NCBI GenBank assembly: GCA_036496425.1
Contig: DASXLG010000070.1
Coordinates: 6,087-70,086 of the forward strand
Reading direction: 5' to 3'
From: Terriglobia bacterium
GTDB lineage: Bacteria > Acidobacteriota > Terriglobia > 20CM-2-55-15
DNA length: 64,000 bases
This document shows, one piece after another, positions 1 to 64,000 of the stretch. The notes below the pieces were generated by a model, which was given only the letters and a program-made list of their open reading frames with translations, made no database searches and was not told where the DNA came from. How positions within the stretch are numbered: position 1 is the stretch's first letter; every line of letters starts with the position of its first letter. Position numbers and translations under genes: made by a program.

Positions 1-410
1 CGCTGAACCGTTACGTCGCGCGGCCCGGCTACAGGAGCGGCCGGCGGCGCGGCGTGCTCCACGTCATGGCCGTTGCCATTGCCGCTTCCGTTGCCATTCC
101 CGTTGCCATGGCCATTGCCATTTCCGTTGCCGTTCCCATTGCCGATCTGGCTCAGCGTGATCGTCACTTCCGCCATGCCCATCGGCTTCCGGTTCCGGGT
201 GCCGTTGAAGATGACATCTTCCATCTTCTCGCCACGCAGGGATTTAGCGCTCTGCTCGCCGAGAACCCATGCAATGGCGTCGGACACGTTACTTTTGCCG
301 CACCCGTTCGGACCCACAATGGCGGTAACCCCCGCTTCGTTAACGGTGATTTCCCCCCGGTCGGAGAACGACTTAAAACCTAGAATTTCAATGCGCCGTA
401 ATTTCAGCAT
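1..410 (-). CDS. SMC-like ATPase head, N-terminal fragment; the gene runs off the left edge
   Basis: Reverse-strand translation from the ATG at 408-410 gives MLKLRRIEILGFKSFSDRGEITVNEAGVTAIVGPNGCGKSNVSDAIAWVLGEQSAKSLRGEKMEDVIFNGTRNRKPMGMAEVTITL. This matches the canonical SMC/RecF-like N-terminal Walker A head (GPNGxGKSN...WVLGEQSAKSLRG.KMEDVIF.G). It continues into a (GN)n low-complexity stretch, and there is no stop before position 1. Confidence 0.6.
   Translation of the reverse strand, partial: MLKLRRIEILGFKSFSDRGEITVNEAGVTAIVGPNGCGKSNVSDAIAWVLGEQSAKSLRGEKMEDVIFNGTRNRKPMGMAEVTITLSQIGNGNGNGNGNGHGNGNGNGSGNGNGHDVEHAAPPAAPVAGPRDVTVQ
64..150. repeat. Coding hexanucleotide microsatellite (GCCATTGCCGTT-type, about 14 units) that encodes a (Gly-Asn)n tract inside the SMC-like head
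   Basis: The sequence reads gccgttgccattgccgcttccgttgccattcccgttgccatggccattgccatttccgttgccgttcccattgcc. It has period 6 and reads GNGNGNGNGHGNGNGNGSGNGNGH on the minus strand. Confidence 0.8.
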
Positions 411-495
411 TTGCTCCCACTCACCTTTTCGTTGTGCCCCTAGCTTCGGGGGTATGAGTGACAGATTGGGTCCAAGTAAGATATTGTCGGGAAAT

Positions 496-918
496 ATGAA
501 AGTGTCCGCCAGAGACGAATATGCGTGTTCGGCCGTGCTGGAACTGGCGCTGAATTATGACAGTGAAGCTCCCGTACGCGTGCAGGATATCGCGCAAAGG
601 CAGGCAATACCGATGAAATTCCTGTTTCAAATCATGCAGATCCTGAAACGGGTGGAGATCGTCCGGAGCCGCCGCGGCACTGAAGGTGGGTTCACCCTCA
701 CGCGAGCGCCCTCGCAGATCACCCTCGGCGATGTCGTCCGCGCCATGAGCGGCCCTTTCGTCCAGCTTTCGTCTCTCGACAACGGAAAAGACTCGCAGTT
801 CAAACTGATCTGGGACGACGTGGATCGCGCGATCGGCGGCGTTCTGAACAACATCACATTCGAAGAACTCGTCCGCCGCGAGCGCAGCAACCAGCGCCGG
901 TTGATGTACCACATCTAA
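496..918 (+). CDS. Rrf2 family transcriptional regulator (IscR/NsrR-like)
   Basis: MKVSARDEYACSAVLELALNYDSEAPVRVQDIAQRQAIPMKFLFQIMQILKRVEIVRSRRGTEGGFTLTRAPSQITLGDVVRAMSGP matches the Rrf2 winged-helix signature (MKLSTKxxYALRAL..LA...GP...I..I...I...L..I...L.....V.S.RG..GGY.LAR....I.L.DV..A.EG). It is divergent from the SMC-like gene. Confidence 0.75.
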   Translation: MKVSARDEYACSAVLELALNYDSEAPVRVQDIAQRQAIPMKFLFQIMQILKRVEIVRSRRGTEGGFTLTRAPSQITLGDVVRAMSGPFVQLSSLDNGKDSQFKLIWDDVDRAIGGVLNNITFEELVRRERSNQRRLMYHI

Positions 919-925
919 GGCGCCC

Positions 926-2098
926 ATGCGGTCGATCCTGCACGTCGACATGGATGCGTTCTACGCCTCTGTTGAACAGCTCGACCATCCTGAATACAAA
1001 TCGAAGCCTGTCATTGTCGGCGCCGATCCGAAAGACGGACAAGGCCGGGGCGTGGTTGCGGCGTGTTCCTACGAGGCGAGAAAATTCGGAGTTCGCTCCG
1101 CTCTCCCGATCAGCCGCGCGTGGAAACTCTGTCCGGACGGCGTGTACGTCCGGCCGCGGATGAAGCGGTACGTGGAAGTGTCCGGACAGGTCATGGAAGT
1201 CTTCCGCCATTTCACAGATCTCGTCGAACCGCTCAGCATCGACGAAGCCTTCCTTGATATCACCGGTTCTGTGGCCCTCCTGGGCGCTCCTGTTCAGATC
1301 GCCCGATCGATCAAAGCCGAAATCCGCGAGAAGACCGGTCTGACCGCATCCGTCGGCCTCGCGCCCAACAAGTTTCTTGCCAAGATCGCTTCCGACATTC
1401 AAAAACCGAACGGCTTCGTGGTGGTCGAAGAAAGCCAGATCCAGCCCTTCCTCCGCGATCTGCCGATCTCCAGACTCTGGGGCGTCGGACCGAAAACCGA
1501 GGTGCGCCTGCACGAACTGGGGTTCCGGACGATCGGCGACATTGCCGCAGCGGACCGGGAATCCGTTGTCCGCCGGCTGGGCAGCCTTGGTGAACATCTC
1601 TATCAGCTGTCTCGCGGCAATGACGACCGGCCGGTCGTGCCGGACTGGGAACCCAAGTCGATTTCGAGCGAAACCACGTTCGAAGAGGATACCGATGACC
1701 GGCAGCTCCTGCTCGGTACCATCCTCGAACTCTCCGATCACGTCGCCGAACGCCTTCGCAAAGACAATTACCGCGCGAGGAAAGTAACGCTTAAGCTCCG
1801 CTACTCCAGCTTTACGACACACACGAAACAACAGTCGCTCGAACAACGCGTTCAAACCGGCGAGGCCATCGCCGCCATCGCTCGCGGCCTGTTCTCGAAA
1901 TTTCCGTTGAAGCAGAAGATCCGATTGATCGGCGTCGCCGCCGGCGACCTGCGCCGGGACGGCGAAGACCCGCACCAGTTGACGCTTTTTGCCGAAGCCA
2001 CGGCCCAGAAGGAGAAGGAGAAACTCAGCCACACCGTCGACGAGATCAAACAGAAATTCGGTGAGGGGGCTTTGCGCCGCGGCTCGCAGATGCTGTAG
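926..2098 (+). CDS. dinB: DNA polymerase IV (Y-family translesion polymerase)
   Basis: The N-terminus is MRSILHVDMDAFYASVEQLDHPEYKSKPVIVGADPKDGQGRGVVAACSYEARKFGVRSALPISRAWKLCPDGVYVRPRMKRY, which carries the DMDAFYASVE and SYEARKFGV catalytic motifs. The length is 390 aa. Confidence 0.9.
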   Translation: MRSILHVDMDAFYASVEQLDHPEYKSKPVIVGADPKDGQGRGVVAACSYEARKFGVRSALPISRAWKLCPDGVYVRPRMKRYVEVSGQVMEVFRHFTDLVEPLSIDEAFLDITGSVALLGAPVQIARSIKAEIREKTGLTASVGLAPNKFLAKIASDIQKPNGFVVVEESQIQPFLRDLPISRLWGVGPKTEVRLHELGFRTIGDIAAADRESVVRRLGSLGEHLYQLSRGNDDRPVVPDWEPKSISSETTFEEDTDDRQLLLGTILELSDHVAERLRKDNYRARKVTLKLRYSSFTTHTKQQSLEQRVQTGEAIAAIARGLFSKFPLKQKIRLIGVAAGDLRRDGEDPHQLTLFAEATAQKEKEKLSHTVDEIKQKFGEGALRRGSQML

Positions 2099-2137
2099 AA
2101 AGGAGAAGGAACCACAAGAAGCACAAGAGACACAAGA
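2099..2137. repeat. Half copy (purine-rich arm only) of the GGAACACAAGAAGCACAAG palindromic repeat family, sitting in the dinB-PPIase spacer
   Basis: aaaggagaaggaaccacaagaagcacaagagacacaag lies directly 5' of the PPIase ATG at 2139. The partner arm is absent here. The arm carries an AAGGAG Shine-Dalgarno. Confidence 0.6.
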
Positions 2138-2138
2138 T

Positions 2139-3212
2139 ATGAATCTGTTGCTATTAGCCGCATTGCTCCTCGCACCTCCACAGGAGGATCTCAAACAACT
2201 CCAGGCCGTGTTCGACACCTCGGCCGGAACATTCATCATGGAGTTCTACCCGGATCAGGCCCCGTCACACGTCAAGCAATTCATTCAGCTTGCACGCGAC
2301 GGCTTCTACAACGGCACGACGTTCCACAGCATGGTGGCGCATGGCATTGTTCAAGGCGGCGATCCCGAAACCAGGGATCCGCAGGCGCGCGCGAAATACG
2401 GCACCGGCGGCTTCAATCGCGGACTGAAACCCGAAATCAGCAACCTTCCATTCACTCAGGGCACCGTCGCGGCCACGCTGCTTCCGGGCAAGCCGGACAG
2501 CGCGGGATCCGAGTTCCTGATCATCGTCGCGGACCAGCCTCAGTTCACCGGCCAATTCACTGCCTTTGGCCACATTGTCGAGGGCATGGAAGTCGTGGAT
2601 AAGATTTCCACCAGCCCGGTCGACGAAAAGCAGATCGCCAGGGAGCGCATCGAAGTCAAAAGCATCACGATTCGCCCGCGGCCGGCGCCCGTTCCGCCGC
2701 CGTTCACTCAGGAAACAGTAGAGGAGCTTTCCCGGTTCCGCGTCGTCATGGAGACATCGAAAGGCAATATCGTGATGGAAATGTTCCCGGATAAAGCGCC
2801 GAATCACGTGCGCCATTTCCTGCAGCTCGTATCATCGGGTGCTTACGACAAGACGGCATTCCACCGCATTGCGCCCGGCTTCGTCATTCAGGCGGGCGAT
2901 CTCAACACCCGCAGCGAGCCGGTACCTCAGGCGGCCCAGAAGTATGTCGTGAAGATCAAGGCGGAGCTCAACGATGTGAAGCACACCGCCGGCATCGTCT
3001 CGATGGCGCGAGGCGACGAGATTGACAGCGCTCTCACTTCCTTCTTTATCGTTCTCGCCGACCAGCCTCCGCTGGCTGGCGTCTATACCGTCTTTGGAAA
3101 AGTCGTGGAAGGCATGGACGTGGTGGAAAAGATCGCGGCCGTTCCCCAGGAAAACGAACGCCCGAAGGAACGCGTCGATATTTACGCCATGAAGGTGGAA
3201 CGTAGGAAGTAG
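2139..3212 (+). CDS. Secreted peptidyl-prolyl cis-trans isomerase with two tandem cyclophilin domains
   Basis: Signal peptide MNLLLLAALLLAPP. Two cyclophilin-type blocks are present: FHSMVAHGIVQGGDP...GTVAATLLPGKPDSAGSEFLIIVADQPQFTGQFTAFGHIVEGMEVVDKI and FHRIAPGFVIQAGDL...GIVSMARGDEIDSALTSFFIVLADQPPLAGVYTVFGKVVEGMDVVEKI. Confidence 0.85.
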   Translation: MNLLLLAALLLAPPQEDLKQLQAVFDTSAGTFIMEFYPDQAPSHVKQFIQLARDGFYNGTTFHSMVAHGIVQGGDPETRDPQARAKYGTGGFNRGLKPEISNLPFTQGTVAATLLPGKPDSAGSEFLIIVADQPQFTGQFTAFGHIVEGMEVVDKISTSPVDEKQIARERIEVKSITIRPRPAPVPPPFTQETVEELSRFRVVMETSKGNIVMEMFPDKAPNHVRHFLQLVSSGAYDKTAFHRIAPGFVIQAGDLNTRSEPVPQAAQKYVVKIKAELNDVKHTAGIVSMARGDEIDSALTSFFIVLADQPPLAGVYTVFGKVVEGMDVVEKIAAVPQENERPKERVDIYAMKVERRK

Positions 3213-3874
3213 TCGCGGTCTTTTTCGAGGTCGGAAACGGCGAAGGTTGCGCCGGCTTCGAGCAACTGCGCGACGGAATAGCTGCCGGTCGCGACACCCA
3301 CGGTTTTGAATCCCGCGCGCTTCCCTGCCTCGATATCCAGAGGCGTGTCGCCGATGACAAAAGTGTCATCTGCAAGGAAAGTCCTGCCGATTTTGTGCGC
3401 TGCCCGGGCGGCGCCTTTCCGGACCAGTTCGGATCGGTCCTCGGCGTCAGATCCGTATCCACCAAAGTCAAAATACCGGTTCAACCCGCCGCGCTCGAGT
3501 TTGACTCGTCCGCCCATTTCAATGTTGCCCGTCGCGAGGCCCATCGCCGCCCCGTCGTGTGCCACCAGGTGGTCGAGCAATGAAATGATGCCGGGCAATA
3601 CCCGGTAGGCCGGCGAGAGGCGAACTTCATCCTTCAGAAAGGAAAGATACGCTTCCAGGATTGTTTCGATTTCTCTTTGTGAGGGAGAGATGTTTTTCAA
3701 CCGAACACGAAAGATTTCCCGGACAATCGCGGGGTCGGTCTTGCCGTGCGGGCTGATTCCGTCCATGGCACGTTCGAGTTGGATAAGTTGCTGACAAGCA
3801 CGGTCCAACGCGCGCAATCCCGCGCCGCCCGTGTTCACCAGGGTCTGATCAATGTCGAAGAGGAGTAGCTTCAC
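3182..3874 (-). CDS. HAD-superfamily hydrolase (GTG start)
   Basis: (M)KLLLFDIDQTLVNTGG carries the DxDxT motif I. ...GLATGN and ...FVIGDTPLDIEAGKRAGFKTVGVATG carry HAD motifs III/IV. The start codon is GTG (plus-strand cac at 3872-3874). Confidence 0.75.
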   Translation of the reverse strand: MKLLLFDIDQTLVNTGGAGLRALDRACQQLIQLERAMDGISPHGKTDPAIVREIFRVRLKNISPSQREIETILEAYLSFLKDEVRLSPAYRVLPGIISLLDHLVAHDGAAMGLATGNIEMGGRVKLERGGLNRYFDFGGYGSDAEDRSELVRKGAARAAHKIGRTFLADDTFVIGDTPLDIEAGKRAGFKTVGVATGSYSVAQLLEAGATFAVSDLEKDRDYFLRSTFMA

Positions 3875-3877
3875 TCC

Positions 3878-4036
3878 CTAACAACACACTAATTCTGCCT
3901 CGAATTCAAGCACTTGCATGGCCTCGGCCGGTTCCATTTCAAGTTCGAGGCCACAGTCCGATTCCAGACAGACAAATCCGTGGGAAAGAGCGGAGTACGC
4001 CATTTCGTTTTCGCTTTTGCATCCTGGACAAATCAT
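3878..4036 (-). CDS. Small (52 aa) Cys-rich zinc-ribbon-like protein. It is below the 60-aa cutoff of the ORF track
   Basis: Manual translation gives MICPGCKSENEMAYSALSHGFVCLESDCGLELEMEPAEAMQVLEFEAELVCC, with a CxxC...CxxxxC pattern. A GGGAGG Shine-Dalgarno lies 7 nt upstream (plus-strand cctccc at about 4044-4049). The TAG stop sits 3 nt before the HAD GTG start, suggesting translational coupling. GC3 is high and consistent with the genome. Confidence 0.4.
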   Translation of the reverse strand: MICPGCKSENEMAYSALSHGFVCLESDCGLELEMEPAEAMQVLEFEAELVCC

Positions 4037-4185
4037 TTCAATACCTCCCTGAAATGGATGAGCACTTCAAATGCCACGAGCTCGGAGGTTAGACGCCGGC
4101 CGTGAAATAATGTTTTTGTCCCGCCGGAAAATTTCGATATTCTCTTCGACTTGCAGGGAACCTCTATAGACGATCACGGAGAAGC

Positions 4186-4527
4186 TTGATGATCGAAATC
4201 GCAGAGATCTCGCTGGAAAAGCTATGCTTGTTCACCGGCAGTTCCAACACACTGATTACTATTGACGCACCTTTATTCAGCAGCTTCATGATTTTCAACG
4301 GGCGTGTCCTCACGAAAAGCGCCCACTACGTTGAACCCGGAAAAATCGGCAACTCGGTAGGTTTTCCGGCTCACGAACAGGTCATAGCCGAAGCCTCCCG
4401 CTTCTGGCTGGTGGACGATCGCGGCATCCGGCAGCGCAAGAGCCGAAGCGAAATGGCCGAACTCCTCGAGAAATCCGAGCTGCGGATGTCGCGTATTTCG
4501 CAAAGAAAATCCGCGAAATCCGTGTAG
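4186..4527 (+). CDS. Hypothetical protein
   Basis: A 113-aa ORF (MMIEIAEISLEKLCLFTGSSNTLITIDAPLF...) on the same strand as, and immediately upstream of, the DUF374 gene. I recognise no family. An antisense ORF of similar size makes the strand call uncertain. Confidence 0.25.
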   Translation: MMIEIAEISLEKLCLFTGSSNTLITIDAPLFSSFMIFNGRVLTKSAHYVEPGKIGNSVGFPAHEQVIAEASRFWLVDDRGIRQRKSRSEMAELLEKSELRMSRISQRKSAKSV

Positions 4528-4537
4528 TTTTCAACCC

Positions 4538-5170
4538 TTGAAATCCTGGCTGATCGGCTGGATCGGCACGATAGCGATCGCGGTCATCGGCCGGACCGTC
4601 CGGTGGGAATCCGAAGGCGACTCCCACCTCGACGACATTTATAAGTCCGGACAGCGCGCGATTTTTACCTTCTGGCATGGCCGGATCTTTCCCTCCACGT
4701 ACTATTGGCGGAATCGCGGAATCGTGGTCATGACCAGCATGAATCGGGACGGCGATGCCATCGCCCAGTGCATCCGGCGATTCGGATTCGGCGCCGCCCG
4801 CGGCTCCAGTTCCCGCGGCGGCTTTCGCGCGCTGGCCGAGATGGCGCGGGAAATTCGCAAAGGCCACGACGCAGCTTTCACCATTGACGGCCCGCGCGGC
4901 CCACGCTATGTCGCGAAACAAGGTCCCGTGCTCCTGGCAATGAAAACCGGCGCCGCGATTTTCTGCTTTCACATTTCGATGAAACACAAGATCCAACTCA
5001 AAAGCTGGGACGAGTTTCAGATTCCGTTGCCGTTTACGCGCGCCATTGTGTTGAAGGCAGAACCCATCTGGGTGCCACCCGACGCCTCCGAGGAAGTACT
5101 CCGCAACCTCCACCAGCAAATGCAGACGGCCCTTGATAAGTTGAGAAATGAAGGGGATACGCGGTGGTAG
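4538..5170 (+). CDS. DUF374-type lysophospholipid acyltransferase family protein
   Basis: RAIFTFWHGRIFPSTYYWRNRGIVVMTSMNRDGDAIAQCIRRFGFGAARGSSSRGGFRALAEMAREIRKGHDAAFTIDGPRGPRYVAKQGPVLLAMKTGAAIF matches the DUF374/LPLAT pattern (FWHGR...S.S.DGE.I.....GF..IRGSSSRGG..AL..M...L..G....ITPDGPRGP). Confidence 0.7.
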   Translation: MKSWLIGWIGTIAIAVIGRTVRWESEGDSHLDDIYKSGQRAIFTFWHGRIFPSTYYWRNRGIVVMTSMNRDGDAIAQCIRRFGFGAARGSSSRGGFRALAEMAREIRKGHDAAFTIDGPRGPRYVAKQGPVLLAMKTGAAIFCFHISMKHKIQLKSWDEFQIPLPFTRAIVLKAEPIWVPPDASEEVLRNLHQQMQTALDKLRNEGDTRW

Positions 5171-5232
5171 TCGACAGCCACGGCCTCTTCGCGTATATTG
5201 AACATGACTAATTTAATCTAGTAAGGGTAACG

Positions 5233-6408
5233 ATGAGCGACTTTAAACAGATTCTGAATGACGCAAAGCGGCAAATTAAGGAAGTTTCCGTTCAGGAAGT
5301 TAACGAGAAGTTGAATCCTGCCAATGGTTTCACCCTCCTCGACGTGCGCGAAGGCGACGAATGGGAGCAGGGTCATCTCGATCAGGCCATTTTCCTGCCC
5401 CGCGGCTTTCTGGAAGTGAAGGCCGACAAGGAATTGACAGATAAGAATCAGCCGATCGTCGTTTACTGCGCCGGCGGCACCCGCTCCGCGCTCGCGGCCA
5501 AAACGCTCCAGGAACTGGGCTACACCAAGGTCTACTCGATGCGCGGCGGTTTCAACGAGTGGAAAAACAACGGCTTCCGGTTCGTTACGCCGGAAAAGGT
5601 CCGCAAAGATCAGTGGGCGCGCTACAGCCGCCACCTGCGGATCCCGCAGGTCGGTGAGAAGGGACAACTCCAACTGCTCAAAAGCAAGGTTCTGCTGGTC
5701 GGCGCTGGCGGGCTGGGATCGCCGGCCGGTGTCTTCCTTGCGGCGGCCGGAGTGGGAACGCTTGGTCTGGTCGATTATGACGTCGTCGATGAATCCAATC
5801 TGCAGCGGCAGATCCTCCATTGGACATCGTCGGTCGGAATGCCGAAGGTCGATTCGGCGCGCCGGACCTTATTTGAAGTGAATCCCGATGTGAAAGTCCG
5901 GACATACCAGCTGCATCTGGATGCCTCCAACATTCTCGACATCTTCGCCGACTACGACGTCATCGTCAGCGGCTCCGACAATTTCACGACGGCATACATG
6001 GTGAATGACGCCGCGGTGCTGCTGAAGAAGCCGGTCGCCTATGGAAGCATCTTCCAGTTCGAAGGACAGGCCTCGACGTTCATTCCCTATCAGGGACCGT
6101 GCTTCCGCTGCCTTTATCCGGAAGCCGCTCCGCCGGAGCTCGCGCCGAGCTGCGATGAAGCCGGAGTGCTGGGCGTGCTGCCGGGCACGATCGGTCTGGT
6201 TCAAGCGACCGAAGTGATCAAGCTGTTGCTCAATATCGGAAAGCCGCTGAACGGCCGGTTGCTGTATTACGATGCGCTCGAGATGACGTTCCGCACATTG
6301 AAGATCACCCGCAATCCGAACTGCGCGGCGTGCGGACCGAATGCACACATCGACCTGGCGTCGATTCCGGAGTTTGTATGCTCCGTACAGACAACCGCGA
6401 AAGGGTGA
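5233..6408 (+). CDS. Rhodanese-ThiF/MoeB fusion (E1-like sulfur-carrier adenylyltransferase with an N-terminal rhodanese domain)
   Basis: Residues 1-120 form a rhodanese domain with the active-site loop VVYCAGGTRSALAA. Residues 130-391 form a ThiF/MoeB domain (LLKSKVLLVGAGGLGSPAGVFLAAAGVGTLGLVDYDVVDESNLQRQ, then a CFRCLYP...CAACG zinc-binding CxxC pair). The domain order is reversed relative to classical MoeZ (ThiF then rhodanese). An AT-rich promoter-like stretch precedes the ATG. Confidence 0.8.
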   Translation: MSDFKQILNDAKRQIKEVSVQEVNEKLNPANGFTLLDVREGDEWEQGHLDQAIFLPRGFLEVKADKELTDKNQPIVVYCAGGTRSALAAKTLQELGYTKVYSMRGGFNEWKNNGFRFVTPEKVRKDQWARYSRHLRIPQVGEKGQLQLLKSKVLLVGAGGLGSPAGVFLAAAGVGTLGLVDYDVVDESNLQRQILHWTSSVGMPKVDSARRTLFEVNPDVKVRTYQLHLDASNILDIFADYDVIVSGSDNFTTAYMVNDAAVLLKKPVAYGSIFQFEGQASTFIPYQGPCFRCLYPEAAPPELAPSCDEAGVLGVLPGTIGLVQATEVIKLLLNIGKPLNGRLLYYDALEMTFRTLKITRNPNCAACGPNAHIDLASIPEFVCSVQTTAKG

Positions 6409-6830
6409 AGGCCAGCCCGATCCAGGTAGGCGATTTCGTCTACTGCCGGTCGAAATACTATCGAGACCAGCTCCAGCTTCCCGAAGAAGTGGGGCTGGTC
6501 ATCGAAATCAAGCGCAGCAACTTCAAACTCGTCTATTCCAGCGACAAACGCTGCTGGCTCCCGAAGGAAGCGCTCGCCCGCGTCCGGCCGGAAAAGCTCG
6601 ACTATTCCGGGTTTCTCCAGAAGCTTCACTACCTTATTAAGAAGGTCCACGCTTTGGAGTGCGAACTCGTCTCGGATAACGGCACGCATCGCCTCGGCCT
6701 CCGCATCGATAAGATCACTCATCAGACCATGGGAGAGATCCGCGACTTCCTCGGCCCCGGCTTCGGCTCACTGACCGTCGTGCCGGAAGGCATGGCCTTC
6801 ATGCAGCTGGAGCTGGTATTTCAGGCCTGA
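6378..6830 (+). CDS. Hypothetical protein
   Basis: 150-aa ORF MLRTDNRERVKASPIQVGDFVYCRSKYYRDQLQLPEEVGLVIEIKRSNFKLVYSSDKRCWLPKEALARV... It overlaps the 3' end of the ThiF gene by 31 nt. No family is recognised. Confidence 0.3.
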   Translation: MLRTDNRERVKASPIQVGDFVYCRSKYYRDQLQLPEEVGLVIEIKRSNFKLVYSSDKRCWLPKEALARVRPEKLDYSGFLQKLHYLIKKVHALECELVSDNGTHRLGLRIDKITHQTMGEIRDFLGPGFGSLTVVPEGMAFMQLELVFQA

Positions 6831-6848
6831 AAGGTGGTTCCTTCCCTT

Positions 6849-9320
6849 CTAAAACAGAATCTCGAAGTCTGCGCGATAGCGTCTCTTGTAATGCCCGAAG
6901 AAGGTTCCGAACAGCGGGTCCGCGACGTTCGCGTGCACGTCCAGCGGATTGAAATGGTTCAGTGCGTTCATCACGGTCGCGGAGATTCGCGCCTTGTACT
7001 TCTTCGTGACCTGAAAGTCCTTTGAAATACGCGCGTCGAGTCCGACATAACTTCGATACCGTGAGGCGTCTGAATATGGCAGGCCGACATAATTCCGGTT
7101 GGCGTCGAGGACGGCGTACGGCAATCCCGTGTGATATTCGAAGATCGGAGCCACGCGCGTCTTCCACGGCGTGTTGATGAAGCCCCATGCGAGAAACCGG
7201 TTCGGGATATCGCCCCTCAGGTTTGAGAAGAAATTCGGCTGGATCGGCGTCACGGGGTAGTCCCCCAGATAGCTGCTGAACGTATTCAGGTCTCCTCGCG
7301 CTTTGCTCCGGACGTAAGAAAACATCATCTGCTGGGCGCCTTTCCAGGTCAGCCGCGCCGTCGCTTCGAATTGGCGATAGGTGGACTGGCCGCCGCCGCC
7401 GAGCGCATGCACATTGGCGCCGTTGAGCGCCTGCGCCGTCAGGAGCACTTCATCCCCCGAGTTGCTGTGCTGATAGTTCACGCGAACGTGAAGGTTTCTC
7501 GCGACCGTGCGTTCGAGCTCGACAGTCCACGTCTGGTTGTAAGGAGCGAAATTGCCACGCCCCGTCCCGTGATGGACGAAAGGAAAGGACTGGCTGTCGG
7601 TTTCCATCATGTTGGCGAAGGAGCGGGTTTGCGGCGCGGCGCTCCCGGAACGATCGAACGTCGTGACGATTTCGGCCGGATAGTGGAGGAACGAAAAAAC
7701 CGAAAGCGGCACACGGTCATAGAACACGCCGAAGCCGCCGCGCAGGATCAGCTTGCCCTCCCGGAAAGGCGTCCACGCCGCTGCGACGCGGGGCGCAATA
7801 CGCACCGACGATGCGTCGGCCTGATACTCCATGCGGGCGCCGGCGTCGATCGAGAGGTTGGGGATCAGTGTCCAGTGATCCTGGGCGAACAGCGCAACCT
7901 CCGTATCCATCTTCTGGAATGAGGGAACGCTCGTAAATTCGATGCGTTCGAGTATGTCCAGACTGGAATCCTGAATTTGGACGGGATTGAACGAGACCGT
8001 TGCGCTGTTCGCCACATGCGCCAACAGCGAACCGAACTTCAACGCATGAGCGCTGCCTTTGTTGATGGACAACGTTTCCAGCCATTCGGTCCGGGAACTC
8101 TCGCGGTTGCGGCGCGCGAAATAATTGCCGAGGTTGCCGAAAGGGGTGAATACCATGTCCGCATTGCCCTGCGCTCCAACCCGGGCCCGGTAACCTTGCC
8201 GCGTGATCGTACTGTCCAGCAGACCGTTGAATACGCTCAGATGATCGCCGAAGATAACGGCGTTTTCGAAACTGCGCAGACTGGGAGTCACCGGCTGCGG
8301 GTTGAAAAACGCCGGATCGACGAAATTGATGTGTTCCGGCGCGATATGAGCACTCGCCGTCACGAAATGCGATCCGGAGAGGATGTAATCGAATTGCGTG
8401 AACGAATTCACGCTTTCGTCTTTCGATTCGTTGTTTGGAAACGACAACGTGCGGATCTGTCTCTTCTGCAGGAAATACTGGCCGGATTCGTCGAAGAAAA
8501 GCCTGTTCCGGATCAACGGCCCGCCGAAGGTCACGCGCGGCGTCTCATTGCGAAGGCCGCGAAGGTGCCCGCTGCGGACACGGATGTCCGGGAAGGGATC
8601 CTTCAAAGCGAACTTCCATTTGTCGCCGCCGCGTTTGGTTTCCACGTCGACGACGCCGGCCGTGAAGCCTCCATACTGAGGGAGAAACGGGCTCTTCAGA
8701 ACGTTGATGGACTCCACGCTGTCGACCGGCACCGTGGCGCCGAAACCTCCCGTGACGGGATCGGCCACGTTTGTCGCATTCACCAGGAGCGCGCTTTGTT
8801 GTTCGCCCTGACCGTTAATCTGAACTTCTCCATCCGGCCCGCGGTTGATGCCGGGTACCAGCGTCAGCGCTTCCGCAACCGTTGCCGGACGCGTCGCCAC
8901 ATCGTCCAATTGGGCCGATTTCAGTTCCGCGGCCGGCGGTGCCCCGGCTTGAACATCGACGCCCGGCGCATCGGCGACAACATCCACGTTGTCCGTTCGC
9001 CGGAGCTTCGAAAGCAGCGTCACGTCGATGTCGATCTGCTGCCGCTCGTCGGCGATCGCGATCGTCTGCACCGACGGCTCGAAGCCGTCGCAGGCGATAG
9101 AAATCTTATATTCGCCCGCGGGCAGCGCCGCGATCGCCGCCTTTCCGTCCGGATCGCTCACGGCGCGCGCGACAGGTTTGCCGTCTCGCTCTGCCTGAAC
9201 AATCGCACCCTGGATCCCGACGCCGGCGTCCGTATGTACGTTGATCAGCACCGGCCGCAGTCCCTGTGCGGATAACAACGTCGCGATCCCGGCGATGATG
9301 AGCGCCTTTATCGCCAACAC
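6849..9320 (-). CDS. TonB-dependent outer-membrane receptor with an N-terminal carboxypeptidase-regulatory-like domain
   Basis: Signal peptide MLAIKALIIAGIATLLSAQG. The N-terminal beta-sandwich (GAIVQAERDGKPVARAVSDPDGKAAIAALPAGEYKISIACDGFEP) is followed by a plug/barrel region (VQINGQGEQQSALLVNATNVADPVTGGFGATVPVDSVESINVLKSPF..). The protein is 823 aa and ends ...ADFEILF, a terminal Phe typical of OM beta-barrels. Confidence 0.8.
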   Translation of the reverse strand: MLAIKALIIAGIATLLSAQGLRPVLINVHTDAGVGIQGAIVQAERDGKPVARAVSDPDGKAAIAALPAGEYKISIACDGFEPSVQTIAIADERQQIDIDVTLLSKLRRTDNVDVVADAPGVDVQAGAPPAAELKSAQLDDVATRPATVAEALTLVPGINRGPDGEVQINGQGEQQSALLVNATNVADPVTGGFGATVPVDSVESINVLKSPFLPQYGGFTAGVVDVETKRGGDKWKFALKDPFPDIRVRSGHLRGLRNETPRVTFGGPLIRNRLFFDESGQYFLQKRQIRTLSFPNNESKDESVNSFTQFDYILSGSHFVTASAHIAPEHINFVDPAFFNPQPVTPSLRSFENAVIFGDHLSVFNGLLDSTITRQGYRARVGAQGNADMVFTPFGNLGNYFARRNRESSRTEWLETLSINKGSAHALKFGSLLAHVANSATVSFNPVQIQDSSLDILERIEFTSVPSFQKMDTEVALFAQDHWTLIPNLSIDAGARMEYQADASSVRIAPRVAAAWTPFREGKLILRGGFGVFYDRVPLSVFSFLHYPAEIVTTFDRSGSAAPQTRSFANMMETDSQSFPFVHHGTGRGNFAPYNQTWTVELERTVARNLHVRVNYQHSNSGDEVLLTAQALNGANVHALGGGGQSTYRQFEATARLTWKGAQQMMFSYVRSKARGDLNTFSSYLGDYPVTPIQPNFFSNLRGDIPNRFLAWGFINTPWKTRVAPIFEYHTGLPYAVLDANRNYVGLPYSDASRYRSYVGLDARISKDFQVTKKYKARISATVMNALNHFNPLDVHANVADPLFGTFFGHYKRRYRADFEILF

Positions 9321-9460
9321 GACTCCCTCTCAATGCCAAACGATTACCAGTTCTTCTGTTCTGAGAACCTTTGAGCAAAATTATACGCCCCGCAGAGCGC
9401 ACATTAGAAAAAGATAAAGAAGATTTTTACGGGGTCTGCGAGGGCTTAAGGGTTTGAACG

Positions 9461-9490
9461 AAGACGAATCCCCTCCTTGAAAAGGAGGGG
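9461..9490. repeat. Isolated CCCCTCCTTGAAAAGGAGGGG hairpin, the same stem-loop that terminates the R2 repeat family
   Basis: cgaatcccctccttgaaaaggaggggattacg sits in the 400-bp divergent intergenic region between the TonB receptor and the beta-propeller gene. An identical hairpin occurs at 62858-62880, and a CCCCGCC variant at 48247-48267. Confidence 0.6.
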
Positions 9491-9723
9491 ATTACGCTCG
9501 GTTCGACAATTCAGGCTAGAAAATGTTCTCCTCCAAAGATGTTTGCCTGACAAAACAGGCGAACATGATAGGGGGACGAGACACGCGGACGCGTCACAAT
9601 CAAGTAAATATCTTGTCAATAAAAAGCTTCGGGGAATAAACCCGGCGGGTGAGGGCTTGTACGCCACAGACGTTCAAACCGCAGAACGGCAATTAAAGAA
9701 ACAATTCACAAGAAGGAGATGGA

Positions 9724-11343
9724 ATGAAAAAACAGCTCATCGCGTTGTTTAGTGCAGCCTTCATGATTGCGGGTTTCTCTGCAAAAGTGCAGGCTGCCGA
9801 TCCCCAGAAAACTCTGGTCGTCACCATGACGAACGACTCCAACAATAATTCGGTCATCGTGGTCGACGCTGCCATGCAGACCCGGCTTCAAACGCTCTCC
9901 ACTAATGGGAAAGGGGGCGTCACCGGAAATAATCGAGGAGTGAGGCAATACCAGGACCAGTTATTTGCAGCCGTCAACTATGGCTCCGGAACGGTGGCCG
10001 TGTTTCAACGTGCTGGGGACCAGTTGACGTTCGAGCAAACAGTCGTAACCACCAGCCCTCCGGTCAGCCTGGAGTTCGCCAACGGCCACATGTACGTTGC
10101 CGGAGACACGACCGTGGATTCATTCATTCTTCAGGGAAGCCACATCGGAGGATTGGATGGTACCGCACGGCTGGTTCTGGCCGGCGGCGGCGTTCCCATC
10201 GGCGGCGATACCGCTCAGGTCGCGGCGGCGGGTGGCAACACGTTGCTCGTATCGATTAAAACAGACCCGATTCCGGGCACGATGGATGTGGTCCCCCTCA
10301 ATTCGAACGGAGCGGTTTCCGGAATGCCTGTTGGCGTTTCAGCTCCTCCGGGCACCCTGACGCCCTTCGGCTTTTCGGTTTATCCGGACGGAAGCGCTGT
10401 GGTTACTCTGGCACATTCCAACCAATTCGGACTGTTCAGGAATAATTCATTTATCGACGTTGTGGCTGCCGGCCAGATGGCGGACTGCTGGACCACGCGG
10501 GTCGGAAAATATGTATTCGCCGTCAATACAGGCAGCCACACCATCAGCCGTGTTCTGGGCACCGGGAGCAATATCTTCGTGGATAGCGCCGTGGCGACAA
10601 CCATCACCACCGGGGCGCCAACGGACGCGGATTCGACCGGTGGTTATTTCGGCGTTATCGACCATACCACCGGCGCCGGGGCGGCATCGCATTTGACCTT
10701 GTTTACCTACGATGAACTCGGAGAATTGTCTCCTATCGGCAGCGCGCTCAACCTCGGCGTTCCTGCCCCTGACGGGATAGCCATAATGGCGCCGGAGTTC
10801 GCCGCCGCCAATAGCATCACGGGAAACCTGACCGTTTCGGCGGGCCAGGTCGTGAATCTCAGCCAACAAACCGTGACCGGCAACGTCACCGTGACCGGCG
10901 GCACGTTGATCTTGAGAAACGGCTCCCGGATCGGCGGCAACCTGCAAGTTTCAGGGGGCAGTGTTTCACTCGCCAAGAGTGCGATTGGCGGAAACGCGCA
11001 GTTTGATGGCGGCGGCAGCTTCTCGATTGGGGAAGGCGTCGCAATCAACGGCAACCTCCAGATTGGAAATCTCCCCGCTAGTGCGGGACTCAACACCGTG
11101 TGCGGTTCCAGTGTCGGGGGCAACCTGGAGTTCCACAACAACAACGCGCCCGCGGCGATCGGGTCAGGCAGCGGCTGTGCTGGAAATCTGGTCGGCGGGA
11201 ATCTGCAAGTCAACAACAACTTCGCTCAAGTGCAGGTTTTCGGCAATCAAGTGACGAACAATCTGCAGTGCCAGCAAAATTCGTCCATCACCGGCGGCGG
11301 GAACGCGGCCAGATCCAAACAGGGGCAGTGCTCGGCGTTCTGA
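9724..11343 (+). CDS. Secreted beta-propeller (lactonase/NHL-like) protein with a C-terminal GG-N-L-x-V repeat (beta-helix/bactofilin-like) extension
   Basis: AAGGAG Shine-Dalgarno. Signal peptide MKKQLIALFSAAFMIAGFSAKVQA. Residues 25-360 are about 70% identical to the downstream paralog. The C-terminal 180 aa consist of GNLTVSAGQVVNL / GNVTVTGGTLIL / GGNLQVSGGSVSL / GGNAQFDGGGSFSI / NGNLQIGNL / GGNLEFHNNN / GGNLQVNNN repeats. Confidence 0.65.
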   Translation: MKKQLIALFSAAFMIAGFSAKVQAADPQKTLVVTMTNDSNNNSVIVVDAAMQTRLQTLSTNGKGGVTGNNRGVRQYQDQLFAAVNYGSGTVAVFQRAGDQLTFEQTVVTTSPPVSLEFANGHMYVAGDTTVDSFILQGSHIGGLDGTARLVLAGGGVPIGGDTAQVAAAGGNTLLVSIKTDPIPGTMDVVPLNSNGAVSGMPVGVSAPPGTLTPFGFSVYPDGSAVVTLAHSNQFGLFRNNSFIDVVAAGQMADCWTTRVGKYVFAVNTGSHTISRVLGTGSNIFVDSAVATTITTGAPTDADSTGGYFGVIDHTTGAGAASHLTLFTYDELGELSPIGSALNLGVPAPDGIAIMAPEFAAANSITGNLTVSAGQVVNLSQQTVTGNVTVTGGTLILRNGSRIGGNLQVSGGSVSLAKSAIGGNAQFDGGGSFSIGEGVAINGNLQIGNLPASAGLNTVCGSSVGGNLEFHNNNAPAAIGSGSGCAGNLVGGNLQVNNNFAQVQVFGNQVTNNLQCQQNSSITGGGNAARSKQGQCSAF

Positions 11344-11398
11344 GCAGAACGTCAAAACGCAAAACGGTAATCAAAGAAACGATTCACAAGGAGATGGA

Positions 11399-12484
11399 AT
11401 GAAAAGACAGCTCATCGCGTTGTTTAGTGCAGCCGTCATGATTGCGGGTTCTTCTGCAAGAGTGCAGGCTGCCGGTTCCCAAAAAACTCTGGTCGTTACG
11501 ATGACGAACGACCCCAACAATAATGCAGTCATCGTGGTCGATGCTGCCACGCAGACCCGGCGTCAAACGCTCTCCACCAACGGGAAAGGAGGCGTCAGCG
11601 GGAACAATCGAGGATTGAAGCAATACCAGGACCAGTTGTTTGCAGCCGTCAACTATCGCTCCGGAACGGTGGCCGTGTTTCAACGGGTGGGTGACCAGTT
11701 GGCGCTCCAGCAAACTGTCGTTACCTCCAGCCCTCCGGTAAGCGTGGACTTCGCCAATGGCCACATGTACGTTGCCGGCGATACCACTGCGGATTCATTC
11801 ATTCTTGACGGGAGCCGTGTCGGAGTATTGGATGGTAGCGCACGACTGGTTCTGGCCGGCGGCGGTATTCCCGTCAGCGGAGACACGGCTCAGGTCTCGG
11901 CTGCGGATGCCAAAACGTTACTGGTATCGATCAAGACAGACCCGACCCCGGGCACAATGGATGTGGTTCCCCTCAATCCGAACGGAGCCATTTCCGGAAC
12001 GCCTGCTGCTGTTTCAGCTCCTCCAGGAAGCTTGACGCCCTTCGGCTTTTCGGTTTACCCGGACGGAACCGCGGTAATCACCTTGGCACATTCCAGCCAA
12101 CTCGGACTGTTCAGGAATAACTCATTTGTCGGCGTTGTGCCCGCCGGCCAGGCGGCGGATTGCTGGACCACACGGATCGGAAAATATGTTCTGGTTGTCA
12201 ATACCGGCAGCCAGACGATCAGCCGTGTTTTGGGCACCGGAAGCAATATCTTCGTGGACAGCTCCGTGGTGACAAGAATCGTCACGGGAAATCCTACGGA
12301 CACCGATGCTGCCGGCGGTTATCTCGGCGTCATCGACAAAGGCACCGGTGCCGGGGCGCATTTGACCCTGTTTACATACAATGACTTCGCAGAATTGTCG
12401 CCGAGCGGTACGCTCAACCTCGGAAATATTGCTCCTAACGGGGTAGCCATAATGACTCCAGCGCAATTCGAAGACGAAGACTGA
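11399..12484 (+). CDS. Secreted beta-propeller paralog, a tandem duplicate that lacks the C-terminal repeat extension
   Basis: MKRQLIALFSAAVMIAGSSARVQAAGSQKTLVVTMTNDPNNNAVIVVDAATQTRRQTLSTNGKGGVSGNNRGLKQYQDQLFAAVNY... aligns colinearly with 9724..11343, and the 5' leader (aaagaaac.attcacaag.aggagatggaatg) is also duplicated. Confidence 0.65.
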   Translation: MKRQLIALFSAAVMIAGSSARVQAAGSQKTLVVTMTNDPNNNAVIVVDAATQTRRQTLSTNGKGGVSGNNRGLKQYQDQLFAAVNYRSGTVAVFQRVGDQLALQQTVVTSSPPVSVDFANGHMYVAGDTTADSFILDGSRVGVLDGSARLVLAGGGIPVSGDTAQVSAADAKTLLVSIKTDPTPGTMDVVPLNPNGAISGTPAAVSAPPGSLTPFGFSVYPDGTAVITLAHSSQLGLFRNNSFVGVVPAGQAADCWTTRIGKYVLVVNTGSQTISRVLGTGSNIFVDSSVVTRIVTGNPTDTDAAGGYLGVIDKGTGAGAHLTLFTYNDFAELSPSGTLNLGNIAPNGVAIMTPAQFEDED

Positions 12485-12509
12485 AGCGAAGGGATCCCCG
12501 TGACTTTTC

Positions 12510-12537
12510 CTGGGAAGCTCGAACTATGAGCTTCCCA
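12510..12537 (+). terminator. Hairpin terminator downstream of the beta-propeller paralog
   Basis: gggaagctcgaactatgagcttccc has a 9-bp GC-rich stem and begins 26 nt after the stop codon. Confidence 0.45.
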
Positions 12538-12713
12538 GTCCTCCGTTTCTGTTTGCGATATCAGAATGATACCGCTCCGTTGTCAATTGGACACTGAGGC
12601 TCAAGACATCACCGGAACAGATCATGGGGTGAGTCTGAACGTCGGAGACGTTAGCCGAGGCTTCTGGCTGGGTTCGCGCTGGCATCGCTTTGCACAAAAA
12701 GTCGCCCAGAAGG

Positions 12714-12810
12714 ACATTCCCCGCCTTTCCAAGGCGGGGTGGCTGCGCCACTAATAAAACGGTCCCGTTCCTTAGCGGCGCAGACGGGGCGGTTAGTAAC
12801 TTCCATCAAC
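12714..12810. repeat. R2 structured repeat, copy b (core only)
   Basis: acattccccgcctttccaaggcggggtggctgcgccactaataaaacggtcccgttccttagcggcgcagacggggcggttagtaacttccatcaac is near-identical to the cores at 48079-48175 and 62704-62800. It contains the hairpins CCCCGCCtttccaaGGCGGGG and CTGCGCC...GGCGCAG. Confidence 0.8.
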
Positions 12811-13144
12811 CACCCTCGCGCCGGATCTCGGAAAAACAGGGCATGCGCCTCATCGCGGTCTAAGAGCGGGATTACGTATGCGGCCGCTTGCCGGCCGAAG
12901 TCTGGGAGATTGTGGATATCGAACTTCGATTGCTTCCTTAAGAAGAGGTTTGGATCTAAACTTGCGTTAATGCTGTCAACACCTTACGAGGAATCATGCG
13001 TCGTCCACACACAACATTCCGGACGCCGCCGAATGGGTTGATTCGATACCCGGCCTTTGACAACGTAAAAGGGACCCATGCAGAATTCCGGGACGTGACC
13101 GCAAATCTCCCGATTTAAGTTCCGATCTGGAGATTTTCTTTCCC

Positions 13145-13440
13145 AAAACGAGATTTATTCTCCGAAAATGAAAAAGGAGTTCCTATCTCCAGATTCTTTC
13201 TCCTATTTCCAGATTCTCTTTCCCAAAACGGGGATTTATTCTCCGAAAACGAAAAAGGAATTCCTATCTCCAGATTCTTTCTCCCATTTCCAGATTTTCT
13301 TTCCGAAATCGAGATTCATTCTCCGAAAACGAAAAAGGAGTTCCTATCTCCAGATTCTTTCTCCTATTTCCAGATTCTCTTTCCGAAATCGAGATTCATT
13401 CTCCGAAAACGAAAAAGGAGTTCCTTTGTGGAACCCACCC
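13145..13440. repeat. AT-rich tandem satellite, about 3.7 copies of an 80-81 bp unit
   Basis: The unit ttctccgaaaacgaaaaaggagttcctatctccagattctttctcctatttccagattctctttcc(c/g)aaa(a/t)cg.gat(t)tat recurs at 13158, 13239, 13319 and 13399 with a few substitutions. The region's GC is far below the window average. Confidence 0.85.
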
Positions 13441-13485
13441 GCGGATCCGAACGAATGACCGCGGGCGGGTTGGATTTTCAATCCG

Positions 13486-13791
13486 TTAGGCGGCTTCCTG
13501 GCCGGATTTGCCGGTAGTGGTGGTGGTAGAGCTTTCACCCTTGATTTCGATCTTCCGCCGGTTTTTGTATTGTTGAGGAGCATCGACCGTCACTTCGAGA
13601 ACACCGTTCTTGAAGTTTGCGGTGGTCATACCCGGCATATCTGCACGAAGGACGAGCTTTCCATTGCGTTCAAAAATATCGATCTGCGGCGAGAACGTCT
13701 CGAGTCGCATCGAGGGCGTAAACCTTCTTCAGGCGGGAAAGCCGAAGCCTTCGACCATCCGATCCATCTCATCCGCAAAACGCCGCATCAT
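13486..13791 (-). pseudogene. Degenerate Hsp20/alpha-crystallin small heat-shock gene, with an in-frame TGA and an internal deletion
   Basis: A single frame reads MMRRFADEMDRMVEGFGFPA-TGA(13729-13731)-RRFTPSMRLETFSPQIDIFERNGKLVLRADMPGMTTANFKNGVLEVTVDAPQQYKNRRKIEIKGE. The Hsp20 N-terminal motif (R.F..EMDR...F) and the first strands (P.VDI.E.....V.A.LPG) are present. About 50 residues between the LPG turn and the C-terminal NGVL.V..PK...K.I.I block are missing. Confidence 0.45.
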
Positions 13792-13796
13792 AAGTT

Positions 13797-15398
13797 TCAA
13801 TTGTCGGTCGGCCGTTCCTCGATGTGATCGACGATGAAAACGGGGTAGGTGCGCTTCTGCGCTTCCAGTTTCAGCCCGAGCTGTTTGTCAATGACGTCGA
13901 CAAGCGAAAGTCCTCCGACCGGATCGGATGTAGCCCCCGCAGGCCCTCCCGAAAACGGATTGCCCCGTCCAGCAGCCTGAAGCGCCACGAGAGGATCAAA
14001 GGCGAAGCTAAAGTCCCAGCCTCCGTCGAGCCCGGTTGCGTCCACAATAGGATAGCGAAAGTATGGACCCCCATATGGTCCTGCGATGCTTTGCAGCTGA
14101 CTGGCAAACTGTGCCATCGTCATGTTCTGGCACGATACAGGTTGAGAGATCACCTGCCCTGTACGCGATAGGTTTTCCAGCTTACAACCGGTACGAGTCG
14201 AAGCGTCCGCCTTCTTGAGTTTCGGCTTTGCAGCCACCAACGCATAAGCAGCCACCAAGCGGTCCTCATAATGGATCTTCATTTTGAAGCGGTCCATCAG
14301 CAAAGTTTGAAGCATCTCCGGTATGGGAGCCGTCGCGGCATCTGCACCTCTGAAGGCGGCCGGCAACGTTGCAATCATGTCGAATCTCGCCGAATCGAGC
14401 CATTTCGGCGCGCCGATCAACTCTTCATTCGGGTCCAGGTTCCAGGCGATTGAGATCACTGAATGCAGGGGAATAATCCCGCCTGATATCATGACGCGGC
14501 CGCCCGGCTGAATGCCTCCGGCCCCTACCTCGTTGCCACCGGTCCCGGTCGGCTTAATCACCGCTACTTCGAACGCGGCTGGTGGAAGAGGGGGTAGCCG
14601 TTTGGCGGTGTCCGGCGGATTGACGCTGGGTTTTTCATTGACTCCGTCTACCAGGATGACAGGAGTCAGCACCGTTTGCTCCTGGAGCTTCAGCCCCAGT
14701 TGCGTATTGATGCCATCCAACAGGGTGACGCGTTCGGATCCGGCTGGCTGGCTCTTATCGGTAAAGCGGATATCGAGGTCCCATGAACCCTTCAACCCGG
14801 TGGAGTTTAAAACATAGCCACCGGCGCGGCCCTTCAGTTCTGCCGCAAACGCATCCATGGTGATGTTGCGGCAGGAAAGGTTCACCATAATTATCTGGCG
14901 CTCAATGACTGGTTGCGACTGGCATCCCGTCTTGCCCGATACGTCCGCGTCCTTAAGTTTGCTCTTGCCCACCGATAGTACGAACCCGGGGATAAGTTTT
15001 GTATCGTTGTGGACCATCAGCTTGAACCGGTCCGCGAGGAGAGACTGGAGCATGAGATTTAGCGTAGCTTGCTGCGTGTTGGGCGGAACCAGGGCCGTCA
15101 CATCGAATTGATCGAATTCCAACCAGCTCGGCCCCCCACTGACCCTGTCGCTGTCGACCGTATAGGCGGTCCCGATCAAGTCCACCATGGTAGCGTTGCG
15201 CACTTCGTAGCGTTCACCCCTCAGGCTCGTTCGAAAACCCTCCTTGCCGCCAATCCGGCCCAATATGCCATTGCGGATAATTCGAGAGCTCTCATGGACA
15301 TCCGCAATTTCAAACGTGGGACGTGTACGCGTCGATTGACCAAATCCCGAACCCGACAGAACGGCAGCCACCGTTAAAACAACGCATACTCGCATCAT
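13797..15398 (-). CDS. Secreted two-repeat DUF3738/TIGR03435-like protein (Acidobacteria-expanded family)
   Basis: Signal peptide MMRVCVVLTVAAVLSGSGFGQ. Two internal repeats each carry the blocks ...FEVA(D/V)...N..M..LI..A(Y/W)......(I/V).G.P.WL....FD(V/M).A..P and ...L..(L/M)L..RF..K.H...(K/R)...(F/Y)(V/A)L..(G/A)K.K.L.K.A. Length is 533 aa. Confidence 0.55.
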   Translation of the reverse strand: MMRVCVVLTVAAVLSGSGFGQSTRTRPTFEIADVHESSRIIRNGILGRIGGKEGFRTSLRGERYEVRNATMVDLIGTAYTVDSDRVSGGPSWLEFDQFDVTALVPPNTQQATLNLMLQSLLADRFKLMVHNDTKLIPGFVLSVGKSKLKDADVSGKTGCQSQPVIERQIIMVNLSCRNITMDAFAAELKGRAGGYVLNSTGLKGSWDLDIRFTDKSQPAGSERVTLLDGINTQLGLKLQEQTVLTPVILVDGVNEKPSVNPPDTAKRLPPLPPAAFEVAVIKPTGTGGNEVGAGGIQPGGRVMISGGIIPLHSVISIAWNLDPNEELIGAPKWLDSARFDMIATLPAAFRGADAATAPIPEMLQTLLMDRFKMKIHYEDRLVAAYALVAAKPKLKKADASTRTGCKLENLSRTGQVISQPVSCQNMTMAQFASQLQSIAGPYGGPYFRYPIVDATGLDGGWDFSFAFDPLVALQAAGRGNPFSGGPAGATSDPVGGLSLVDVIDKQLGLKLEAQKRTYPVFIVDHIEERPTDN

Positions 15399-15521
15399 CT
15401 TGTCTCATCTCCGTAAGGGAATCGCTGCTGTTATTTGTAAGACGCTCGGAAGCGGCTGGAAGTTTAATTTATCATCAAGGGTGGATAGCGACGGGAAACC
15501 GGCCGCAGAACGTCCGTTATT

Positions 15522-15779
15522 TTGTTCCGGCCGTCGACCTGCGCGCGGATGACTTTTCTGTCAAAACTACGACTCTTTGATACACACGACATAGGCCGTT
15601 ATTGGGAGCACATGCCCGCGGTGGAGTTCGAGCCTGGAGCCATCAAAGTCAGAAAGCACCTTGTCGCCATCGACGAAGAGATTGTTCCCAAGCTCGATCG
15701 CATCGCGAAATCGAAAAAGATGTCTTCCGAATCGCTCATCAACAAGTGGTTGAGAGAGAAGCTTTCCAGAGCGGGATAG
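15522..15779 (+). CDS. Orphan ribbon-helix-helix (BrnA/CopG-like) antitoxin-domain protein
   Basis: ...DTHDIGRYWEHMPAVEFEPGAIKVRKHLVAIDEEIVPKLDRIAKSKKMSSESLINKWLREKL resembles BrnA-type antitoxins (a dsbB-like N-terminal acidic block plus a C-terminal RHH ...LINSVLREYL). No cognate toxin lies directly adjacent. Confidence 0.4.
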   Translation: MFRPSTCARMTFLSKLRLFDTHDIGRYWEHMPAVEFEPGAIKVRKHLVAIDEEIVPKLDRIAKSKKMSSESLINKWLREKLSRAG

Positions 15780-15944
15780 GCTTCACGGCGCTTTGCACAA
15801 CGGAACCCGCGTGTCATACATCGCACACCTCTCGAGCGGGCGGCAGTGCCTGCCGATTGGCCGCGTGGCAAGTTGCTGAAAGCCGTGCCGAAGTAGAACA
15901 AGTCGTTCTTGTCTATGCATTGCATATACAATCTGGATTAGGCA

Positions 15945-16220
15945 ATGTTCGAATGGGACCGGAATAATCTGCGAAAGATTCGGACGCATGGAATCACGCA
16001 GGAGGAGCCAGAACAGGCGCTCCTTAACAATCCGATTTCGATCTATGAACAAGATGTGGAGGGTGAACGCCGCTTCGTATACTACGGAGGAACCACCGCA
16101 GGCCGGCTGCTGGCTGTCATCGTGAAGGAAATCGGCGATAAGCTGCGGGTGGTGACCGCTTACGATCTCGACGCGGGGCAGCGGCGGGACTACACCGATA
16201 GACGCGCAAAAGGGCAGTAA
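15945..16220 (+). CDS. brnT: BrnT-family toxin (DUF497 ribonuclease toxin)
   Basis: MFEWDRNNLRKIRTHGITQEEPEQALLNNPISIYEQDVEGERRFVYYGGTTAGRLLAVIVKEIGDKLRVVTAYDLDAGQRRDY matches the BrnT signature (FEWD..K...N..KHGV.F.EA..VF.DP....D.....E.R....G....GR.L.VV.T......R.ISAR.A...E). Confidence 0.75.
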   Translation: MFEWDRNNLRKIRTHGITQEEPEQALLNNPISIYEQDVEGERRFVYYGGTTAGRLLAVIVKEIGDKLRVVTAYDLDAGQRRDYTDRRAKGQ

Positions 16221-16224
16221 CGCA

Positions 16225-16536
16225 ATGAAGAAGAAATCTCTTAAAATGCCGAAGTTCCGCAACGAGAGCGAAGAAGCGGATTGGTGGGCCAGCCCGGCCG
16301 GGCGCACTTATGTAAAGCAGAGATCCGCTCAAGCTCAATCGCAAAAAACCAAAGGGATGGGATCGAGCCTGGTTGCGGGGTTGAATAAAAAGGGCAGCGT
16401 GCAGATCGCCATTCGTCTGCCTGAAGCCGACCTTGCGCAGGCTCGCAAACTCGCTGAACGCAAGGGTATTGGCTATCAAACGCTGCTGAAAATGCTCGTC
16501 CGGGAGGGCCTTGTGCGGGAATCCCGCCGCAGCTAA
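16225..16536 (+). CDS. brnA: BrnA-family antitoxin (ribbon-helix-helix)
   Basis: MKKKSLKMPKFRNESEEADWWASPAG...SVQIAIRLPEADLAQARKLAERKGIGYQTLLKMLVREGL shows the typical BrnA architecture (N-terminal DUF-like region then an RHH with ..I.IRL....L...K..A...G.GYQTL...LL.E.L). It starts 4 nt after the brnT stop. Confidence 0.75.
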   Translation: MKKKSLKMPKFRNESEEADWWASPAGRTYVKQRSAQAQSQKTKGMGSSLVAGLNKKGSVQIAIRLPEADLAQARKLAERKGIGYQTLLKMLVREGLVRESRRS

Positions 16537-16683
16537 CGAAGATTTATCCCCGCGTTGAGACCGGCCCGCACGGGGGAATTCGGCTTCTTCTGCATGTGAC
16601 CATGCCAAACCTATCGCTGCCGTTCGGAACAGCCGCGGGCTTACTTTTTCCCATTTTGCCTTCTCTCAGTAACGGTCATATCC

Positions 16684-16860
16684 CTAACAATGCGATGATT
16701 CGTCGCCGAATCCTCCGCGCCAGTTGATGTAGTTGTGATTGCCGTTAAATTCGCGGTATTTCACGGCGTATCCTTTGGCGACGAGCATATCGCGCATCCG
16801 GCGGTTAGGCTCCAACTGGACTTCTGACGCGCCTCCGGCGCTGAGGCATGCAGTTAACTT
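16684..16860 (-). pseudogene. Gene remnant: the C-terminal 45 codons of an esterase-like protein, in frame immediately after the DUF1501 stop
   Basis: Reading continues in the DUF1501 frame past its TGA (16861-16863) as KLTACLSAGGASEVQLEPNRRMRDMLVAKGYAVKYREFNGNHNYINWRGGFGDESSHC*. The ...L...GY.V.Y.EF.GGH.Y..W... block resembles esterase/enterochelin-esterase-type C-termini. No plausible start or upstream catalytic region is present. Confidence 0.3.
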
Positions 16861-18186
16861 TCAGATCTCCATCGCGGCTGTGCTGTCGCCGAAGGATTCC
16901 CGCGGCACGTCGAGCTTGTGGAGAACGGCGAGCAGCAGGTTGGACATGGTGGTGTCCTTCGGATTGCGCAGATGACGGCCGCTTTTCAGCTTGCCGGACG
17001 CGGAGCCGGCAAGAATAACCGGCAGCGGCGCGTGATTGTGCTGGTTGCCGTCGGCCATTGCGCTGCCGTAGAGCACCATCGAATGGTCGAGCAGGCTGCC
17101 GTCGCCGTCCGGCGTGTTCTTCAGTTTCTCGAGCAGATAAGTGAACACGGTCACGTGATAGCGGTTCAGGACGGCAAACTTGTCCATGTTCTCGCGCAGA
17201 TTGGAATGATGCGAAAGGATGTGGAACGCGTCGCGGATTCCGCTTTTCGGATAGACCGCATTGCTGAGTTCCTTCGCCATTAATAACGTCGTGACGCGTG
17301 TGAGATCCGCCTGCCAGGCCAGAACCCACAGGTCGAACATCAATTTGATGTGTTCTTCGAAATCCTTCGGAATACCTGTCGGAGCGGCGGGCACATTCAG
17401 ATCCGAAGAGACCTGGGCGCCCGCTTTCTCGATGCGCCGTTCGATTTCGCGCAGGTCATTCATGTATTGATCGACGCGGGCACGGTCGCTGGCGGAAACC
17501 TTCTTGTTTAGCGCATTCACATCGCCCATCACCGAATCCAGCAGGCTCAGCGACTGTTCGCGGCGGGCGCGGCGCAGTTCATCGGTGCTGCCGTCGCCGA
17601 ACAGGCGTTCGAAAACCACCTGCGGATTGTTCTGCATCGGCAGCGGCGAAGTCGCACTCTGCCACGAAAGCGTGTCGCGATAGGCGCAGCTCAACCCGTC
17701 GCCGCAGCTCAGGCTCGCATCTTCGATACCGAGTTCGAGCGAAGGCATCGCCGTATCCTGGCCGATCTTCTGGGCGGCAACCTGGTCGGCCGTCACTCCA
17801 AGGTAAGCCTGGGGACCCGAGCGCGCTTGCGCGCCGCTGAGATAGGCGGCAGCCGAGCGCGTATGGTTCGAAGTCGCCGATCCGCCGCCGTAGGCCTGCG
17901 GATGGCTCATATCGCTGACGATGTTGATGCGGTCGCGATACGGTTTCAACGGTTCGAGGATCTCGGAGAATTCAAACGTGGCGCCGTTGCCGGCCGGCGT
18001 CCACTTGTCCATCGTGGCGCCGTGCGGGAAATAAATCGCGCCGAAACGCGTCCGCACTTTCGCGGCGGCCGTCTGCCGCAGCGGCGTTGCCGCAGGAACC
18101 ATGGATTCCAGAAAAGGCAGCGCGATCGTAACGCCCGCTCCGGTCAGGAAGGTGCGCCGTGAAAGATGCTTTTTCGTGATGAACAT
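16861..18186 (-). CDS. DUF1501 family protein (Tat-exported, sulfatase/alkaline-phosphatase fold), module 1
   Basis: MFITKKHLSRRTFLTGAGVTIALPFLESM has the twin-arginine signal SRRTFL. Conserved family blocks are FIYFPHG, MD.W.PA..G, PL...R...I....S and HS.VLYGS.M...N.HNH.PLP..L.G. Length is 441 aa. Confidence 0.85.
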   Translation of the reverse strand: MFITKKHLSRRTFLTGAGVTIALPFLESMVPAATPLRQTAAAKVRTRFGAIYFPHGATMDKWTPAGNGATFEFSEILEPLKPYRDRINIVSDMSHPQAYGGGSATSNHTRSAAAYLSGAQARSGPQAYLGVTADQVAAQKIGQDTAMPSLELGIEDASLSCGDGLSCAYRDTLSWQSATSPLPMQNNPQVVFERLFGDGSTDELRRARREQSLSLLDSVMGDVNALNKKVSASDRARVDQYMNDLREIERRIEKAGAQVSSDLNVPAAPTGIPKDFEEHIKLMFDLWVLAWQADLTRVTTLLMAKELSNAVYPKSGIRDAFHILSHHSNLRENMDKFAVLNRYHVTVFTYLLEKLKNTPDGDGSLLDHSMVLYGSAMADGNQHNHAPLPVILAGSASGKLKSGRHLRNPKDTTMSNLLLAVLHKLDVPRESFGDSTAAMEI

Positions 18187-18200
18187 TTCCCGTCTCCTGT

Positions 18201-20486
18201 CTACGATTTGAGTTTCTTCTGAAACGCGTCGCTCTGCACGACTCCGAGCACCAGCGACGAAAATTTATAATCGTTCTGAGCGGCCCGCCGGACAATCGTC
18301 CGAACCGCCGGCATGTCGTAGTATTGCACCGTGCGGCCCGTAGCATAAGTCAAAAGCTTCTGCGTGGCCGTGGTTACGAACCTGTCCTTGCGCGACAGCA
18401 GCGCGTTCCGCAGGTCGGCGACGCCGTTCAGCTTTGTCCCATCAACGAGTTGCCCCGACGAATCGATCGGCGTTTTACCGTCGAGCGTGCGCCAGGTTCC
18501 GACCATATCGAAATTCTCCAAGGCAAAACCGATCGGGTCCATGATCTTGTGACAGCTCGCGCAGGGCTCGACTTTCCGGTGCAGCTCCAGCCGCTGCCGC
18601 AACGAGGTGACCTTCACCTGCTCGGCATCCTTTTCCAGATTCGTGTCGATGCCGGGCGGCGGTACCGGCGCCGGCGTACCCAGCACGTTTTCGAGAATCC
18701 AGCGTCCGCGCGTCACCGGCGAGGTGCGCGTTCCAACCGAGCTGACAGTCAGGAAAGAGCCCTGCCCGAGGATGCCGCGCCTTGGACTCGAGGCCTCCAG
18801 AGTCACGCGTCGGAAATAACTGCCGTGGATATTCGGAATGCCGTAGTGCTGCGCGAGGCGTTCGTCCACGAACGTGTAGTCGGCATCGAGCAGCGTCACG
18901 ATGCTGCGGTCCTCCCGAATGATGCTGTCGAACAGCATCTCGGTTTCGCGCTTGAACGCCTGGCGCAGATTGTCGTCGAAATTCTTGGCGGACGTTTCCG
19001 CCTTGGCCAGCTCACGCAGTCCCAGCCATTGTCCGCCGAAGTTGGTGACCAGCGCTGCGGACTTCGGGTCGGCCAGCATGCGCTTCGTCTGCTGCTCGAA
19101 GACTTTCGGATCGCTCAGCCTGCCTTTGATCGCAACGTCGAGAAGCTCATCGTCCGGCATGCTGCTCCACAGGAAGAACGACAACCGCGATGCGAGCTCG
19201 AGATTGCTGAGCCGGTAGACGCCGCCTGCGGCCACGGTTGCGGGCTCGTCCTCGATGCGATACAGAAATGCGGGAGCCACCAGTATCCGCGCGATGGCTT
19301 CCTGAATGCCGGTCTCGAAGTCGGAGTCCTTGCGTCCATGCTGATAGAAACTCATCAGCTTGGTGAGTTCGGCTTCCTGCACCGGGCGGCGAAATGCGCG
19401 CCGCGCAAGCGTGCTCACAACCTGGCGGGCGCAGGCGGGTTCCTCGGCCAGGTTCGCAGGCCGGCAAACGAAGATGCGCTTGCGGCTCGGCGAATCGCCG
19501 GCGCCGGCTGGATTGAACGGCCCGTTGATCACGATCGTGTTGACGCCGCCGGCCGGATTGAAGAGGCCATTGACGCGAAAATCGGAATACGCTTCATCGA
19601 CGCCGGCGCCGCGCTGCCGGTCGATCAGGGCGGCGCCGATCGTATGCGGCCCGGCGGCAATCGCAAGCCGGAAGTTCCGGGTGTTACGCACACCGATCCG
19701 GTTGCCGTCCACCGTAATGTCGGTCGTCGCCCCGCCACCGCCGATGCCGCCGCCAACCGTGAAGTCATACTCGGCATCCATCGGAAACGTATGCTGGACC
19801 AGCATGCCGCCGCGCGTTCCGAGCGGCAGCCCTTCAATATGGCGATCCTGGGCGAAGGCCGGAGGCGCGTTGTACGTCGCCTGCGACGGAATCAGCGTCC
19901 GGTCGCCGACGGCGCGCCGCGAAATTTTCATGGCCGCGGAGATATATCCCTGAATCAACGAAGGCGAGGTTCCCAAGGCGTCCGCGATGTTGTCAAAACC
20001 CTCAGTCGCGTCGTCCTGCGGCAAAAGCGCCGGCACATCCACATCCAGCGCGAGCAGGTCGCGGATCACGTTCGCATATTCGGTACGGTTCAGACGATGC
20101 AACGCCGGCGTGCCGGGATTCGGATGCAGCGCGGCCGCGCTGTCGAGGCGTTTCTCGATTTCCGATGCGAAGGCGTCAAGCTCGGCGCGCTCCGGACGGC
20201 GCGCTCCGCTCGGCGGCATCATCCCGGTCTTGATCTTGCGGACAACCTTTTCCCAGGTGGCGGCATCTTTCGCGATGTTCGAGTAGTCCATGCTGTCGAG
20301 CATGAGACCGGCGGTCTTCGCGCGCTGATTGTGGCAGCCGACGCAGTATTTCGTTGGCAGCGCGTTATCGAGCGGCGGCGCCTGGGCCGCGAAGAGGGGG
20401 ACGGAACACAAGAAGCACAAAAAGCACAAGATTCCCGGGAACCGATTTTGCTCTTTCTTGTGCCTCTTGTGCTTCTTGTGTTCCAT
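18201..20486 (-). CDS. PSCyt/PSD multidomain di-heme family protein (DUF1585/1587/1588/1592/1595-type 'Planctomycete cytochrome C' architecture), module 1
   Basis: N-terminal MEHKKHKRHKKEQNRFPGILCFLCFLCSVPLFAAQA then ...YCVGCHNQRAKTAGL (heme motif 1). Family blocks include NPG.P.LHRLNRTEYANVIRDLL, ILDADYTFVDERLAQHYGIPN and FRRVTL....RRGILGQGS.LT.TS...RTSPV.RG. A second motif, CASCHKIMDPIGFALENFD, lies near the C-terminus. Length is 761 aa. The first 28 codons are encoded by the palindromic repeat. Confidence 0.85.
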   Translation of the reverse strand: MEHKKHKRHKKEQNRFPGILCFLCFLCSVPLFAAQAPPLDNALPTKYCVGCHNQRAKTAGLMLDSMDYSNIAKDAATWEKVVRKIKTGMMPPSGARRPERAELDAFASEIEKRLDSAAALHPNPGTPALHRLNRTEYANVIRDLLALDVDVPALLPQDDATEGFDNIADALGTSPSLIQGYISAAMKISRRAVGDRTLIPSQATYNAPPAFAQDRHIEGLPLGTRGGMLVQHTFPMDAEYDFTVGGGIGGGGATTDITVDGNRIGVRNTRNFRLAIAAGPHTIGAALIDRQRGAGVDEAYSDFRVNGLFNPAGGVNTIVINGPFNPAGAGDSPSRKRIFVCRPANLAEEPACARQVVSTLARRAFRRPVQEAELTKLMSFYQHGRKDSDFETGIQEAIARILVAPAFLYRIEDEPATVAAGGVYRLSNLELASRLSFFLWSSMPDDELLDVAIKGRLSDPKVFEQQTKRMLADPKSAALVTNFGGQWLGLRELAKAETSAKNFDDNLRQAFKRETEMLFDSIIREDRSIVTLLDADYTFVDERLAQHYGIPNIHGSYFRRVTLEASSPRRGILGQGSFLTVSSVGTRTSPVTRGRWILENVLGTPAPVPPPGIDTNLEKDAEQVKVTSLRQRLELHRKVEPCASCHKIMDPIGFALENFDMVGTWRTLDGKTPIDSSGQLVDGTKLNGVADLRNALLSRKDRFVTTATQKLLTYATGRTVQYYDMPAVRTIVRRAAQNDYKFSSLVLGVVQSDAFQKKLKS
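20403..20484. repeat. Palindromic repeat family 1, copy B (28-nt arms, 26-nt loop); it encodes the signal peptide of the module-1 PSCyt gene
   Basis: Arm 1 is ggaacacaagaagcacaaaaagcacaag (20403-20430). Arm 2 is cttgtgcctcttgtgcttcttgtgttcc (20457-20484), which is the reverse complement of arm 1 with one mismatch. On the minus strand it encodes M-EHKKHKRHK-KEQNRFPG-ILCFLCFLCS. Confidence 0.85.
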
Positions 20487-20490
20487 TTCC

Positions 20491-22002
20491 CTAGTTGGCT
20501 TTCGATTGAAGTTTATTGATGAGCTCGATCGAGCTGGGTTTCGCTTTCGCCGGATGCGTGGCGAGGAAAACGCCTTCGGCCCAGTTGAGGGTTGTGCGGC
20601 CTTCGTTATCCTTCAGGTCGAGACGCGCGCCTTTGCTGACAAGCCACTCGAGGATCTCGTCGGAACCGCGATTCGCCGCGCCCATGACGGCAGTAATGCC
20701 CATCGAATTCACATCGTTCACGCTGAGTCCGAGATCGAAGCAAAGCTTCACGGCCTCGAGGAGATTCTTCTGGCCCTCGTCATAGGTCTGATCGACAACC
20801 CAGTTCACGCCGGCGGCGGCCATTAGCGGAGTGGTTCCTCCAAATGTCGCGATTTTCGGATCCGCACCGGACTTCAGCAGCAGGCGCATGACGGTAACAT
20901 CGCCGGAATAGGCCGCGCGAAGGAATGGCGTCTGGCCAGTAAAGTCGACCCATTCGAGTGTGCCGGTCGTGCGGAGCATGAAGCGGCGGATCGGAATACT
21001 CTCCTTTGTCCGGGAATTCGGATCGGCGCCTTTGTCGAGCAACGTCTTGATGAGGTCCAGGACAGGTTCGCGTTCGATGCCGTTTTCAAATGTTCCATTG
21101 TCTTCGTCCATGTTGCGGACTTCGACGGCGGTCCATAGCGGCGTGCGCCCATACCAATCGCTGACGTTGATCCTGGCGCCTTTATCGATCAGAAATTGCG
21201 CCGTCGCCATCTGGTCGTCGGCGATGGCCATCAGCAGCGGCGTGATTCCGTTCGGATCGGCCTTTTCGAGATCCGCGCCGGCATTCACCAGGAGCTTTGC
21301 GGCGTCGAGCCGCCCGTCGCGCGCCGCATAGAGCAACGGCGTGAGACCGCCGGGAATGAAATATCGCGAGCCGCGCGCCGGCAGTCCGCCGCGGATGATG
21401 CCGATGCCGTGACCGAAGCCGGGCACGGAATTCGGAAGAATCCAGCCCGGCGTTTCGCCGGTCCGGGTCTGCGCATTCACGTTGGCGCCATGTTCGACGA
21501 GAAGCCCGGCGACATCCGGATGATTTTCGCGCACAGCGATCATCAACGCGGTCTGCTTGTACAGCGGGTCTTCGGTGTCGACCTTCGCTCCGTGATCGAG
21601 AAGGGCGCGGACGGTTTCGAGATCCCCAACCTTGGAGGCCGTCATCAATGCGGTCTCGCTCGTCGGATCGGTCGTATTGGGATCGGCGCCGGCATCGAGC
21701 AGCAGCCTGGTCATCGCGGCGTTGCCGTTGGAGCACGCAAGGTAGATCGGAGTGACGCCGTAGCGGTCGGCAAGCTTCACGTCCGCGCCCGCCTTAATAA
21801 GGAGACGCGCGGTTTCCAGATCGTCGACGCGCACAACCCAGTGGAGCGCCGGAGTGCCGTCGGTTCCAGGCGCGTTGACATCGACCTTTTGATTCAGCAT
21901 CGAGCGGACGGTTGCCATGTCGCGGTGCGCGGCCGCATCCGCCAGGTTTCCATAAGCGATCAATGACGCCAGCAGGATTGAAGGGATCATAATGGTGTCC
22001 AT
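20491..22002 (-). CDS. Secreted ankyrin-repeat protein, module 1
   Basis: Signal-like N-terminus MDTIMIPSILLASLIAYGNLADA. At least 10 ankyrin repeats are present (e.g. DGTPALHWVVRVDDLETARLLIKAGADVKLADRYGVTPIYLACSNGNAAMTRLLLDAGADPN). The stop is 4 nt before the PSCyt start. Confidence 0.85.
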   Translation of the reverse strand: MDTIMIPSILLASLIAYGNLADAAAHRDMATVRSMLNQKVDVNAPGTDGTPALHWVVRVDDLETARLLIKAGADVKLADRYGVTPIYLACSNGNAAMTRLLLDAGADPNTTDPTSETALMTASKVGDLETVRALLDHGAKVDTEDPLYKQTALMIAVRENHPDVAGLLVEHGANVNAQTRTGETPGWILPNSVPGFGHGIGIIRGGLPARGSRYFIPGGLTPLLYAARDGRLDAAKLLVNAGADLEKADPNGITPLLMAIADDQMATAQFLIDKGARINVSDWYGRTPLWTAVEVRNMDEDNGTFENGIEREPVLDLIKTLLDKGADPNSRTKESIPIRRFMLRTTGTLEWVDFTGQTPFLRAAYSGDVTVMRLLLKSGADPKIATFGGTTPLMAAAGVNWVVDQTYDEGQKNLLEAVKLCFDLGLSVNDVNSMGITAVMGAANRGSDEILEWLVSKGARLDLKDNEGRTTLNWAEGVFLATHPAKAKPSSIELINKLQSKAN

Positions 22003-22086
22003 TTTATAAACATTGCGAAACGATTGCACGCAGAAAGCCAGTGTGCCAGCGCGGCCGGGCGGTCCGCTGATCAAGCCGCAGCTGCG

Positions 22087-22470
22087 CTATTGCCTGGTCA
22101 GCTGAAAATCGCCCTGCTCGCCATCATGCGACCAGGTTCCCGCCATTTTATTGCCTTCAATTTTGCCATCGACAACGTAATGGACCGTCCGGCCGTTTGC
22201 CTGAGCATCGAATTGGATGTTGATGGCGCTCATCTCCGGCTTGAAAACGGCCTGAGTCACATCAAGCGATCGAGTCCCCGCCTGAACCGTTCCGCGAAGT
22301 GTCGTATTGTCCCATTTCAAATCGAGAGTGATGGGATCGCGCCGTTCGGCATTCGGGCCGTAGTCGCCGGTCCATCGTCCGCTTGGCGGCGCCGTTGAAG
22401 GACCGGCCTTCGGACCGCAGGCCGCTAGCAGCATGAATATCGATATCGAACAAACGATTTTGAGTTTCAT
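22087..22470 (-). CDS. Small lipoprotein, hypothetical
   Basis: MKLKIVCSISIFMLLAACGP is a lipobox (LLAAC-G). The protein is 127 aa and sits between the module-2 DUF1501 gene and the module-1 ankyrin gene on the same strand. Confidence 0.5.
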   Translation of the reverse strand: MKLKIVCSISIFMLLAACGPKAGPSTAPPSGRWTGDYGPNAERRDPITLDLKWDNTTLRGTVQAGTRSLDVTQAVFKPEMSAINIQFDAQANGRTVHYVVDGKIEGNKMAGTWSHDGEQGDFQLTRQ

Positions 22471-22502
22471 TGCTGCCGTCAGAATCGAGTATTTTCGCAA
22501 CA

Positions 22503-23816
22503 TCAGATCTCCGCAATAACTCCGGTACTGTCCCCGATTTTTTCTGCCGGGACTCCAGCCTTATGCAGGATGGTGAGCAGAAGGTTCGAATGGGTGGTCA
22601 GTTTTGCCAGTTTGATGTGCCTGCCGCCTTTGACGGTACCGTAAGCCCCTCCCGAGAGAATCATCGGCAACGGGCTGTGATTGTGTTCGTTGCTGTTGCT
22701 CATGCCACTGCCGTAGAGAACGAGCGCGTGATCGAGCAGCGTTCCATCTCCGTCCGGAGTGGCTTTGAGCTTCCCGAGGAAATAGGCCAGCATGCTGTGA
22801 TGGTATGCATTGAGTTCCGCGAACTTGTCCATATTGGCCCGTACGTTCGAATGATGCGAGAGATTGTGGAAGCCGTCGCGGATGTTGGTTGCGGGATATA
22901 CCGCATTGCTGACCTCATGAGCGAGCATCAGGGTTGCAATGCGGGTGATCTCGGCGCGGAAGGCGAGCACCTGGAGATCAAACAGCATTTTGATGTGATC
23001 TTCGAAGGCATCCGGCACACCCGCCGGAGTATCCGGCACATCCAACTTCGCTGCCTCCAGCTTCTGTTGCGATTTCTGGATCCGGCGTTCGATTTCGCGC
23101 ACGTCATCCAGGTAATCGGTAACCCGTCCTCGATCGCCGGCCGGAAGCTGCCGCTGCAGGGCGCCGAGCTGGTCCGTTACGGAATCGAGCAGGCTGCGTG
23201 CTTCTTTGCGCCGCGCATTCCGTTCGGCCTCATTCGAGCCGTCACCGAAAAGTTTTTCGAAGATGACCTGCGGATTGTTTTCCATGGGTAGTGGAGAGGT
23301 CGCGGACTGCCAGGCGATGGAATTCCGGAAGGGGCTGGTCAAGCCGCCCTCTTCGACCGTCATTTCGATGGACGGCAGAGGCGTATCCTGTCCAATCTTT
23401 TTGGCCGCCATCTGATCGGCGGATTCTCCGAGAACCGGACGCGGCGTCTCTTCCGGCTTGGCCCCTGTAATAAACACGGCCGATGAATTGGTATGGTTGG
23501 CGCCGGCTGAGGCATCTTTGCCATACGCCATCGGCGCATAAGTGTTGCTGATGATGTTGACATGGTCGCGGAACGGTTCAAGCGGCTTCAGGATGGGTGT
23601 AAATTCAAACCCTGCGCCTTCGGTTGCGGGCGCCCATTTGTCCATCGTCACACCGTGCGGGAAATAGATGAAGCTGAGCCGTGTCCTGGAATTTGCGGCC
23701 GCTGTCAATGGCGTCTGGGCCGGCAGCATAGACTCCAGAAAAGGCAGAGCCAGCGTGACGCCTGCACCGCGTATAAAGGTCCGTCGCGAAAGATGTTTTT
23801 TGGTGATGAAGTTCAT
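22503..23816 (-). CDS. DUF1501 family protein (Tat-exported), module 2
   Basis: MNFITKKHLSRRTFIRGAGVTLALPFLESM, with the same family blocks as the other four paralogs. A 4-nt overlap with the PSCyt stop is present. Confidence 0.85.
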   Translation of the reverse strand: MNFITKKHLSRRTFIRGAGVTLALPFLESMLPAQTPLTAAANSRTRLSFIYFPHGVTMDKWAPATEGAGFEFTPILKPLEPFRDHVNIISNTYAPMAYGKDASAGANHTNSSAVFITGAKPEETPRPVLGESADQMAAKKIGQDTPLPSIEMTVEEGGLTSPFRNSIAWQSATSPLPMENNPQVIFEKLFGDGSNEAERNARRKEARSLLDSVTDQLGALQRQLPAGDRGRVTDYLDDVREIERRIQKSQQKLEAAKLDVPDTPAGVPDAFEDHIKMLFDLQVLAFRAEITRIATLMLAHEVSNAVYPATNIRDGFHNLSHHSNVRANMDKFAELNAYHHSMLAYFLGKLKATPDGDGTLLDHALVLYGSGMSNSNEHNHSPLPMILSGGAYGTVKGGRHIKLAKLTTHSNLLLTILHKAGVPAEKIGDSTGVIAEI

Positions 23817-26095
23817 TGTTTCGACTCCTGTGGACGGTCGTTAACCGCTCCTGCAATTTTGGGCGCCGTTTGCTCTTTTGCGCGCATCTGGAAAGGTACG
23901 CTCTTGACTACACCCAGAACGAGCGATGAAAAACGATAGTTGTTGCGCTCGGCCTCCCGGGCAATGCTCCGGACTGCCGGCATGTCATAAGGTGTCGTTG
24001 CGCGGCCGATGGCGTAGGTCATGAGTTTCTCGGCAGCGACCGTGACAAACACGTTCGAACGGCTGAGCAGCGCGCGCCGCAGGCTGGCCGGCCCGTCGAG
24101 CTGCGTTCCATCGACCATCTGCGCTGTGGCATCGATCGGGACTTTGGAATCGGTCTCGCGCCATTTGCCTGTCAGATCGAAATTCTCCAGAGTGAATCCA
24201 ATGGGATCCATGATGCTGTGGCACGAGTTGCAGACCGGGTTCTGACGGTGCATTTCCATGCGCTGCCGCAGCGTCTGAGGTTCGGGTCCATCCGATGGTT
24301 TGTCGAGATTGACCTCGACTCCAGGCGGCGGGTTTGGAGCTTTTGCTCCGAGCACATTTTCCAGAATGAACTGGCCGCGCTGAACCGGAGACGTCCGGTT
24401 GGCTGCCGACGTCACCAGCAGTATGCTCGCTTTTCCGATAATGCCGCGGCGGGGATCGTCTTGCGGCAAGGTGACACGCCGGAACAGGCTGCCTTTCACA
24501 TTCGGAATCCCATAATGCCGCGCCAGCCGGTCATCGACGAATGTGTAATCGGCATCGAGAATATCGATGATGCTGCGATCTTCGCGAATGATGGTTTCAA
24601 AGAACAGCTGCATTTCGCGCTGCAAGGCGAGACGCAGGTTGCCATCGAAGTCCGGAGACTCGGGTTCGGCATTGTCCAGTTCGCGCACTCGCATCCATTC
24701 CATCGCGAAGTTGTCCACCAGCGCTTTGGATTTCGGATCTTTGAGCATCCGGCGGGTCTGCTGCTCGAGCACTGCCGGGTTCGAAAGCTTTCCCGCGATC
24801 GCGAGATTCAGAAGCTCGTCGTCCGGAATGCTGCTCCACACAAAGAATGCCAGCCGCGTTGCGATTTCGAGATCGTTCAGACGATACGGCGTACCGGCAG
24901 CGAGATTCACAGGCACATGCTCCATCCGCAAAATGAATCGCGGATCGACCAGGATGCGTGCGAGACCCTTTCGGATGCCATCTTCGAACGAACCTTCGCT
25001 CCTGCCTTCCTGATAGAAACGAAGCAGCGTTTCCATGGCAGGATCGTCATCTTTTATGGGTTGTTTGAACGCCCGCGTTGCGAGCGTCCGAAGAATCTGT
25101 TTGGCGCACGGAATTTCATCGGCCGGTTTGGCCGCTGTACAGCCGAAGATGCGGCGGCGGCTCGGTGTGCCGCCGGGACCGGCCGCGTTGAAAGGACCCG
25201 TTACCGTTATCGTCGAAATGCCGCCACCGCCGCGTTCCGGCGCGCTGAACACGTCGTCCAGGCCTGCGGTTTCCGCCGCGCGGACCGCTGCGGCGCGTAT
25301 GGTGTGCGGACCTGCTGGAATAGCCACGCGTATGGCGCCGCGGCCGGTCACGGGAACCGCCTGGCCGTCGATCGTCAGATCGATGCGGCCGTTGCCGGCC
25401 CGGATTTCATATTCCGCATCCAAAGGAAAGTTGTGTTGCGCGACCATTCCACCCTGAGTTCCGAGAGGCATGCCGTCGAGATGACTGCGTTGCGACAGGC
25501 CCTTCGGCGCGCGATAGGCTACCGGTGTGGGCGGGGCGGACCGGTCGCCTACCGCAAGACGGCTGATCTTCATGGCGGCGGACAGATAGCCCTGGATCAG
25601 CGAGGGTGATGTTCCAAGAATGTCCGAAATGTTGTCGAACCCGGCACTGCTGCTGTCGCTGGGAAGCAATGTCGTCACGTCCACGCGCAGATCGAGCAGA
25701 TCACGAATTGCGTTCGCATACTCGTTACGGTTCATCCTGTGCAGGGAAGGCGATCCCGGATTGGGATGCTGTGCCGCAGCGCGATCGAGACCGGTTTCCA
25801 GCCAGGCCGCAACGCCGTCCAGGGTTGCACGATCCGGCCGGGAGGCGTTTTTCGGCGGCATCATTCCGGTTCGAAGTTTCCGGACGACAGCTTCCCAGAC
25901 CGGCACGTCGCTTTCGACGTGACTCAGATCCTTGATATCCAGCTCGAGATTGGCCGTCTTCGCACGCTGATTATGGCAGGTGAAACAATACTGTTTCAGA
26001 ACTGCCTGGACGTCCGGCTGCGACAATGGCGCGCCTGCGGCATAGGAACTGATCAGACAAACAACAATGAGCAGGTATAGACGATAACGCATCAT
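23813..26095 (-). CDS. PSCyt/PSD multidomain di-heme family protein, module 2
   Basis: Signal peptide MMRYRLYLLIVVCLISSYAAGA, then ...YCFTCHNQRAKTANL. Family blocks include HPNPGSPSLHRMNRNEYANAIRDLL and ILDADYTFVDDRLARHYGIPN. A C-terminal CNSCHSIMDPIGFTLENFD is present. Length is 760 aa. Confidence 0.85.
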   Translation of the reverse strand: MMRYRLYLLIVVCLISSYAAGAPLSQPDVQAVLKQYCFTCHNQRAKTANLELDIKDLSHVESDVPVWEAVVRKLRTGMMPPKNASRPDRATLDGVAAWLETGLDRAAAQHPNPGSPSLHRMNRNEYANAIRDLLDLRVDVTTLLPSDSSSAGFDNISDILGTSPSLIQGYLSAAMKISRLAVGDRSAPPTPVAYRAPKGLSQRSHLDGMPLGTQGGMVAQHNFPLDAEYEIRAGNGRIDLTIDGQAVPVTGRGAIRVAIPAGPHTIRAAAVRAAETAGLDDVFSAPERGGGGISTITVTGPFNAAGPGGTPSRRRIFGCTAAKPADEIPCAKQILRTLATRAFKQPIKDDDPAMETLLRFYQEGRSEGSFEDGIRKGLARILVDPRFILRMEHVPVNLAAGTPYRLNDLEIATRLAFFVWSSIPDDELLNLAIAGKLSNPAVLEQQTRRMLKDPKSKALVDNFAMEWMRVRELDNAEPESPDFDGNLRLALQREMQLFFETIIREDRSIIDILDADYTFVDDRLARHYGIPNVKGSLFRRVTLPQDDPRRGIIGKASILLVTSAANRTSPVQRGQFILENVLGAKAPNPPPGVEVNLDKPSDGPEPQTLRQRMEMHRQNPVCNSCHSIMDPIGFTLENFDLTGKWRETDSKVPIDATAQMVDGTQLDGPASLRRALLSRSNVFVTVAAEKLMTYAIGRATTPYDMPAVRSIAREAERNNYRFSSLVLGVVKSVPFQMRAKEQTAPKIAGAVNDRPQESKQ

Positions 26096-27675
26096 TGTTT
26101 CGCCGCGGCCTGGCCGTTACCGGTGAGTTTTTGAATGAGAGCCATCGTGCCCGGCTTCGGCACCGCCGCATGCGTCGCCAGGAAAATTCCTTCGGCCCAG
26201 TTGAAAGCGGTTCTGCCGGTTTTGTCCTTCACATCCAGACGCGCACCCTTCGAGACGAGAAACTCGATGATCGCGTCCGACCCGCGATTTGCGGCGCCCA
26301 TTGCGGCAGTCAAACCCATCGAATTTGCCGCATTCACATCCAGGCCGAGCTCCGAACACAACTTGACGGCCTCGAGCAGCGCCGGTTCGCCCTCGGTGTA
26401 TGTCTGATTCACGACCCAGTTCACGCCGGCCGCGGCCATCAGCGCATTCGTGCCGCTATAGGTCGTTATTTTCGGATCCGCGTCGTGTTTCAGGAGAAGG
26501 CGCATCGTTGAAAGGTCTCCCGACAGGGATGCAAGGATAAATGGCGTCTGGCCTGTAAAATCGACCCAGGCCAGTGAGCCTCCGAGCAGGTACATCCAGC
26601 GGCGGAGCGGCGCAACTTCTTTGACGCGGATGTTGGGATCCACGCCGCGATCGAGAAGATACCCGATGAAATCCAGGATCACTTTCCGGTCATCCTCATT
26701 GACCATGTGCTGAAACGTGACGTAATGCAGGTCCACGTTCCGCATTTCGATGGCCGCGAACAGCGGAGTCCGTCCGTACCAGTCGACCGCATTGATGTTC
26801 GCCCCGCGATCGATCAGCATCCGTGCCATCTCGATGCGGTTATTGCTGATGGCCATGAAGAGGGGCGTGATCGCGTTCTTGTCGACGGCGTTTACATCCG
26901 CGCCGGCTTCGATCAATGCCTTTGCGGCATCGAGATGTCCTTCACGCGCCGCGTACATCAAAGGCGTCATATCGCCTGGAATGGGCGCGCGATATCCCTG
27001 GTCCGGAAGACCGCCGCGAATGATCCCGACGCCATGCGACCCGCAGCCGGCCTTGTCGATGCAGGGCAGTTTCGGCTCCGGTGTGGCGCCCGTTCTGGTG
27101 CGGGCATGAACGTCTGCGCCACGGGCCAGAAGAGCCCGGACGATTTCGGCATTCCCGGTATCGGCGGCGAGCATCAGGGGAGTAAGCCGGAGTTGGGGTT
27201 CTGCAGCGTTGGGGTTGGCGCTTGAGGAAAGAAGCGCCTGAACAGATCCGGCCGCTCCTGCGCGGATGGCAACCATCAAAATCGATTCGCCGGTTGCGCG
27301 GTCGATCTGGTTGGCATTGGCTCCCGCAGAAAGGAGTGCGCGGACCATTTCGGGATCGCCATTCTGCGCCGCCAGATAAAGCGGCGTGACGCCAAGCCGG
27401 GTCTCCGCATTCGGATCCGCACCGGCCCGGAGCAACAATGTCGCGACTTCGAGTTCGTCGGCGCGCACAGCCCAGTGCAATGGCCGTGTGCCGTCGGTGT
27501 CGGCGGAATTGACGGCCTCCTTTGTCGATCCTTTCGAGACCAGCGAACGGACGCCGCTCCAGTTCGCCGATCGCGCTGCATCCAACAGTGCGATATCACC
27601 TGCGCCCGCCGCCAGGCATGCGCCGGCTGCAACGATCAGAACGAGAAATGCGTTTCTCACCAACCGAATAGACAT
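26092..27675 (-). CDS. Secreted ankyrin-repeat protein, module 2
   Basis: MSIRLVRNAFLVLIVAAGACLAAGA, followed by more than 10 ankyrin repeats (DGTRPLHWAVRADELEVATLLLRAGADPNAETRLGVTPLYLAAQNGDPEMVRALLSAGANAN...). A 4-nt overlap with the PSCyt start is present. Confidence 0.85.
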   Translation of the reverse strand: MSIRLVRNAFLVLIVAAGACLAAGAGDIALLDAARSANWSGVRSLVSKGSTKEAVNSADTDGTRPLHWAVRADELEVATLLLRAGADPNAETRLGVTPLYLAAQNGDPEMVRALLSAGANANQIDRATGESILMVAIRAGAAGSVQALLSSSANPNAAEPQLRLTPLMLAADTGNAEIVRALLARGADVHARTRTGATPEPKLPCIDKAGCGSHGVGIIRGGLPDQGYRAPIPGDMTPLMYAAREGHLDAAKALIEAGADVNAVDKNAITPLFMAISNNRIEMARMLIDRGANINAVDWYGRTPLFAAIEMRNVDLHYVTFQHMVNEDDRKVILDFIGYLLDRGVDPNIRVKEVAPLRRWMYLLGGSLAWVDFTGQTPFILASLSGDLSTMRLLLKHDADPKITTYSGTNALMAAAGVNWVVNQTYTEGEPALLEAVKLCSELGLDVNAANSMGLTAAMGAANRGSDAIIEFLVSKGARLDVKDKTGRTAFNWAEGIFLATHAAVPKPGTMALIQKLTGNGQAAAKQ

Positions 27676-27807
27676 ACCGCCTCCAGCTCGCTGTCGTTTG
27701 CGACACATTTCCAAATGGATATACCACCTGCACCATAGTCCCGATCGTCCCTTGAATCCAATATTTTCGTTCTGTTCTCCGTCCATGCGCCGATTATGGC
27801 CGGAGGT

Positions 27808-28668
27808 CTATGTGGCCTTCAACTCGAGCATGATCCGGTTGTTGTCGCGGAAACGCACGACACCGGGCTCGTCGTCCGAGGGGAGAATCTCGACGCCGAT
27901 TTTCTTGAGGCCCGCAATCACTGCAGCTCTATCGAACGGCCGCACCCTGATGCAGAAGTGTTCGATGGCCGGGGACTGACCGGCGGCAACTTTCTGGAGT
28001 CCGATCCGAGTACCCTTCTTCAGATTCAACCACAGCCGCTCGGGATTACGTTCGCGCGCACCGTCCACGTCTTTTCCGTATACGAAGTGGTAATAGGGCA
28101 GTGATGCGTTGATGTCCCGGACGTTCAGCACCACATGATCCAGACCCAGGGGTGTGACAAGCCCGTTCATTTCGACCGCAAGCTCGGATGGTACAGCTGC
28201 TTTGACGACGCCGGCGGGTGGCTGGAAGAGTTGAAGCTCGAGATCGTCGGGATCGGGCCACATTCCGAAGCTGCCCTGGGCGGTTTTATACCCGGCCGCT
28301 TCCATTTCCCGTGCCACGGCATTGCGGTCATAGTGTTCCGCCAGTGAGCAATAATGGCCGATTCCTGTCGGCCGGGTTCCCCCCGCGCCGATCGCGATGT
28401 ATCCGACCTGCCGGTCCTCAGGCAGCTCGCCCAGCAGAATGAAATAGCGGATCCCGCCCTGAAACGGCTGCTGGTGGAGCTTGGTGCGGAATACCTGCAT
28501 ATAAAATTTGGCGCTCACAGCCGTGTCGGGTACGACGATATCGAGGTGTTCGAGTCCCAGATTCTTCAGCGGCAGTGCCGTTGCCGCGGATTGTGCCCGG
28601 ACGGATGCCGCCGGCGCGAACAACGCCGCGCCCATGCCTGCAATAAACGATCGACGCGTTTGGCTCAT
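27808..28668 (-). CDS. Tat-exported two-domain VOC/glyoxalase-family protein
   Basis: MSQTRRSFIAGMGAALFAPAASVRAQ is a Tat signal. Two VOC-like modules are present (LEHLDIVVPDTAVSAKFYMQVF... and LDHVVLNVRDINASLPYYHFVYG...). Confidence 0.6.
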   Translation of the reverse strand: MSQTRRSFIAGMGAALFAPAASVRAQSAATALPLKNLGLEHLDIVVPDTAVSAKFYMQVFRTKLHQQPFQGGIRYFILLGELPEDRQVGYIAIGAGGTRPTGIGHYCSLAEHYDRNAVAREMEAAGYKTAQGSFGMWPDPDDLELQLFQPPAGVVKAAVPSELAVEMNGLVTPLGLDHVVLNVRDINASLPYYHFVYGKDVDGARERNPERLWLNLKKGTRIGLQKVAAGQSPAIEHFCIRVRPFDRAAVIAGLKKIGVEILPSDDEPGVVRFRDNNRIMLELKAT

Positions 28669-28704
28669 AGAAAGTACCTTTCAAAATCCTTAATCTAAAC
28701 TTCA

Positions 28705-28754
28705 CAGACACCAAATTGTCTTTCCCTTACGATTTCAATTCGGTGTCTGTCCCC
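28705..28754. repeat. Degenerate copy of the GGGACAGACACCGAATTC hairpin (family 3)
   Basis: acagacaccaaattg...caattcggtgtctgtcccc shares the 18-nt arm aattcggtgtctgtcccc with the perfect palindrome at 34619-34680. It lies 3' of the NTF2-like gene. Confidence 0.55.
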
Positions 28755-28794
28755 AGAACTCCCTCATTCATTACGTAACGCAATCAACGCGCTC

Positions 28795-29187
28795 CTACAT
28801 ATGCATCACAAACCGCGCGCGACGAATGCTGAATTTCCAGCCTTCGGAGGTTCGAATGAATTCGTCTTCGAATTCGCCGATACGCTCCTCCGCCTTCTCA
28901 TTCCCTGTCGCCGAGTAGACCACGGCGTATGTGATTCCGCGCGCCCGATCCGCGGAGTCGACCGTGATCCGGATATTGCTGCAGACGTGCCGCGTCATGC
29001 GGCCCGCGGGACGCGAACGATAGGCCTGCAGAATCGCCTCGCGGCCGATGGGATCGCCGCTCGGGCGATGCATGATTCCATCAGCCGCAAAAAGCGCCGC
29101 GAGCGCTTCATATTCCTGATGATCGCTGAAATACGCAAAGTCCAGAACCAGACGCTCGCACGCCCTCTCAATCGTAAGACTGTCCAT
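28795..29187 (-). CDS. SnoaL/NTF2-like fold protein
   Basis: MDSLTIERACERLVLDFAYFSDHQEYEALAALFAADGIMHRPSGDPIGREAILQAYRSRPAGRMTRHVCSNIRITVD... matches the nuclear-transport-factor-2/SnoaL-like pattern (...L...Y....D....D.L..LFA.DG.....G...G.). Confidence 0.5.
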   Translation of the reverse strand: MDSLTIERACERLVLDFAYFSDHQEYEALAALFAADGIMHRPSGDPIGREAILQAYRSRPAGRMTRHVCSNIRITVDSADRARGITYAVVYSATGNEKAEERIGEFEDEFIRTSEGWKFSIRRARFVMHM

Positions 29188-30334
29188 TAGCTCTCCACAG
29201 CCGCTTCGACGCCAGTTCCGCGCCCTCGACAAGCGCCCTCAATTTCTTGAATGAGATCCCGGCATCCATTTTACCGATCCCCGCGAATGTTCCAAAACCG
29301 CAGTCGGTTCCCGCAATGACGCGCTCGCGTCCCACGATCTCGGCGAACTGGCAGATCCGCTGGGCCACGAGCTCGGGATGCTCGACGTAATTCGATGTCG
29401 ATGTGAGCACGCCGGGAATGAGAATCTTATCCTCCGGAACGCGGGCTCCCTTCCACACGGCCCATTCGTGAGCGTGCCGCGGATTCGAGGCTTCGAACTG
29501 AATCGCCTTGGGCTTCGCTCTCAGGATAATTCCGATGACTTTCTGCAACGGGATGTCGTGGTCGTGCGGTCCTTCATAGTTGCCCCAGCAGACGTGCATC
29601 CGCAGCGAGTCCGCCGGAACGTTGCGGAGTGCGTGGTTCATCACCTCAACCTGATGCTCGGCCCGCTTCAGGAATTCGGCTTCCGTCAGGTCCTGAAAAC
29701 CGGTGTGGCGCGCCATCGCCAGGTCGGGACAGTCGAGTTGCAGAACGAATCCGGCGTTGACAATCGCTTCGTATTCGATCCGCATCGCTTCGCCGATCGC
29801 TTCAACATAGGCCGTGTGGGTGGGATAAAACCGGTTCGGCTGAAACGCGGAGACCACGCCCGGAGATGCGGCATTCAAGAACGCATCGTGCGGACGATGC
29901 TCCTTCACGGCGGAGTGGAACCGCGCGATGTCTCTCTCCAGATCGGCATGGCCCGCAAACCGGATCTCGCCCGTACACGACTGCCGCTTGAACGTCTGCT
30001 TGCCCGCAAAAGCCGCCATCCGCGACCGGAACTCCGGATACGGTTGAAGATCCAACGCAATCTGGCGCGGGCTGTCGCCCGCGAACCCGGTGAGCCGATC
30101 CTTTATATATGTCGCATAACCGATCTTCGACGTCTCACCGTCACTGACGACGTCGATGCCGGTTTCGACCTGGCGCCGCACGGTATCCGAAACCGCCTGG
30201 GCCATCACGCGATCGAATTCAGCGGTATCAAACGGTTCACCTGCCTCGCGCTTGAACAGCAAATCCACCACGCCTTGTGAGCGCGGGAGACTGCCGACAT
30301 GCGTGGTGAGTATGCGATCCGAACTGAGCTTCAT
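29168..30334 (-). CDS. Cobalamin-independent methionine synthase (MetE) C-terminal-domain-like protein
   Basis: MKLSSDRILTTHVGSLPRSQ..., ...IDVVSDGE..., and ...HVCWGNYEGPHDHDIPLQKV...AIQFEASNPRHAHEW... match the short MetE-like/UroD-fold methyltransferase family (TT.IGSFPR, D..GE, H.C.GN....). Length is 388 aa. Confidence 0.7.
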   Translation of the reverse strand: MKLSSDRILTTHVGSLPRSQGVVDLLFKREAGEPFDTAEFDRVMAQAVSDTVRRQVETGIDVVSDGETSKIGYATYIKDRLTGFAGDSPRQIALDLQPYPEFRSRMAAFAGKQTFKRQSCTGEIRFAGHADLERDIARFHSAVKEHRPHDAFLNAASPGVVSAFQPNRFYPTHTAYVEAIGEAMRIEYEAIVNAGFVLQLDCPDLAMARHTGFQDLTEAEFLKRAEHQVEVMNHALRNVPADSLRMHVCWGNYEGPHDHDIPLQKVIGIILRAKPKAIQFEASNPRHAHEWAVWKGARVPEDKILIPGVLTSTSNYVEHPELVAQRICQFAEIVGRERVIAGTDCGFGTFAGIGKMDAGISFKKLRALVEGAELASKRLWRANGQSYD

Positions 30335-30490
30335 AAAAAGGAGCGAGTATACACGCTGCCGCGCGCCATCCGCGTCATCTGCGGCTATAAATACTCCCTC
30401 TTTTCCGAATTTACGTTGACAACAACTCTGTAAGTGAATTTAATGGGCGCAAATTTCCGGTTAAGAGAATTTCAGGTGGAGGACTCTACG

Positions 30491-33400
30491 ATGAAACGGT
30501 TCGCTCTCGCGGTGGCTCTGTTTTTGATAATTCTTCCGCTTCCAGCATTCGCGCAATCGAGCAATGCGAATCTCAGCGGAACGGTAACGGACGCTGGAAA
30601 AGCCTTCATCCCCGGAGTAAGCGTGTCGGCGGCGAACACGGAAACGGGGGTTGTCTCAACTGCAGTAAGCAACGAGACCGGAACGTACTCGATTCCCAGC
30701 CTGCTGCCGGGAACCTACAAAGTCAGCGCGGAGTTGCCTGGCTTTCAGACCCAGACCTATACCAATGTGCAGCTCGGAAATGCCGGACAGCTTCGATTGA
30801 ACTTCACGCTGCAGGTGGCTTCGTTGAGTACCGCCGTCGAAGTGACCGTTGAAGCCGATCGGCTGCTGCTGGAATCGACATCGTCTGTCGGCGCCGTGCT
30901 TCCGCAAAGGACGGTGGTTGACCTTCCGATCACCGGAGTCATGGGCAACGATGCGGTCAGTGGCCTGATTGGAACCCTGCCGGGCATCAACCTGTCCAGC
31001 GATCTGGTCCTCGCAGCCAACAGCACCATGGCGGCCGGCGTCAGCGCCGCCTATGTCAATGTCACGCGGGACGGGGTTGACGCCAGCGCTGCGGGACGAA
31101 ACGCCGCCGGTTTCCAACCGGCCACGATCATGAACCCGGATATGGTCGGCGAGGTCCGCATGGTCACCTCACCGGTGGATGCCGAACTCGGCCGCGGCAA
31201 TTCGCAGGTTCAGGTTCAGACGCGGTCCGGAACGAACCAGTACCGCGGGGCGTTGGTCTATAACATCCGGAACAGCGCCATCGAACCCAATTCCTGGGCC
31301 AACAACCGCGTACAGCCGACCCCCATCATTCCAAACTGGACAAACCTCAATGAATACACCGGAAGCGTCGGCGGGCCGATCATTAAAAATAAAACATTTT
31401 TCTTCTTTTTATGGGACGGCCTGCTCCCGTCGACACGAGCCAACGTCAATGCCACCGTACTATCGCCATGCGCACGAAATGGCATCTTCCGGTACTTCGA
31501 CGGCTGGCAAAGCGGCAATTCGCAGGCGGTCACCACGACAGGCGGCGCGACACCCGTGACCGCCACCGTCGATCAGGCCGGCAATATCCTGACTCCGGCG
31601 ACCAATGCGACCGGCACCGGGCCTTTCACCGGATCTCTCCATTATGTGAGCGTGTTCGGTAAACTGCCGGCCACCCTCCCCGCAGCAAATGCGGACTGCT
31701 CCAACATCTCCGCGCTCCTGCAGCCGGGAACCAGCTGGGATCCCAACCGGACACAGATCGATCCGACCGGATATGTCCAGAAAATATTTGGCGTGATGCC
31801 GGCGGTGAACAATTATCGAGTCGGGGACGGCTTGAACACTGAGGGATTTCAGTGGACGCAGAGCGCACACGGCGCCAACAATCGTTTTGCTTTCGGCTCT
31901 GCAGAGGTCCGGAAACAGCTCAACATCCGGATCGATCACAATTTCAACTCCAAAAACAAAATCAACGGCGGATGGAGCTTCGAACGCGACCACGCGGACT
32001 ACGCCCAGCCCCAGTGGCCAACCCAATTCACGGGCGTCGCGCACCACCAGCCGCAAGTCCTGACGGTGAGTTTCACGTCCACGCTATCGGCGACGTTGCT
32101 CAATGAAGCCCGATTCGGAATGCGCCGGATTGGGACCAATACCGCACACGCGTTGGCAAACCCGGCAACCATGAAGGCAGCGCTTGCTTTTATCCCCAAC
32201 GTGCAGGGGACACCCGTGCTTCCACAGTTGGGCATGAACGCCGTTGGAGCCGTGCAGGACATCTGCATCTGTGGCGGGCAGCCCCTGTTCCAGGGGGAAA
32301 CGGGGGGTACTCTTTTCAATGGCAATATCTCCGAAAAGACCCCGCTGTTCACTTATGGCGACTCGATAACCTGGACGAAAGGCAAACACACGTTCAAAGG
32401 CGGCGGCGAATTGCGCTTCGGGAGTTCACTGTTTGGCGACGACATTGAAGGCGGAAACTTCAGCTCCTTCGCGCGTGCCTTCGGCGGGGACTCGCCGCTG
32501 GCGCCGACCCAAAACATCGACAGCACGCATCAGCCGGGACTCCAGGGCACATCCACCACTGGAGCTCAACTGTATATGCGAAGCCTGTTGTCGCTGCTCT
32601 CCGGCTCGCTCGCCCAGGTGACCCAGCTGGATTGGCTGGCTAACGCCACAGACACGAAGTTTTCCGGTTACCAGACGGCCGCTCAGAGGTTTCGTCAGGT
32701 CAACCAGAACGAGGCTTCCCTTTTCTTCAAAGACGATTGGAAGTTCCGCCAGTCCCTGACGCTCAACCTCGGCCTGCGCTGGGATTATTATGGCCCGGCA
32801 TGGGTTTCCAATGGTTTGACGGCCGTTCCCGTCGGAGGCGGTAACGCGCTGTTCGGATATTCCGGCCGGGGTTTCCAGAACTGGATGCAGCCCGGACAAC
32901 GCGGTGCCAACACTCAGATCCAATTGGTTGGACCGGGCTCGCCGAATCCCGGGATCAGCGCCTGGTCCAAGGACTACCACAACTTCGGTCCGGCAGTGGG
33001 ATTTGCCTGGCAGATCCCTTACTTTGGAGCCGGGCAGACCACTCTTCGCGGCGGCTATCAGGTCAGCTTTCTGCCGGGAGGGGGCGGGCGGGTTTCGACT
33101 CTGAATGGCATTCTCGCAAATCCGCCGGGAAGCTCCTATGACGCCAGTATCAATCAGGCTCCAGGGCTGGAATACCTCGATATGACCAAACTGGCCAGCC
33201 TCGTTCCGGTAAACGTTCCGATCAAGCCGCTGCAGCCGGTTGATGTCACGAACCGGAGCGTGGGTCTGTCGGCGCTGGACCCCAACTTGACGAACCCTTA
33301 CGTTCAGAACCTGACGCTGAATCTGACGCGGCAGGTTGGACGAAACCTGACACTGGACGCCCGCTACATCGGAACGCTGAGCCGGAAGCTATACGGAAGT

Positions 33401-34615
33401 ATCAATCTCAACTCGCCCGATTTCCTGTACAACGGATTGAAGGAAGCCTTCGATGCCGCGCGCAGCGGGGGAGAATCGCCGTTGCTGGACCAGATGTTCA
33501 AAGGAATCAACCTTGTCGGCGGCGCAGGGACTGGACCGGTGGGAACTGTTGTCGGCGGCGTTCTGCAGACCGGAGCTGGTCAGCTTCGGGCTGACACGGC
33601 CAGTTTAATCCGCAACAACCTGGCCAATGGAAACTATTCCGCACTCGCCAGCACGCTCAATACATTAAATTATGCTGGGAGTAATAATCCCACTCTGCCG
33701 GTGATTCCGACCAACGTCTTGGGTGCTGTGCTGCGTAATAGCGGATTATTCCCGGAGAACTTCATCGCGACCAATCCGCAGTTCACCAGCGCAACCTGGC
33801 AAACAAATCTCGGCAACACCAACTACAACTCACTTCAATTCCAGTCGACGCTACGGCCGACCGCCGGCGTCAATCTTCAGGCAACCTACACCTGGAGCAA
33901 GCTTCTTGGACGCAGCGGCACCTTTACGAATCCCGTGGATCGGGGCCCGGATTACACGCTGCAAACGGGCGACATCCGGCATGACTTCCGCACCAACGGC
34001 ATTTTCAACGTGCCGATCGGACCGGGCCAACTGCTGCTCGGAAAGAGCTCGGGTGTTCTCGCCCGGTCGGTCGCGGGTTGGCAGATGGGCTGGATCGTTG
34101 ATCTGTCGAGCGGGGTTCCGACGAGCATTAGCGCGCAGAGCATGCTTTATGCGAACGGCGTTCCCGATAGGGTTGGGCCGTTTAACCCGCATGCCGGAAA
34201 AGTCCAGTGGCAAAATGGCGCCCTCGCCGGAAACTTCTTCGGCGGCGCTTACAAAACGGTTGCGGACCCGCAATGCTCCAGTATCGCGTCCAGTCTGCAA
34301 TCCCTCTGCACACTCACAGCCGTTGCGAATTCCTCAGGGACCGTCGTCCTGCAGAATCCGAAACCCGGAACCCGGGGCAATCTCGGCCAGAACGTCATCG
34401 AAAATCCCGGGATGTGGACTTTGAACACGTCCATGAGCAAGGCATTCAAGATCAGGGAAAGCAAAACCCTGAGATTCCGCATGGATGCCACAAACATCCT
34501 GAACCATCCGACTCCCTCCAACCCCACTCTGAGCATCAACAGCGCTCCGTTCGGTAACATTGCCTCGAAATCCGGCAACCGCCAGTTCCAGGCTGTAATG
34601 CGCTTGGAGTTTTAA
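30491..34615 (+). CDS. Very large TonB-dependent outer-membrane receptor with an N-terminal carboxypeptidase-regulatory-like domain
   Basis: Signal peptide MKRFALAVALFLIILPLPAFAQ. The N-terminal domain is GTVTDAGKAFIPGVSVSAANTETGVVSTAVSNETGTYSIPSLLPGTYKVSAELPGFQTQ. The protein is 1375 aa and ends ...NRQFQAVMRLEF, with a terminal Phe. Confidence 0.8.
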   Translation: MKRFALAVALFLIILPLPAFAQSSNANLSGTVTDAGKAFIPGVSVSAANTETGVVSTAVSNETGTYSIPSLLPGTYKVSAELPGFQTQTYTNVQLGNAGQLRLNFTLQVASLSTAVEVTVEADRLLLESTSSVGAVLPQRTVVDLPITGVMGNDAVSGLIGTLPGINLSSDLVLAANSTMAAGVSAAYVNVTRDGVDASAAGRNAAGFQPATIMNPDMVGEVRMVTSPVDAELGRGNSQVQVQTRSGTNQYRGALVYNIRNSAIEPNSWANNRVQPTPIIPNWTNLNEYTGSVGGPIIKNKTFFFFLWDGLLPSTRANVNATVLSPCARNGIFRYFDGWQSGNSQAVTTTGGATPVTATVDQAGNILTPATNATGTGPFTGSLHYVSVFGKLPATLPAANADCSNISALLQPGTSWDPNRTQIDPTGYVQKIFGVMPAVNNYRVGDGLNTEGFQWTQSAHGANNRFAFGSAEVRKQLNIRIDHNFNSKNKINGGWSFERDHADYAQPQWPTQFTGVAHHQPQVLTVSFTSTLSATLLNEARFGMRRIGTNTAHALANPATMKAALAFIPNVQGTPVLPQLGMNAVGAVQDICICGGQPLFQGETGGTLFNGNISEKTPLFTYGDSITWTKGKHTFKGGGELRFGSSLFGDDIEGGNFSSFARAFGGDSPLAPTQNIDSTHQPGLQGTSTTGAQLYMRSLLSLLSGSLAQVTQLDWLANATDTKFSGYQTAAQRFRQVNQNEASLFFKDDWKFRQSLTLNLGLRWDYYGPAWVSNGLTAVPVGGGNALFGYSGRGFQNWMQPGQRGANTQIQLVGPGSPNPGISAWSKDYHNFGPAVGFAWQIPYFGAGQTTLRGGYQVSFLPGGGGRVSTLNGILANPPGSSYDASINQAPGLEYLDMTKLASLVPVNVPIKPLQPVDVTNRSVGLSALDPNLTNPYVQNLTLNLTRQVGRNLTLDARYIGTLSRKLYGSINLNSPDFLYNGLKEAFDAARSGGESPLLDQMFKGINLVGGAGTGPVGTVVGGVLQTGAGQLRADTASLIRNNLANGNYSALASTLNTLNYAGSNNPTLPVIPTNVLGAVLRNSGLFPENFIATNPQFTSATWQTNLGNTNYNSLQFQSTLRPTAGVNLQATYTWSKLLGRSGTFTNPVDRGPDYTLQTGDIRHDFRTNGIFNVPIGPGQLLLGKSSGVLARSVAGWQMGWIVDLSSGVPTSISAQSMLYANGVPDRVGPFNPHAGKVQWQNGALAGNFFGGAYKTVADPQCSSIASSLQSLCTLTAVANSSGTVVLQNPKPGTRGNLGQNVIENPGMWTLNTSMSKAFKIRESKTLRFRMDATNILNHPTPSNPTLSINSAPFGNIASKSGNRQFQAVMRLEF

Positions 34616-34618
34616 CAA

Positions 34619-34680
34619 GAATTAAGGGGACAGACACCGAATTCTGAAGTACAAGAATTCGGTGTCTGTCCCCTTAATTC
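34619..34680. terminator. Perfect 26-bp-stem palindrome (family 3) 4 nt after the TonB receptor stop
   Basis: gaattaaggggacagacaccgaattc-tgaagtacaa-gaattcggtgtctgtccccttaattc. No U-tract follows, so it is REP-like rather than a classical intrinsic terminator. Confidence 0.5.
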
Positions 34681-34741
34681 GTTGTGGCTAATGTCCCCAA
34701 ATTCATGGCTTTTTTTGATATTTCAGACTAAACTTCCGCCA

Positions 34742-35656
34742 ATGATCCCGGTACAGACTAGAAGAGGGTTTCTTTCAACTCTCGCGCTCGTGTTTGCGGC
34801 ACGGAAAGCCTTCGCTTTCCCCTCGCAAATTGCGTCGGCGAAGCTGACGGAAAACCTCACATTCATCACCGGCGCCGGGGGCAACATCGTTGTCCTGAGT
34901 CAGCCCGAAGGCCTGCTTCTGGTGAACGGCAGTTCCCCCGAAATGGCGGCCGAACTCATGAAGTACCTGGCGGATCAGTTCAAGGGGCAGCCGGTGAAAG
35001 CCGTCTTCAACACCGACTGGCACCTCGATCACACGGGCTCGAACGAGCTGTTCAAAAAGGCCGGCGCGAAAATCTACGCGCACGAAAACACGAAGCTCTG
35101 GATCGGCGCCGATTTCTACTCCGACTGGGACAAGCACACGTACAAACCGCGCTCTGCGGCGGCGCTGCCGACGGACACGTTTTATACCTCGGGGAAAATG
35201 ACCTTCGGCAAGGAACCAATCGAGTACGGCTACATGGCGCAGGCTCATACGGACGGCGACATCTATGTTTTCTTCCCCGGCCAGAATGTGCTCGCGGCGG
35301 GCGATATCCTGAGTGTCGGAAAATATCCGCTCCTGGATTACGTGACCGGCGGATGGCTGGGCGGCCTTCAGAACGCCAACACCGCGCTCTTGAAAGTCGC
35401 CAATGCGGAGACGCGCATCATCCCGGGCAGCGGGCCCGTGCAGACGCGCGCCGACCTTCAGGCTCAGGCCGACATGTGCACAATGATGAGGGACCGCCTT
35501 GTCAAGCTGATGCGGCAGGGCATGGGGCCGGCCGACATGATCGCCTCAAAGCCGACCGAAGATTTCGATGCGAAGTGGGGTAATCCGGAACTCTTCATCC
35601 GAATGGCCTATCGCGGCATGTGGGGACACGTGCGCGAACTGGGCGGCATCATATAG
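34742..35656 (+). CDS. Tat-exported metallo-beta-lactamase-fold protein, module 3
   Basis: MIPVQTRRGFLSTLALVFAARKAFA is a Tat signal. The zinc-binding motif is NTDWHLDHTGSN, with downstream HTDGD. It is a paralog of 53700..54632 (the shared blocks HENT.LW, YGY...AHTDGD.YV.FP.QNVLA.GD and TGGW.GG are present). Confidence 0.75.
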   Translation: MIPVQTRRGFLSTLALVFAARKAFAFPSQIASAKLTENLTFITGAGGNIVVLSQPEGLLLVNGSSPEMAAELMKYLADQFKGQPVKAVFNTDWHLDHTGSNELFKKAGAKIYAHENTKLWIGADFYSDWDKHTYKPRSAAALPTDTFYTSGKMTFGKEPIEYGYMAQAHTDGDIYVFFPGQNVLAAGDILSVGKYPLLDYVTGGWLGGLQNANTALLKVANAETRIIPGSGPVQTRADLQAQADMCTMMRDRLVKLMRQGMGPADMIASKPTEDFDAKWGNPELFIRMAYRGMWGHVRELGGII

Positions 35657-35666
35657 GAGATAATTC

Positions 35667-38099
35667 ATGCGCTATGTGTGCGCGGTTTTGGCTTTCGCGG
35701 TCGCCATCCTGGCCTCGGGGTCGGCGGGCTCCGGTGGTTCCGGTAGTCTTCGAGCCGCGGCGCTGCAGGAAAAGACAGCGGTGACGCCATCTCCTCAGCA
35801 GGCACTCATCAATCAGTATTGCGTGACCTGTCACAACCAGCGCGCCAAGACCGCCAACGTCATGTTCGACACGATGGATGTGAACGACGTGTCGAAAAAT
35901 CCCCAGATCTGGGAACGCGCCGTCCGCAAGCTGCGCGGCGGGATGATGCCGCCACCGGGAGCGCGGCGTCCGGATCCGGGCGCCGCGCAGGGATTCGCAA
36001 CCTATCTCGAAAATGAACTCGATAAGGCGGCAGCTGCTCATCCGAATCCGGGACGCGTCGGCGTACACCGGATGAACCGCGATGAGTACGCGAATGCCGT
36101 CGAAGATCTGCTCGGCGTGCGGGTCGATGCCAGCGCCTTGCTCCCGAAGGATGACATCGCGGACGGCTTTGACAACATCGCCGACGTTCTCAAAGTTTCG
36201 CCGTCATTTCTCGATCAATACATTTCGGCCGCCCGCTTCGTGACCAATGAAGCCATCGGCAATCCCGCACCGAAGACGACCAGCGCCGTGTTTCGCGCTT
36301 CCCGCAGCACGGACCAGAGCGCTCATATCGACGGACTGCCGCTCGGCACCCGCGGCGGAATGCTGATCGACTATCTCTTCCCTGCCGACGGCGAATACAA
36401 GTTCAACATCAACGGCCTTGCCAGTGCCGGGTATGTCCGCGGCCTGGAGTGGGAACACACCGTCGTCATCACCATCGACGGCCACCGCGTCTGGGAAAAG
36501 AACGTCGGCGGCGAGGCCGACATCAAAGAGATCGATCAAAAACAGGCCGCCGCCGTGGCGGCGATTAACGGCCGGTTTCAGAACATTCTGATTCCCGTGA
36601 AGTCCGGACCACACAAGGTCGGGATAACCTTCATCGAACGTTCCTACGCCGAGCCGGACGAAACGCTCCGCTCATTTATCCCGGGAAAACTCGAAGATCG
36701 CATCGCGCGGATCTCGAATGTGGAAGTCCTTGGTCCGTACAACTCCGACGGAGTCACGGAGACGCCGAGCCACAAGCACGTTTTCATTTGCCATCCGGCC
36801 GGCGCCGCTTCCGAATCCGAGCAGACGGCCTGCGCAAAACAGATCCTCTCGGCGCTGGCGAAGCGCGCCTACCGCCGTCCCGTCACGGAGCGGGATCTGG
36901 TCGCGCCGATGGCATTCTACAAAACCGGTAAAGACGAAGGCGGCAGCTTCGACTCCGGCGTCAAGAGCGCCTTGACCGCGGTTCTGTCCAGCCCGAAGTT
37001 CCTGTACCGCGCCGAGACTTTCCCGGGAAACGTCGCAGCCGGATCGAACTATCGCATCAGTGATCTGGATCTGGCGGCGCGGATGTCGTTCTTCATCTGG
37101 AGCCGGTTGCCCGACGACGAACTGATCAATGCCGCGGCCAAGGGACAGCTGACCGATCCGAAAAATCCGCAGGCTCTGAATCAGGAAGTGCGGCGAATGC
37201 TGGCCGACCCGAAGTCGAAATCGCTGGTCACGAACTTTGCTTTCGAATGGCTGAAAGTCCGCAGCATCGACGATATCGATCCGGATGCCATCCAGTTTCC
37301 CAACTGGGACGACAGTCTGCGCGAAGCCTTCAAGCGCGAAATGGAACTGTTCGTCGGCAGCATCATTCAGGAAGACCGCAGCGTGGTGGATCTCCTCACG
37401 GCGAATTACACCTACCTTAATGAACGGCTGGCCCTGCACTACGGAATTCCGAACGTCCGTGGCGACCGCTTCCGCAGAGTCACGCTCGACGATCCGAACC
37501 GCTTCGGACTGTTCGGCAAAGGCAGCATTCTGATGGCGACGTCTTATCCGAACCGGACGGCTCCGGTTCTGCGCGGCGCTTTCGTTCTGGAAAACATCAT
37601 GGGAACGCCGCCCTCGCCGCCACCGCCGGACGTCGAAGGCTTCAAGGAAAACAAGGAAGGCGAAAAGGCGAAAACCGTGCGCGAGATCATGGAGAAGCAT
37701 CGCGCGAACCCGGTGTGCAATAACTGCCACGGCGTCATGGATCCGCTCGGCTTCTCGCTCGAGAATTTCGATGCGATCGGAGCCTGGCGATCGAAAGACG
37801 TTTTCGCGGACACGACTATCGACGCTTCCGGCAAACTGGTCGACGGAACGCCGGTCAATGGACCGGTGGATCTCCGCAATGCATTGCTGAAACATCCCGA
37901 ACAGTTCGTTCAGACACTCACCGAGAAGATGATGACGTTTGCCCTGGGACGCAGCGTGGAGTACTACGACATGCCGACCATACGCAAAATCGTCCGGGAC
38001 TCGGCGAAAGATAATTACAGGTTTTCTTCGATCGTGCTGGGCATCGTCAACAGCCCGGCGTTCCAGATGAGACGAGCGGAAAAGGTTACGAGTAATTAG
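35667..38099 (+). CDS. PSCyt/PSD multidomain di-heme family protein, module 3
   Basis: MRYVCAVLAFAVAILASGSAGS..., then YCVTCHNQRAKTANV. Family blocks include HPNPGRVGVHRMNRDEYANAVEDLL, LTANYTYLNERLALHYGIPN and FRRVTLDDPNRFGLFGKGSILMATSYPNRTAPVLRG. A C-terminal CNNCHGVMDPLGFSLENFD is present. A GGAG Shine-Dalgarno precedes it 11 nt after the MBL stop. Confidence 0.85.
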   Translation: MRYVCAVLAFAVAILASGSAGSGGSGSLRAAALQEKTAVTPSPQQALINQYCVTCHNQRAKTANVMFDTMDVNDVSKNPQIWERAVRKLRGGMMPPPGARRPDPGAAQGFATYLENELDKAAAAHPNPGRVGVHRMNRDEYANAVEDLLGVRVDASALLPKDDIADGFDNIADVLKVSPSFLDQYISAARFVTNEAIGNPAPKTTSAVFRASRSTDQSAHIDGLPLGTRGGMLIDYLFPADGEYKFNINGLASAGYVRGLEWEHTVVITIDGHRVWEKNVGGEADIKEIDQKQAAAVAAINGRFQNILIPVKSGPHKVGITFIERSYAEPDETLRSFIPGKLEDRIARISNVEVLGPYNSDGVTETPSHKHVFICHPAGAASESEQTACAKQILSALAKRAYRRPVTERDLVAPMAFYKTGKDEGGSFDSGVKSALTAVLSSPKFLYRAETFPGNVAAGSNYRISDLDLAARMSFFIWSRLPDDELINAAAKGQLTDPKNPQALNQEVRRMLADPKSKSLVTNFAFEWLKVRSIDDIDPDAIQFPNWDDSLREAFKREMELFVGSIIQEDRSVVDLLTANYTYLNERLALHYGIPNVRGDRFRRVTLDDPNRFGLFGKGSILMATSYPNRTAPVLRGAFVLENIMGTPPSPPPPDVEGFKENKEGEKAKTVREIMEKHRANPVCNNCHGVMDPLGFSLENFDAIGAWRSKDVFADTTIDASGKLVDGTPVNGPVDLRNALLKHPEQFVQTLTEKMMTFALGRSVEYYDMPTIRKIVRDSAKDNYRFSSIVLGIVNSPAFQMRRAEKVTSN

Positions 38100-38112
38100 T
38101 AAGGAGCAGACC

Positions 38113-39423
38113 ATGTTCATCACTAAGAAACATTTGTCACGCCGCACGTTCCTTCGCGGCGCAGGCGTCGCTGTTGGATTGCCGTTACTGGACGCAATGA
38201 TCCCGGCGGGCACAATGCTCGCTCAGACCGCGGCCAAAGCAACGCCGCACATGGGATTCATCTATTTCCCTCACGGCGCGATCATGGATAACTGGATGCC
38301 GGCGAAGGAGGGCGCCGACTTCGACCTGAAGCCCATCCTGAAACCGCTCGAACCTTTCAAGAAGCAATTGACCGTCATCAGCGGCCTGGCCAACAAGCAG
38401 GCGTACGGTCCCGTTCACGCTCTGTCGCCGGGAACATGGTTGAGTTGCGTCCGGCCGCGTGAAAGCCAGGATCCGTACGGCGGCGTGACCGTCGATCAGA
38501 TTGCGGCAAAACACATCGGCCAGGACACGCCAATGCCGTCGATCGAACTTGCCGTGGAAGGCGGCGGACTGGCCGGCGCGTGCGACCGGAACTTCGGCTG
38601 CAGTTATGCGGGAACGATCTCATTCCGCACGCCATCGACGCCGATGCCGATGGAATACAACCCGAGAAAGACATTCGAACGCCTGTTCGGGCAGGGCGAC
38701 ACCCCGCAGGAGCGCAAAGCTCTGGGCAAGCAATATGCCAGCATCCTCGACCTCATCAGCGAGGAAGCCGCCGATCTTCAATCGCACCTGGATCCCCAGG
38801 ACCGCGTGGCGGTCAGCGACTATCTGGAAAGCGTGCGCGAAGTGGAGCGGCGCGTCCAGAAAATGGACGAGCACGATCTGACCAGGCTCGACCTGCCGAA
38901 CGTTCCTCCCGGAACGCCCCCGCTCGACGACCGGCTCAACCTCATGTTCGACATGGTGGCTTTGGCCTATCAGGCGAACCTGACGCGCATCTTCTCGTTC
39001 ATGATGGCCGCCGAGGGCAGCAACATGACGTACAACCACATCGGCGTGCCCGATGCGTTCCATCCCGTATCGCATCACCAGAACAATCCGAAACGCATGG
39101 AAAGCTGTACGAAGATCCAGACCTATAACGCCGGGGTCGTTGCAAAATTCCTGGGGAAACTTCAAAAGATGCAGGACGGCGACGGCACCATGCTCGACCA
39201 TTCGATCATCCTGTTCGGCAGCAACATGAGCAACAGCAACGCTCACAATCACGATCCGTTACCGACAGCGCTCGTCAGCGGATGGAAGACGATCAAGGGT
39301 GGGCAGCATCTGAAATATCCGGAACACACGACGCTTGCGAACCTGCACCTGACGTTGCTCGAACGCGCCGGAATTGTGGAAAACGCTTTCGGAGACAGCA
39401 CCGGAAAGTTATCGGAGGTCTAA
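38113..39423 (+). CDS. DUF1501 family protein (Tat-exported), module 3
   Basis: MFITKKHLSRRTFLRGAGVAVGLPLLDAM, with an AAGGAG Shine-Dalgarno. Length is 436 aa. Confidence 0.85.
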   Translation: MFITKKHLSRRTFLRGAGVAVGLPLLDAMIPAGTMLAQTAAKATPHMGFIYFPHGAIMDNWMPAKEGADFDLKPILKPLEPFKKQLTVISGLANKQAYGPVHALSPGTWLSCVRPRESQDPYGGVTVDQIAAKHIGQDTPMPSIELAVEGGGLAGACDRNFGCSYAGTISFRTPSTPMPMEYNPRKTFERLFGQGDTPQERKALGKQYASILDLISEEAADLQSHLDPQDRVAVSDYLESVREVERRVQKMDEHDLTRLDLPNVPPGTPPLDDRLNLMFDMVALAYQANLTRIFSFMMAAEGSNMTYNHIGVPDAFHPVSHHQNNPKRMESCTKIQTYNAGVVAKFLGKLQKMQDGDGTMLDHSIILFGSNMSNSNAHNHDPLPTALVSGWKTIKGGQHLKYPEHTTLANLHLTLLERAGIVENAFGDSTGKLSEV

Positions 39424-40887
39424 ATGCCCACGATCATTCTTGCCATGCTGCTTGCAGCCGCCGGGCTGGTCGATGCCGTGAAATCCGGCGACCGGACGAC
39501 CGCCCTTTCACTGCTCCAGCAGAAAGTGAATGTCAACGCGCCCGAGGCGGACGGAACCACGGCCCTGCACTGGGCCGTTCAGAAAGACGACGCGGACCTC
39601 GTGGACCGGCTGATCAAAGCCGGCGCCAACGTCAACGCGAAAAACGACTACGGCTCGACGCCGATGTCGGAAGCCGCCATCAATGGCGACGTCGCGATCA
39701 TGGACAAACTGCTGAAGGCCGGCGCCAGCGCCGAATCGTCAAATGCCGACGGCCAGACAGCGTTGATGATCGTCGCGCGCACGAATAACGTCGAAGCAGC
39801 GCGGCTTCTGTTGAATCACGGCGCGAATGTCAACGCGGCAGAAAAGTTCCATGAACAAACGCCTCTGATGTGGGCGGCCGCCGAAGGCCAGGCCTCGATG
39901 ACCAAAGAACTCATCGCGCACGGCGCCGATGTCAATGCGCGCTCTCACGTCAATGACTGGGATCGCCAGGTCACTGCAGAAGCCCGCGCAATCGCTCGGC
40001 CGGCCGGCGGATTGACGGCGCTCCTGTACGCCGCGCGCCAGGGATGCACCGGATGCGCCAAAGCGCTGGCGGAAGGCGGCGCGGATTTGAATCTTGCCGA
40101 TCCGGAAGGCGTGTCTCCCCTGCTCCTCTCCATCCTTAACATGAACTTCGATGTCGCGGCCTATCTGATCCAGAAAGGCGCCAACGTCGACAAATGGGAT
40201 TGGTGGGGACAAAGTCCGGTCTACGCGGCTGTCGACGTGAATACGATTCCTCACGGCGGACGCCCGGACCGTCCTTCAGCCGACGAGACCACCAGCCTCC
40301 AGGTTCTGCAGATGCTGCTCGATAAAGGCGCGAACGCGAACCTTCAACTCAAGCTCTTGCCGCCTTATCGCAACCTTGGCGCCGATCGCGGAGTCGATGG
40401 AATGCTCACCATCGGCACAACGCCTCTGCTGCGGGCCGCCAAAGGCCTGGATGCGCCCGCGATCAAATTGTTGCTCGAACACGGCGCCAATCCGAACCTG
40501 CCCAATACGCGGAATTTCATTCCGATCGTGGCCGCTGCCGGAATCGGATCGAGCGATGCCGATACGCGCGGCTGGTTCAAAACCGACGACGTTCAGCAGC
40601 GGGCCATCGCTTCTCTGGACCTTCTGCTGAAAGCCGGAGGCGACATCAACGCCAAGGATACACAGGGCAAAACCCTGCTGCTGGGCGCCGCATTCTGGGG
40701 TTGGAGTGACGTCGTGAAATATCTCGCCGCTCATGGCGCCGACTTGAGTGCGAAAGATAATCGCGGGCACGATGCCGTCGACACAGCGCTCGGCAAAGCC
40801 GGCGGCAACAGCCGCGGCGGCCAACGCGTCGATGTGCATCAGGACACCGCGGACCTGCTCAAACAACTGATCGCGGCCAAACAATGA
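39424..40887 (+). CDS. Secreted ankyrin-repeat protein, module 3
   Basis: MPTIILAMLLAAAGLVDA. Ankyrin repeats include DGTTALHWAVQKDDADLVDRLIKAGANVNAKNDYGSTPMSEAAINGDVAIMDKLLKAGA.... The ATG immediately follows the DUF1501 TAA. Confidence 0.85.
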   Translation: MPTIILAMLLAAAGLVDAVKSGDRTTALSLLQQKVNVNAPEADGTTALHWAVQKDDADLVDRLIKAGANVNAKNDYGSTPMSEAAINGDVAIMDKLLKAGASAESSNADGQTALMIVARTNNVEAARLLLNHGANVNAAEKFHEQTPLMWAAAEGQASMTKELIAHGADVNARSHVNDWDRQVTAEARAIARPAGGLTALLYAARQGCTGCAKALAEGGADLNLADPEGVSPLLLSILNMNFDVAAYLIQKGANVDKWDWWGQSPVYAAVDVNTIPHGGRPDRPSADETTSLQVLQMLLDKGANANLQLKLLPPYRNLGADRGVDGMLTIGTTPLLRAAKGLDAPAIKLLLEHGANPNLPNTRNFIPIVAAAGIGSSDADTRGWFKTDDVQQRAIASLDLLLKAGGDINAKDTQGKTLLLGAAFWGWSDVVKYLAAHGADLSAKDNRGHDAVDTALGKAGGNSRGGQRVDVHQDTADLLKQLIAAKQ

Positions 40888-41831
40888 GAAAAAGAAAAGG
40901 AACACAAAAAGCACAAGAGACACAAGCAAGACGCATTATTCCTCTCTTGTGTTGCTTTTTGTGCTTCTTGTGTTCCTTTCCCGTCTTCGCCGCCAACGAC
41001 TGCGATCGGCCCTGCCTCAAGACCACCCTCGACCAGTATCTCAACGCCGCCATCAAGCATGACCCGGCGGGCGCTCCTCTTTTCGCCGGCTTCCGCCAGA
41101 CCGAAAACGCCATCGTGGTGCGCACCGGTACCGGCATCTGGAAATCGCTGACCGGCCTCGGCAAGGTTCAGCGCCGTTACTTCGATCCGGTGTCCGGACA
41201 GGCCGCCTATTACGGAATCATCGAAGAAGGTTCAACTGCCGATATCGCGACAGTCCGCCTCAAGGTGGAAGACAAGAAGATCACGGAAGCCGAATGGATT
41301 ATCAGCCGCAAAACCGATATCGGCCTGAACGGCACCGGCCCGAATCTTCTCGATCCCGGGAATCTAGCCGCCAATGCCCCTCCCGATAAACCCATGCCGC
41401 GCGACGCGAAGCTCTCGCGCGCAGCGCTGATGGCCATCGTGAACAGTTATTTCGACGGCATCACGACACACGACGGCTCCATCATCAATGCGTATCAAGG
41501 ATGCACCCGAATCGAAAACGGCGTTACGATGACCGGCCGCGGAAGCCGCGGCGGAGCAACGAGCGATTGCACCTCCGGCCTGGAAACCATCAACATTCTG
41601 AATGTTGCGGCACGCCGCTTCCCTATCGTCGACGAGGATGCCGGCGTCGTCCTGGCGATGGCTGTCTTCATCCGGAAACCCGGCACCACGACACGCCGGA
41701 ACGTTTTCTCGGAATGGTTCTACATCGATAAAGGGAAGATCCGGACGATTTACACTGCGATGTTCTATCCGCCCGCGGAGCTTCCGGTTCCCAACTGGCC
41801 GCCATACGACGGCAACTGGCCGGTGAAATAA
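40884..41831 (+). CDS. Secreted hypothetical protein whose signal peptide is supplied by a palindromic repeat
   Basis: MRKRKGTQKAQETQARRIIPLLCCFLCFLCSFPVFAAND... The ATGA overlaps the ankyrin stop. The mature part (CDRPCLKTTLDQYLNAAIKHDPAG...) has no family I recognise. Length is 315 aa. Confidence 0.55.
   Translation: MRKRKGTQKAQETQARRIIPLLCCFLCFLCSFPVFAANDCDRPCLKTTLDQYLNAAIKHDPAGAPLFAGFRQTENAIVVRTGTGIWKSLTGLGKVQRRYFDPVSGQAAYYGIIEEGSTADIATVRLKVEDKKITEAEWIISRKTDIGLNGTGPNLLDPGNLAANAPPDKPMPRDAKLSRAALMAIVNSYFDGITTHDGSIINAYQGCTRIENGVTMTGRGSRGGATSDCTSGLETINILNVAARRFPIVDEDAGVVLAMAVFIRKPGTTTRRNVFSEWFYIDKGKIRTIYTAMFYPPAELPVPNWPPYDGNWPVK
40899..40976. repeat. Palindromic repeat family 1, copy C
   Basis: Arm 1 is ggaacacaaaaagcacaagagacacaag. 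Arm 2 is ctcttgtgttgctttttgtgcttcttgtgttcc, an imperfect reverse complement. It encodes GTQKAQETQ...LLCCFLCFLCS of the downstream protein. Confidence 0.8.
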
Positions 41832-41844
41832 GTTACTATCGGGC

Positions 41845-42759
41845 GTGCTTCTTTTATTTATTCTCTCCGCCGTTACAGTTCTTGCCCCGGCAAAAGTGGA
41901 TATTCAGGGCGAGATCGTGGCCTCTCACTTCGTCGATGCCCCGGCGACGCTGCAATTGTTCAGCGGCAAGAATCTTGTTCAGACGGTCACTTCCGATGAG
42001 CACGGGCACTTCAGGTTCACGAAGATCGAAGCCGGTTCTTATACGATGCACGTCGAATGCGACGGTTACTACGCGCAGGACATTCCTGTTCAGGTGGCGA
42101 ATTCAACGTCACACGTAAGCGTCATGCTGAAGCCCGCGCCCGACAACCCGTCGCTGACGGCCGCCTTCGACCCGTTTCGCGATCTCGACATTCCCGCGAA
42201 GGCCAGGAAGGAATTCGACCTCGGAGTGCGTCCTCAGAAGGACGGGAAATGCGGCATGAGAATCGAGCATCTCCGGAAAGCCCTGTCGCTGTTTCCGAGA
42301 TATGGTGAAGCATTCACCGAGATCGCCCGCTGCTATGTGCAGATGAATGATATGGCGGGCGCGGAAGCGGCGTTCAAGAGTGCGATCCGCTACACGACCG
42401 GCATCTATCCGACGATTAACCTGGCGAACTTATTGATCAATGAAAACCGCCTGGATGATGCGCAGGCGCTGATTACTCCCCTGTTCAAGAAGAACCCCAC
42501 GGAGGGCGAGCCATACGCCTCCATGGCCCGAATCAATTACGCCAGAGGCCAGCTACGCGAAACAGAGGCCGCCGTGATCGCGGCGCACGAGCGCGGACAT
42601 CAGTCGCCGGATATTCACCTGATTCTCGCGAAGATTTATGAAGACCGTGGAATGCGAGGCGCGCTTGCCACTCAGCTGCTCAATTACCTCGACGAAGCCC
42701 CACACGGCGCAGCGGCGGATCAAGTCCGCAAGAAACTGCAGGACCTTCAGGACCGGTAG
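41845..42759 (+). CDS. Carboxypeptidase-regulatory-like domain plus TPR-repeat protein
   Basis: GEIVASHFVDAPATLQLFSGKNLVQTVTSDEHGHFRFTKIEAGSYTMHVECDGYYAQDIPVQV is a CarbopepD_reg-like beta-sandwich. The C-terminal half carries TPR-like helices (ALSLFPRYGEAFTEIARCYVQMNDMAGAEAAFKSAIRY...). Confidence 0.5.
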   Translation: MLLLFILSAVTVLAPAKVDIQGEIVASHFVDAPATLQLFSGKNLVQTVTSDEHGHFRFTKIEAGSYTMHVECDGYYAQDIPVQVANSTSHVSVMLKPAPDNPSLTAAFDPFRDLDIPAKARKEFDLGVRPQKDGKCGMRIEHLRKALSLFPRYGEAFTEIARCYVQMNDMAGAEAAFKSAIRYTTGIYPTINLANLLINENRLDDAQALITPLFKKNPTEGEPYASMARINYARGQLRETEAAVIAAHERGHQSPDIHLILAKIYEDRGMRGALATQLLNYLDEAPHGAAADQVRKKLQDLQDR

Positions 42760-43087
42760 GATATGCACCAATGAAGAAACTTGCGATGATGCGCTGATCC
42801 AATATCATCTTAACGAGGGGGACGCCCTTCGGGCTTTATCTTTCGCGCGCGTCCTGGCGACGTGAAGTATCGATCGGGCATAGGCTGCCAGGCACTCGCT
42901 GCATTTGTCGATGTGGTCGAACTCGAATTTCGTGAAGCGGGAATCCTTCCCGGCCAGTTCAAGGAGCCGCTTCTTCAGCACGTGTTCCTGCACGGTTTGT
43001 ATAACGACAAAGATCGAAGGTTGGATGCCTGATTTTTTTGAATCCGGCGGCAGGGTTTTGTCGTTCTTCTAAACGGAGTGTACGTCG

Positions 43088-43810
43088 GTGTACCAAGTCC
43101 GTCCGCCTGCCGGAAGCCTCTTGACGGAAAACTGTTTGCCGCGGCATGATTTCAAGGTGAGTACGGCAAGACCTACGAGCCCTGACTGGCCTGAATCTGA
43201 AGGAAGAACGCTGGGCGACCTGCTTTACGCCTCAAGACAGAGGTTTCGTGTTTCCGAGCAGGAGTGGGTCGAACTGGTCAAGGCGATCGCCGGAGGCGAC
43301 CAGCTTGCGCTGCATTCGTTATATGAGCGGACGCATCGGATCGTCTTCACGTTGATCGTACGGATCACTCGCAACCGGGAGACGGCCGAAGAATTGACGC
43401 TCGACGTATTTCACGACGTGTGGCGAAGAGCTGCGGCGTACGATCCCGCAGGTGGAAGCGTCCTCGGGTGGATCATGAATCAGGCGCGATCGCGCGCCAT
43501 CGACCGGGTGCGGTTCGATCAGCGTAAGAAGCGGGTCAACATTTCTGGTGAAGATCCGGTTACGGCCCAGCTTCCGGCCGATCCTCAACAGGCATGCCAG
43601 CTTGAAGAAGAAGCGCGGCATCTGCGAGAGGCGCTCGAGGTACTCACTCCAGAGGAGCGTCAGGTGATCGAAACGGCCTTTTTCTCCGAGTTGACGTACC
43701 ACGAGGTCGCGCAAAAGCTGAGTCAACCTCTAGGTACCGTCAAGACACGGATCCGGTCCGGACTCGGCAAACTGCGGCATACTCTCGGCAGGACTTTGAA
43801 GCGTATATGA
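43088..43810 (+). CDS. ECF (group IV) RNA polymerase sigma factor; the true start may lie downstream of 43088
   Basis: Region 2 is ...ELVKAIAGGDQLALHSLYERTHRIVFTLIVRITRNRETAEELTLDVFHDVWRRAAAYDP. Region 4 is ...LTPEERQVIETAFFSELTYHEVAQKLSQPLGTVKTRIRSGLGKLR. Confidence 0.75.
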   Translation: MYQVRPPAGSLLTENCLPRHDFKVSTARPTSPDWPESEGRTLGDLLYASRQRFRVSEQEWVELVKAIAGGDQLALHSLYERTHRIVFTLIVRITRNRETAEELTLDVFHDVWRRAAAYDPAGGSVLGWIMNQARSRAIDRVRFDQRKKRVNISGEDPVTAQLPADPQQACQLEEEARHLREALEVLTPEERQVIETAFFSELTYHEVAQKLSQPLGTVKTRIRSGLGKLRHTLGRTLKRI

Positions 43811-44388
43811 ATTCGCCAATCCAACAACACGATGGCGAACACCACGACCTGGTGTTCCTCTATGCCCTTCAGGCGCTTCCGACAGCCGAGATTCCCGCCG
43901 CTGAGACCCACTTCACCGGATGCGACGCCTGCCGTCAGGAGTTGGAACTCCTGCGTCCGATTGTAGGGGGCTTCACTGCATGGCCGTCGGACGTCCTGAG
44001 GCCAGCGCAGCCGCTGTGGGAACGCCTGACGCGCCGCATCTCGATGCAAACGGGACAGGAACCTGTTCTGAATCCACCACGAGCACCGGCGCAACCCGAA
44101 TGGGAAACCGTTGTGCCCGGTATCTCCGTCAAACTGCTTGCGACGGATACGCTGAAAAACCGTACCAGCATGCTGGTACGGCTCGATCCCGGAACCGAAT
44201 ATCCCCCTCATTGTCATGCCGGCGAAGAGGAGTTGCATCTCCTGTACGGCGAACTCATAATCAACAACCGGAAACTCCATCCGGGCGATTATTTTCGTGC
44301 TGCGGCCGGATCGGTGGATCATCGCGTCTGGAGCGAGACTGGCTGCACCTGCGTTCTGATCACGTCTAACGACGACGAAATCCTCTAA
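43807..44388 (+). CDS. ChrR-like zinc anti-sigma factor (ZAS domain plus C-terminal cupin)
   Basis: The ZAS motif H-x3-C-x2-C is ETHFTGCDAC. The C-terminal cupin is ...EYPPHCHAGEEELHLLYGEL..., as in the RpoE-ChrR pair. An ATGA overlaps the sigma-factor stop. Confidence 0.7.
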   Translation: MNSPIQQHDGEHHDLVFLYALQALPTAEIPAAETHFTGCDACRQELELLRPIVGGFTAWPSDVLRPAQPLWERLTRRISMQTGQEPVLNPPRAPAQPEWETVVPGISVKLLATDTLKNRTSMLVRLDPGTEYPPHCHAGEEELHLLYGELIINNRKLHPGDYFRAAAGSVDHRVWSETGCTCVLITSNDDEIL

Positions 44389-44406
44389 GATTCGACGCCA
44401 ACCCGA

Positions 44407-44940
44407 TCACAACACCTCGAACACGTGATAGATGGCACCGCCGGCCATGCGGTGTCCGTAGGCGACTGAGACGAGACGATTGAGCCAGTCGTATTTCTGC
44501 GAAGCGGTTTCGAAGTTCACAGTCACACGCATGTAATACTCCGACGGGCTGACCTGTTCGCCGCGGCCCAGGCGGTCCAGAACCTCCTTCGGCCCATGCC
44601 GCATTCCGAAATACCGCATACCGATCAGCTCGCCGTCGTCGGTCTGCATGACGAGCCGCACATTGATCGTGGTCGCGCCGTCTGCGCGAAGAGACTGCCA
44701 GTCACTGCCGCCTGAAAGAAATTTTCCTCGCAACCGCTCGCCTTCGAAACGGCCTCCGGCAATCTCGCCAATGCGCCGGTCGTAGCCGGGAGTGGCGCCG
44801 ATGATCGTCGGGGGTTTCACCTCGATCTGGAAGATAAACAGAGGCAGGACGCGAAGCGTCGCCATCTCCGATGGAAGCAATGCGGCGAGTGAGTCTGTGC
44901 TCATGAACTTTATTCCTTTCTCTGCTGTAGGGGCGGTCAT
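44407..44940 (-). CDS. DUF3237-like hypothetical protein
   Basis: ...PGYDRRIGEIAGGRFEGERLRGKFLSGGSDWQSLRADG... carries the conserved PGGDRR-type block of that family. The family assignment is tentative. Confidence 0.4.
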   Translation of the reverse strand: MTAPTAEKGIKFMSTDSLAALLPSEMATLRVLPLFIFQIEVKPPTIIGATPGYDRRIGEIAGGRFEGERLRGKFLSGGSDWQSLRADGATTINVRLVMQTDDGELIGMRYFGMRHGPKEVLDRLGRGEQVSPSEYYMRVTVNFETASQKYDWLNRLVSVAYGHRMAGGAIYHVFEVL

Positions 44941-44949
44941 AGACCGCGC

Positions 44950-46113
44950 CTACAAAAGCGATCTCAACTCCGAAATCGAGCGGACAATCCGGTCAGGGCG
45001 CACACTGCCAGACTGCGAGTGGCCGTTTCCGGACGGATGTATCCAAATGGAGAAAATTCCCAGCCGCTGGGGTTGCACGACATCCCATTCCAGATTGTCG
45101 CCGGCCATCCAGACGTCGGCTGGAGATACGGAGAGGCGCTCGAGCGCCAGTTCATAGACGCGCCGGTCGGGCTTGCCGAAACCGACTTCGCCTTCAATCA
45201 GGATCGAATCGAAAAATGGCGCAAGGCCGAAGGTCTCGATCTTTCTGCGTTGAGGAGCGCCATTGCCATTCGTCAGCAACGCCAGTTTGCATCCGCGCCC
45301 GCGGAGCCAGCGCAGAGTCTCCAGAGCGTCCGGAAAGATCTCGAGGCACTCTTCCCTCCGGTCGTGATACACGCCGCCGATCCGCAGCGCCAGACCCTCG
45401 TCCGGCATTCCAAGATCCTTCAGAGCGAGACGCACCACTTCGGTCCTGGCCGTTTGCAGATCGAGCCGGCCGGTGCGATGACGCTCGGCGTCGGACCAGA
45501 ACCACTTGCCGGAAGCCTTGACGGCTTCATAGAGAACATCGGACGCAATGCCGCATTCGGATGAGCCCGCCGAACAGGCTTCACGCCAGCACGCATCGAC
45601 CGGTCCGGAGTCATTCAGAATCGTGTCGTCGAGGTCGAGGAAAACAGCTTTCGGCGTCCGGACTTCGAGCGCAGCCCAGTCCACGGAATCGCCGATCGCA
45701 ATCTCGCCGCCGGTGATCACCTCGGCAAAAGCGCCGCCGCCCCAATTCGAATACATGAGGTTCTTCAAGCCAGGCTGGACCTCATCCATGCGCTCGCAGG
45801 GCTTCGTCTCGCCTGCGATCCGAAGCACAGCGGCGCCGACTCGCAGCAAACGTCCGCGGGAATTCGCCAGGGAGATTCCGCTGAGCATCAGGTTGGCTCG
45901 TCTTCTGGATGGAGGCGCATCGCTTCCGGCTTCGGCCGTCACCGCATCCCAGAGTTCGCGCTCCATGAGTGTCACCTGGCGCGTCCGGCTGTTGTCCACA
46001 TTGCCGCCAAGACCTTTACCGGCAATGAGGGAGGCCGTCAGCCTCGCATCCATCGATCCCCGGTGCGCACGTTTGATCCAGATTGCATCGAGCCTTCCTG
46101 CCATGAAGTTCAA
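44950..46113 (-). CDS. MOSC-domain / HAD-hydrolase fusion protein
   Basis: The N-terminal MOSC beta-barrel is SRTRQVTLMERELWDAV...RRANLMLSGISLANSRGRLLRVGAAVLRIAGETKPCERMDEVQPGL. The C-terminal HAD domain is VFLDLDDTILND...KLALLTNGNG...GKPDRRVYELALERLSVSPADVWMAGDNLEWDV. Confidence 0.65.
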   Translation of the reverse strand: MNFMAGRLDAIWIKRAHRGSMDARLTASLIAGKGLGGNVDNSRTRQVTLMERELWDAVTAEAGSDAPPSRRRANLMLSGISLANSRGRLLRVGAAVLRIAGETKPCERMDEVQPGLKNLMYSNWGGGAFAEVITGGEIAIGDSVDWAALEVRTPKAVFLDLDDTILNDSGPVDACWREACSAGSSECGIASDVLYEAVKASGKWFWSDAERHRTGRLDLQTARTEVVRLALKDLGMPDEGLALRIGGVYHDRREECLEIFPDALETLRWLRGRGCKLALLTNGNGAPQRRKIETFGLAPFFDSILIEGEVGFGKPDRRVYELALERLSVSPADVWMAGDNLEWDVVQPQRLGIFSIWIHPSGNGHSQSGSVRPDRIVRSISELRSLL

Positions 46114-46129
46114 TCGGCTGCGGCTCGTT

Positions 46130-47989
46130 CTAATTCTTCTGTTCCGGCGCGGGTTCCGCAGCAGGCGGCGCCTGTCCCCGGTTGGCTGGCGGCGGCGGAA
46201 CCGCGGCCGCGGGCATCACTGCGGTGCCGTCCAGCGCAAAGACGAACATGATCGGCGGACTATCCACTTTCGCATTGTTCGGTCCGATGGTGGTTGCCGG
46301 ACGTCCTAAACCGCCGCCGAAAGCGACGTACTGTTTGCCGTCGACTTCGTAGGTGATCGGCGGAGCCATGCCGGTGCGGCCCGTCTTCACCTCATAAAGC
46401 ACCTCGCCGTTATCGGCGCGAATGGCGCGGAAGCGCCCATCGTTGATGGTCTGGAACACCAGGTTGCCCGCGGTCGTCGTGGTTCCTCCGCCGATGCCGC
46501 CGCCCCCTTCGACATTCCACTTCAACTTCTGATTCGCCGGATCCCATGCTTGCAATCCGCCGCGCGCACCCTGAGGCGGCTCGGGACCGAAGGCCGGTCC
46601 AATCGTTTTTGTCGGACCCGAAGGACGTACATAACCGGTCGTGCCGGGCTTGTGCTCCACCTGCGCCTGATACGGGAAACTACTGTAGGAGGCGGGAATG
46701 TATACCAGTCCGGTATTCGGATTGAAGGACATCGGCGCCCAGTTGTGGGCGCCGCCGCCGGTCGGAAACACCGATACCGGATCCTGATCGTAATACGCTT
46801 CGGGATTCACGACGGGCCGCCCGCCTTCGCCCATGCGCAACGCCCAGCTCACTTTGACGAACGGCTCGGCCGAAATCAATTCGCCGGTCACGCGGTCCAG
46901 AACATAGAAGAACCCGTCCTTTGGCGCCTGCGTGATGACCTTGCGCATGCGGCCGTTGATATTGAGGTCGAGAAGCATCAATTGCGCCACGTTGTCGTAA
47001 TCCCAGTTGTCGTTCGGGACGGCCTGGTAATACCACTTGAGCTGGCCGGTCGTCAGGTCGACTGCCAGAATCGAGCATGTATAAAGGTTGTCCAGACCCT
47101 GCGCGCCGCGGAACTTCTGAACCCAGGGTTCCGCGTTGCCCGTACCGAGATAAACGAGATTCACTTCGGGATCGTAGGCAAAGCCGTCCCACACCGCGCC
47201 CCCGCCGCCATTCTTGTAGAAATCACCGCCCCAGGTCTTTGCCGCGGTGCGCAACACCGGGCTCTCATACGGCTTTGAAGGGTCGCCCGGCACCGTGTAG
47301 AAGCGCCACGCGATCTGGCCGCTCTGCGCATCCACGGCAACGAACTGGCCGCGCGTGGGTTTGTCGCCGCCGGAGGCGCCGATGATGACTTTGCCGCCTG
47401 CGATACGCGGCGCCATGGTCAATGTGTACTGGTCCTGCGGATAAACGATCCGCGTTTCCCAAACCGGCCTGCCGGTCGTGGCGTTCAATGCAAACAAACG
47501 GCCGTCGATCGCCGGCGCGATGACCATGCCGTTATACAGCGCGATCCCGCGATTCACGATGCCGCAGCAGATCGCCGGCCGTATCGTCTGGTTGACCTCT
47601 GGATCCCATCGCCAGAGTTCTTTGCCCGTCCGCGCATCGAGCGCGAAAACGACACTCCACGTCGTGATGCCGTAAAGTGTGTTGTTCCACATCAGCGGCG
47701 TACCTTCCTGATTGCCGCCGCCGGCTCCCATCTCGTAGTACCACGCCAGACCGAGACGCTTCGCGTTTGAAGCGTCGATCTGTTTCAGCGGGCTGTAACG
47801 CGTCTCGCTCTGCGTGCGGCCGTAACTCAACCACGCACCGGATTGCGAGTCATTCGCGCTGCCCGTGCGCCGAAGCACGTCGTTGGTGATGTTGGCAGGC
47901 GTGCCGACACGGGTCTGTTGTGCATACATCGCGGCGCTCACTGCAGCGATCAATAGAATAAGCACAGCGGATCGACGAAATCTGGCCAT
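46130..47989 (-). CDS. PQQ-dependent (quinoprotein) alcohol/sugar dehydrogenase, eight-bladed propeller
   Basis: Signal peptide MARFRRSAVLILLIAAVSAAMYAQQ. Family blocks include W.SYGRT..ETRYSPL.QI...N...L.LAW and the vicinal disulfide PAICCGIVNRG characteristic of PQQ-ADH-type enzymes. Repeated W-motif propeller blades and a Pro-rich C-terminal tail are present. Confidence 0.75.
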   Translation of the reverse strand: MARFRRSAVLILLIAAVSAAMYAQQTRVGTPANITNDVLRRTGSANDSQSGAWLSYGRTQSETRYSPLKQIDASNAKRLGLAWYYEMGAGGGNQEGTPLMWNNTLYGITTWSVVFALDARTGKELWRWDPEVNQTIRPAICCGIVNRGIALYNGMVIAPAIDGRLFALNATTGRPVWETRIVYPQDQYTLTMAPRIAGGKVIIGASGGDKPTRGQFVAVDAQSGQIAWRFYTVPGDPSKPYESPVLRTAAKTWGGDFYKNGGGGAVWDGFAYDPEVNLVYLGTGNAEPWVQKFRGAQGLDNLYTCSILAVDLTTGQLKWYYQAVPNDNWDYDNVAQLMLLDLNINGRMRKVITQAPKDGFFYVLDRVTGELISAEPFVKVSWALRMGEGGRPVVNPEAYYDQDPVSVFPTGGGAHNWAPMSFNPNTGLVYIPASYSSFPYQAQVEHKPGTTGYVRPSGPTKTIGPAFGPEPPQGARGGLQAWDPANQKLKWNVEGGGGIGGGTTTTAGNLVFQTINDGRFRAIRADNGEVLYEVKTGRTGMAPPITYEVDGKQYVAFGGGLGRPATTIGPNNAKVDSPPIMFVFALDGTAVMPAAAVPPPPANRGQAPPAAEPAPEQKN

Positions 47990-48078
47990 GAGATTCTCCC
48001 GGTTAAGTCCGATCAAAATATCATGAACGGCGCAAAAGGACGTAGCGGTATGAAGGCGGAGAATCGTTGTGAGAGCAG

Positions 48079-48270
48079 ACATTCCCCGCCTTTCCAAGGC
48101 GGGGAGGCTGCGCCATCAAGAGATAGTCCCGTTCCTTATCGGCGCAGACGGGGCGGTTTGTAACTTCCATCAACAAGTAAGGAGCGCTACGCGGTTCGTT
48201 GATAACCGCCCCGCCCGAGCGTTCTAACGTTTGATCTCTCGGGCACCCCGCCTTGAAAAGGCGGGGAATG
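48079..48270. repeat. R2 structured repeat, copy c, the most complete copy; it lies in the 5' leader of the PQQ-dehydrogenase gene
   Basis: acattccccgcctttccaaggcggggaggctgcgccatcaag...cggcgcagacggggcggtttgtaacttccatcaac...gttgataaccgccccgcc...caccccgccttgaaaaggcgggg. At least four hairpins are visible, and the core matches 12714-12810 and 62704-62800. Confidence 0.8.
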
Positions 48271-48277
48271 GTACAAC

Positions 48278-49933
48278 CTACTTCGATGCCGGAGCGCCTT
48301 TTGCGCCCATCAGGGATTGAAGCAAGGCGACCGTCTCCGGGAACGGTTCCGGAGCCGGGCCGCCGCGGGCGCCTCCGCGGACACCCTTCGCGAGATCGAG
48401 CGCCATTCTGCCGTCGGCATCCTTCGCCTGGAGATCGGCGCCGTGCTCGGCGAGAAACTTCACGAACGGCGTGAAGCCGTGCTCGGCCGCGCCGTGCAAA
48501 GCGGTTTCGCCCGGCACCGCAAACGCACTCGGCACCTGGCTGGAACGGCCGCCGCGGCCCGCACCGGCTGACGCGCGCTGAGCCGCGCTGTCCGTCGCCA
48601 CACGACGCGGTTCAGTGAGCATGTGGGCATTGACGTTGGCGCCGGCGTCGACGAGAAGTTTCATCGTCGCAAGCACGCCTTCGTTCGTCCGGTTCCGGCC
48701 GCGCGTGACGCGCGTTCCAAATTCAACACCGGCCGCAGCCATCAGCGGCGTGACGCCTTCTTTACTCGGCAGATCGACCAGCGCGCCGTGCTGGAGTAGA
48801 AGTTCGACAAACTTGGCATCTCCGGCCCGTGCCGCGCGCAACAACGGGGTCGCGCCCTGAGCCAGAATCGAGTCGCCGCCGCGATCCTGAGGTACATCGC
48901 GGTACGGCGGCCGGCGCTTGAGCTGAATATTCGGATTCGCGCCGGCTTCAAGCAACATCCGGCCGACATCGACGGCGGTGAGCTTGTCTTCGCTCGGAAT
49001 CACGGCCATCGCGCCGTTGCCCTTCATCGGAAGCGTGCTGACATCGGCGGCCATATAGACCGGCGAACGGCCGAAGAGATCCCACTTATCGAGGTCGGCG
49101 CCGCCCTTGATCATATACGCCGCAAACTCGAAATGAAGATTCAAGAGAGCCATGTTCATCGGCGTCACGCGATCGGGATCGTCGAGATCCGGATCGGCCT
49201 TCGCCGCGATCAAGGCTCGCGCACATTCGACGCAACCTTCGCGCGCTGCGTACAACAAAGGTGTAAAACCACCCTTGTTCATGTCCTTGGGGCGCGGCTC
49301 GGTGATGACCTTGCGTTCCCATTGGTGAACCACTCCGCGCGCATTCACGTCCGCACCATGTGACGCCAGCAGCTTGATCATCTCCGCCTGGCTCTGCGCC
49401 GCGGCCCACATGATCGCGGACTGTCCGCCCCACGTCTCTTTGGCATTAACGTCCGCTCCCGCATCCAGCAGCCGCTTAGCCGCGTCGACCTTTCCGGCGC
49501 GGGCGGCTTCCATCAACGGTGTTTCGCCGTCCGGGTTCTTTGTATTCGGATCGGCTCCGGCCTTCAACAACGCATCGATGACCGGCGTCGCACCGATAAT
49601 TGAAGCTTCGGTGATCGCCGAGGTGCCGAACTGATTCATCAATTTGACGTTGGCGCCGGCCTTGATCAGCGCGCGCACGAGGTCGAGGTCGTTATTCGCG
49701 GCCGCGTACATGATCGCCGTTGTGCCGTCGGGGCCAACCGTGTTCGGATCGGCCTTCGCGGCTAGCAACTTCAAGGCCGCCGGCCGATCGCCGGACTCGG
49801 CAGCGTCCAGAAGCGAAGGCTTCGCCGCGGTCGCGGCCCTTCCCACGACAAAGGAGACGGAACACAAGAAGCACAAAAAGCACAAGAGAGCCATTCTTGT
49901 GCCTCTTGTGTTCCTTCCCTGTTTCCTCTGCAT
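48278..49933 (-). CDS. Secreted ankyrin-repeat protein, module 4; the N-terminal signal is supplied by a palindromic repeat
   Basis: MQRKQGRNTRGTRMALLCFLCFLCSVSFVVGRAATAAKPS, then ankyrin repeats (DGTTAIMYAAANNDLDLVRALIKAGANVKLMNQFGTSAITEA...). A GGAGG Shine-Dalgarno sits 7 nt upstream inside the DUF1501 3' end. There is a 1-nt spacer between the DUF1501 stop and the ATG. Confidence 0.8.
   Translation of the reverse strand: MQRKQGRNTRGTRMALLCFLCFLCSVSFVVGRAATAAKPSLLDAAESGDRPAALKLLAAKADPNTVGPDGTTAIMYAAANNDLDLVRALIKAGANVKLMNQFGTSAITEASIIGATPVIDALLKAGADPNTKNPDGETPLMEAARAGKVDAAKRLLDAGADVNAKETWGGQSAIMWAAAQSQAEMIKLLASHGADVNARGVVHQWERKVITEPRPKDMNKGGFTPLLYAAREGCVECARALIAAKADPDLDDPDRVTPMNMALLNLHFEFAAYMIKGGADLDKWDLFGRSPVYMAADVSTLPMKGNGAMAVIPSEDKLTAVDVGRMLLEAGANPNIQLKRRPPYRDVPQDRGGDSILAQGATPLLRAARAGDAKFVELLLQHGALVDLPSKEGVTPLMAAAGVEFGTRVTRGRNRTNEGVLATMKLLVDAGANVNAHMLTEPRRVATDSAAQRASAGAGRGGRSSQVPSAFAVPGETALHGAAEHGFTPFVKFLAEHGADLQAKDADGRMALDLAKGVRGGARGGPAPEPFPETVALLQSLMGAKGAPASK
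49859..49914. repeat. Palindromic repeat family 1, copy D
   Basis: Arm 1 is ggaacacaagaagcacaaaaagcacaagaga. Arm 2 is tcttgtgcctcttgtgttcc, a shortened reverse complement. It encodes RNTRGTR-MA-LLCFLCFLCS on the minus strand. Confidence 0.8.
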
Positions 49934-49934
49934 C

Positions 49935-51221
49935 TTAGACCTCCGAAAGAACCTTATCGCTGTCGCCGATCGACTTCACCGGGATATCGTTGCGGTCGAA
50001 GATCGTCAGCAACAGGTTGGCGTGCCGCGAATCCTGCGGATACTTCAGATGCTGGCCGCCTTTGATCTTGCCGTGCGCATGGCCGAGCAGAGCCGAGGGC
50101 AGCGGATCGTTGTTGTGGCGGTCGCTGTTGCTCATATTGCTGCCGAACAGGATCGTCGAGTGATCGAGAATAGTGCCGTCGCCTTCCTGTGCCGCCGCGA
50201 TGTGCTTGATAAATCCGGCAAACACTTCGGTGTGGTACTTCTGGATCTGGACCAGCTTATCCATTTTTTGCGGATTGTTTCCGTGATGCGACAGAGGATG
50301 GAAACCCTCGGCGATGCCGAGGTTCGTGTAGGTGCGCATGCTGGCTTCGCGATCCATCGACATCGTGATGATGCGGGTAATGTCGGCCTGGAACGCGAGC
50401 GACATCAGATCGAACATCAGCTTGAAATGTTCGGTGATGTCGTTGGGCGTGCCGACCGGTGCATCGGGAATGTTCAGTGCCGCGGTGTCCTGTTTCTCCG
50501 CCATCTGGACGCGGCGCTCGATCTCGCGAACCGAATCAAGGTAGTCGCCCACCACAACGCGGTCACGCGCGCCGAGGCCGGCCTGCAATCGTTTGGCTTG
50601 CGCCTGCACACGGTCCAGAATGCTGTCGGTTTCGTGCAGAATTTCCGCGCGTTCTTTATCGGTGTCGCCCTGGCCGAATAGTTTCTGGAACACCGCGCGG
50701 GGATTGCCTTCCTGCGGCAGCGACTGCGTCGGCGTCCGCCAGGACAATCGGGCGCCTCCTTGAGCGGTCGTGAGTTCCAGCGACGGCAGCCGCGTATCCT
50801 GACCGACGTAGCGCACCAGCATCTGATCGGCGGTAACGCCGGCATCCTTACCGGCAACGCCCATATCCCAAGGCTTCACACAGCTTAACCACGTCTGCTC
50901 GATGTAGGCGTGGGGCTCCGGCGTTTCTCCCTGTTTGTTGCGCAAACCCGACACGATGGTCAGGTGCTGTCGATACGGCGCCAACGGCTCGAGAATCGGC
51001 GACATCTCGTAGGCCGTGCCGGTCTCCTTCGGCGACCAGTGATCCATGATTGCGCCGTGGGGAAATCCGATAAACGCGAACCGTTTCGGCGTTGAACCGG
51101 CGGCCGTGGCTGCCCACGCAGTGGCGGCAGGACTCATCGCATCCAGGAGCGGCAGCCCGATCGTGGCTCCGATGCCCTTCAATACCGTGCGTCTCGAAAT
51201 ATGCTTCTTGTCGATAAACAT
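49935..51221 (-). CDS. DUF1501 family protein (Tat-exported), module 4
   Basis: MFIDKKHISRRTVLKGIGATIGLPLLDAM, with the family blocks FIGFPHG and HS.ILFGSNMSNSDRHNNDPLP. Length is 428 aa. Confidence 0.85.
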   Translation of the reverse strand: MFIDKKHISRRTVLKGIGATIGLPLLDAMSPAATAWAATAAGSTPKRFAFIGFPHGAIMDHWSPKETGTAYEMSPILEPLAPYRQHLTIVSGLRNKQGETPEPHAYIEQTWLSCVKPWDMGVAGKDAGVTADQMLVRYVGQDTRLPSLELTTAQGGARLSWRTPTQSLPQEGNPRAVFQKLFGQGDTDKERAEILHETDSILDRVQAQAKRLQAGLGARDRVVVGDYLDSVREIERRVQMAEKQDTAALNIPDAPVGTPNDITEHFKLMFDLMSLAFQADITRIITMSMDREASMRTYTNLGIAEGFHPLSHHGNNPQKMDKLVQIQKYHTEVFAGFIKHIAAAQEGDGTILDHSTILFGSNMSNSDRHNNDPLPSALLGHAHGKIKGGQHLKYPQDSRHANLLLTIFDRNDIPVKSIGDSDKVLSEV

Positions 51222-51247
51222 GACGTATCTCCCCTATCGAAGATTGC

Positions 51248-53692
51248 TTATTTGCTCGCTACCTTACTCGCAACTGCCGAGGTCTGAGGCACGCGGCGCA
51301 TTCTGAACTGGTCGCTCCGGACGATCGCCTGAACGATCGTCGAGAATTTGTAGTTATCTTTGGACGCGTCGCGGACAATCCGCCGGACGGTCGGCATGTC
51401 GTAGTACTGGACGGTGCGCCCGCTTGCATACATCAACAAGCGTTCGGTAAACGTCTGCACAAACTGGTCGGGCCGCTTCAACAGCGCATTGCGCAGATCG
51501 TCGGGCCCTTTTAGCGGTGTACCGTCGGGCAACTGACCCGCGGAATCAATCACAGTTCCCGCATAACGATCGCGATCCCGCCACATGCCGGTCGCGTCGA
51601 AGTTTTCGAGCGCAAAGCCGAGCGGATCCATGATTGCATGACAGGATGAACAGGCCGCGCTCGACCGGTGCTTCGCCATCATCTCGCGGACGGTCAGCGC
51701 CTTCGTGGTGCCGATATCTTTTTCATCGAGCGTGGGGACGTTGGGCGGCGGGTTTGCAGGCGGCACACCTTCGATGTACTGAAGGATGAACTTGCCGCGC
51801 AAGACCGGCGAGGTTCGATTCGGATAAGCAGCCGCCATCAGCACGGCGCCTTTACCGAGCAGGCCCCAGCGCACGGAATCCTTCAATTCGACGCGCTGAA
51901 AACGATCGCCTTTGATGTCGGTAATCCCGTAGTGGAGTGCAAGATGCTCGTTCACGAAGGTGTGGCTTGCCTTCAACAAATCAACGACGCTGCGATCTTC
52001 CCTGAAGATGCTGTCGGAAAACAGTGTCAGTTCGGTCTTGAAATCCTGACGCGGATCGGCCCGGCCGGAGGCATATGGAAAGACATTCTGGTCCGGAACG
52101 ATCTCGTCCAGACGCTTCATCTCGAGCCATTGTTGTACAAAATTGCTGGCCAGCGTCTCGGAACGCGGATCGGCCAGCATCCGTTTGACCTGCTTGTCGA
52201 GCGTGGCCGGATCGCTGAGTTTGTTCTTCACCGCAAGGTCCAGCAGTTCGTCATCGGGAATCGTATTCCAAAGGAAGAACGATAGCTTCGACGCGAGTTC
52301 GAGATCGTCAACCTTATAAGTCTCACCCGCCCGCACGGCTGCGGGTATGCGTTCCGCGCGATACAGGAAGAAGGGACTCGCAAGAACGCCGGTAATTGCG
52401 GTCCGGATACCGTTCTCGAAGTTGCCACCCTTTACGCCGTCCTGGTAATACTGAAGAATCTCAGTCACATCTTCATCGGTAACCGGCCGCCGGTATGCGC
52501 GCTTCGCGAGAGATGCAATGATCTGTCTGGCGCAGGCCGCCTGGACGTCCGGCTTGGCGTCATTCGCCGGATGGCAGATGAAGATGCGGTCGCGGCTGGG
52601 AGTCGCTCCAACGCCTTTGGCGTTGTACGGCCCAAGCAGTTGGAACGAGTTCACGCGGTACATCCGATCCTGCCCGCCGCCGGGTACGAACATCTGCAAC
52701 CGGTCGTCGGACTCGGCAAACGTCTTCCGTTTGAATGCCACGCCGATCTTGTGCGGCCCCGCAGGCGCGGTGAATCGGATATTCTTCAGGCGTGCATTGA
52801 CGCGGTCGAGCGCTCCGCTCTGCACCTGATCGTAGGCCTTCATGTCTTCTTCGCCGCCGATCACCGTCTGGTAAACCTGCTTGTTGTCGAGCGTGACCAC
52901 CAGCGGATTCTCGTACTCCATGCCGTTGCCCCAGATATGGGTAGCCATGTCCGCAATGTTGATCACGTATTCGCCGTCGGAGGGCAGATCCACATTTGCC
53001 AGAATGCCGCCGCGCGTACCGAGCGGCAGCCCCGCCACGTGCGTGTATTGCGTGCCGGAGGTTGCGCGGAACGTCCAGCCCGAAGGCCTTGCGTCCGGCC
53101 GCCCCATCGCTTCCACCGCTACGGAGCGCGCTGCGCTGACGTACTGTTCGATGAACGATGGAGAGACCTGCAATGCGGTCGCAATGTTGTCGAAGCCTTC
53201 GGCGGTGTCATCCTGCGGCAGGAGTGCGTTACCGTCGACATCGACAGCCAGCAGATCCCGTACGGCATTGGCGTATTCCTTGCGGTTGAGGCGGTGCAGC
53301 ACGATCTGATCGGGAATATGCATCTGACCTTCGGCATGGTCGAGAGAAGTCTCGAGCCATCCCACCAGCGAATCGACGGCCGCGGCGTCCGGCTGCTTCG
53401 AGCCCGGCGGAGGCATGACGCGGCCACGCAGCTTGCGTACAGCTTTCTCGAACAGTTCCGGATGCTGAGTAACACTCGCCGCCGTAATCCCTTCGAAGCT
53501 GACGCCGCCCGTCTTCGCGCGGTCGTTATGGCAACCGGCGCAGTACGTTTGGATGGTCGCGAGTTGCGCGTCGCCGGCCGCAGCTTGAGCCGCGGATTGC
53601 GCGGGCGAGGCAGTGAACACGCCGGCCGCGGACGCGATGAGAATTCCGGCCAGCGCAATGGCAACCGTCGGTGCGATTCGATTCTTTGTCAT
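51248..53692 (-). CDS. PSCyt/PSD multidomain di-heme family protein, module 4
   Basis: MTKNRIAPTVAIALAGILIASAAGVFTASPAQSAAQA, then ...YCAGCHNDRAKTGGV. Family blocks include HRLNRKEYANAVRDLL, LKASHTFVNEHLALHYGI and FQRVELKDSVRWGLLGKGAVLMAAAYPNRTSPVLRG. A C-terminal CSSCHAIMDPLGFALENFD is present. Confidence 0.85.
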   Translation of the reverse strand: MTKNRIAPTVAIALAGILIASAAGVFTASPAQSAAQAAAGDAQLATIQTYCAGCHNDRAKTGGVSFEGITAASVTQHPELFEKAVRKLRGRVMPPPGSKQPDAAAVDSLVGWLETSLDHAEGQMHIPDQIVLHRLNRKEYANAVRDLLAVDVDGNALLPQDDTAEGFDNIATALQVSPSFIEQYVSAARSVAVEAMGRPDARPSGWTFRATSGTQYTHVAGLPLGTRGGILANVDLPSDGEYVINIADMATHIWGNGMEYENPLVVTLDNKQVYQTVIGGEEDMKAYDQVQSGALDRVNARLKNIRFTAPAGPHKIGVAFKRKTFAESDDRLQMFVPGGGQDRMYRVNSFQLLGPYNAKGVGATPSRDRIFICHPANDAKPDVQAACARQIIASLAKRAYRRPVTDEDVTEILQYYQDGVKGGNFENGIRTAITGVLASPFFLYRAERIPAAVRAGETYKVDDLELASKLSFFLWNTIPDDELLDLAVKNKLSDPATLDKQVKRMLADPRSETLASNFVQQWLEMKRLDEIVPDQNVFPYASGRADPRQDFKTELTLFSDSIFREDRSVVDLLKASHTFVNEHLALHYGITDIKGDRFQRVELKDSVRWGLLGKGAVLMAAAYPNRTSPVLRGKFILQYIEGVPPANPPPNVPTLDEKDIGTTKALTVREMMAKHRSSAACSSCHAIMDPLGFALENFDATGMWRDRDRYAGTVIDSAGQLPDGTPLKGPDDLRNALLKRPDQFVQTFTERLLMYASGRTVQYYDMPTVRRIVRDASKDNYKFSTIVQAIVRSDQFRMRRVPQTSAVASKVASK

Positions 53693-53699
53693 ATTAAGG

Positions 53700-54632
53700 T
53701 TAGGCATCGGGTGACAAATAAGCCCACAGACTCTCGAACGCCCGGCGAACGAATTCATCGGGGTTCCCCATCTGAGCATCAAATTCCTTCGTTGGCTTCG
53801 CCGCCACGGCTTCGCCTGGGCCGCGCCCACGATTCAACAGCTGACTGAGGCGGCCGTATATCGTGCTGTACATCTCGGCCTGCTTCTTGAGGTCTTCGAG
53901 GCTCAGCACGGGACCGCGGGCAGGAACGATTTTGGTGTCGGCATTAGCCAGGGTTTGCAGGCGTTCGATGCCGCCCACGATGCCGCCGATCCATCCGCCG
54001 GTCCAATAATCGATCTCCGGCCAGCCCTCGCCTGTCGCCACATCCCCTATTGCCAACACATTCTGCTTCGGGAAATAAACGTACATGTCGCCGTCGGTGT
54101 GCGCCGCGTCGGGAACGTAGCCATAGCGGACGCCGGAATCGAGGCTGCCGGTCGTATAGAAAGTCTTGTTTGGCTGCGCCACCTTCGGGAACTTCTTGAA
54201 CTGCCGCCCGTTCCACGGCCAGGTGATGTTCTGCGTCAGCCAGAGCCGCGTGTTCTCGTGGGCAATGATCGTGGCGCCGGCCTTGCCGAGCCGCTCATTC
54301 GAGCCGGTCTGCTCAGGGTGCCAGTGCGTATTAAATAAGGTGTGGATTTTGCCGGCGCCGGGCAGCGCGGCCACGGCTTTCATGATCGCATCCGAACCGG
54401 CCGTGGAGCCGCCGTCGACAAGCAGAACGCCATCGGCTCCCGTCTGGGCGATGACATTGGCTTGTCCGGGGATCCGCAAAACGAACAAATCGTCGCTTAA
54501 TTTCAGCGGTCCCGGGTCTTGAGCAAGCCCGCGCAGGACCGGTGCGCCCAGAACGATTCCGGCCGCACCTCCGATCGCTGCTTTCAGTATTTCCCGGCGT
54601 GAATGATGACAGCTGACCTTCTCCTGATCCAT
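53700..54632 (-). CDS. Tat-exported metallo-beta-lactamase-fold protein, module 4
   Basis: MDQEKVSCHHSRREILKAAIGGAAGIVLGAPVLRGLA is a Tat signal. Motifs include NTHWHPEQTGSN and HTDGDMYVYFPKQNVLAIGD. It is a paralog of 34742..35656. Its stop is 7 nt before the PSCyt start. Confidence 0.75.
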   Translation of the reverse strand: MDQEKVSCHHSRREILKAAIGGAAGIVLGAPVLRGLAQDPGPLKLSDDLFVLRIPGQANVIAQTGADGVLLVDGGSTAGSDAIMKAVAALPGAGKIHTLFNTHWHPEQTGSNERLGKAGATIIAHENTRLWLTQNITWPWNGRQFKKFPKVAQPNKTFYTTGSLDSGVRYGYVPDAAHTDGDMYVYFPKQNVLAIGDVATGEGWPEIDYWTGGWIGGIVGGIERLQTLANADTKIVPARGPVLSLEDLKKQAEMYSTIYGRLSQLLNRGRGPGEAVAAKPTKEFDAQMGNPDEFVRRAFESLWAYLSPDA

Positions 54633-54697
54633 CTCGGTTTCGTCCTGTCTGGTATTAGGTAACCTTATATCAGGATTCGGGTTAGAAGAACATCAAA

Positions 54698-55183
54698 TTA
54701 AAGGCCGGAAAGGATGCTTTCACCTCCGCTGATGGTGCACTGGCCCGCTGACGGCTCGACCTGAAGCTTGTCCACGACGCCGTTTTTGACGATCATCGCG
54801 AAGCGCTGTCCGCGCGTCCCCATGCCGAAGCCGGAAGCGTCCAATTCGAGACCCAGGGCCTTGGTGTATGCCGCGTTACCATCGGCCAGCATCAGAACCT
54901 TGCCGTCGGCGCCCGCGCCCTTCCCCCAGGCATCCATCACGAACACGTCATTCACCGCCAGGCACGCAATTGTGTCCACACCCTTGGTTTTGATTGCCGG
55001 CGCATTCTGTACAAACCCGGGCAGGTGTGTCTTCGAACAGGTGGGCGTGAATGCGCCCGGCACCGAAAATAAAACGACGGTTTTGCCATTGAACAAATCG
55101 TCCGTCGAAATCGATCCCGGGCCTGCGGTGTTCATAACTCCGAAACTGCCGGATGGAACCTTGTCACCAACTTTAATTGCCAT
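54698..55183 (-). CDS. Peroxiredoxin (Prx5/AhpC-TSA family)
   Basis: MAIKVGDKVP...KTVVLFSVPGAFTPTCS is the Prx5-type peroxidatic Cys motif. A AGGGAGG Shine-Dalgarno lies upstream. Confidence 0.8.
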   Translation of the reverse strand: MAIKVGDKVPSGSFGVMNTAGPGSISTDDLFNGKTVVLFSVPGAFTPTCSKTHLPGFVQNAPAIKTKGVDTIACLAVNDVFVMDAWGKGAGADGKVLMLADGNAAYTKALGLELDASGFGMGTRGQRFAMIVKNGVVDKLQVEPSAGQCTISGGESILSGL

Positions 55184-55247
55184 ATCTATCCTCCCTAAAT
55201 GACTTAATGAATTTGCGCAAACATCATATGGTACAGTTTGCCGCGAA

Positions 55248-55652
55248 ATGTTCAACATCAGATCCATCGATCATCTCGTCCTTCGCGTCGTGGATCTGGA
55301 GAGGATGCTCGATTTCTACGTCAACGTGATCGGTTGTTCGACAGAAAAGATCCAGGAAGAACTCGGCCTGTATCAGCTTCGGGCAGGCAACTCTCTGATC
55401 GATTTCATTCCCGTCGACGGCCCGCTGGGTAAGGCCGGCGGAGCCGCACCCGGTCCCGAAGGACGAAACCTCGATCACTTTTGCCTCCGCATCGAACCAT
55501 TTGATGGAGACGAGATTCTAAAGTACCTGCGCGGCAAAGGAATCGATCCAGGAAAGGTAGAGTCCCGCTATGGCGCCGACGGCGACGGCCCATCCGTTTA
55601 CGTGAGCGATCCGGAAGGCAACGTCGTCGAGTTGAAGGGACCACCGTTTTAG
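55248..55652 (+). CDS. VOC/glyoxalase-family protein
   Basis: MFNIRSIDHLVLRVVDLERMLDFYVNVIGC...LDHFCLRIEPFDGDEILKYLRGKG...YVSDPEGNVVEL is a glyoxalase I / fosfomycin-resistance-like fold. Confidence 0.65.
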   Translation: MFNIRSIDHLVLRVVDLERMLDFYVNVIGCSTEKIQEELGLYQLRAGNSLIDFIPVDGPLGKAGGAAPGPEGRNLDHFCLRIEPFDGDEILKYLRGKGIDPGKVESRYGADGDGPSVYVSDPEGNVVELKGPPF

Positions 55653-55714
55653 CCACAAATTACGCCAATTAATTCGCGTAATTTGCGCAATTTGCGGCTA
55701 TCCTGACTTGCATT

Positions 55715-56233
55715 GTGAAAGCGTTCCTTATATTGGCCGCTCTGCTGCTGCCGATTGCAGCCCAGCAAACGACTCTCGACAAGACGATCGAGGGCCAGCT
55801 CAAGCGGGTGTTCCCTTCCGCCACGTCGTTTTCGGCGAAGCAGACCAGTCCGGTTCCTCACTACGTCGCATACACCGGGAATCCCGGCTCACAAACCGTC
55901 GCGGGCTACGTTTTCTGGACCACCGAGTTGGAACCGCTCGAACGCGGATATGATGGCCCGATCAAGATCCTGGTGGGCCTGGACAATACAGCGCACCTGA
56001 CCGGGGTTTTTGTCGCCGAACACCACGAGCCTTACGGCTATTTTTCCGTCGAACCTCCGGAGTTCGCCCGGCAATTTGTAGGCAAAGACATACGGGATCC
56101 GTTCAAAGTGGGCGCCGACGTCGCGGCCGTCTCGCGCGCTTCGATTTCCATCAACAGCTCGTCCCGCGCCATTCGAAACGGCGCGCGTCGCGTTGCTCGA
56201 GCACTCTTGACACCCCCGGGGACAGGCAAGTGA
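55715..56233 (+). CDS. Periplasmic FMN-binding-domain protein (the NosR/NirI/RnfG-type module, encoded as a separate gene)
   Basis: Signal peptide MKAFLILAALLLPIAAQQ. The FMN_bind-like region is ...GYVFWTTELEPLERGYDGPIKILVGLDNTAHLTGVFVAEHHEPYGY...FARQFVGKDIRDPFKVGADVAAVSRASISINSS, including the likely flavinylation site SRAS-I-S. Confidence 0.6.
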   Translation: MKAFLILAALLLPIAAQQTTLDKTIEGQLKRVFPSATSFSAKQTSPVPHYVAYTGNPGSQTVAGYVFWTTELEPLERGYDGPIKILVGLDNTAHLTGVFVAEHHEPYGYFSVEPPEFARQFVGKDIRDPFKVGADVAAVSRASISINSSSRAIRNGARRVARALLTPPGTGK

Positions 56234-57162
56234 AGTCTGCCGCGGCGCGGTTCCTCTTGATTGCTGCTTTGCTGATGGCAATGACTCCTCGTCTTATCGC
56301 GGCGCAGCAATGGAATTTCTCCGATGACGATGCCGCGCCGACCTGGATGGACGACCTCAAAGCTCAGGCCGTGGATCTGACGCTGTTCACGGCATTCGCG
56401 GCGCTGGCGCTGACCAGCTTTTTCAGGAAGAGCGAAAAGCTGAAGTGGATCACGATGGGCATCGCCGTGATCTACCTGGGTTTCTTTCGAAGCCAACTGA
56501 TCACCGTCGTCAACATCTTCGGACTTACGGTGTGGAACCTGCCGGACTTCAGACACAACCTGACCTGGTACCTGTTCGCTAGCTTCACCCTTGTGACGAC
56601 GGTCCTGTGGGGACGGGTGTACTGCGGGCGGGTCTGCGCATTCGGCGCCATGACGCAGCTCATGGATAAGGTCGTTCCGCAAAAACTGCGCATCGAATTA
56701 CCGAGGGCGCTCGAGCAGCGCGCGAATTACATCAAGTACGGCCTGCTCGGAAGCACGGTGCTGTATTTCCTGATCACGCGGGATATCTCGATCTACAGAT
56801 ACGTCGAACCGTTCTGGATGTTCTCGCTCCAGGCTCGCGTGGGAATGTGGGTAGGGCTGGCTGTACTCTTGACCGCAACCGTATTCGTGAGGAATCTGTA
56901 CTGCCGGTTTCTCTGCCCGGTCGGAGCATTTCTCGGGCTCGTTTCCAACCTGACGGTTTTCCGCATCAAGCGCTGGGGGGAATGCAACTCCTGCAAGATC
57001 TGCGAAAAGACCTGCGAATGGGGCGCGATCCGCGGCCCGAAGATTGTCGCCAGCGAATGCGTCCGCTGTGACGATTGCGAACGGCTGTATATGGATGAGG
57101 CGAAGTGCCCGCACTGGCTGATATTGAAGAGGAAGGCCGCGAAAGTGGCTTCGCAGCATTAA
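56230..57162 (+). CDS. NosR/NapH/MauN-like integral-membrane polyferredoxin
   Basis: GTG start overlapping the upstream stop (gTGA). TM helices are present with CGRVCAFGA and CRFLCPVGAF (CxxxCP-type) motifs, plus two C-terminal 4Fe-4S motifs CNSCKICEKTC and CVRCDDCERLY. Length is 310 aa. Confidence 0.65.
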   Translation: MKSAAARFLLIAALLMAMTPRLIAAQQWNFSDDDAAPTWMDDLKAQAVDLTLFTAFAALALTSFFRKSEKLKWITMGIAVIYLGFFRSQLITVVNIFGLTVWNLPDFRHNLTWYLFASFTLVTTVLWGRVYCGRVCAFGAMTQLMDKVVPQKLRIELPRALEQRANYIKYGLLGSTVLYFLITRDISIYRYVEPFWMFSLQARVGMWVGLAVLLTATVFVRNLYCRFLCPVGAFLGLVSNLTVFRIKRWGECNSCKICEKTCEWGAIRGPKIVASECVRCDDCERLYMDEAKCPHWLILKRKAAKVASQH

Positions 57163-57177
57163 TTTGATTGGCGTGGT

Positions 57178-57249
57178 TGAACATGGTGTGTGAGCGACCC
57201 CCTGCCGCCGCTTCGCGGCGGCAGGGGGTCGCTCACACACCATGTTTAT
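57178..57249. terminator. Perfect 32-bp-stem palindrome between convergent genes, likely a bidirectional terminator
   Basis: aacatggtgtgtgagcgaccccctgccgccgc-ttcg-gcggcggcagggggtcgctcacacaccatgtt. It starts 16 nt after the stop of the plus-strand polyferredoxin and overlaps the stop of the minus-strand hypothetical. Confidence 0.6.
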
Positions 57250-57734
57250 TTCTCCTCCCCGCTCTTCAGCACCTCGCACTCTCCGTAGTACTGTTCCGGA
57301 CTCGAGGTAAATCCCGGCAGCGAGATGTCGGTGTACTCATGCCGCGAATGCATGGCCTTGAGCTTTCCACCCGCCGTCTTTTTCTCCAGAACCGTGGTGA
57401 TGTAAAGCTGCCCGTCGAGAAACGATTGAATGAAGTGCAGGTAGCCGTTCGCATAGCGCACCACGATGTCGTACTCTCCCAGACCGCTCTGGAGAGCGGC
57501 GGTTCCTCCTTCGGCGTCGATCGCATCGAACTGCAAAACAAGGCTCGCCGGTTGTACTTTGGCCTCAGGTTTCTCACGTCCCCAGGTTCCGACAGCCATC
57601 AGCGGAAACGTGCACTTGATGCTTTTGACACCGGCCAATAACGGCTTCTCGGTCTGCGCACCAGAGGAACGGTACGGCACCAGCAACAAGACTGCACAGA
57701 TTATGAAGAGGACCACCGTGCGGTTCAGGAACAT
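57246..57734 (-). CDS. Secreted hypothetical protein
   Basis: MFLNRTVVLFIICAVLLLVPYRSSGAQTEKP... is a signal peptide. The protein is 162 aa, and no family is recognised. Confidence 0.4.
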   Translation of the reverse strand: MFLNRTVVLFIICAVLLLVPYRSSGAQTEKPLLAGVKSIKCTFPLMAVGTWGREKPEAKVQPASLVLQFDAIDAEGGTAALQSGLGEYDIVVRYANGYLHFIQSFLDGQLYITTVLEKKTAGGKLKAMHSRHEYTDISLPGFTSSPEQYYGECEVLKSGEEK

Positions 57735-57744
57735 GAATACTCCT

Positions 57745-57833
57745 TTATTACGGCTGCGCGCTATCGCGCTTGCGCTTCGCCTATTACGGCTGCGCGCTAT
57801 CGCGCTTGCGCTTCGCCTATTATGGCGCGTCGG
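57745..57833. repeat. 36-bp tandem direct repeat, 2.5 copies, in the ApbE/hypothetical intergenic spacer
   Basis: ttattacggctgcgcgctatcgcgcttgcgcttcgc, then ctattacggctgcgcgctatcgcgcttgcgcttcgc, then ctattatggcgcgtcgg. Each unit contains the palindrome GCGCGCTATCGCGC. The third partial unit overlaps the ApbE stop codon. Confidence 0.8.
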
Positions 57834-58884
57834 TCGGCTTGGCGAGCATTGTCAGGCGCCCTTTGATGCCCGGGGATACCAGCACTTCGTTTTTCGAACT
57901 GACGATCACGGCATCCACGCCGGGCGTCCGTTGGACCAGCGCCATGCCGGCCTCGGGGCCGAGAATGAAAACACCCTTCGATAACCCGTCGGCCATTGTC
58001 GCGCTGTTGGCAACAATCGTCACGCTGCGGCAGCCCATCGCGGGCTCACCTGTCGCCGGATCGATGATGTGATGATACCGCCGGCCGTTCCGGACAAATG
58101 ACCGCGCATAATCGCCGGACGTGCTGAACGTGCTGTCGGACAAGTCGATCTGCGCGAAGATCTGATTCTGCGGGCCGCGCGGGTCCTGGATGCCGAGCCG
58201 CCACATGTGGTTGTCTTCAAGACCCGCAGCATACATGTCGCCGCCGAACTGCACGATGAAGTCGTGGAATCCCCGGCGTTTGAGAATGTCGCTGGCGCGA
58301 TCGACGGCATACCCTTTTCCGATTCCGCCGAGGTTCACGGTCATTCCCTTCCCCTCGATGAACGCCGTTCCGGCGGCATCGTCAACCACGACCTTCCGGT
58401 AGTCGATGAGTTTTCGCTTGCGCGCGATTTCTGCAGGAGCCGGAATCGTATCGTCCTTGTTCTGGTAATCGAATTTCCAGAGGTCCGACAAGGCGCCCCA
58501 CGTGATATCGAATTTTCCCTCTGTCAACTCGCTGAGTTGATGCGCCGACCGCAGCACCTCGCGGAGCTCGGGCGCCACGCGGACGGGGTGCAACCCGGCG
58601 GCCGCGTTCAATTGTTCGACGTCGCTGGTTTTCAGCCAGTTGCTCAGCAGTCCTTCGAGCCGGTTCATTTCGTTGAACACGGCTTCGAAGGCGGCATTGG
58701 CGCCGGCTTCATCCGCGGTCCAGGCCTGAAGGTGAAGCTCTGTTCCCATCGAGGCGAAGGTTCGCTCGACGAGGTGCGCGGCGGGTTTTGGAGGTGATGG
58801 TGTCTTCGTGCAGGCGGCAAGAAGAAACAGGAAAGCCAGCCGCAGATTACGCGGATGACGCAGATGGGGCGCCACCAGGTTCAT
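57820..58884 (-). CDS. apbE: FAD:protein FMN transferase (ApbE family), lipoprotein
   Basis: MNLVAPHLRHPRNLRLAFLFLLAACTKTP carries a lipobox. ApbE blocks include ...RTFASMGTELHLQAW...FDITWGALSDLWKF...VNLGGIGKGYAVDRASDILK...IVQFGGDMYAAG...STSGDY.R.F..NG..YHHIIDP.TG.P. Confidence 0.8.
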   Translation of the reverse strand: MNLVAPHLRHPRNLRLAFLFLLAACTKTPSPPKPAAHLVERTFASMGTELHLQAWTADEAGANAAFEAVFNEMNRLEGLLSNWLKTSDVEQLNAAAGLHPVRVAPELREVLRSAHQLSELTEGKFDITWGALSDLWKFDYQNKDDTIPAPAEIARKRKLIDYRKVVVDDAAGTAFIEGKGMTVNLGGIGKGYAVDRASDILKRRGFHDFIVQFGGDMYAAGLEDNHMWRLGIQDPRGPQNQIFAQIDLSDSTFSTSGDYARSFVRNGRRYHHIIDPATGEPAMGCRSVTIVANSATMADGLSKGVFILGPEAGMALVQRTPGVDAVIVSSKNEVLVSPGIKGRLTMLAKPTDAP

Positions 58885-58914
58885 TTAATGCGCCCCATCT
58901 GCGTCATCCGCGTA
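58848..58914. promoter_or_regulatory. Perfect 27-bp-stem palindrome that encloses the apbE start codon in its loop
   Basis: attacgcggatgacgcagatggggcgc-caccaggttcatttaat-gcgccccatctgcgtcatccgcgtaat. The minus-strand ATG (58882-58884) lies inside the 13-nt loop. The structure sits 15-80 nt downstream of the DUF1501 stop at 58929. Confidence 0.5.
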
Positions 58915-58928
58915 ATATGCGGCTGGCC

Positions 58929-60257
58929 TTACAAACTCAGGCGGCCGGTGCTGTGTCCGATCTGTTCCAGTTCAACGTTCGCCAGGTCCGCCACGGCAAG
59001 CAGCAGATTTGCGGTAGGCTCTTTGTTTTCGACGGCAATATGCCGATTCCCTTTCAGCCGGCCGTTCGCTCCGCCGATCAGGGCAGCCGGAGGCGTGTTG
59101 CGATCATGCGCGTTGCCGTTGCTCATACCGCTGCCGAAGTAAATGACGGCGCGATCGAGCAGGTTGCCGTCGCCATCCGGAGTCGCTTGCAGCTTAGCGA
59201 TGAACTCCGCGAGTTTCTGCGCGTGATAGGTGGTGATTCTCGCGTACTTCTCGATGTTTTCCGGCTTGTCTCCGTGATGCGAGACCGGATGATGCGGCTC
59301 GGGAATGCCGATATGAGCGTAACTGCGGCTGCTTCCCTCATGGCCGACCATAAAGGTAAAGACGCGCGAAATGTCGCCTTGAAACGCGAGGCGCATCAGG
59401 TCATAGGTCACCGTCATGTGCTCGTCGAAGGTGTCCGGAATTCCGAGCGGCGCCGCTGCGCCCTCTGGAACCGCGGCGGCGCGAGCTTCCATGCGATCGA
59501 GTTGCTGTTCGACGTCGCGGATATTGGACAGGTACTGCTCCAGGATGGCATTGTCCGCCGGCCCGAGTTTCTTCCGCATGGCGGCGGTTTCGCTGGCGAT
59601 CGAATCCAGCATGCTCAGTTTCTCTTTCAGGTTCGCCAGCCGCTTGCGCGAAGAACCGGCTTCGCCGAACATACGCTCGAACGTGACGCGCGGATTGATA
59701 TCCATCGGCAGCGGGCTCGTATCGTCGCGCCAGGAGACGGCGTTGAAGAAGACGCAGGGATAGCCATCGCAGGCGCCGGCCGACGTGCCCATGTCTTCCG
59801 TGCCGACCTGCAGCGAGCGCATCGGCGTATCGTCGGCAATTCCATCGGCAATGAATTGATCGACGGTCTTCTTGGACCGGATCACGGTGTACTCGGCCTG
59901 CTTCGTCAGCGGACCGACTCCGTTCAACCATGCCGCGCTGGCTCCCATGTGGACGCCGCCATTCTCGGGATTGCCGTCGGGCGCCTTCATCTTGCTCACA
60001 GTGACCACATAGTTCCGATAGGGCTCGAGCGGCTTCATGATCGGCTTGAACTCGAAGTCGCTGCCGACCTTGTCCGGATGCCACAACTGCGGATAGATCC
60101 CGTTCGGCACGTAAACCGCGCCAAAGCGGAACGGCCGCACTCTGGACTGAGCGGATAGCGCAGGTGTCATGGCGTCAAGAAAAGGCAGAGCGACCGCTGT
60201 CCCGAAGGCGCCGCGAAGGAAGGTACGGCGGTCGATATGTTTCTTTGTGATGATCAT
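58929..60257 (-). CDS. DUF1501 family protein (Tat-exported), module 5
   Basis: MIITKKHIDRRTFLRGAFGTAVALPFLDAM, with the family blocks AVYVPNG and HS.VIYFGSGMSNGNAHDRNTPP. An upstream in-frame extension to 60311 is possible. Confidence 0.8.
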   Translation of the reverse strand: MIITKKHIDRRTFLRGAFGTAVALPFLDAMTPALSAQSRVRPFRFGAVYVPNGIYPQLWHPDKVGSDFEFKPIMKPLEPYRNYVVTVSKMKAPDGNPENGGVHMGASAAWLNGVGPLTKQAEYTVIRSKKTVDQFIADGIADDTPMRSLQVGTEDMGTSAGACDGYPCVFFNAVSWRDDTSPLPMDINPRVTFERMFGEAGSSRKRLANLKEKLSMLDSIASETAAMRKKLGPADNAILEQYLSNIRDVEQQLDRMEARAAAVPEGAAAPLGIPDTFDEHMTVTYDLMRLAFQGDISRVFTFMVGHEGSSRSYAHIGIPEPHHPVSHHGDKPENIEKYARITTYHAQKLAEFIAKLQATPDGDGNLLDRAVIYFGSGMSNGNAHDRNTPPAALIGGANGRLKGNRHIAVENKEPTANLLLAVADLANVELEQIGHSTGRLSL

Positions 60258-60294
60258 AGGGATGGCTCCTGTTTCCAACTGGACTCTATTGGAT

Positions 60295-62691
60295 TTAATT
60301 CGCATTTTCATCCGTTTTCACCCTCATCTGGAACGGAGAGCTCTGGATGATTCCCAGAATAATGGATTGCATCGGATAGCTATTCTTTGCGGCGCTTCTC
60401 ATGATGCTCCGCACCACCGGCATATCGACCGGCTCGAGCCCGCGGCCCAGCGCATAGATCATCAGCTTTTCCGTTACCGTTCCGACGAACACTTCCGGAC
60501 GCGCCAGGATCGCTTTGCGCAGCGCCACCGGTCCATCGACAGGAGTGCCGTCGGCAAGCACGCCGGCAGAATCGATTTTCAGGCCGTCTTTTGTGGCGGT
60601 CTCCCACTTTCCGACCGCGTTGAAGTTCTCCAGCGCAAACCCGACCGGATCGATATTGCGATGACACGCGCCGCACACTGGATTCGCGCGGTGCAGCTCG
60701 AGCTGCTGGCGAACCGTGGTCGGGCGGTCCTTGGCTGCGCTCGCTTCGAGCGCCGGCACGTTGGGCGGCGGAGGCAGCGGAGGCGTATTCAGGAAATTCG
60801 AAATGATGAACTTCCCGCGCAGAACCGGCGACGTACGATTCGCGGCCGAGGTCAATGCCAGGAGACTGCCCTGTCCGAGCAGGCCGCGGCGGTTGGGATC
60901 GGTCAAGGTCACACGGCGGAAGCGCGAGCCGTACACGTTCGGGATTCCGTAGTGGCGCGCGAGCCGCTCGTTTACGAATGTGTAGTCGGCATCCAGCAGA
61001 TCGAGCACGCTGTGGTTTTCGCGCACGATGCTGGTAAAGAATAATTCCGTTTCGCGCCGGAACGCCTGGCGGACGTTGTCGTCGAAATCCGGAAACATCA
61101 ACAGGTCGGGAGTCACCTTGTCCAGATTGCGAAGCTGCAGCCACTGCCCGGCGAAGCCGGTCATCAGGCTGTCCGCGCGCTCGTCCGCAATCATGCGATG
61201 GACCTGCGCTTCAAGAACACGCGGGTCGTGCAGGCGGCCGGCGGCGGCCAGGTTCAGGAGTTCGTCGTCCGGGAAGCTGCTCCACAGGAAAAAGGAAAGC
61301 CGCGATGCCAGTTCGATATCGGTGATGCGATGCGGCGCGCCCGGCAGCAGCGCGGCCGGATCTTCTTCCGAACGGAAGACGAAGGCCGGGCTCGCCAGAA
61401 TCCGGGCAAGTCCCGCGCGAATGCCGGCGTCGAAGTCGCCGCCGTTCTTGCGAGCGTTGCTGTAGAAATCCATCGGCGCCTTCACATCGGCCGGCGTGAC
61501 CGGCCGGCGGAATGCACGGCGCGCCACGGTCGATAGAATGGTATTGGCGCAGGCGGCCTCTTTAACGGTTGCCGACGGCTTGCAGACGAACAGCCGTTTG
61601 CGCGAAGGCGTGTCGCTGACGCCGGTAACGTTGTACGGCCCCTGAATGTTTCCGGTGCGCAGTCTCGGAATGCCCGAAGGATTGTGCGCTTCGAGGCTGT
61701 CCCGCAGCACCGGCTGCCACACGTTCTGCTCCTGCGCCGGACGCTCGATGAATGTAAATCCAATCTCGTGGGAACCGGCGGTCACCGCGAGGCGCGGCGA
61801 AATCATCCGCCTATTGATCTCTTCGCGCGAAATCACGATATTCTTCGAGCTCGACTCGTGGTCGTCCTTGCCGCCGATCGGCACGGTGAAAACCTGCTCT
61901 CCATCGACAGTGACGATGAACTGATGCGGCGTCTCCTGGCCTTCGACTCCGACATAGCCTTCGGCCACCGTATCCAGCAGCCGGCCGTAGAACACATATT
62001 CGCCATCCGCCGGGAAATCATAATGAACCAGCATGCCGCCCCGCGTACCGAGCGGCAGTCCCTCGATGTGCTGGCCCTGCGTTACCGTGGTCGGGAGCGT
62101 GAACGACGCCGTTCCCGGATCGGCTTCGGCATCGCCGACCGCCTTTTCGCTGATCTCCAGCGCGGCGCTGAGGTAGCGCTCCAGCAGAAGAGGCGAGGTC
62201 GGCAGCGCTGTCGCGATATTGTCGAACCCGAAATCGCCACCGTCGCTCGGCAGATACTCGGCGGCATCTATTTTGATATCGAGAAGATCGCGAATGGCGT
62301 TCGCGTATTCGGTCCGGTTCAGACGATGCAGGACATACCGTCCCGGATTGCTGTTCTTGGCGGCGGCCGCATCGAGGCTGGTGATCAGCGTGGAACGAAA
62401 ATTATTCAGTTCGCCGGTTCCGGGAGTCGGAGAATTTCGCGGAGGCATCGAGCCGACGCCGAGTTTCTTGACGACCCGTTCCCAGACCGCCGCATCGGCG
62501 CCCGGATCTTTGAGGTTCGCCTTGTCCAGAATGAGCGGCGCGCCGGCCGGCGTCTTCGATTTCTCGTTGTGGCAGGTGACGCAGTACTTGTTCACCATCT
62601 CCTGATACGCGGCGGGATCCTTTGCTTGAGCCAAACCGGAGGTCGCCAGAGCAAGAGCGGCGAAGGCGAAGAGAAGAAAGGCGCAACTCAA
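60295..62691 (-). CDS. PSCyt/PSD multidomain di-heme family protein, module 5 (non-ATG start; a TTG at 62691 is proposed)
   Basis: (L/M)SCAFLLFAFAALALATSGLAQA signal, then ...YCVTCHNEKSKTPAGAPL. Family blocks include HRLNRTEYANAIRDLL, LLDADYTFVNERLARHYGIPN and FRRVTLTDPNRRGLLGQGSLLALTSAANRTSPVLRG. A C-terminal CGACHRNIDPVGFALENFN is present. There is no in-frame ATG upstream of the h-region, and the R2 repeat abuts the 5' end. Confidence 0.75.
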   Translation of the reverse strand: MSCAFLLFAFAALALATSGLAQAKDPAAYQEMVNKYCVTCHNEKSKTPAGAPLILDKANLKDPGADAAVWERVVKKLGVGSMPPRNSPTPGTGELNNFRSTLITSLDAAAAKNSNPGRYVLHRLNRTEYANAIRDLLDIKIDAAEYLPSDGGDFGFDNIATALPTSPLLLERYLSAALEISEKAVGDAEADPGTASFTLPTTVTQGQHIEGLPLGTRGGMLVHYDFPADGEYVFYGRLLDTVAEGYVGVEGQETPHQFIVTVDGEQVFTVPIGGKDDHESSSKNIVISREEINRRMISPRLAVTAGSHEIGFTFIERPAQEQNVWQPVLRDSLEAHNPSGIPRLRTGNIQGPYNVTGVSDTPSRKRLFVCKPSATVKEAACANTILSTVARRAFRRPVTPADVKAPMDFYSNARKNGGDFDAGIRAGLARILASPAFVFRSEEDPAALLPGAPHRITDIELASRLSFFLWSSFPDDELLNLAAAGRLHDPRVLEAQVHRMIADERADSLMTGFAGQWLQLRNLDKVTPDLLMFPDFDDNVRQAFRRETELFFTSIVRENHSVLDLLDADYTFVNERLARHYGIPNVYGSRFRRVTLTDPNRRGLLGQGSLLALTSAANRTSPVLRGKFIISNFLNTPPLPPPPNVPALEASAAKDRPTTVRQQLELHRANPVCGACHRNIDPVGFALENFNAVGKWETATKDGLKIDSAGVLADGTPVDGPVALRKAILARPEVFVGTVTEKLMIYALGRGLEPVDMPVVRSIMRSAAKNSYPMQSIILGIIQSSPFQMRVKTDENAN

Positions 62692-62703
62692 TCGTCGTGA
62701 GCG

Positions 62704-62880
62704 ACATTCCCCGCCTTTCCAAGGCGGGGTGGCTGCGCCATCAGTAAATATCCCCAGTCCTTGATCGGCGCAGACGGGGCGGTTGGTAACTTCCGACAAA
62801 ATAAGGTGCGCTTCGCGGCAATTGTCAGGTGGCTTCGCGACATTACTAACCACCCCTACCCCTCCTTGAAAAGGAGGGGA
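62704..62880. repeat. R2 structured repeat, copy d, in the 5' leader of the module-5 PSCyt gene
   Basis: acattccccgcctttccaaggcggggtggctgcgccatcagtaaa...cggcgcagacggggcggttggtaacttcc...ccctacccctccttgaaaaggagggga. It shares its core with copies b and c, and its terminal hairpin is identical to the one at 9468-9488. Confidence 0.8.
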
Positions 62881-62897
62881 ATGCTGCTCCCGCTTTC

Positions 62898-64000
62898 TCA
62901 TTGCGCCTCTCCAGCAGCAGGCGCAGCCGCAGCAGGCGGCAATCCCATCAATTGCCGCAAAAGTTTCGCGACATCCTGAGACGAAGCCGCTCCACGTCCG
63001 CCACGGCCGCGTGCTGCTCCAGCTGCGGGCGGCGCAGTTCCGCGTTCTCCCGCGTCCTTGGCTGCCGGTTTTTTCCCTTCCACAACATCGAGGGCGGTCA
63101 GACCGTCCTTGTTCGTGGCTTTGAAATCCACGCCCGCATTGGCAAGCGCGTGGATCATATCGAGATTCCCCACTTGCGCGGCCATCTGCAGCATCGGCGT
63201 TCCGTCGGGCCCCTTCGCGTTCGGATTGGCCCCCGCTTTAACGAGCAATGCAAAAGCCTCTTCCGGCTTGCGGCTTCCGGGTTCACGGTACGGTACCGTA
63301 CCGGAGCGGATGTATCCCGGTCCGCCCGTCATCGCGGGGCCGCGGCCGCCCGTCATCGTGACCATGGCTGGTGTCTTACCGGCGTTCGGATTGCCGCGCT
63401 GCCCGCGACCGCCTGCGGCCGCCGCGTCGGCAGGCGGCGCGTCTTTGGGTGGCGCGGGAGGAACCGGGATGATTCTGTCGATATCGATGCCGTGCGCGAT
63501 CATGACCTTCAAGGTCTCGACGTCCGACTCGACCGCAGCGCGCAAAAACGGCGAATTGTCGAAACGGTCGGTGTTGGGCATCGACGTCGAATGAAACTGG
63601 CCTGCGAATGGTTTGTACGGATCGGCGCCGCGCTCGAGCAGGAGCTTCACGAGATCCAATGCGGTCAACGTGTTCGGATGGTTCGGCCGCAGCCTGGAGC
63701 CGTCGAAGGCAAACTGGTCGGTGGTGGAATCGCGCATCTCAACGGCTGTGTAGAGCGAGCCGTCGTTGACATCTGCGCCAAAATCCCAGAGCTCCTTCGC
63801 GAGATCGAAGCGGTCATTATAGATAGCGATCATCGCGGCGGAGGCGCCGTCACCGTTCTTCAGGTTGAGATCCGCTCCGGCCTGGACAAGCCGCCCGACG
63901 ACATCTTCATATCCGTTGCGCGCGGCCCACATCAGAGCGGTGAAACCACCGGTGGGATGGTCGGCATTCTTACGTTCGGTGAGCGAGTTCACGTGCGCCT
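62898..64000 (-). CDS. Ankyrin-repeat protein, module 5; the N-terminus runs off the right edge
   Basis: ...HPTGGFTALMWAARNGYEDVVGRLVQAGADLNLKNGDGASAAMIAIYNDRFDLAKELWDFGADVNDG... are ankyrin repeats. The C-terminus is Ala/Gly/Pro-rich, and no start lies within the window. Confidence 0.75.
   Translation of the reverse strand, partial: AHVNSLTERKNADHPTGGFTALMWAARNGYEDVVGRLVQAGADLNLKNGDGASAAMIAIYNDRFDLAKELWDFGADVNDGSLYTAVEMRDSTTDQFAFDGSRLRPNHPNTLTALDLVKLLLERGADPYKPFAGQFHSTSMPNTDRFDNSPFLRAAVESDVETLKVMIAHGIDIDRIIPVPPAPPKDAPPADAAAAGGRGQRGNPNAGKTPAMVTMTGGRGPAMTGGPGYIRSGTVPYREPGSRKPEEAFALLVKAGANPNAKGPDGTPMLQMAAQVGNLDMIHALANAGVDFKATNKDGLTALDVVEGKKPAAKDAGERGTAPPAAGAARGRGGRGAASSQDVAKLLRQLMGLPPAAAAPAAGEAQ

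Follow-up and report, generated by a model that had tools for sequence, protein, structure and literature searches.

What is the multi-hairpin repeat that recurs between genes in this piece of a soil bacterium's genome, and does it act as RNA or as DNA? The question is raised by a 64-kb stretch of DNA, analysed at its full length and referred to here as the window, whose proteins have their named homologues in Terriglobia (Acidobacteriota) and which is 99.99–100% identical to two JGI soil-metagenome contigs. A first-pass annotation, made from the letters alone, described the repeat family (R2) and left it between two readings: a structured leader RNA, riboswitch-like or attenuator, ahead of the genes that follow two of the copies, or a small MITE-like mobile element.

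R2 copies and the anatomy of the unit

The 25-nt end of R2, CATTCCCCGCCTTTCCAAGGCGGGG, occurs without mismatch on the forward strand at 12715, 48080 and 62705, and on the reverse strand at 48246–48270 (one mismatch) and 62859–62883 (three mismatches); shuffled sequences gave no matches. It is confirmed that three copies possess a common core of ~97 nt. Two of the three are full elements of 179–191 nt. An internal block, GGCTGCGCCA-N25-CGGCGCAGACGGGGCGGTT, is exact at 12741 and 62731; in the 48-kb copy its loop is shorter by one base, and the block ending CGGCGCAGACGGGGCGGTT is common to all three. Hairpins of the form CCCCKCCTT-NNN-AAGGMGGGG number six in the window, where 0.01 would be expected, a count that includes the one additional, solitary hairpin at 9470–9490. 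This last had been reported correctly as a lone hairpin of the terminal type; it could represent a remnant, or a hairpin in its own right. A repeat finder places inverted arms of 47 nt, 79% complementary, at 48080–48126 and 48224–48270 (I16). The 48-kb copy folds far more stably than its shuffles both as RNA (z = -9.0 and -9.3 for the two strands) and as DNA (z = -9.6).

On one strand the order of the unit is ANT, hp1, T, hp2 and tail (GGGGYGGTT). In the first hairpin, hp1, a 3-nt loop separates the pyrimidine arm CCCCKCCTT from the purine arm AAGGMGGGG; hp2 is a variable hairpin inside the linker and is sometimes absent. A scan for the general unit pattern returned exactly five units in the window. 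The full elements (48080–48270 and 62705–62883) each comprise two inward-facing units whose tails are paired with each other, and the copy at 12715–12815 is one unit with a short closing partner. The longer copies had been said to extend into a further, terminal hairpin: the hairpin is indeed present, but it is the first hairpin inverted and not a separate one, and the long copies are therefore inverted dimers of one unit. In terms of construction, two inward-facing units yield the 180–190-nt palindromic element and one unit the 12.7-kb copy. The loops, earlier taken to be conserved, are not: hp1 loops and hp2 sequences vary freely across the family. The features are as follows.

48080–48270, unstranded: full R2 element, 191 nt, an inverted dimer between an ankyrin gene (stop 48278–48280, reverse strand) and the start of the PQQ dehydrogenase gene (47989)
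48084–48158, forward: left unit of the 48-kb element; mirror match 9/9
48084–48104, forward: hp1 of the 48-kb left unit, CCCCGCCTT/TCC/AAGGCGGGG
48105–48149, forward: linker A and hp2 of the 48-kb left unit
48150–48158, forward: mirror tail of the 48-kb left unit, GGGGCGGTT
48204–48266, reverse: right unit of the 48-kb element; hp1 48246–48266, linker T and hp2 48213–48245
48204–48212, reverse: tail of the 48-kb right unit, GGGGCGGTT (AACCGCCCC on the forward strand), pairing with the left tail as the central stem
62705–62883, unstranded: full R2 element, 179 nt, inserted just past the ancestral ATG of the PSCyt/PSD gene
62709–62784, forward: left unit of the 62.7-kb element, G variant; hp1 62709–62729, linker and hp2 62730–62775
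62776–62784, forward: tail of the 62.7-kb left unit, GGGGCGGTT
62848–62879, reverse: right unit of the 62.7-kb element, T variant, without hp2; second loop TA, 2 nt
62859–62879, reverse: hp1 of the 62.7-kb right unit, CCCCTCCTT/TTC/AAGGAGGGG
62848–62856, reverse: tail of the 62.7-kb right unit, GGGGTGGTT (AACCACCCC on the forward strand)
12715–12815, forward: single unit; hp1 12719–12739, linker and hp2 12740–12785, tail 12786–12794
12808–12815: closing partner of the 12.7-kb unit, AACCACCC
9470–9490, unstranded: solitary hp1-type hairpin, CCCCTCCTT-GAA-AAGGAGGGG; tail absent on both sides

Repeats of other kinds are present in the same window. A tandem array at 13131–13425 (80-nt unit, 3.7 copies, 93% matches, with ~20-nt sub-repeats such as GAGATTCATTCTCCGAAAAC) shares its intergenic region with the 12.7-kb R2 unit. 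A second repeat family, rich in CACAAGAAGCACAAAAAGCACAAGA, lies at 2093–2137, 20387–20492, 40874–40994 and 49843–49890, often as close inverted pairs between genes (D13, I15, I17, I20, I22, I23); a palindrome of similar type occupies an orthologous intergenic spot in locus L123, and a different palindrome is found there in L167. Two long inverted repeats bear no relation to R2. The one at 57180–57246 has perfect 32-nt arms and a 3-nt spacer; the one at 58832–58930 has 41-nt arms, 95% complementary, and a 17-nt spacer (I21 and I14).

The mirror tail and intrastrand triplex repeats

The tail is complementary to nothing inside its own unit; it is the reverse, or mirror, of the hp1 purine arm. All five units in the window have a mirror tail that matches at 9/9 positions, A to T being allowed: opposite an A of the purine arm, the tail carries either A or T. 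On a single strand, R2 accordingly has a pyrimidine arm, the purine arm that pairs with it and a second purine block in mirror order to the first. To judge by the sequence, this order is the design of an intramolecular purine-motif DNA triplex. When the strand becomes single-stranded, during replication, transcription or repair, the tail would fold back antiparallel onto the hp1 purine arm, and the folded unit would be a purine-motif triplex of G*G.C and A*A.T or T*A.T triads, with one C*C.G in the window's variant. That the window sequence itself adopts such a triplex is what we infer. The freedom to place A or T in the tail is allowed by the purine motif and not by the pyrimidine (RNA-type) motif of the complementary strand or of RNA, for which reason we read R2 as a structure of DNA; purine-motif triplexes have been reported not to form in RNA (PMC4666352).

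The mirror rule can be followed in 46 loci that were fetched solely by the DUF559 protein they encode, so that neither hairpin nor tail was used in their selection. These contained 40 hairpin-strand instances with a perfect mirror tail within 75 nt; a direct copy was present in only six, and shuffling the order within the arms gives an expectation of 1.1. The rule is obeyed by 13 different arm sequences; examples of arm and tail are GCGGGGGAGG with GGAGGGGGCG, GAGGAAAAGG with GGAAAAGGTG, ACGGGGGAGG with GGAGGGGGCA and GGGAGAGG with GGAGAGGG. Within the window's own family the tails of partner units, which the search pattern leaves unconstrained, match their own hp1 in 55 of 55 full elements (37 G/C with G, 18 T/A with A), a covariation that could partly reflect whole-unit inheritance since this family has only two hp1 haplotypes (G and T). 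The match between tail and hp1 is kept despite a C.A mismatch in the tail–tail stem, as between 62776–62784 and 62848–62856. Strict mirror covariation across many variants is in-genome evidence for selection on triplex-compatible geometry itself.

Each window unit counts nine triads, within the ITxF criterion of 6–15 triads and at most one mismatch (PMC4666352). In the T-variant unit at 62848–62879 all triads are canonical; in the G-variant units eight are canonical and one is C*C.G. The T-variant unit also has the dimensions of the canonical class II intrastrand triplex motif as defined in PMC4666352, with loops of 3 and 2 nt that lie inside the ITxF limit of 1–6 nt. The remaining four units have a second loop of 33–46 nt, which is beyond that limit and beyond the sizes studied so far, and its closed hairpin brings the loop ends together. 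Because the 1–6 nt rule is an operational limit of the search tool, we file the window units as a variant of the class.

Known members of this class are the BoxC repeats of E. coli and other bacteria (Bachellier, 1990s; Hoyne and Maher 2000; Holder et al. 2015, PMC4666352), which have also been described under the names PIT and TM_ECO. The TM_ECO consensus is CCCTCNCCC-N3-6-GGGNGAGGG-N3-GGGNGAGGG (PMC4666352), and we observed it beside ycjD for comparison. CD and NMR have shown that TM_ECO/BoxC folds into a stable intrastrand triplex (Holder et al. 2015, PMC4666352). Like R2, these repeats present a C-rich arm, a loop, a G-rich arm, a loop and a mirror G-rich arm on one strand (class II, C-G-G with T-A-T triads); they have 9-nt stems, are multi-copy and mostly intergenic, are found alone or in inverted, 'palindromic' pairs, vary patchily among close relatives and lie at sites prone to rearrangement (PMC4666352). 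R2 differs from BoxC in sequence (CCCCKCCTT as opposed to CCCTCNCCC; the window arms are CCCCGCCTT and CCCCTCCTT, outside the TM_ECO/BoxC consensus in the strict sense), in its second loop (a 33–46-nt hairpin in four of five units as opposed to 3 nt), in a G variant whose C.G inversion is matched by the tail C, in dimers that carry extra internal modules, and in its host, a Terriglobia (Acidobacteriota) soil bacterium. [quoted passage not shown]

Insertion, spread and competing readings

Both full copies start 8–15 nt past the stop codons of ankyrin genes. At 48 kb the element is bordered on one side by the ankyrin gene that closes a PSD-HXXSHH-Ank cluster and on the other by the PQQ dehydrogenase gene; at 62.7 kb its neighbours are a different ankyrin gene and a PSCyt/PSD gene. 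The 12.7-kb copy stands ~230 nt 3′ of the stop of a forward-strand ORF (11399–12484) and is upstream of no gene. Genes of the PSCyt/PSD (DUF1592 etc.), HXXSHH (DUF1501-like) and ankyrin-repeat types form several paralogous clusters in the window (16861–27786, 35667–40887, 48278–53830 and 58929–63992), with 60–75% DNA identity among one another (D1–D14).

The history of the 62.7-kb copy can be read from the closest PSCyt/PSD orthologues, at loci L228, L230 and L229 (93%, 86% and 85% amino acid identity). In all three the ankyrin stop overlaps the PSCyt start as ATGA. At the window junction the same sequence, ...CAATGAGAAAG, is followed by ~210 nt absent from the relatives and then by the signal-peptide codons (alignment A3). 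Since three orthologous loci lack the ~210 nt, the 62.7-kb copy was gained in the window's lineage, inside a translationally coupled junction: orthologous Ank-PSCyt sites are polymorphic for presence of the element. Two features describe the result.

62684–62897, reverse: insert, the R2 element with short flanks, absent from three orthologous loci; boundaries approximate
60295–62901, reverse: 868-codon ORF from the ancestral ATG (62901–62899, overlapping the ankyrin stop) through the insert into PSCyt/PSD

The insert is a multiple of three and free of stops (70 codons in frame), and the 868-codon ORF consequently runs through it; the alternative to the ancestral ATG at 62901 is a restart of translation at TTG 62691, for a protein of 798 aa. 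For the 48-kb copy, five loci with PQQ-dehydrogenase orthologues showed no synteny in the corresponding empty-site comparison. The effects of R2 on its neighbours are probably passive, by way of stable transcript hairpins, local genome instability and, at 62.7 kb, disruption of the translationally coupled junction.

R2-type units reach far beyond this genome. A scan of the 25-nt R2 end against one genome per species found 22 loci in unrelated phyla (CPR groups, Bacteroidota, Proteobacteria, Nitrospinae, Binatia), most of them with an R2-type unit, and it is from these loci that the unit was recognised. Viral contigs of IMG/VR hold such a unit in 33 stretches, some contigs having several. The G variant is abundant in soil metagenomes, with at least 120 stretches, at least 149 units and at least 121 different linkers. 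Among the 149 units listed, the head ANT reads ATT in 75, ACT in 29, AGT in 22 and AAT in 12, and hp1 is a perfect 9-bp stem; hp2 closes as a hairpin in 81 of the 120 distinct linkers listed, against 1.3% of shuffles, by means of 24 different closing stems. Units are arranged singly, in tandem, back-to-back or as inward-facing dimers, and full elements (n = 34) span 105–237 nt from hairpin to hairpin. The distribution is patchy, with five units in the 64-kb window as against 0–1 in ~117 kb of related Terriglobia loci; R2 copies spread in the patchy manner of REP/BIME or MITE elements. A literature search with the exact R2 sequence gave no match.

An all-against-all comparison of the fetched loci for empty sites found that orthologous intergenic spots hold different palindromes in different genomes. 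In two related phage contigs, one intergenic position holds either two tandem triplex-type units (L056, 2364–2527) or a different set of four GC hairpins (L038, 1599–1719); the gene that follows in L056 has the last unit's purine arm in place of its Shine-Dalgarno sequence. The interiors of many R2-type elements in loci L061–L180 (e.g., L067, L087, L150 and L170) contain recurring modules with GCGAAGC or CGCGAAGCG, a sequence known as an unusually stable DNA mini-hairpin. The elements are frequently nested, or surrounded by additional inverted layers such as GAGGTGGACATT...AATGTCCACCTC.

The placement of R2 is ordinary intergenic, with no 5′-leader bias. Two copies do lie upstream of minus-strand genes, as the first-pass annotation stressed, but the 12.7-kb copy does not, and 35 metagenome sites with two callable neighbours divide into 20 co-directional, nine convergent and six divergent (rough gene calls). 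These observations bear directly on the proposal that R2 is a structured 5′ leader RNA (riboswitch or attenuator) controlling the PQQ dehydrogenase and PSCyt genes downstream. Besides the two upstream copies, very stable RNA folds speak for it, as does a weak, sub-threshold match to the Moco riboswitch (12.2 bits against a 36-bit cut-off, E = 3.3). Yet no Rfam family matched at gathering score anywhere in the window, and at the element only chance-level matches (E > 3) were returned; the Moco riboswitch, at 12 bits in the Rfam comparison taken to E ≤ 10 on the element, was set aside as chance. The element is a near-palindrome and so has no RNA strand specificity, folding equally well on both strands. 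The 62.7-kb copy was inserted recently into a junction that works without R2 in relatives, R2-type units adjoin unrelated genes in many phyla and in phages, and nine of the 35 sites are between convergent genes. The mirror-tail rule, moreover, is the strongest conserved constraint and is not of Watson-Crick type, and RNA pairing does not explain it. R2 matches no curated RNA family at threshold, nor is it found upstream of homologous genes with a strand-specific structure; the leader-RNA claim is left unsupported, and we regard it as very improbable. A role as an intergenic transcript hairpin, maintained as an operon-end terminator or as a REP/BIME-like stabiliser of mRNA 3′ ends, fares somewhat better and is still unlikely. 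The stems are GC-rich and very stable, the full copies begin 8–15 nt after ankyrin stops, and the ankyrin gene at 48 kb closes its cluster; but the hairpins lack a following U-tract, the 62.7-kb element separated two genes that are translationally coupled in relatives, PIT/BoxC had no promoter or terminator activity in earlier work (summarised in PMC4666352), and the mirror tail is left unexplained.

The MITE-like reading is close, in that a small non-autonomous mobile element fits. Inverted ends (the 47-nt arms, 79% complementary), a length under ~300 bp (179 and 191 nt in the window, 105–237 nt among full elements), many copies in related soil metagenomes and the insertion at 62.7 kb all agree with it, as they would with a classical MITE, derived by deletion from a DDE-transposase insertion sequence whose terminal inverted repeats it retains. 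With the long-hairpin bacterial MITEs (Correia, ERIC, etc.) R2 shares its size, its inverted ends, insertion between genes or in frame, and co-transcription with its neighbours. What does not agree is the lack of target-site duplication: the 34 full elements show no consistent flanking direct repeat (the best is at least 4 nt in only four of 34) and no defined cut site, and the flanks at 62.7 kb have only a weak 7-of-12 resemblance, ATGAGAAAGGCC-like, on both sides. We found no insertion sequence or transposase with R2 ends; the DUF559 cassettes resemble R2 in unit architecture and encode no transposase. The sole transposase seen, of the IS110 family, lies in L129 (2650–4431; DEDD_Tnp_IS110 and Transposase_20) between two inward-facing R2-type units, and appears to have inserted into the middle of a dimer, which recalls the targeting of REP-like palindromes by IS110/IS1111 elements. 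Unlike such MITEs, R2 is modular, being assembled from an autonomous sub-unit that occurs across phyla and also stands single, in tandem or back-to-back; the design persists across phyla although the sequences differ, in better agreement with a structural rule than with end-binding by a transposase. We therefore doubt descent from an insertion sequence, and refine the MITE-like reading to that of an inserted, selfish-looking palindromic DNA repeat. Overall it is likely that R2 is a DNA-level repeat of intrastrand-triplex-type units gained by insertion, and not an RNA regulator.

Some further candidates were rejected. The reading of hp1 as a Shine-Dalgarno/anti-Shine-Dalgarno translational switch does not serve as a general explanation: the T variant is CCTCCTT/AAGGAGG and lies 5–8 nt before ATG in some phage copies, but the window's G variant (GGCGG) is not Shine-Dalgarno-like and many other arms obey the same design. 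DGR, attC, CRISPR and tRNA-like readings were dropped as no matching feature was present.

DUF559 genes between R2-type units

DUF559 (PF04480) is a Vsr-like PD-(D/E)XK nuclease. In loci selected by the unit pattern, every DUF559 gene that was met lies between two inward-facing units (four of four: L013, L022, L032 and L073), and among the 46 loci selected by protein most of the closer homologues are likewise so placed. An example is L206, with CCTCCCCC-TTT-GGGGGAGG-T-GGCCCGGAGGGCC-GGAGGGGG ahead of the DUF559 gene and the inverse beyond it. As ~20 of the 46 are one syntenic locus, these amount to roughly ten independent cases. At that syntenic locus (L185, L192–L214; ~20 viral or prophage contigs) the flanking genes are 80–88% identical and the DUF559 gene only 65–75%; it looks as if the cassette there is exchanged or faster evolving.

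The association extends to E. coli: the 3′ end of ycjD, a DUF559 gene, falls within a degenerate unit, with a full BoxC 170 nt downstream. Loci L227 (E. coli K-12, NC_000913 1351039–1351840) and L232 give more detail: behind ycjD come a duplicate of part of its 3′ end and then a canonical BoxC. Of 5426 complete E. coli genomes, 3346 carry the ycjD segment, the others having the eefRABCD operon at that place; in the fabI–sapF interval of O157:H7, the eef efflux operon stands instead of ycjD and homology breaks ~35 nt from the BoxC position. Soil DUF559 proteins, including one from an Acidoferrales MAG, have C-terminal peptides (QPPLAPPWKGGE) that are translated units, and the DNA of these genes has decayed units on both sides. 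The 64-kb window has no DUF559 gene, and ~0.5 Mb of G-variant contigs contained none flanked by G-variant units; a chimeric-protein query for such genes recovered only T-variant-flanked ones, including that of the Acidoferrales MAG. A search for literature on DUF559 and repeats, or on ycjD and BoxC, found no paper that links the two.

The arrangement recalls REPtrons, in which a RAYT tyrosine transposase gene lies between inverted REPs (PMC3733652). REP/BIME sequences share with R2 short GC-rich palindromic units and head-to-head intergenic dimers, and REPtrons share a small gene, here DUF559, between two inverted units, together with presumed recognition of single-stranded folded DNA. R2 is nonetheless no REP as defined in PMC3733652 (a 20–40-nt imperfect palindrome with a GTAG or CGTC tag): it has the head ANT in place of the tag, a perfect 9-bp stem and a third, mirror segment. 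The gene in the cassettes also differs, being a PD-(D/E)XK Vsr-like nuclease and not an IS200/IS605 HUH transposase.

Flanking of DUF559 genes by units across phyla suggests a DUF559-driven, REPtron-like origin of the units. The most likely driver would be the Vsr-like endonuclease acting in trans, on the folded unit by analogy with REPtrons, and R2 dimers would be gene-less derivatives of DUF559 cassettes, or homing targets or landing sites. Two other explanations deserve mention: DUF559 proteins may simply be mismatch-repair (Vsr-like) enzymes, the characterised member being a mismatch-repair-type nuclease (PMC12907096), and the association could reflect shared insertion-tolerant sites. We put forward as a tentative possibility, on the REPtron analogy, that triplex-type units are the cis-acting ends of a widespread selfish DUF559-endonuclease element, with R2 dimers as its non-autonomous derivatives or homing targets. 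Were this true, DUF559 would supply the mobility gene that earlier work on BoxC, PIT and TM elements could not find (R2-type units flank DUF559 genes, whereas Holder et al. reported no mobility gene near TM_ECO; PMC4666352), and the purine-motif DNA triplex would gain a defined biological role as a recognition structure.

For annotation, R2-type elements are to be masked as repeats and kept out of lists of candidate riboswitches. A further consequence is that false or extended ORFs arise from them, as in the 70-codon in-frame insert at the PSCyt/PSD start and, elsewhere, in DUF559 ORFs that run into units. The intrastrand-triplex class itself was already known; what R2 adds is a hairpin-containing second loop, a new sequence and a new phylum, and with it intrastrand-triplex repeats are extended to Acidobacteria, CPR bacteria, Bacteroidota and phage contigs. 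The recurrent order of unit, DUF559 gene and inverted unit makes an old question testable: what makes and moves BoxC/PIT repeats.

Follow-up and report, generated by a model that had tools for sequence, protein, structure and literature searches.

A four-gene flavin and Fe-S gene set, probably a NapH-like flavinylated electron-transfer system, beside an Ank-PSD-DUF1552 module of a soil acidobacterium

In the survey of Méheust et al. (eLife 2021, PMC8238504), NapH-like flavinylated systems were defined by a multi-transmembrane Fe-S protein (PF12801 or K19339) whose gene is clustered with one that contains FMN_bind or ApbE. These systems associate modularly with varied periplasmic oxidoreductases, including ExaA-type PQQ dehydrogenases (ExaA-linked clusters occur in 172 genomes), and most of their functions are unknown (PMC8238504). 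NosR, encoded in the nos cluster of Pseudomonas stutzeri and Paracoccus, has three parts: a periplasmic FMN-binding domain to which ApbE attaches flavin, a membrane domain bearing CX3CP motifs, and a cytoplasmic C-terminus of the 2x[4Fe-4S] ferredoxin type; it has been proposed to donate electrons to a metalloenzyme in the periplasm (PMC12052999). The canonical flavinylation motif is D-x-x-[S/T]-G-A-[S/T], and a G to A change within the motif reduces flavinylation in a model substrate (PMC12052999). PceC is also NosR-like, its periplasmic FMN-binding domain being flavinylated (PMC5928378).

The locus described here lies in a 64-kb stretch of DNA from a soil acidobacterium (hereafter the window) and its features are listed in Table 1. 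The first-pass annotation had recognised a periplasmic FMN-binding protein and a NapH/NosR-type polyferredoxin, read as the halves of NosR, with an ApbE lipoprotein gene on the opposite strand. All three identities were borne out by profile searches. A PF12801 protein is clustered here with FMN_bind and apbE genes, as in the NapH-like class, and the locus is probably a four-gene, periplasm-facing flavin/Fe-S electron-transfer system of that class. The four-gene set is typical of soil Acidobacteriota.

Table 1. Features of the flavin/Fe-S locus and of the adjoining module 5 (window coordinates)
Feature	Position	Strand	Basis
Secreted FMN-binding protein, 172 aa	55715-56233	+	Pfam FMN_bind, NosR profile N-terminal part
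Codon for Ser143, predicted ApbE flavinylation site	56141-56143	+	Family alignment, 84 sequences
GTGA start/stop overlap, FMN_bind gene/polyferredoxin gene	56230-56233	+	Read in sequence
NapH/NosR-type membrane polyferredoxin, 310 aa	56230-57162	+	Pfam Fer4_5, NosR profile C-terminal part
Perfect 32-bp inverted repeat, 3-nt loop	57180-57246	no strand	Arms 57180-57211 / 57215-57246, 100% complementary
p162, secreted 162-aa protein, unnamed family	57246-57734	-	ORF between polyferredoxin and apbE
ApbE-family FAD:protein FMN transferase, lipoprotein, 354 aa	57820-58884	-	Pfam ApbE, lipobox
DUF1552/HXXSHH protein, twin-arginine-like signal, module 5	58929-60311	-	PF07586
PSD/PSCyt3-type (DUF1592 family) protein, two CxxCH haem motifs, module 5	60295-62901	-	Pfam
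Ankyrin-repeat protein, first gene of module 5	62898-63992	-	Pfam Ank families

The FMN-binding protein was matched by Pfam FMN_bind at 33.9 bits (cut-off 22, E 4.9e-8), begins with a hydrophobic signal-like segment (residues 1-19) and covers positions 7-160 of the NosR profile, which has 680 positions. Its nearest solved structure among PDB sequences was RnfG (7zc6_G, E 2.3e-5). RnfG and NqrC are akin to it as membrane-associated periplasmic FMN_bind subunits that are flavinylated by ApbE, but the window locus contains no other Rnf or Nqr subunits and the scores lie under the RnfG cut-offs. The relevant motif reads D135-V-A-A-V-S140-R-A-S143 in the window protein and D-[IV]-D-A-V-S-[R/T]-A-[T/S] in the family. 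In the alignment of 84 sequences D135 and A142 were invariant (84/84 each), position 143 was always a hydroxyl residue (T 62, S 22) and position 141 held R (51) or T (31) in place of the canonical G, a deviation that counts against the preferred reading. The acidobacterial motif is thus S-[R/T]-A-[T/S], in contrast to the [S/T]-G-A-[S/T] of other NapH-like systems. The S-R-A-S segment, already proposed as a plausible flavinylation site, appears to occupy the canonical position, with S143 as the predicted acceptor; judged by these motifs, the protein would be covalently flavinylated.

The membrane polyferredoxin was identified by Pfam Fer4_5 (PF12801; 59 bits, cut-off 22) and aligns to positions 424-679 of the NosR profile (E 3e-34), and its homologues bear the precomputed Pfam annotation PF27538 ('NosR'). 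No PDB sequence matched it at E <= 0.01. A signal-like N-terminus and approximately five TM segments are followed by two 4-Cys ferredoxin motifs (C252xxCxxCxxxC262 and C277xxCxxC...C293P), and two CX3C motifs are present (C132x3C136 and C225x3C229(P)). All 12 motif cysteines were 100% conserved among approximately 85 homologues. This architecture, two CX3C(P) motifs with two 4-Cys [4Fe-4S] motifs after the TM segments, is that of NapH of the NapGH quinol dehydrogenase; TIGR02163 (NapH) was matched at E 1e-17, but neither NapH cut-off was reached (TIGR02163, 64.1 vs 213 bits; PRK09477, 54.8 vs 234 bits) and no nap genes (napG, napAB) were found in the window. The motifs would correspond to two [4Fe-4S] clusters, and hydropathy and charge distribution are consistent with an N-out/C-in topology. 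A membrane-spanning cofactor was not evident. The route of electrons across the membrane is as obscure for the window system as for NosR and NapH.

The GTG start codon of the polyferredoxin gene overlaps the TGA stop codon of the FMN_bind gene, as first read. A 4-nt [A/G/T]TGA overlap was kept in at least 91 of the 116 related loci, which identifies the split as a conserved trait rather than the product of a frameshift error. The two genes adjoined each other in the loci of all related species surveyed (65/65), the pair was split in 80/80 acidobacterial species, and the best 120 homologues were all approximately 300-330 aa, in line with the split form. The first-pass annotation had treated this form as exceptional, but it is standard in the FMN_bind/polyferredoxin family, and was catalogued as a class in 2021, when the FMN-binding domain was found to have a gene of its own in 539 of 2465 NapH-like flavinylation clusters (PMC8238504). 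By comparison, NosR is a single polypeptide and PceC is likewise fused; no reductive dehalogenase gene was present beside the window pair.

The ApbE protein scored 281.6 bits against Pfam PF02424 (cut-off 25.6, E 8.6e-84), and its lipobox (L-L-A-A-C, residues 21-25) conforms to that of an extracytosolic lipoprotein. Because it did not reach the equivalog cut-off of NCBIfam PRK10461 (159 vs 498, E 1.4e-46), it was regarded as a family member rather than the E. coli orthologue. The apbE gene is 658 bp from the polyferredoxin gene and, as annotated earlier, belongs to the module-5 operon: gaps of 44 nt and 85 nt separate it from the DUF1552 gene and from p162, respectively. ApbE was encoded within 3 kb of the pair in only 21/58 species, so it may also serve other substrates.

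The p162 ORF, which was overlooked in the first-pass annotation, is the best-conserved partner of the pair: it was the most constant neighbour (within 1 kb in 49/65 species) and was linked to the pair more closely than the gene of any enzyme. When metagenomic loci were centred on p162, ApbE was encoded directly upstream in 45/48, and the p162 gene was translationally coupled to FMN_bind in locus L072 and to Ank in locus L086. The protein had no Pfam match, and its predicted structure is a generic 8-stranded β-barrel. A profile search of 1.84 billion representatives retrieved 639 relatives, almost all of them 150-170 aa long and unfused; eight were longer and carried no Pfam domain, so no informative fusions were obtained from the 639. 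On the grounds of gene linkage, p162 is a conserved fourth component of the flavin/Fe-S system, which distinguishes the acidobacterial family, with its tight p162-apbE pairing, from other NapH-like systems.

The following candidate roles for p162 were rejected. A role as the missing middle domain of NosR was discarded, since p162 had no match to the NosR model. A role as a canonical ApbE substrate was discarded because p162 lacks a [S/T]GA[S/T] motif and the candidate loop residue T143 was not invariant across the wider family; the conserved loop of p162 reads D-I-S-L-P-G-F-T-S-S-P. DUF2271 and DUF3570 were found as ApbE substrates through a similar 'orphan apbE neighbour' signal, and p162 was not assigned to either type, having no Pfam match and no GA[ST] motif.

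The inverted repeat fills the gap between the convergent stop codons of the polyferredoxin and p162 genes. It is the sole such repeat in the window, its + strand tail is T-rich, and it is a probable bidirectional terminator. No σ70-like promoter was found in 54600-59100. AT-rich palindromes located 5' of the FMN_bind gene were considered as an operator and set aside, as they were not conserved in relatives.

In module 5, the gene next to apbE had been annotated as DUF1501; it was re-identified as DUF1552/HXXSHH (PF07586, E 1.9e-77). Its product contains ...DRRTFLRG... at the N-terminus and had no PDB relative by sequence at E <= 1. The adjoining PSD protein carries the Pfam families PSD4, PSCyt3, PSD3, PSD2 and PSD5 (DUF1592/1588/1587/1585/1595 type) and the haem motifs C107VTCH and C743GACH; a comparison with PDB sequences returned only noise. 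Module 5 is thus distinct from the PSCyt1/2 and DUF1501 type (PF07394 next to PSCyt1/PSCyt2/PSD1). Its Ank gene probably continues beyond the end of the window; in the other four window modules, the Ank genes encode 487-564 aa.

Several explanations were weighed for the partner of the pair. The first-pass annotation had proposed that it feeds electrons to the PSCyt proteins, and the pair could be a dedicated donor that reduces the di-haem PSD proteins and so serves Tat-exported DUF1552 enzymes. Low-potential FMN/Fe-S centres would pass electrons to c-type haem in the thermodynamically downhill direction, and the layout is suggestive: the window holds five Ank-PSD-DUF1552-type modules, and in the fifth, apbE and p162 follow the PSD and DUF1552 genes on the same strand, giving the order Ank-PSD-DUF1552-ApbE-p162, convergent on FMN_bind-polyferredoxin. 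This order recurs in locus L089; a similar layout was seen in L007, where MBL and Ank genes separate DUF1552 from apbE, and L043 and L086 each have a p162-(Ank)-PSD-DUF1552 operon that begins with p162. A module directly abutted the core, in several different architectures, in 6-8/80 species, against 1.4-2.7 expected from local module density (P ~0.003-0.01, by a statistic that ignores shared ancestry). This abutment, in approximately 10% of species, is a modest enrichment, and some adjacency is expected where modules are this frequent (22 per 1.17 Mb of flank). However, only 10-11/47 species had a module within 9.5 kb of the core, approximately 80% having none, and only one module turned up among approximately 15 metagenomic loci that were centred on p162 and extended 6 kb or more upstream. 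In other lineages, a PQQ dehydrogenase or metallo-β-lactamase (MBL)-fold gene adjoins the core in its place. The dedicated donor role is considered possible, though rather unlikely.

The opposite direction, from periplasm to membrane, would make the pair the electron acceptor of PQQ dehydrogenases of the methanol/ethanol family, in place of the usual cytochrome c, and seems an unlikely function overall. Such a role was proposed for ExaA-linked NapH-like clusters (PMC8238504). Ten metagenomic loci placed an ApbE-p162-PQQ-DH set convergent on the pair (TIGR03075, 562 bits vs cut-off 480), but their PQQ genes were 84-100% identical and effectively represent one lineage. The window also encodes a PQQ dehydrogenase (46130-48097; TIGR03075, 534 bits), but as the last gene of module 4, in a separate operon 7.6 kb from the pair, and electrons passing from PQQ or haem c to FMN/Fe-S would have to move thermodynamically uphill. 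It is very improbable that the pair is a true NosR (or NirI) acting for a nitrous-oxide or nitrite reductase whose genes lie elsewhere in the genome. Many homologues are labelled 'NosR/NirI family transcriptional regulator' by JGI, and the NosR model NF046105 was the best NCBIfam match for both halves. The scores of 39.1 bits (FMN-binding protein) and 118.3 bits (polyferredoxin), however, are far under its equivalog cut-off of 1000, and positions 160-424 of the profile (a middle part of ~260 residues) are matched by neither window protein, nor by p162. The earlier 'NosR-like' label holds for the alignment of both halves, and does not extend to NosR proper. No nos/nir genes were found among ORFs of at least 200 aa in the window, so the locus is not a nos cluster fragment. 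Likewise, no nos/nir Pfam families were found in the Pfam-annotated related contexts (L001, L003, L005, L087 and L089), and unbiased clustering yielded no NosZ-size recurrent neighbour family. The clustering, which was hampered by long shadow ORFs in GC-rich genomes, revealed no further recurrent neighbour except lineage-specific synteny.

The preferred reading, regarded as probable, remains a NapH-like flavinylated system; the results given above establish its domain identities, conserved cofactor motifs, gene coupling and neighbourhood statistics, while flavinylation, topology and electron transfer, with any direction and partner, are inferred. The ApbE lipoprotein would link FMN, drawn from FAD, covalently to Ser143 in the secreted FMN-binding protein, and the flavoprotein would dock on the membrane polyferredoxin, whose CX3C motifs and two [4Fe-4S] ferredoxin motifs are predicted on the cytoplasmic side. 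As has been suggested for NosR and PceC, the pair would connect the cytoplasmic or quinone pool with redox proteins of the periplasm by electron transfer. The small secreted β-barrel p162, linked to apbE, would be a further component, maybe an adaptor or a ligand/flavin handler. The periplasmic partner may not be fixed: in this genome and its nearest relatives, apbE and p162 form the tail of an Ank-PSD cytochrome-DUF1552 operon, and elsewhere a PQQ alcohol-dehydrogenase or MBL-fold gene is in or beside the cluster. The system has the look of a general redox conduit for the periplasm, with partners that differ between lineages. That the partner enzymes vary and are for the most part not encoded near the core counts against the preferred reading.

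The core is of a known kind, a further example of the catalogued NapH-like flavinylated conduit, and its 'split NosR' aspect alone is ordinary. Two points are worth carrying forward, namely the pairing of the family-less secreted p162 with apbE and the repeated siting of the core next to Ank-PSD-DUF1552 modules and PQQ dehydrogenases, seen in the smaller share of genomes. The abutment to these modules, recurrent but minority, sets the acidobacterial core apart from the described NapH-like systems: it was not found in the text of PMC8238504, and the DUF1552/DUF1592 accessions and the word 'Acidobacteria' were absent from the supplementary tables of that study that were examined. Speculatively, p162 could be an unrecognised periplasmic flavinylation component (an ApbE partner that handles flavin/FAD, or a novel ApbE substrate or adaptor), and the four-gene set could tie the abundant Ank-PSCyt(DUF1592)-DUF1552 modules of Acidobacteriota and PVC phyla to membrane redox chemistry, a combination that we consider distinctly unlikely. 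If true, it would provide the first experimental handle on the role of these function-unknown modules.

The gene order in the window was established from an ORF map and from profile scans (Pfam and NCBIfam), as listed in the table. The genes for the FMN_bind protein (172 aa) and the polyferredoxin (310 aa) are adjacent, the TGA stop codon of the former being overlapped by the GTG start codon of the latter, and the minus-strand genes for Ank, PSD, DUF1552, ApbE and a secreted 162-aa protein (p162) are convergent on them. The first-pass annotation had reported this pair together with ApbE, which was confirmed with two corrections: the neighbour taken for DUF1501 was a DUF1552/HXXSHH protein by profile scan, and p162 was missing from an inventory that was otherwise right for the core genes. 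The FMN_bind protein, p162 and the polyferredoxin each carry a signal-like hydrophobic segment at the N-terminus; ApbE has a lipobox (LLAAC) and the DUF1552 protein a twin-arginine-like leader. Just upstream of the FMN_bind gene, a peroxiredoxin gene is divergent from the glyoxalase-fold gene; the annotated starts of these two ORFs share 20 nt, so the true peroxiredoxin start is probably an ATG further in (MAIKVGD...).

Positions of features in the window and, where an L number is given, in related loci fetched for comparison
Feature	Position	Strand	Evidence or remark
Ank-PSD-DUF1552 module	16861-22074		Pfam scan
Ank-PSD-DUF1552 module	22503-28668		Pfam scan
Glyoxalase-fold gene (286 aa), in one module	27808-28668
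Ank-PSD-DUF1552 module	34682-40887		Pfam scan
Tat-signal metallo-β-lactamase (MBL)-fold gene, in one module	34682-35656
Ank-PSD-DUF1552 module	46130-54632		Pfam scan
PQQ methanol/ethanol-family dehydrogenase, ends one module	46130-48097
Tat-signal MBL-fold gene, in one module	53700-54632
Peroxiredoxin	54698-55267	-	Redoxin/AhpC-TSA
Glyoxalase-fold protein	55248-55652	+	ORF map, profile scan
AT-rich nested palindromes, AATTTGCG repeats	55650-55700
FMN_bind protein	55715-56233	+	33.9 bits, cut-off 22
Polyferredoxin	56230-57162	+	Fer4_5/PF12801, 59 bits, cut-off 22
Inverted repeat	57180-57246		32 bp, perfect; 3-nt loop
p162	57246-57734	-	ORF map; profile scans, no family
ApbE	57820-58884	-	281.6 bits
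Ank-PSD-DUF1552 module	58929-63992		Pfam scan
DUF1552/HXXSHH	58929-60311	-	Profile scan
PSD/DUF1592-type protein	60295-62901	-	Profile scan; two CxxCH motifs
Ank	62898-63992	-	Profile scan
VWA-domain protein (717 aa)	L001 10924-13077		TIGR03436, 250 bits
DUF6152 protein	L005 12843-13265
DUF6152 protein	L089 12827-13948
PQQ dehydrogenase (594 aa)	L130 8517-10301		TIGR03075, 562 bits, cut-off 480

NosR was the top NCBIfam model for both proteins of the pair. Alignment to this profile (680 positions) confirmed that the genes represent opposite ends of a NosR-type protein: the FMN_bind protein matched positions 7-160 and the polyferredoxin positions 424-679, the middle 260 positions being without counterpart. 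The scores (39 and 118 bits, respectively) were far under the equivalog cut-off of 1000 bits, and NapH models were also under theirs (64 vs 213 bits). The polyferredoxin carries two CX3C and two four-cysteine ferredoxin motifs, and none of these twelve cysteines varied among about 85 homologues; an N-out/C-in topology, with the motifs on the cytoplasmic side, is predicted from hydropathy and the distribution of charges. No nos or nir genes were detected by Pfam scan of the other window ORFs of at least 200 aa. The earlier identification of a NosR-like flavin/Fe-S pair with ApbE was right, but the split into two genes, which had been presented as unusual, is ordinary for this family and its class. 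More than 4000 polyferredoxin relatives were found, of which the best 120 (73-92% identical, from soil metagenomes and Terriglobia/Acidobacteria MAGs) were all of about 300-330 aa and carried the JGI labels 'polyferredoxin' or 'NosR/NirI family'. The 'NapH-like' flavinylated systems defined by Méheust et al. (eLife 2021; PMC8238504) comprise 2465 clusters, 1926 fused and 539 with a separate FMN-binding gene, so the split form is of a known kind. Of these systems, NosR and PceC have been characterised; the survey also recorded association with NirS in 133 genomes and with the ExaA alcohol oxidase in 172, and the reactions of most such systems are unknown according to its authors (PMC8238504).

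The proposed flavinylation segment (S-R-A-S) was found to be conserved: 84 FMN_bind family members share D-[IV]-D-A-V-S-[R/T]-A-[T/S], in which Asp, Ala and the hydroxyl residue at the end never vary. In the canonical ApbE motif, D-x-x-[S/T]-G-A-[S/T], FMN is carried by the last residue, and a G to A substitution lowered flavinylation of a model substrate (PMC12052999). Compared with this motif, Ser143, the window residue at that position, is a plausible, slightly non-canonical site.

Neighbours of the pair were counted by tblastn in 80 loci, each from a different species; with a single exception, these carry the label Acidobacteriota (Terriglobia-like, Vicinamibacterales). The FMN_bind gene was adjacent to the polyferredoxin gene in 65/65 loci; across 116 loci the start/stop overlap was 4 nt in 91 and 1 nt in most others. 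p162 was encoded within 1 kb of the pair in 49/65 loci and within 9.5 kb in 39/47, ApbE within 3 kb in 21/58, and PSD and DUF1552 within 9.5 kb in 10/47 and 11/47, respectively. In a second set, centred on p162 (80 metagenomic loci, counted where the flank sufficed), ApbE was immediately upstream and co-directional in 45/48 loci, and the polyferredoxin gene followed downstream in convergent orientation in 18/44. By these counts, what is conserved is larger than a two-gene pair and consists of FMN_bind, polyferredoxin and p162, with or without ApbE. Translational coupling of p162 was seen to the FMN_bind gene (L072) and to a module Ank gene (L086). Lineage-specific duplications have given two copies of p162 (L036, L042) or of FMN_bind (L077), and some Terriglobia (L003, L016) carry a second, divergent ApbE type (26-27% identical) directly upstream of the pair and co-directional with it. 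In L001, the gene for a protein with an Acidobacteria-specific VWA domain overlaps the polyferredoxin stop; that contig also carries ApbE-p162 (L152), at a distance of about 35 kb. Close relatives repeatedly have a DUF6152 protein encoded a few genes away from the pair.

The family is set apart above all by the near-obligate pairing of p162 with apbE. p162 matched no Pfam or NCBIfam family, and its homologues are annotated solely as 'hypothetical protein'; they form 639 representative clusters (E <= 1e-3), nearly all stand-alone proteins of 150-170 aa. The AlphaFold2 model (pLDDT 80, pTM 0.71) shows an eight-stranded up-and-down β-barrel after the signal peptide. Residues C41, C153, W51, R131-H132, P146 and Y150-G151 are invariant, C41 and C153 likely forming a disulfide, and the [S/T]GA[S/T] motif is absent from the p162 sequence.

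The inverted repeat lies exactly between the convergent stop codons of the polyferredoxin and p162 genes. No second copy occurs in the window, and the repeat probably acts as a bidirectional terminator; mirror-image spurious ORFs arise from it on both strands. The palindromes and AATTTGCG repeats, located in the 62 nt that separate the glyoxalase and FMN_bind genes, were not kept in the relatives L001, L005 and L007; in these, the FMN_bind gene is instead preceded by a shared promoter-like sequence, TTGCA...TACAAT.

The first-pass annotation had proposed that the pair feeds electrons to PSCyt proteins. PSCyt/PSD modules have been described as abundant and of unknown function (PMC5615132); the window holds five paralogous ones (DUF1592-type PSD with CxxCH), each with an ankyrin-repeat gene. 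The convergent layout of the window recurred in a close relative (L089); that of L007 is similar, except that MBL and Ank genes separate DUF1552 from apbE. In 6-8 of 80 species, a PSD/DUF1552/Ank cluster lay directly against the core, separated from it by less than 500-1000 bp; this count, which leaves out a few overlapping cases, compares with 1.4-2.7 expected from local module density (Poisson P ~0.003-0.01, without phylogenetic correction). The abutting modules lie upstream or downstream of the core in co-directional, divergent or convergent orientation. The enrichment is real but modest, and about 80% of species have no module nearby.

Other genes compete for the role of client. MBL-fold genes occupy the same position next to the core in L046, L050, L058 and L070, and in one acidobacterial lineage (ten metagenomic loci: L130, L120, L126, L129, L131, L132, L135, L137, L138 and L149) the gene of a PQQ methanol/ethanol-family dehydrogenase separates the p162 gene from that of the polyferredoxin, giving a compact ApbE-p162-PQQ-DH/polyferredoxin-FMN_bind cluster. 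The PSCyt client hypothesis is thus weakly supported and has rivals; we interpret the system as a general-purpose periplasmic redox conduit whose partners are interchangeable rather than as a dedicated PSCyt donor.

Neither p162-like proteins nor a PSD/DUF1552 link to flavinylation clusters is mentioned in the text or the accessible supplements of the 2021 survey (PMC8238504). The acidobacterial family shares the split arrangement with the NapH-like class; what is new is that p162 is a conserved component, that the motif reads S-[R/T]-A-[T/S], and that modules and PQQ dehydrogenase genes recur as neighbours. The family would gain in interest if p162 turned out to have a novel part in periplasmic flavinylation, or if the conduit turned out to link the PSCyt modules to redox metabolism.
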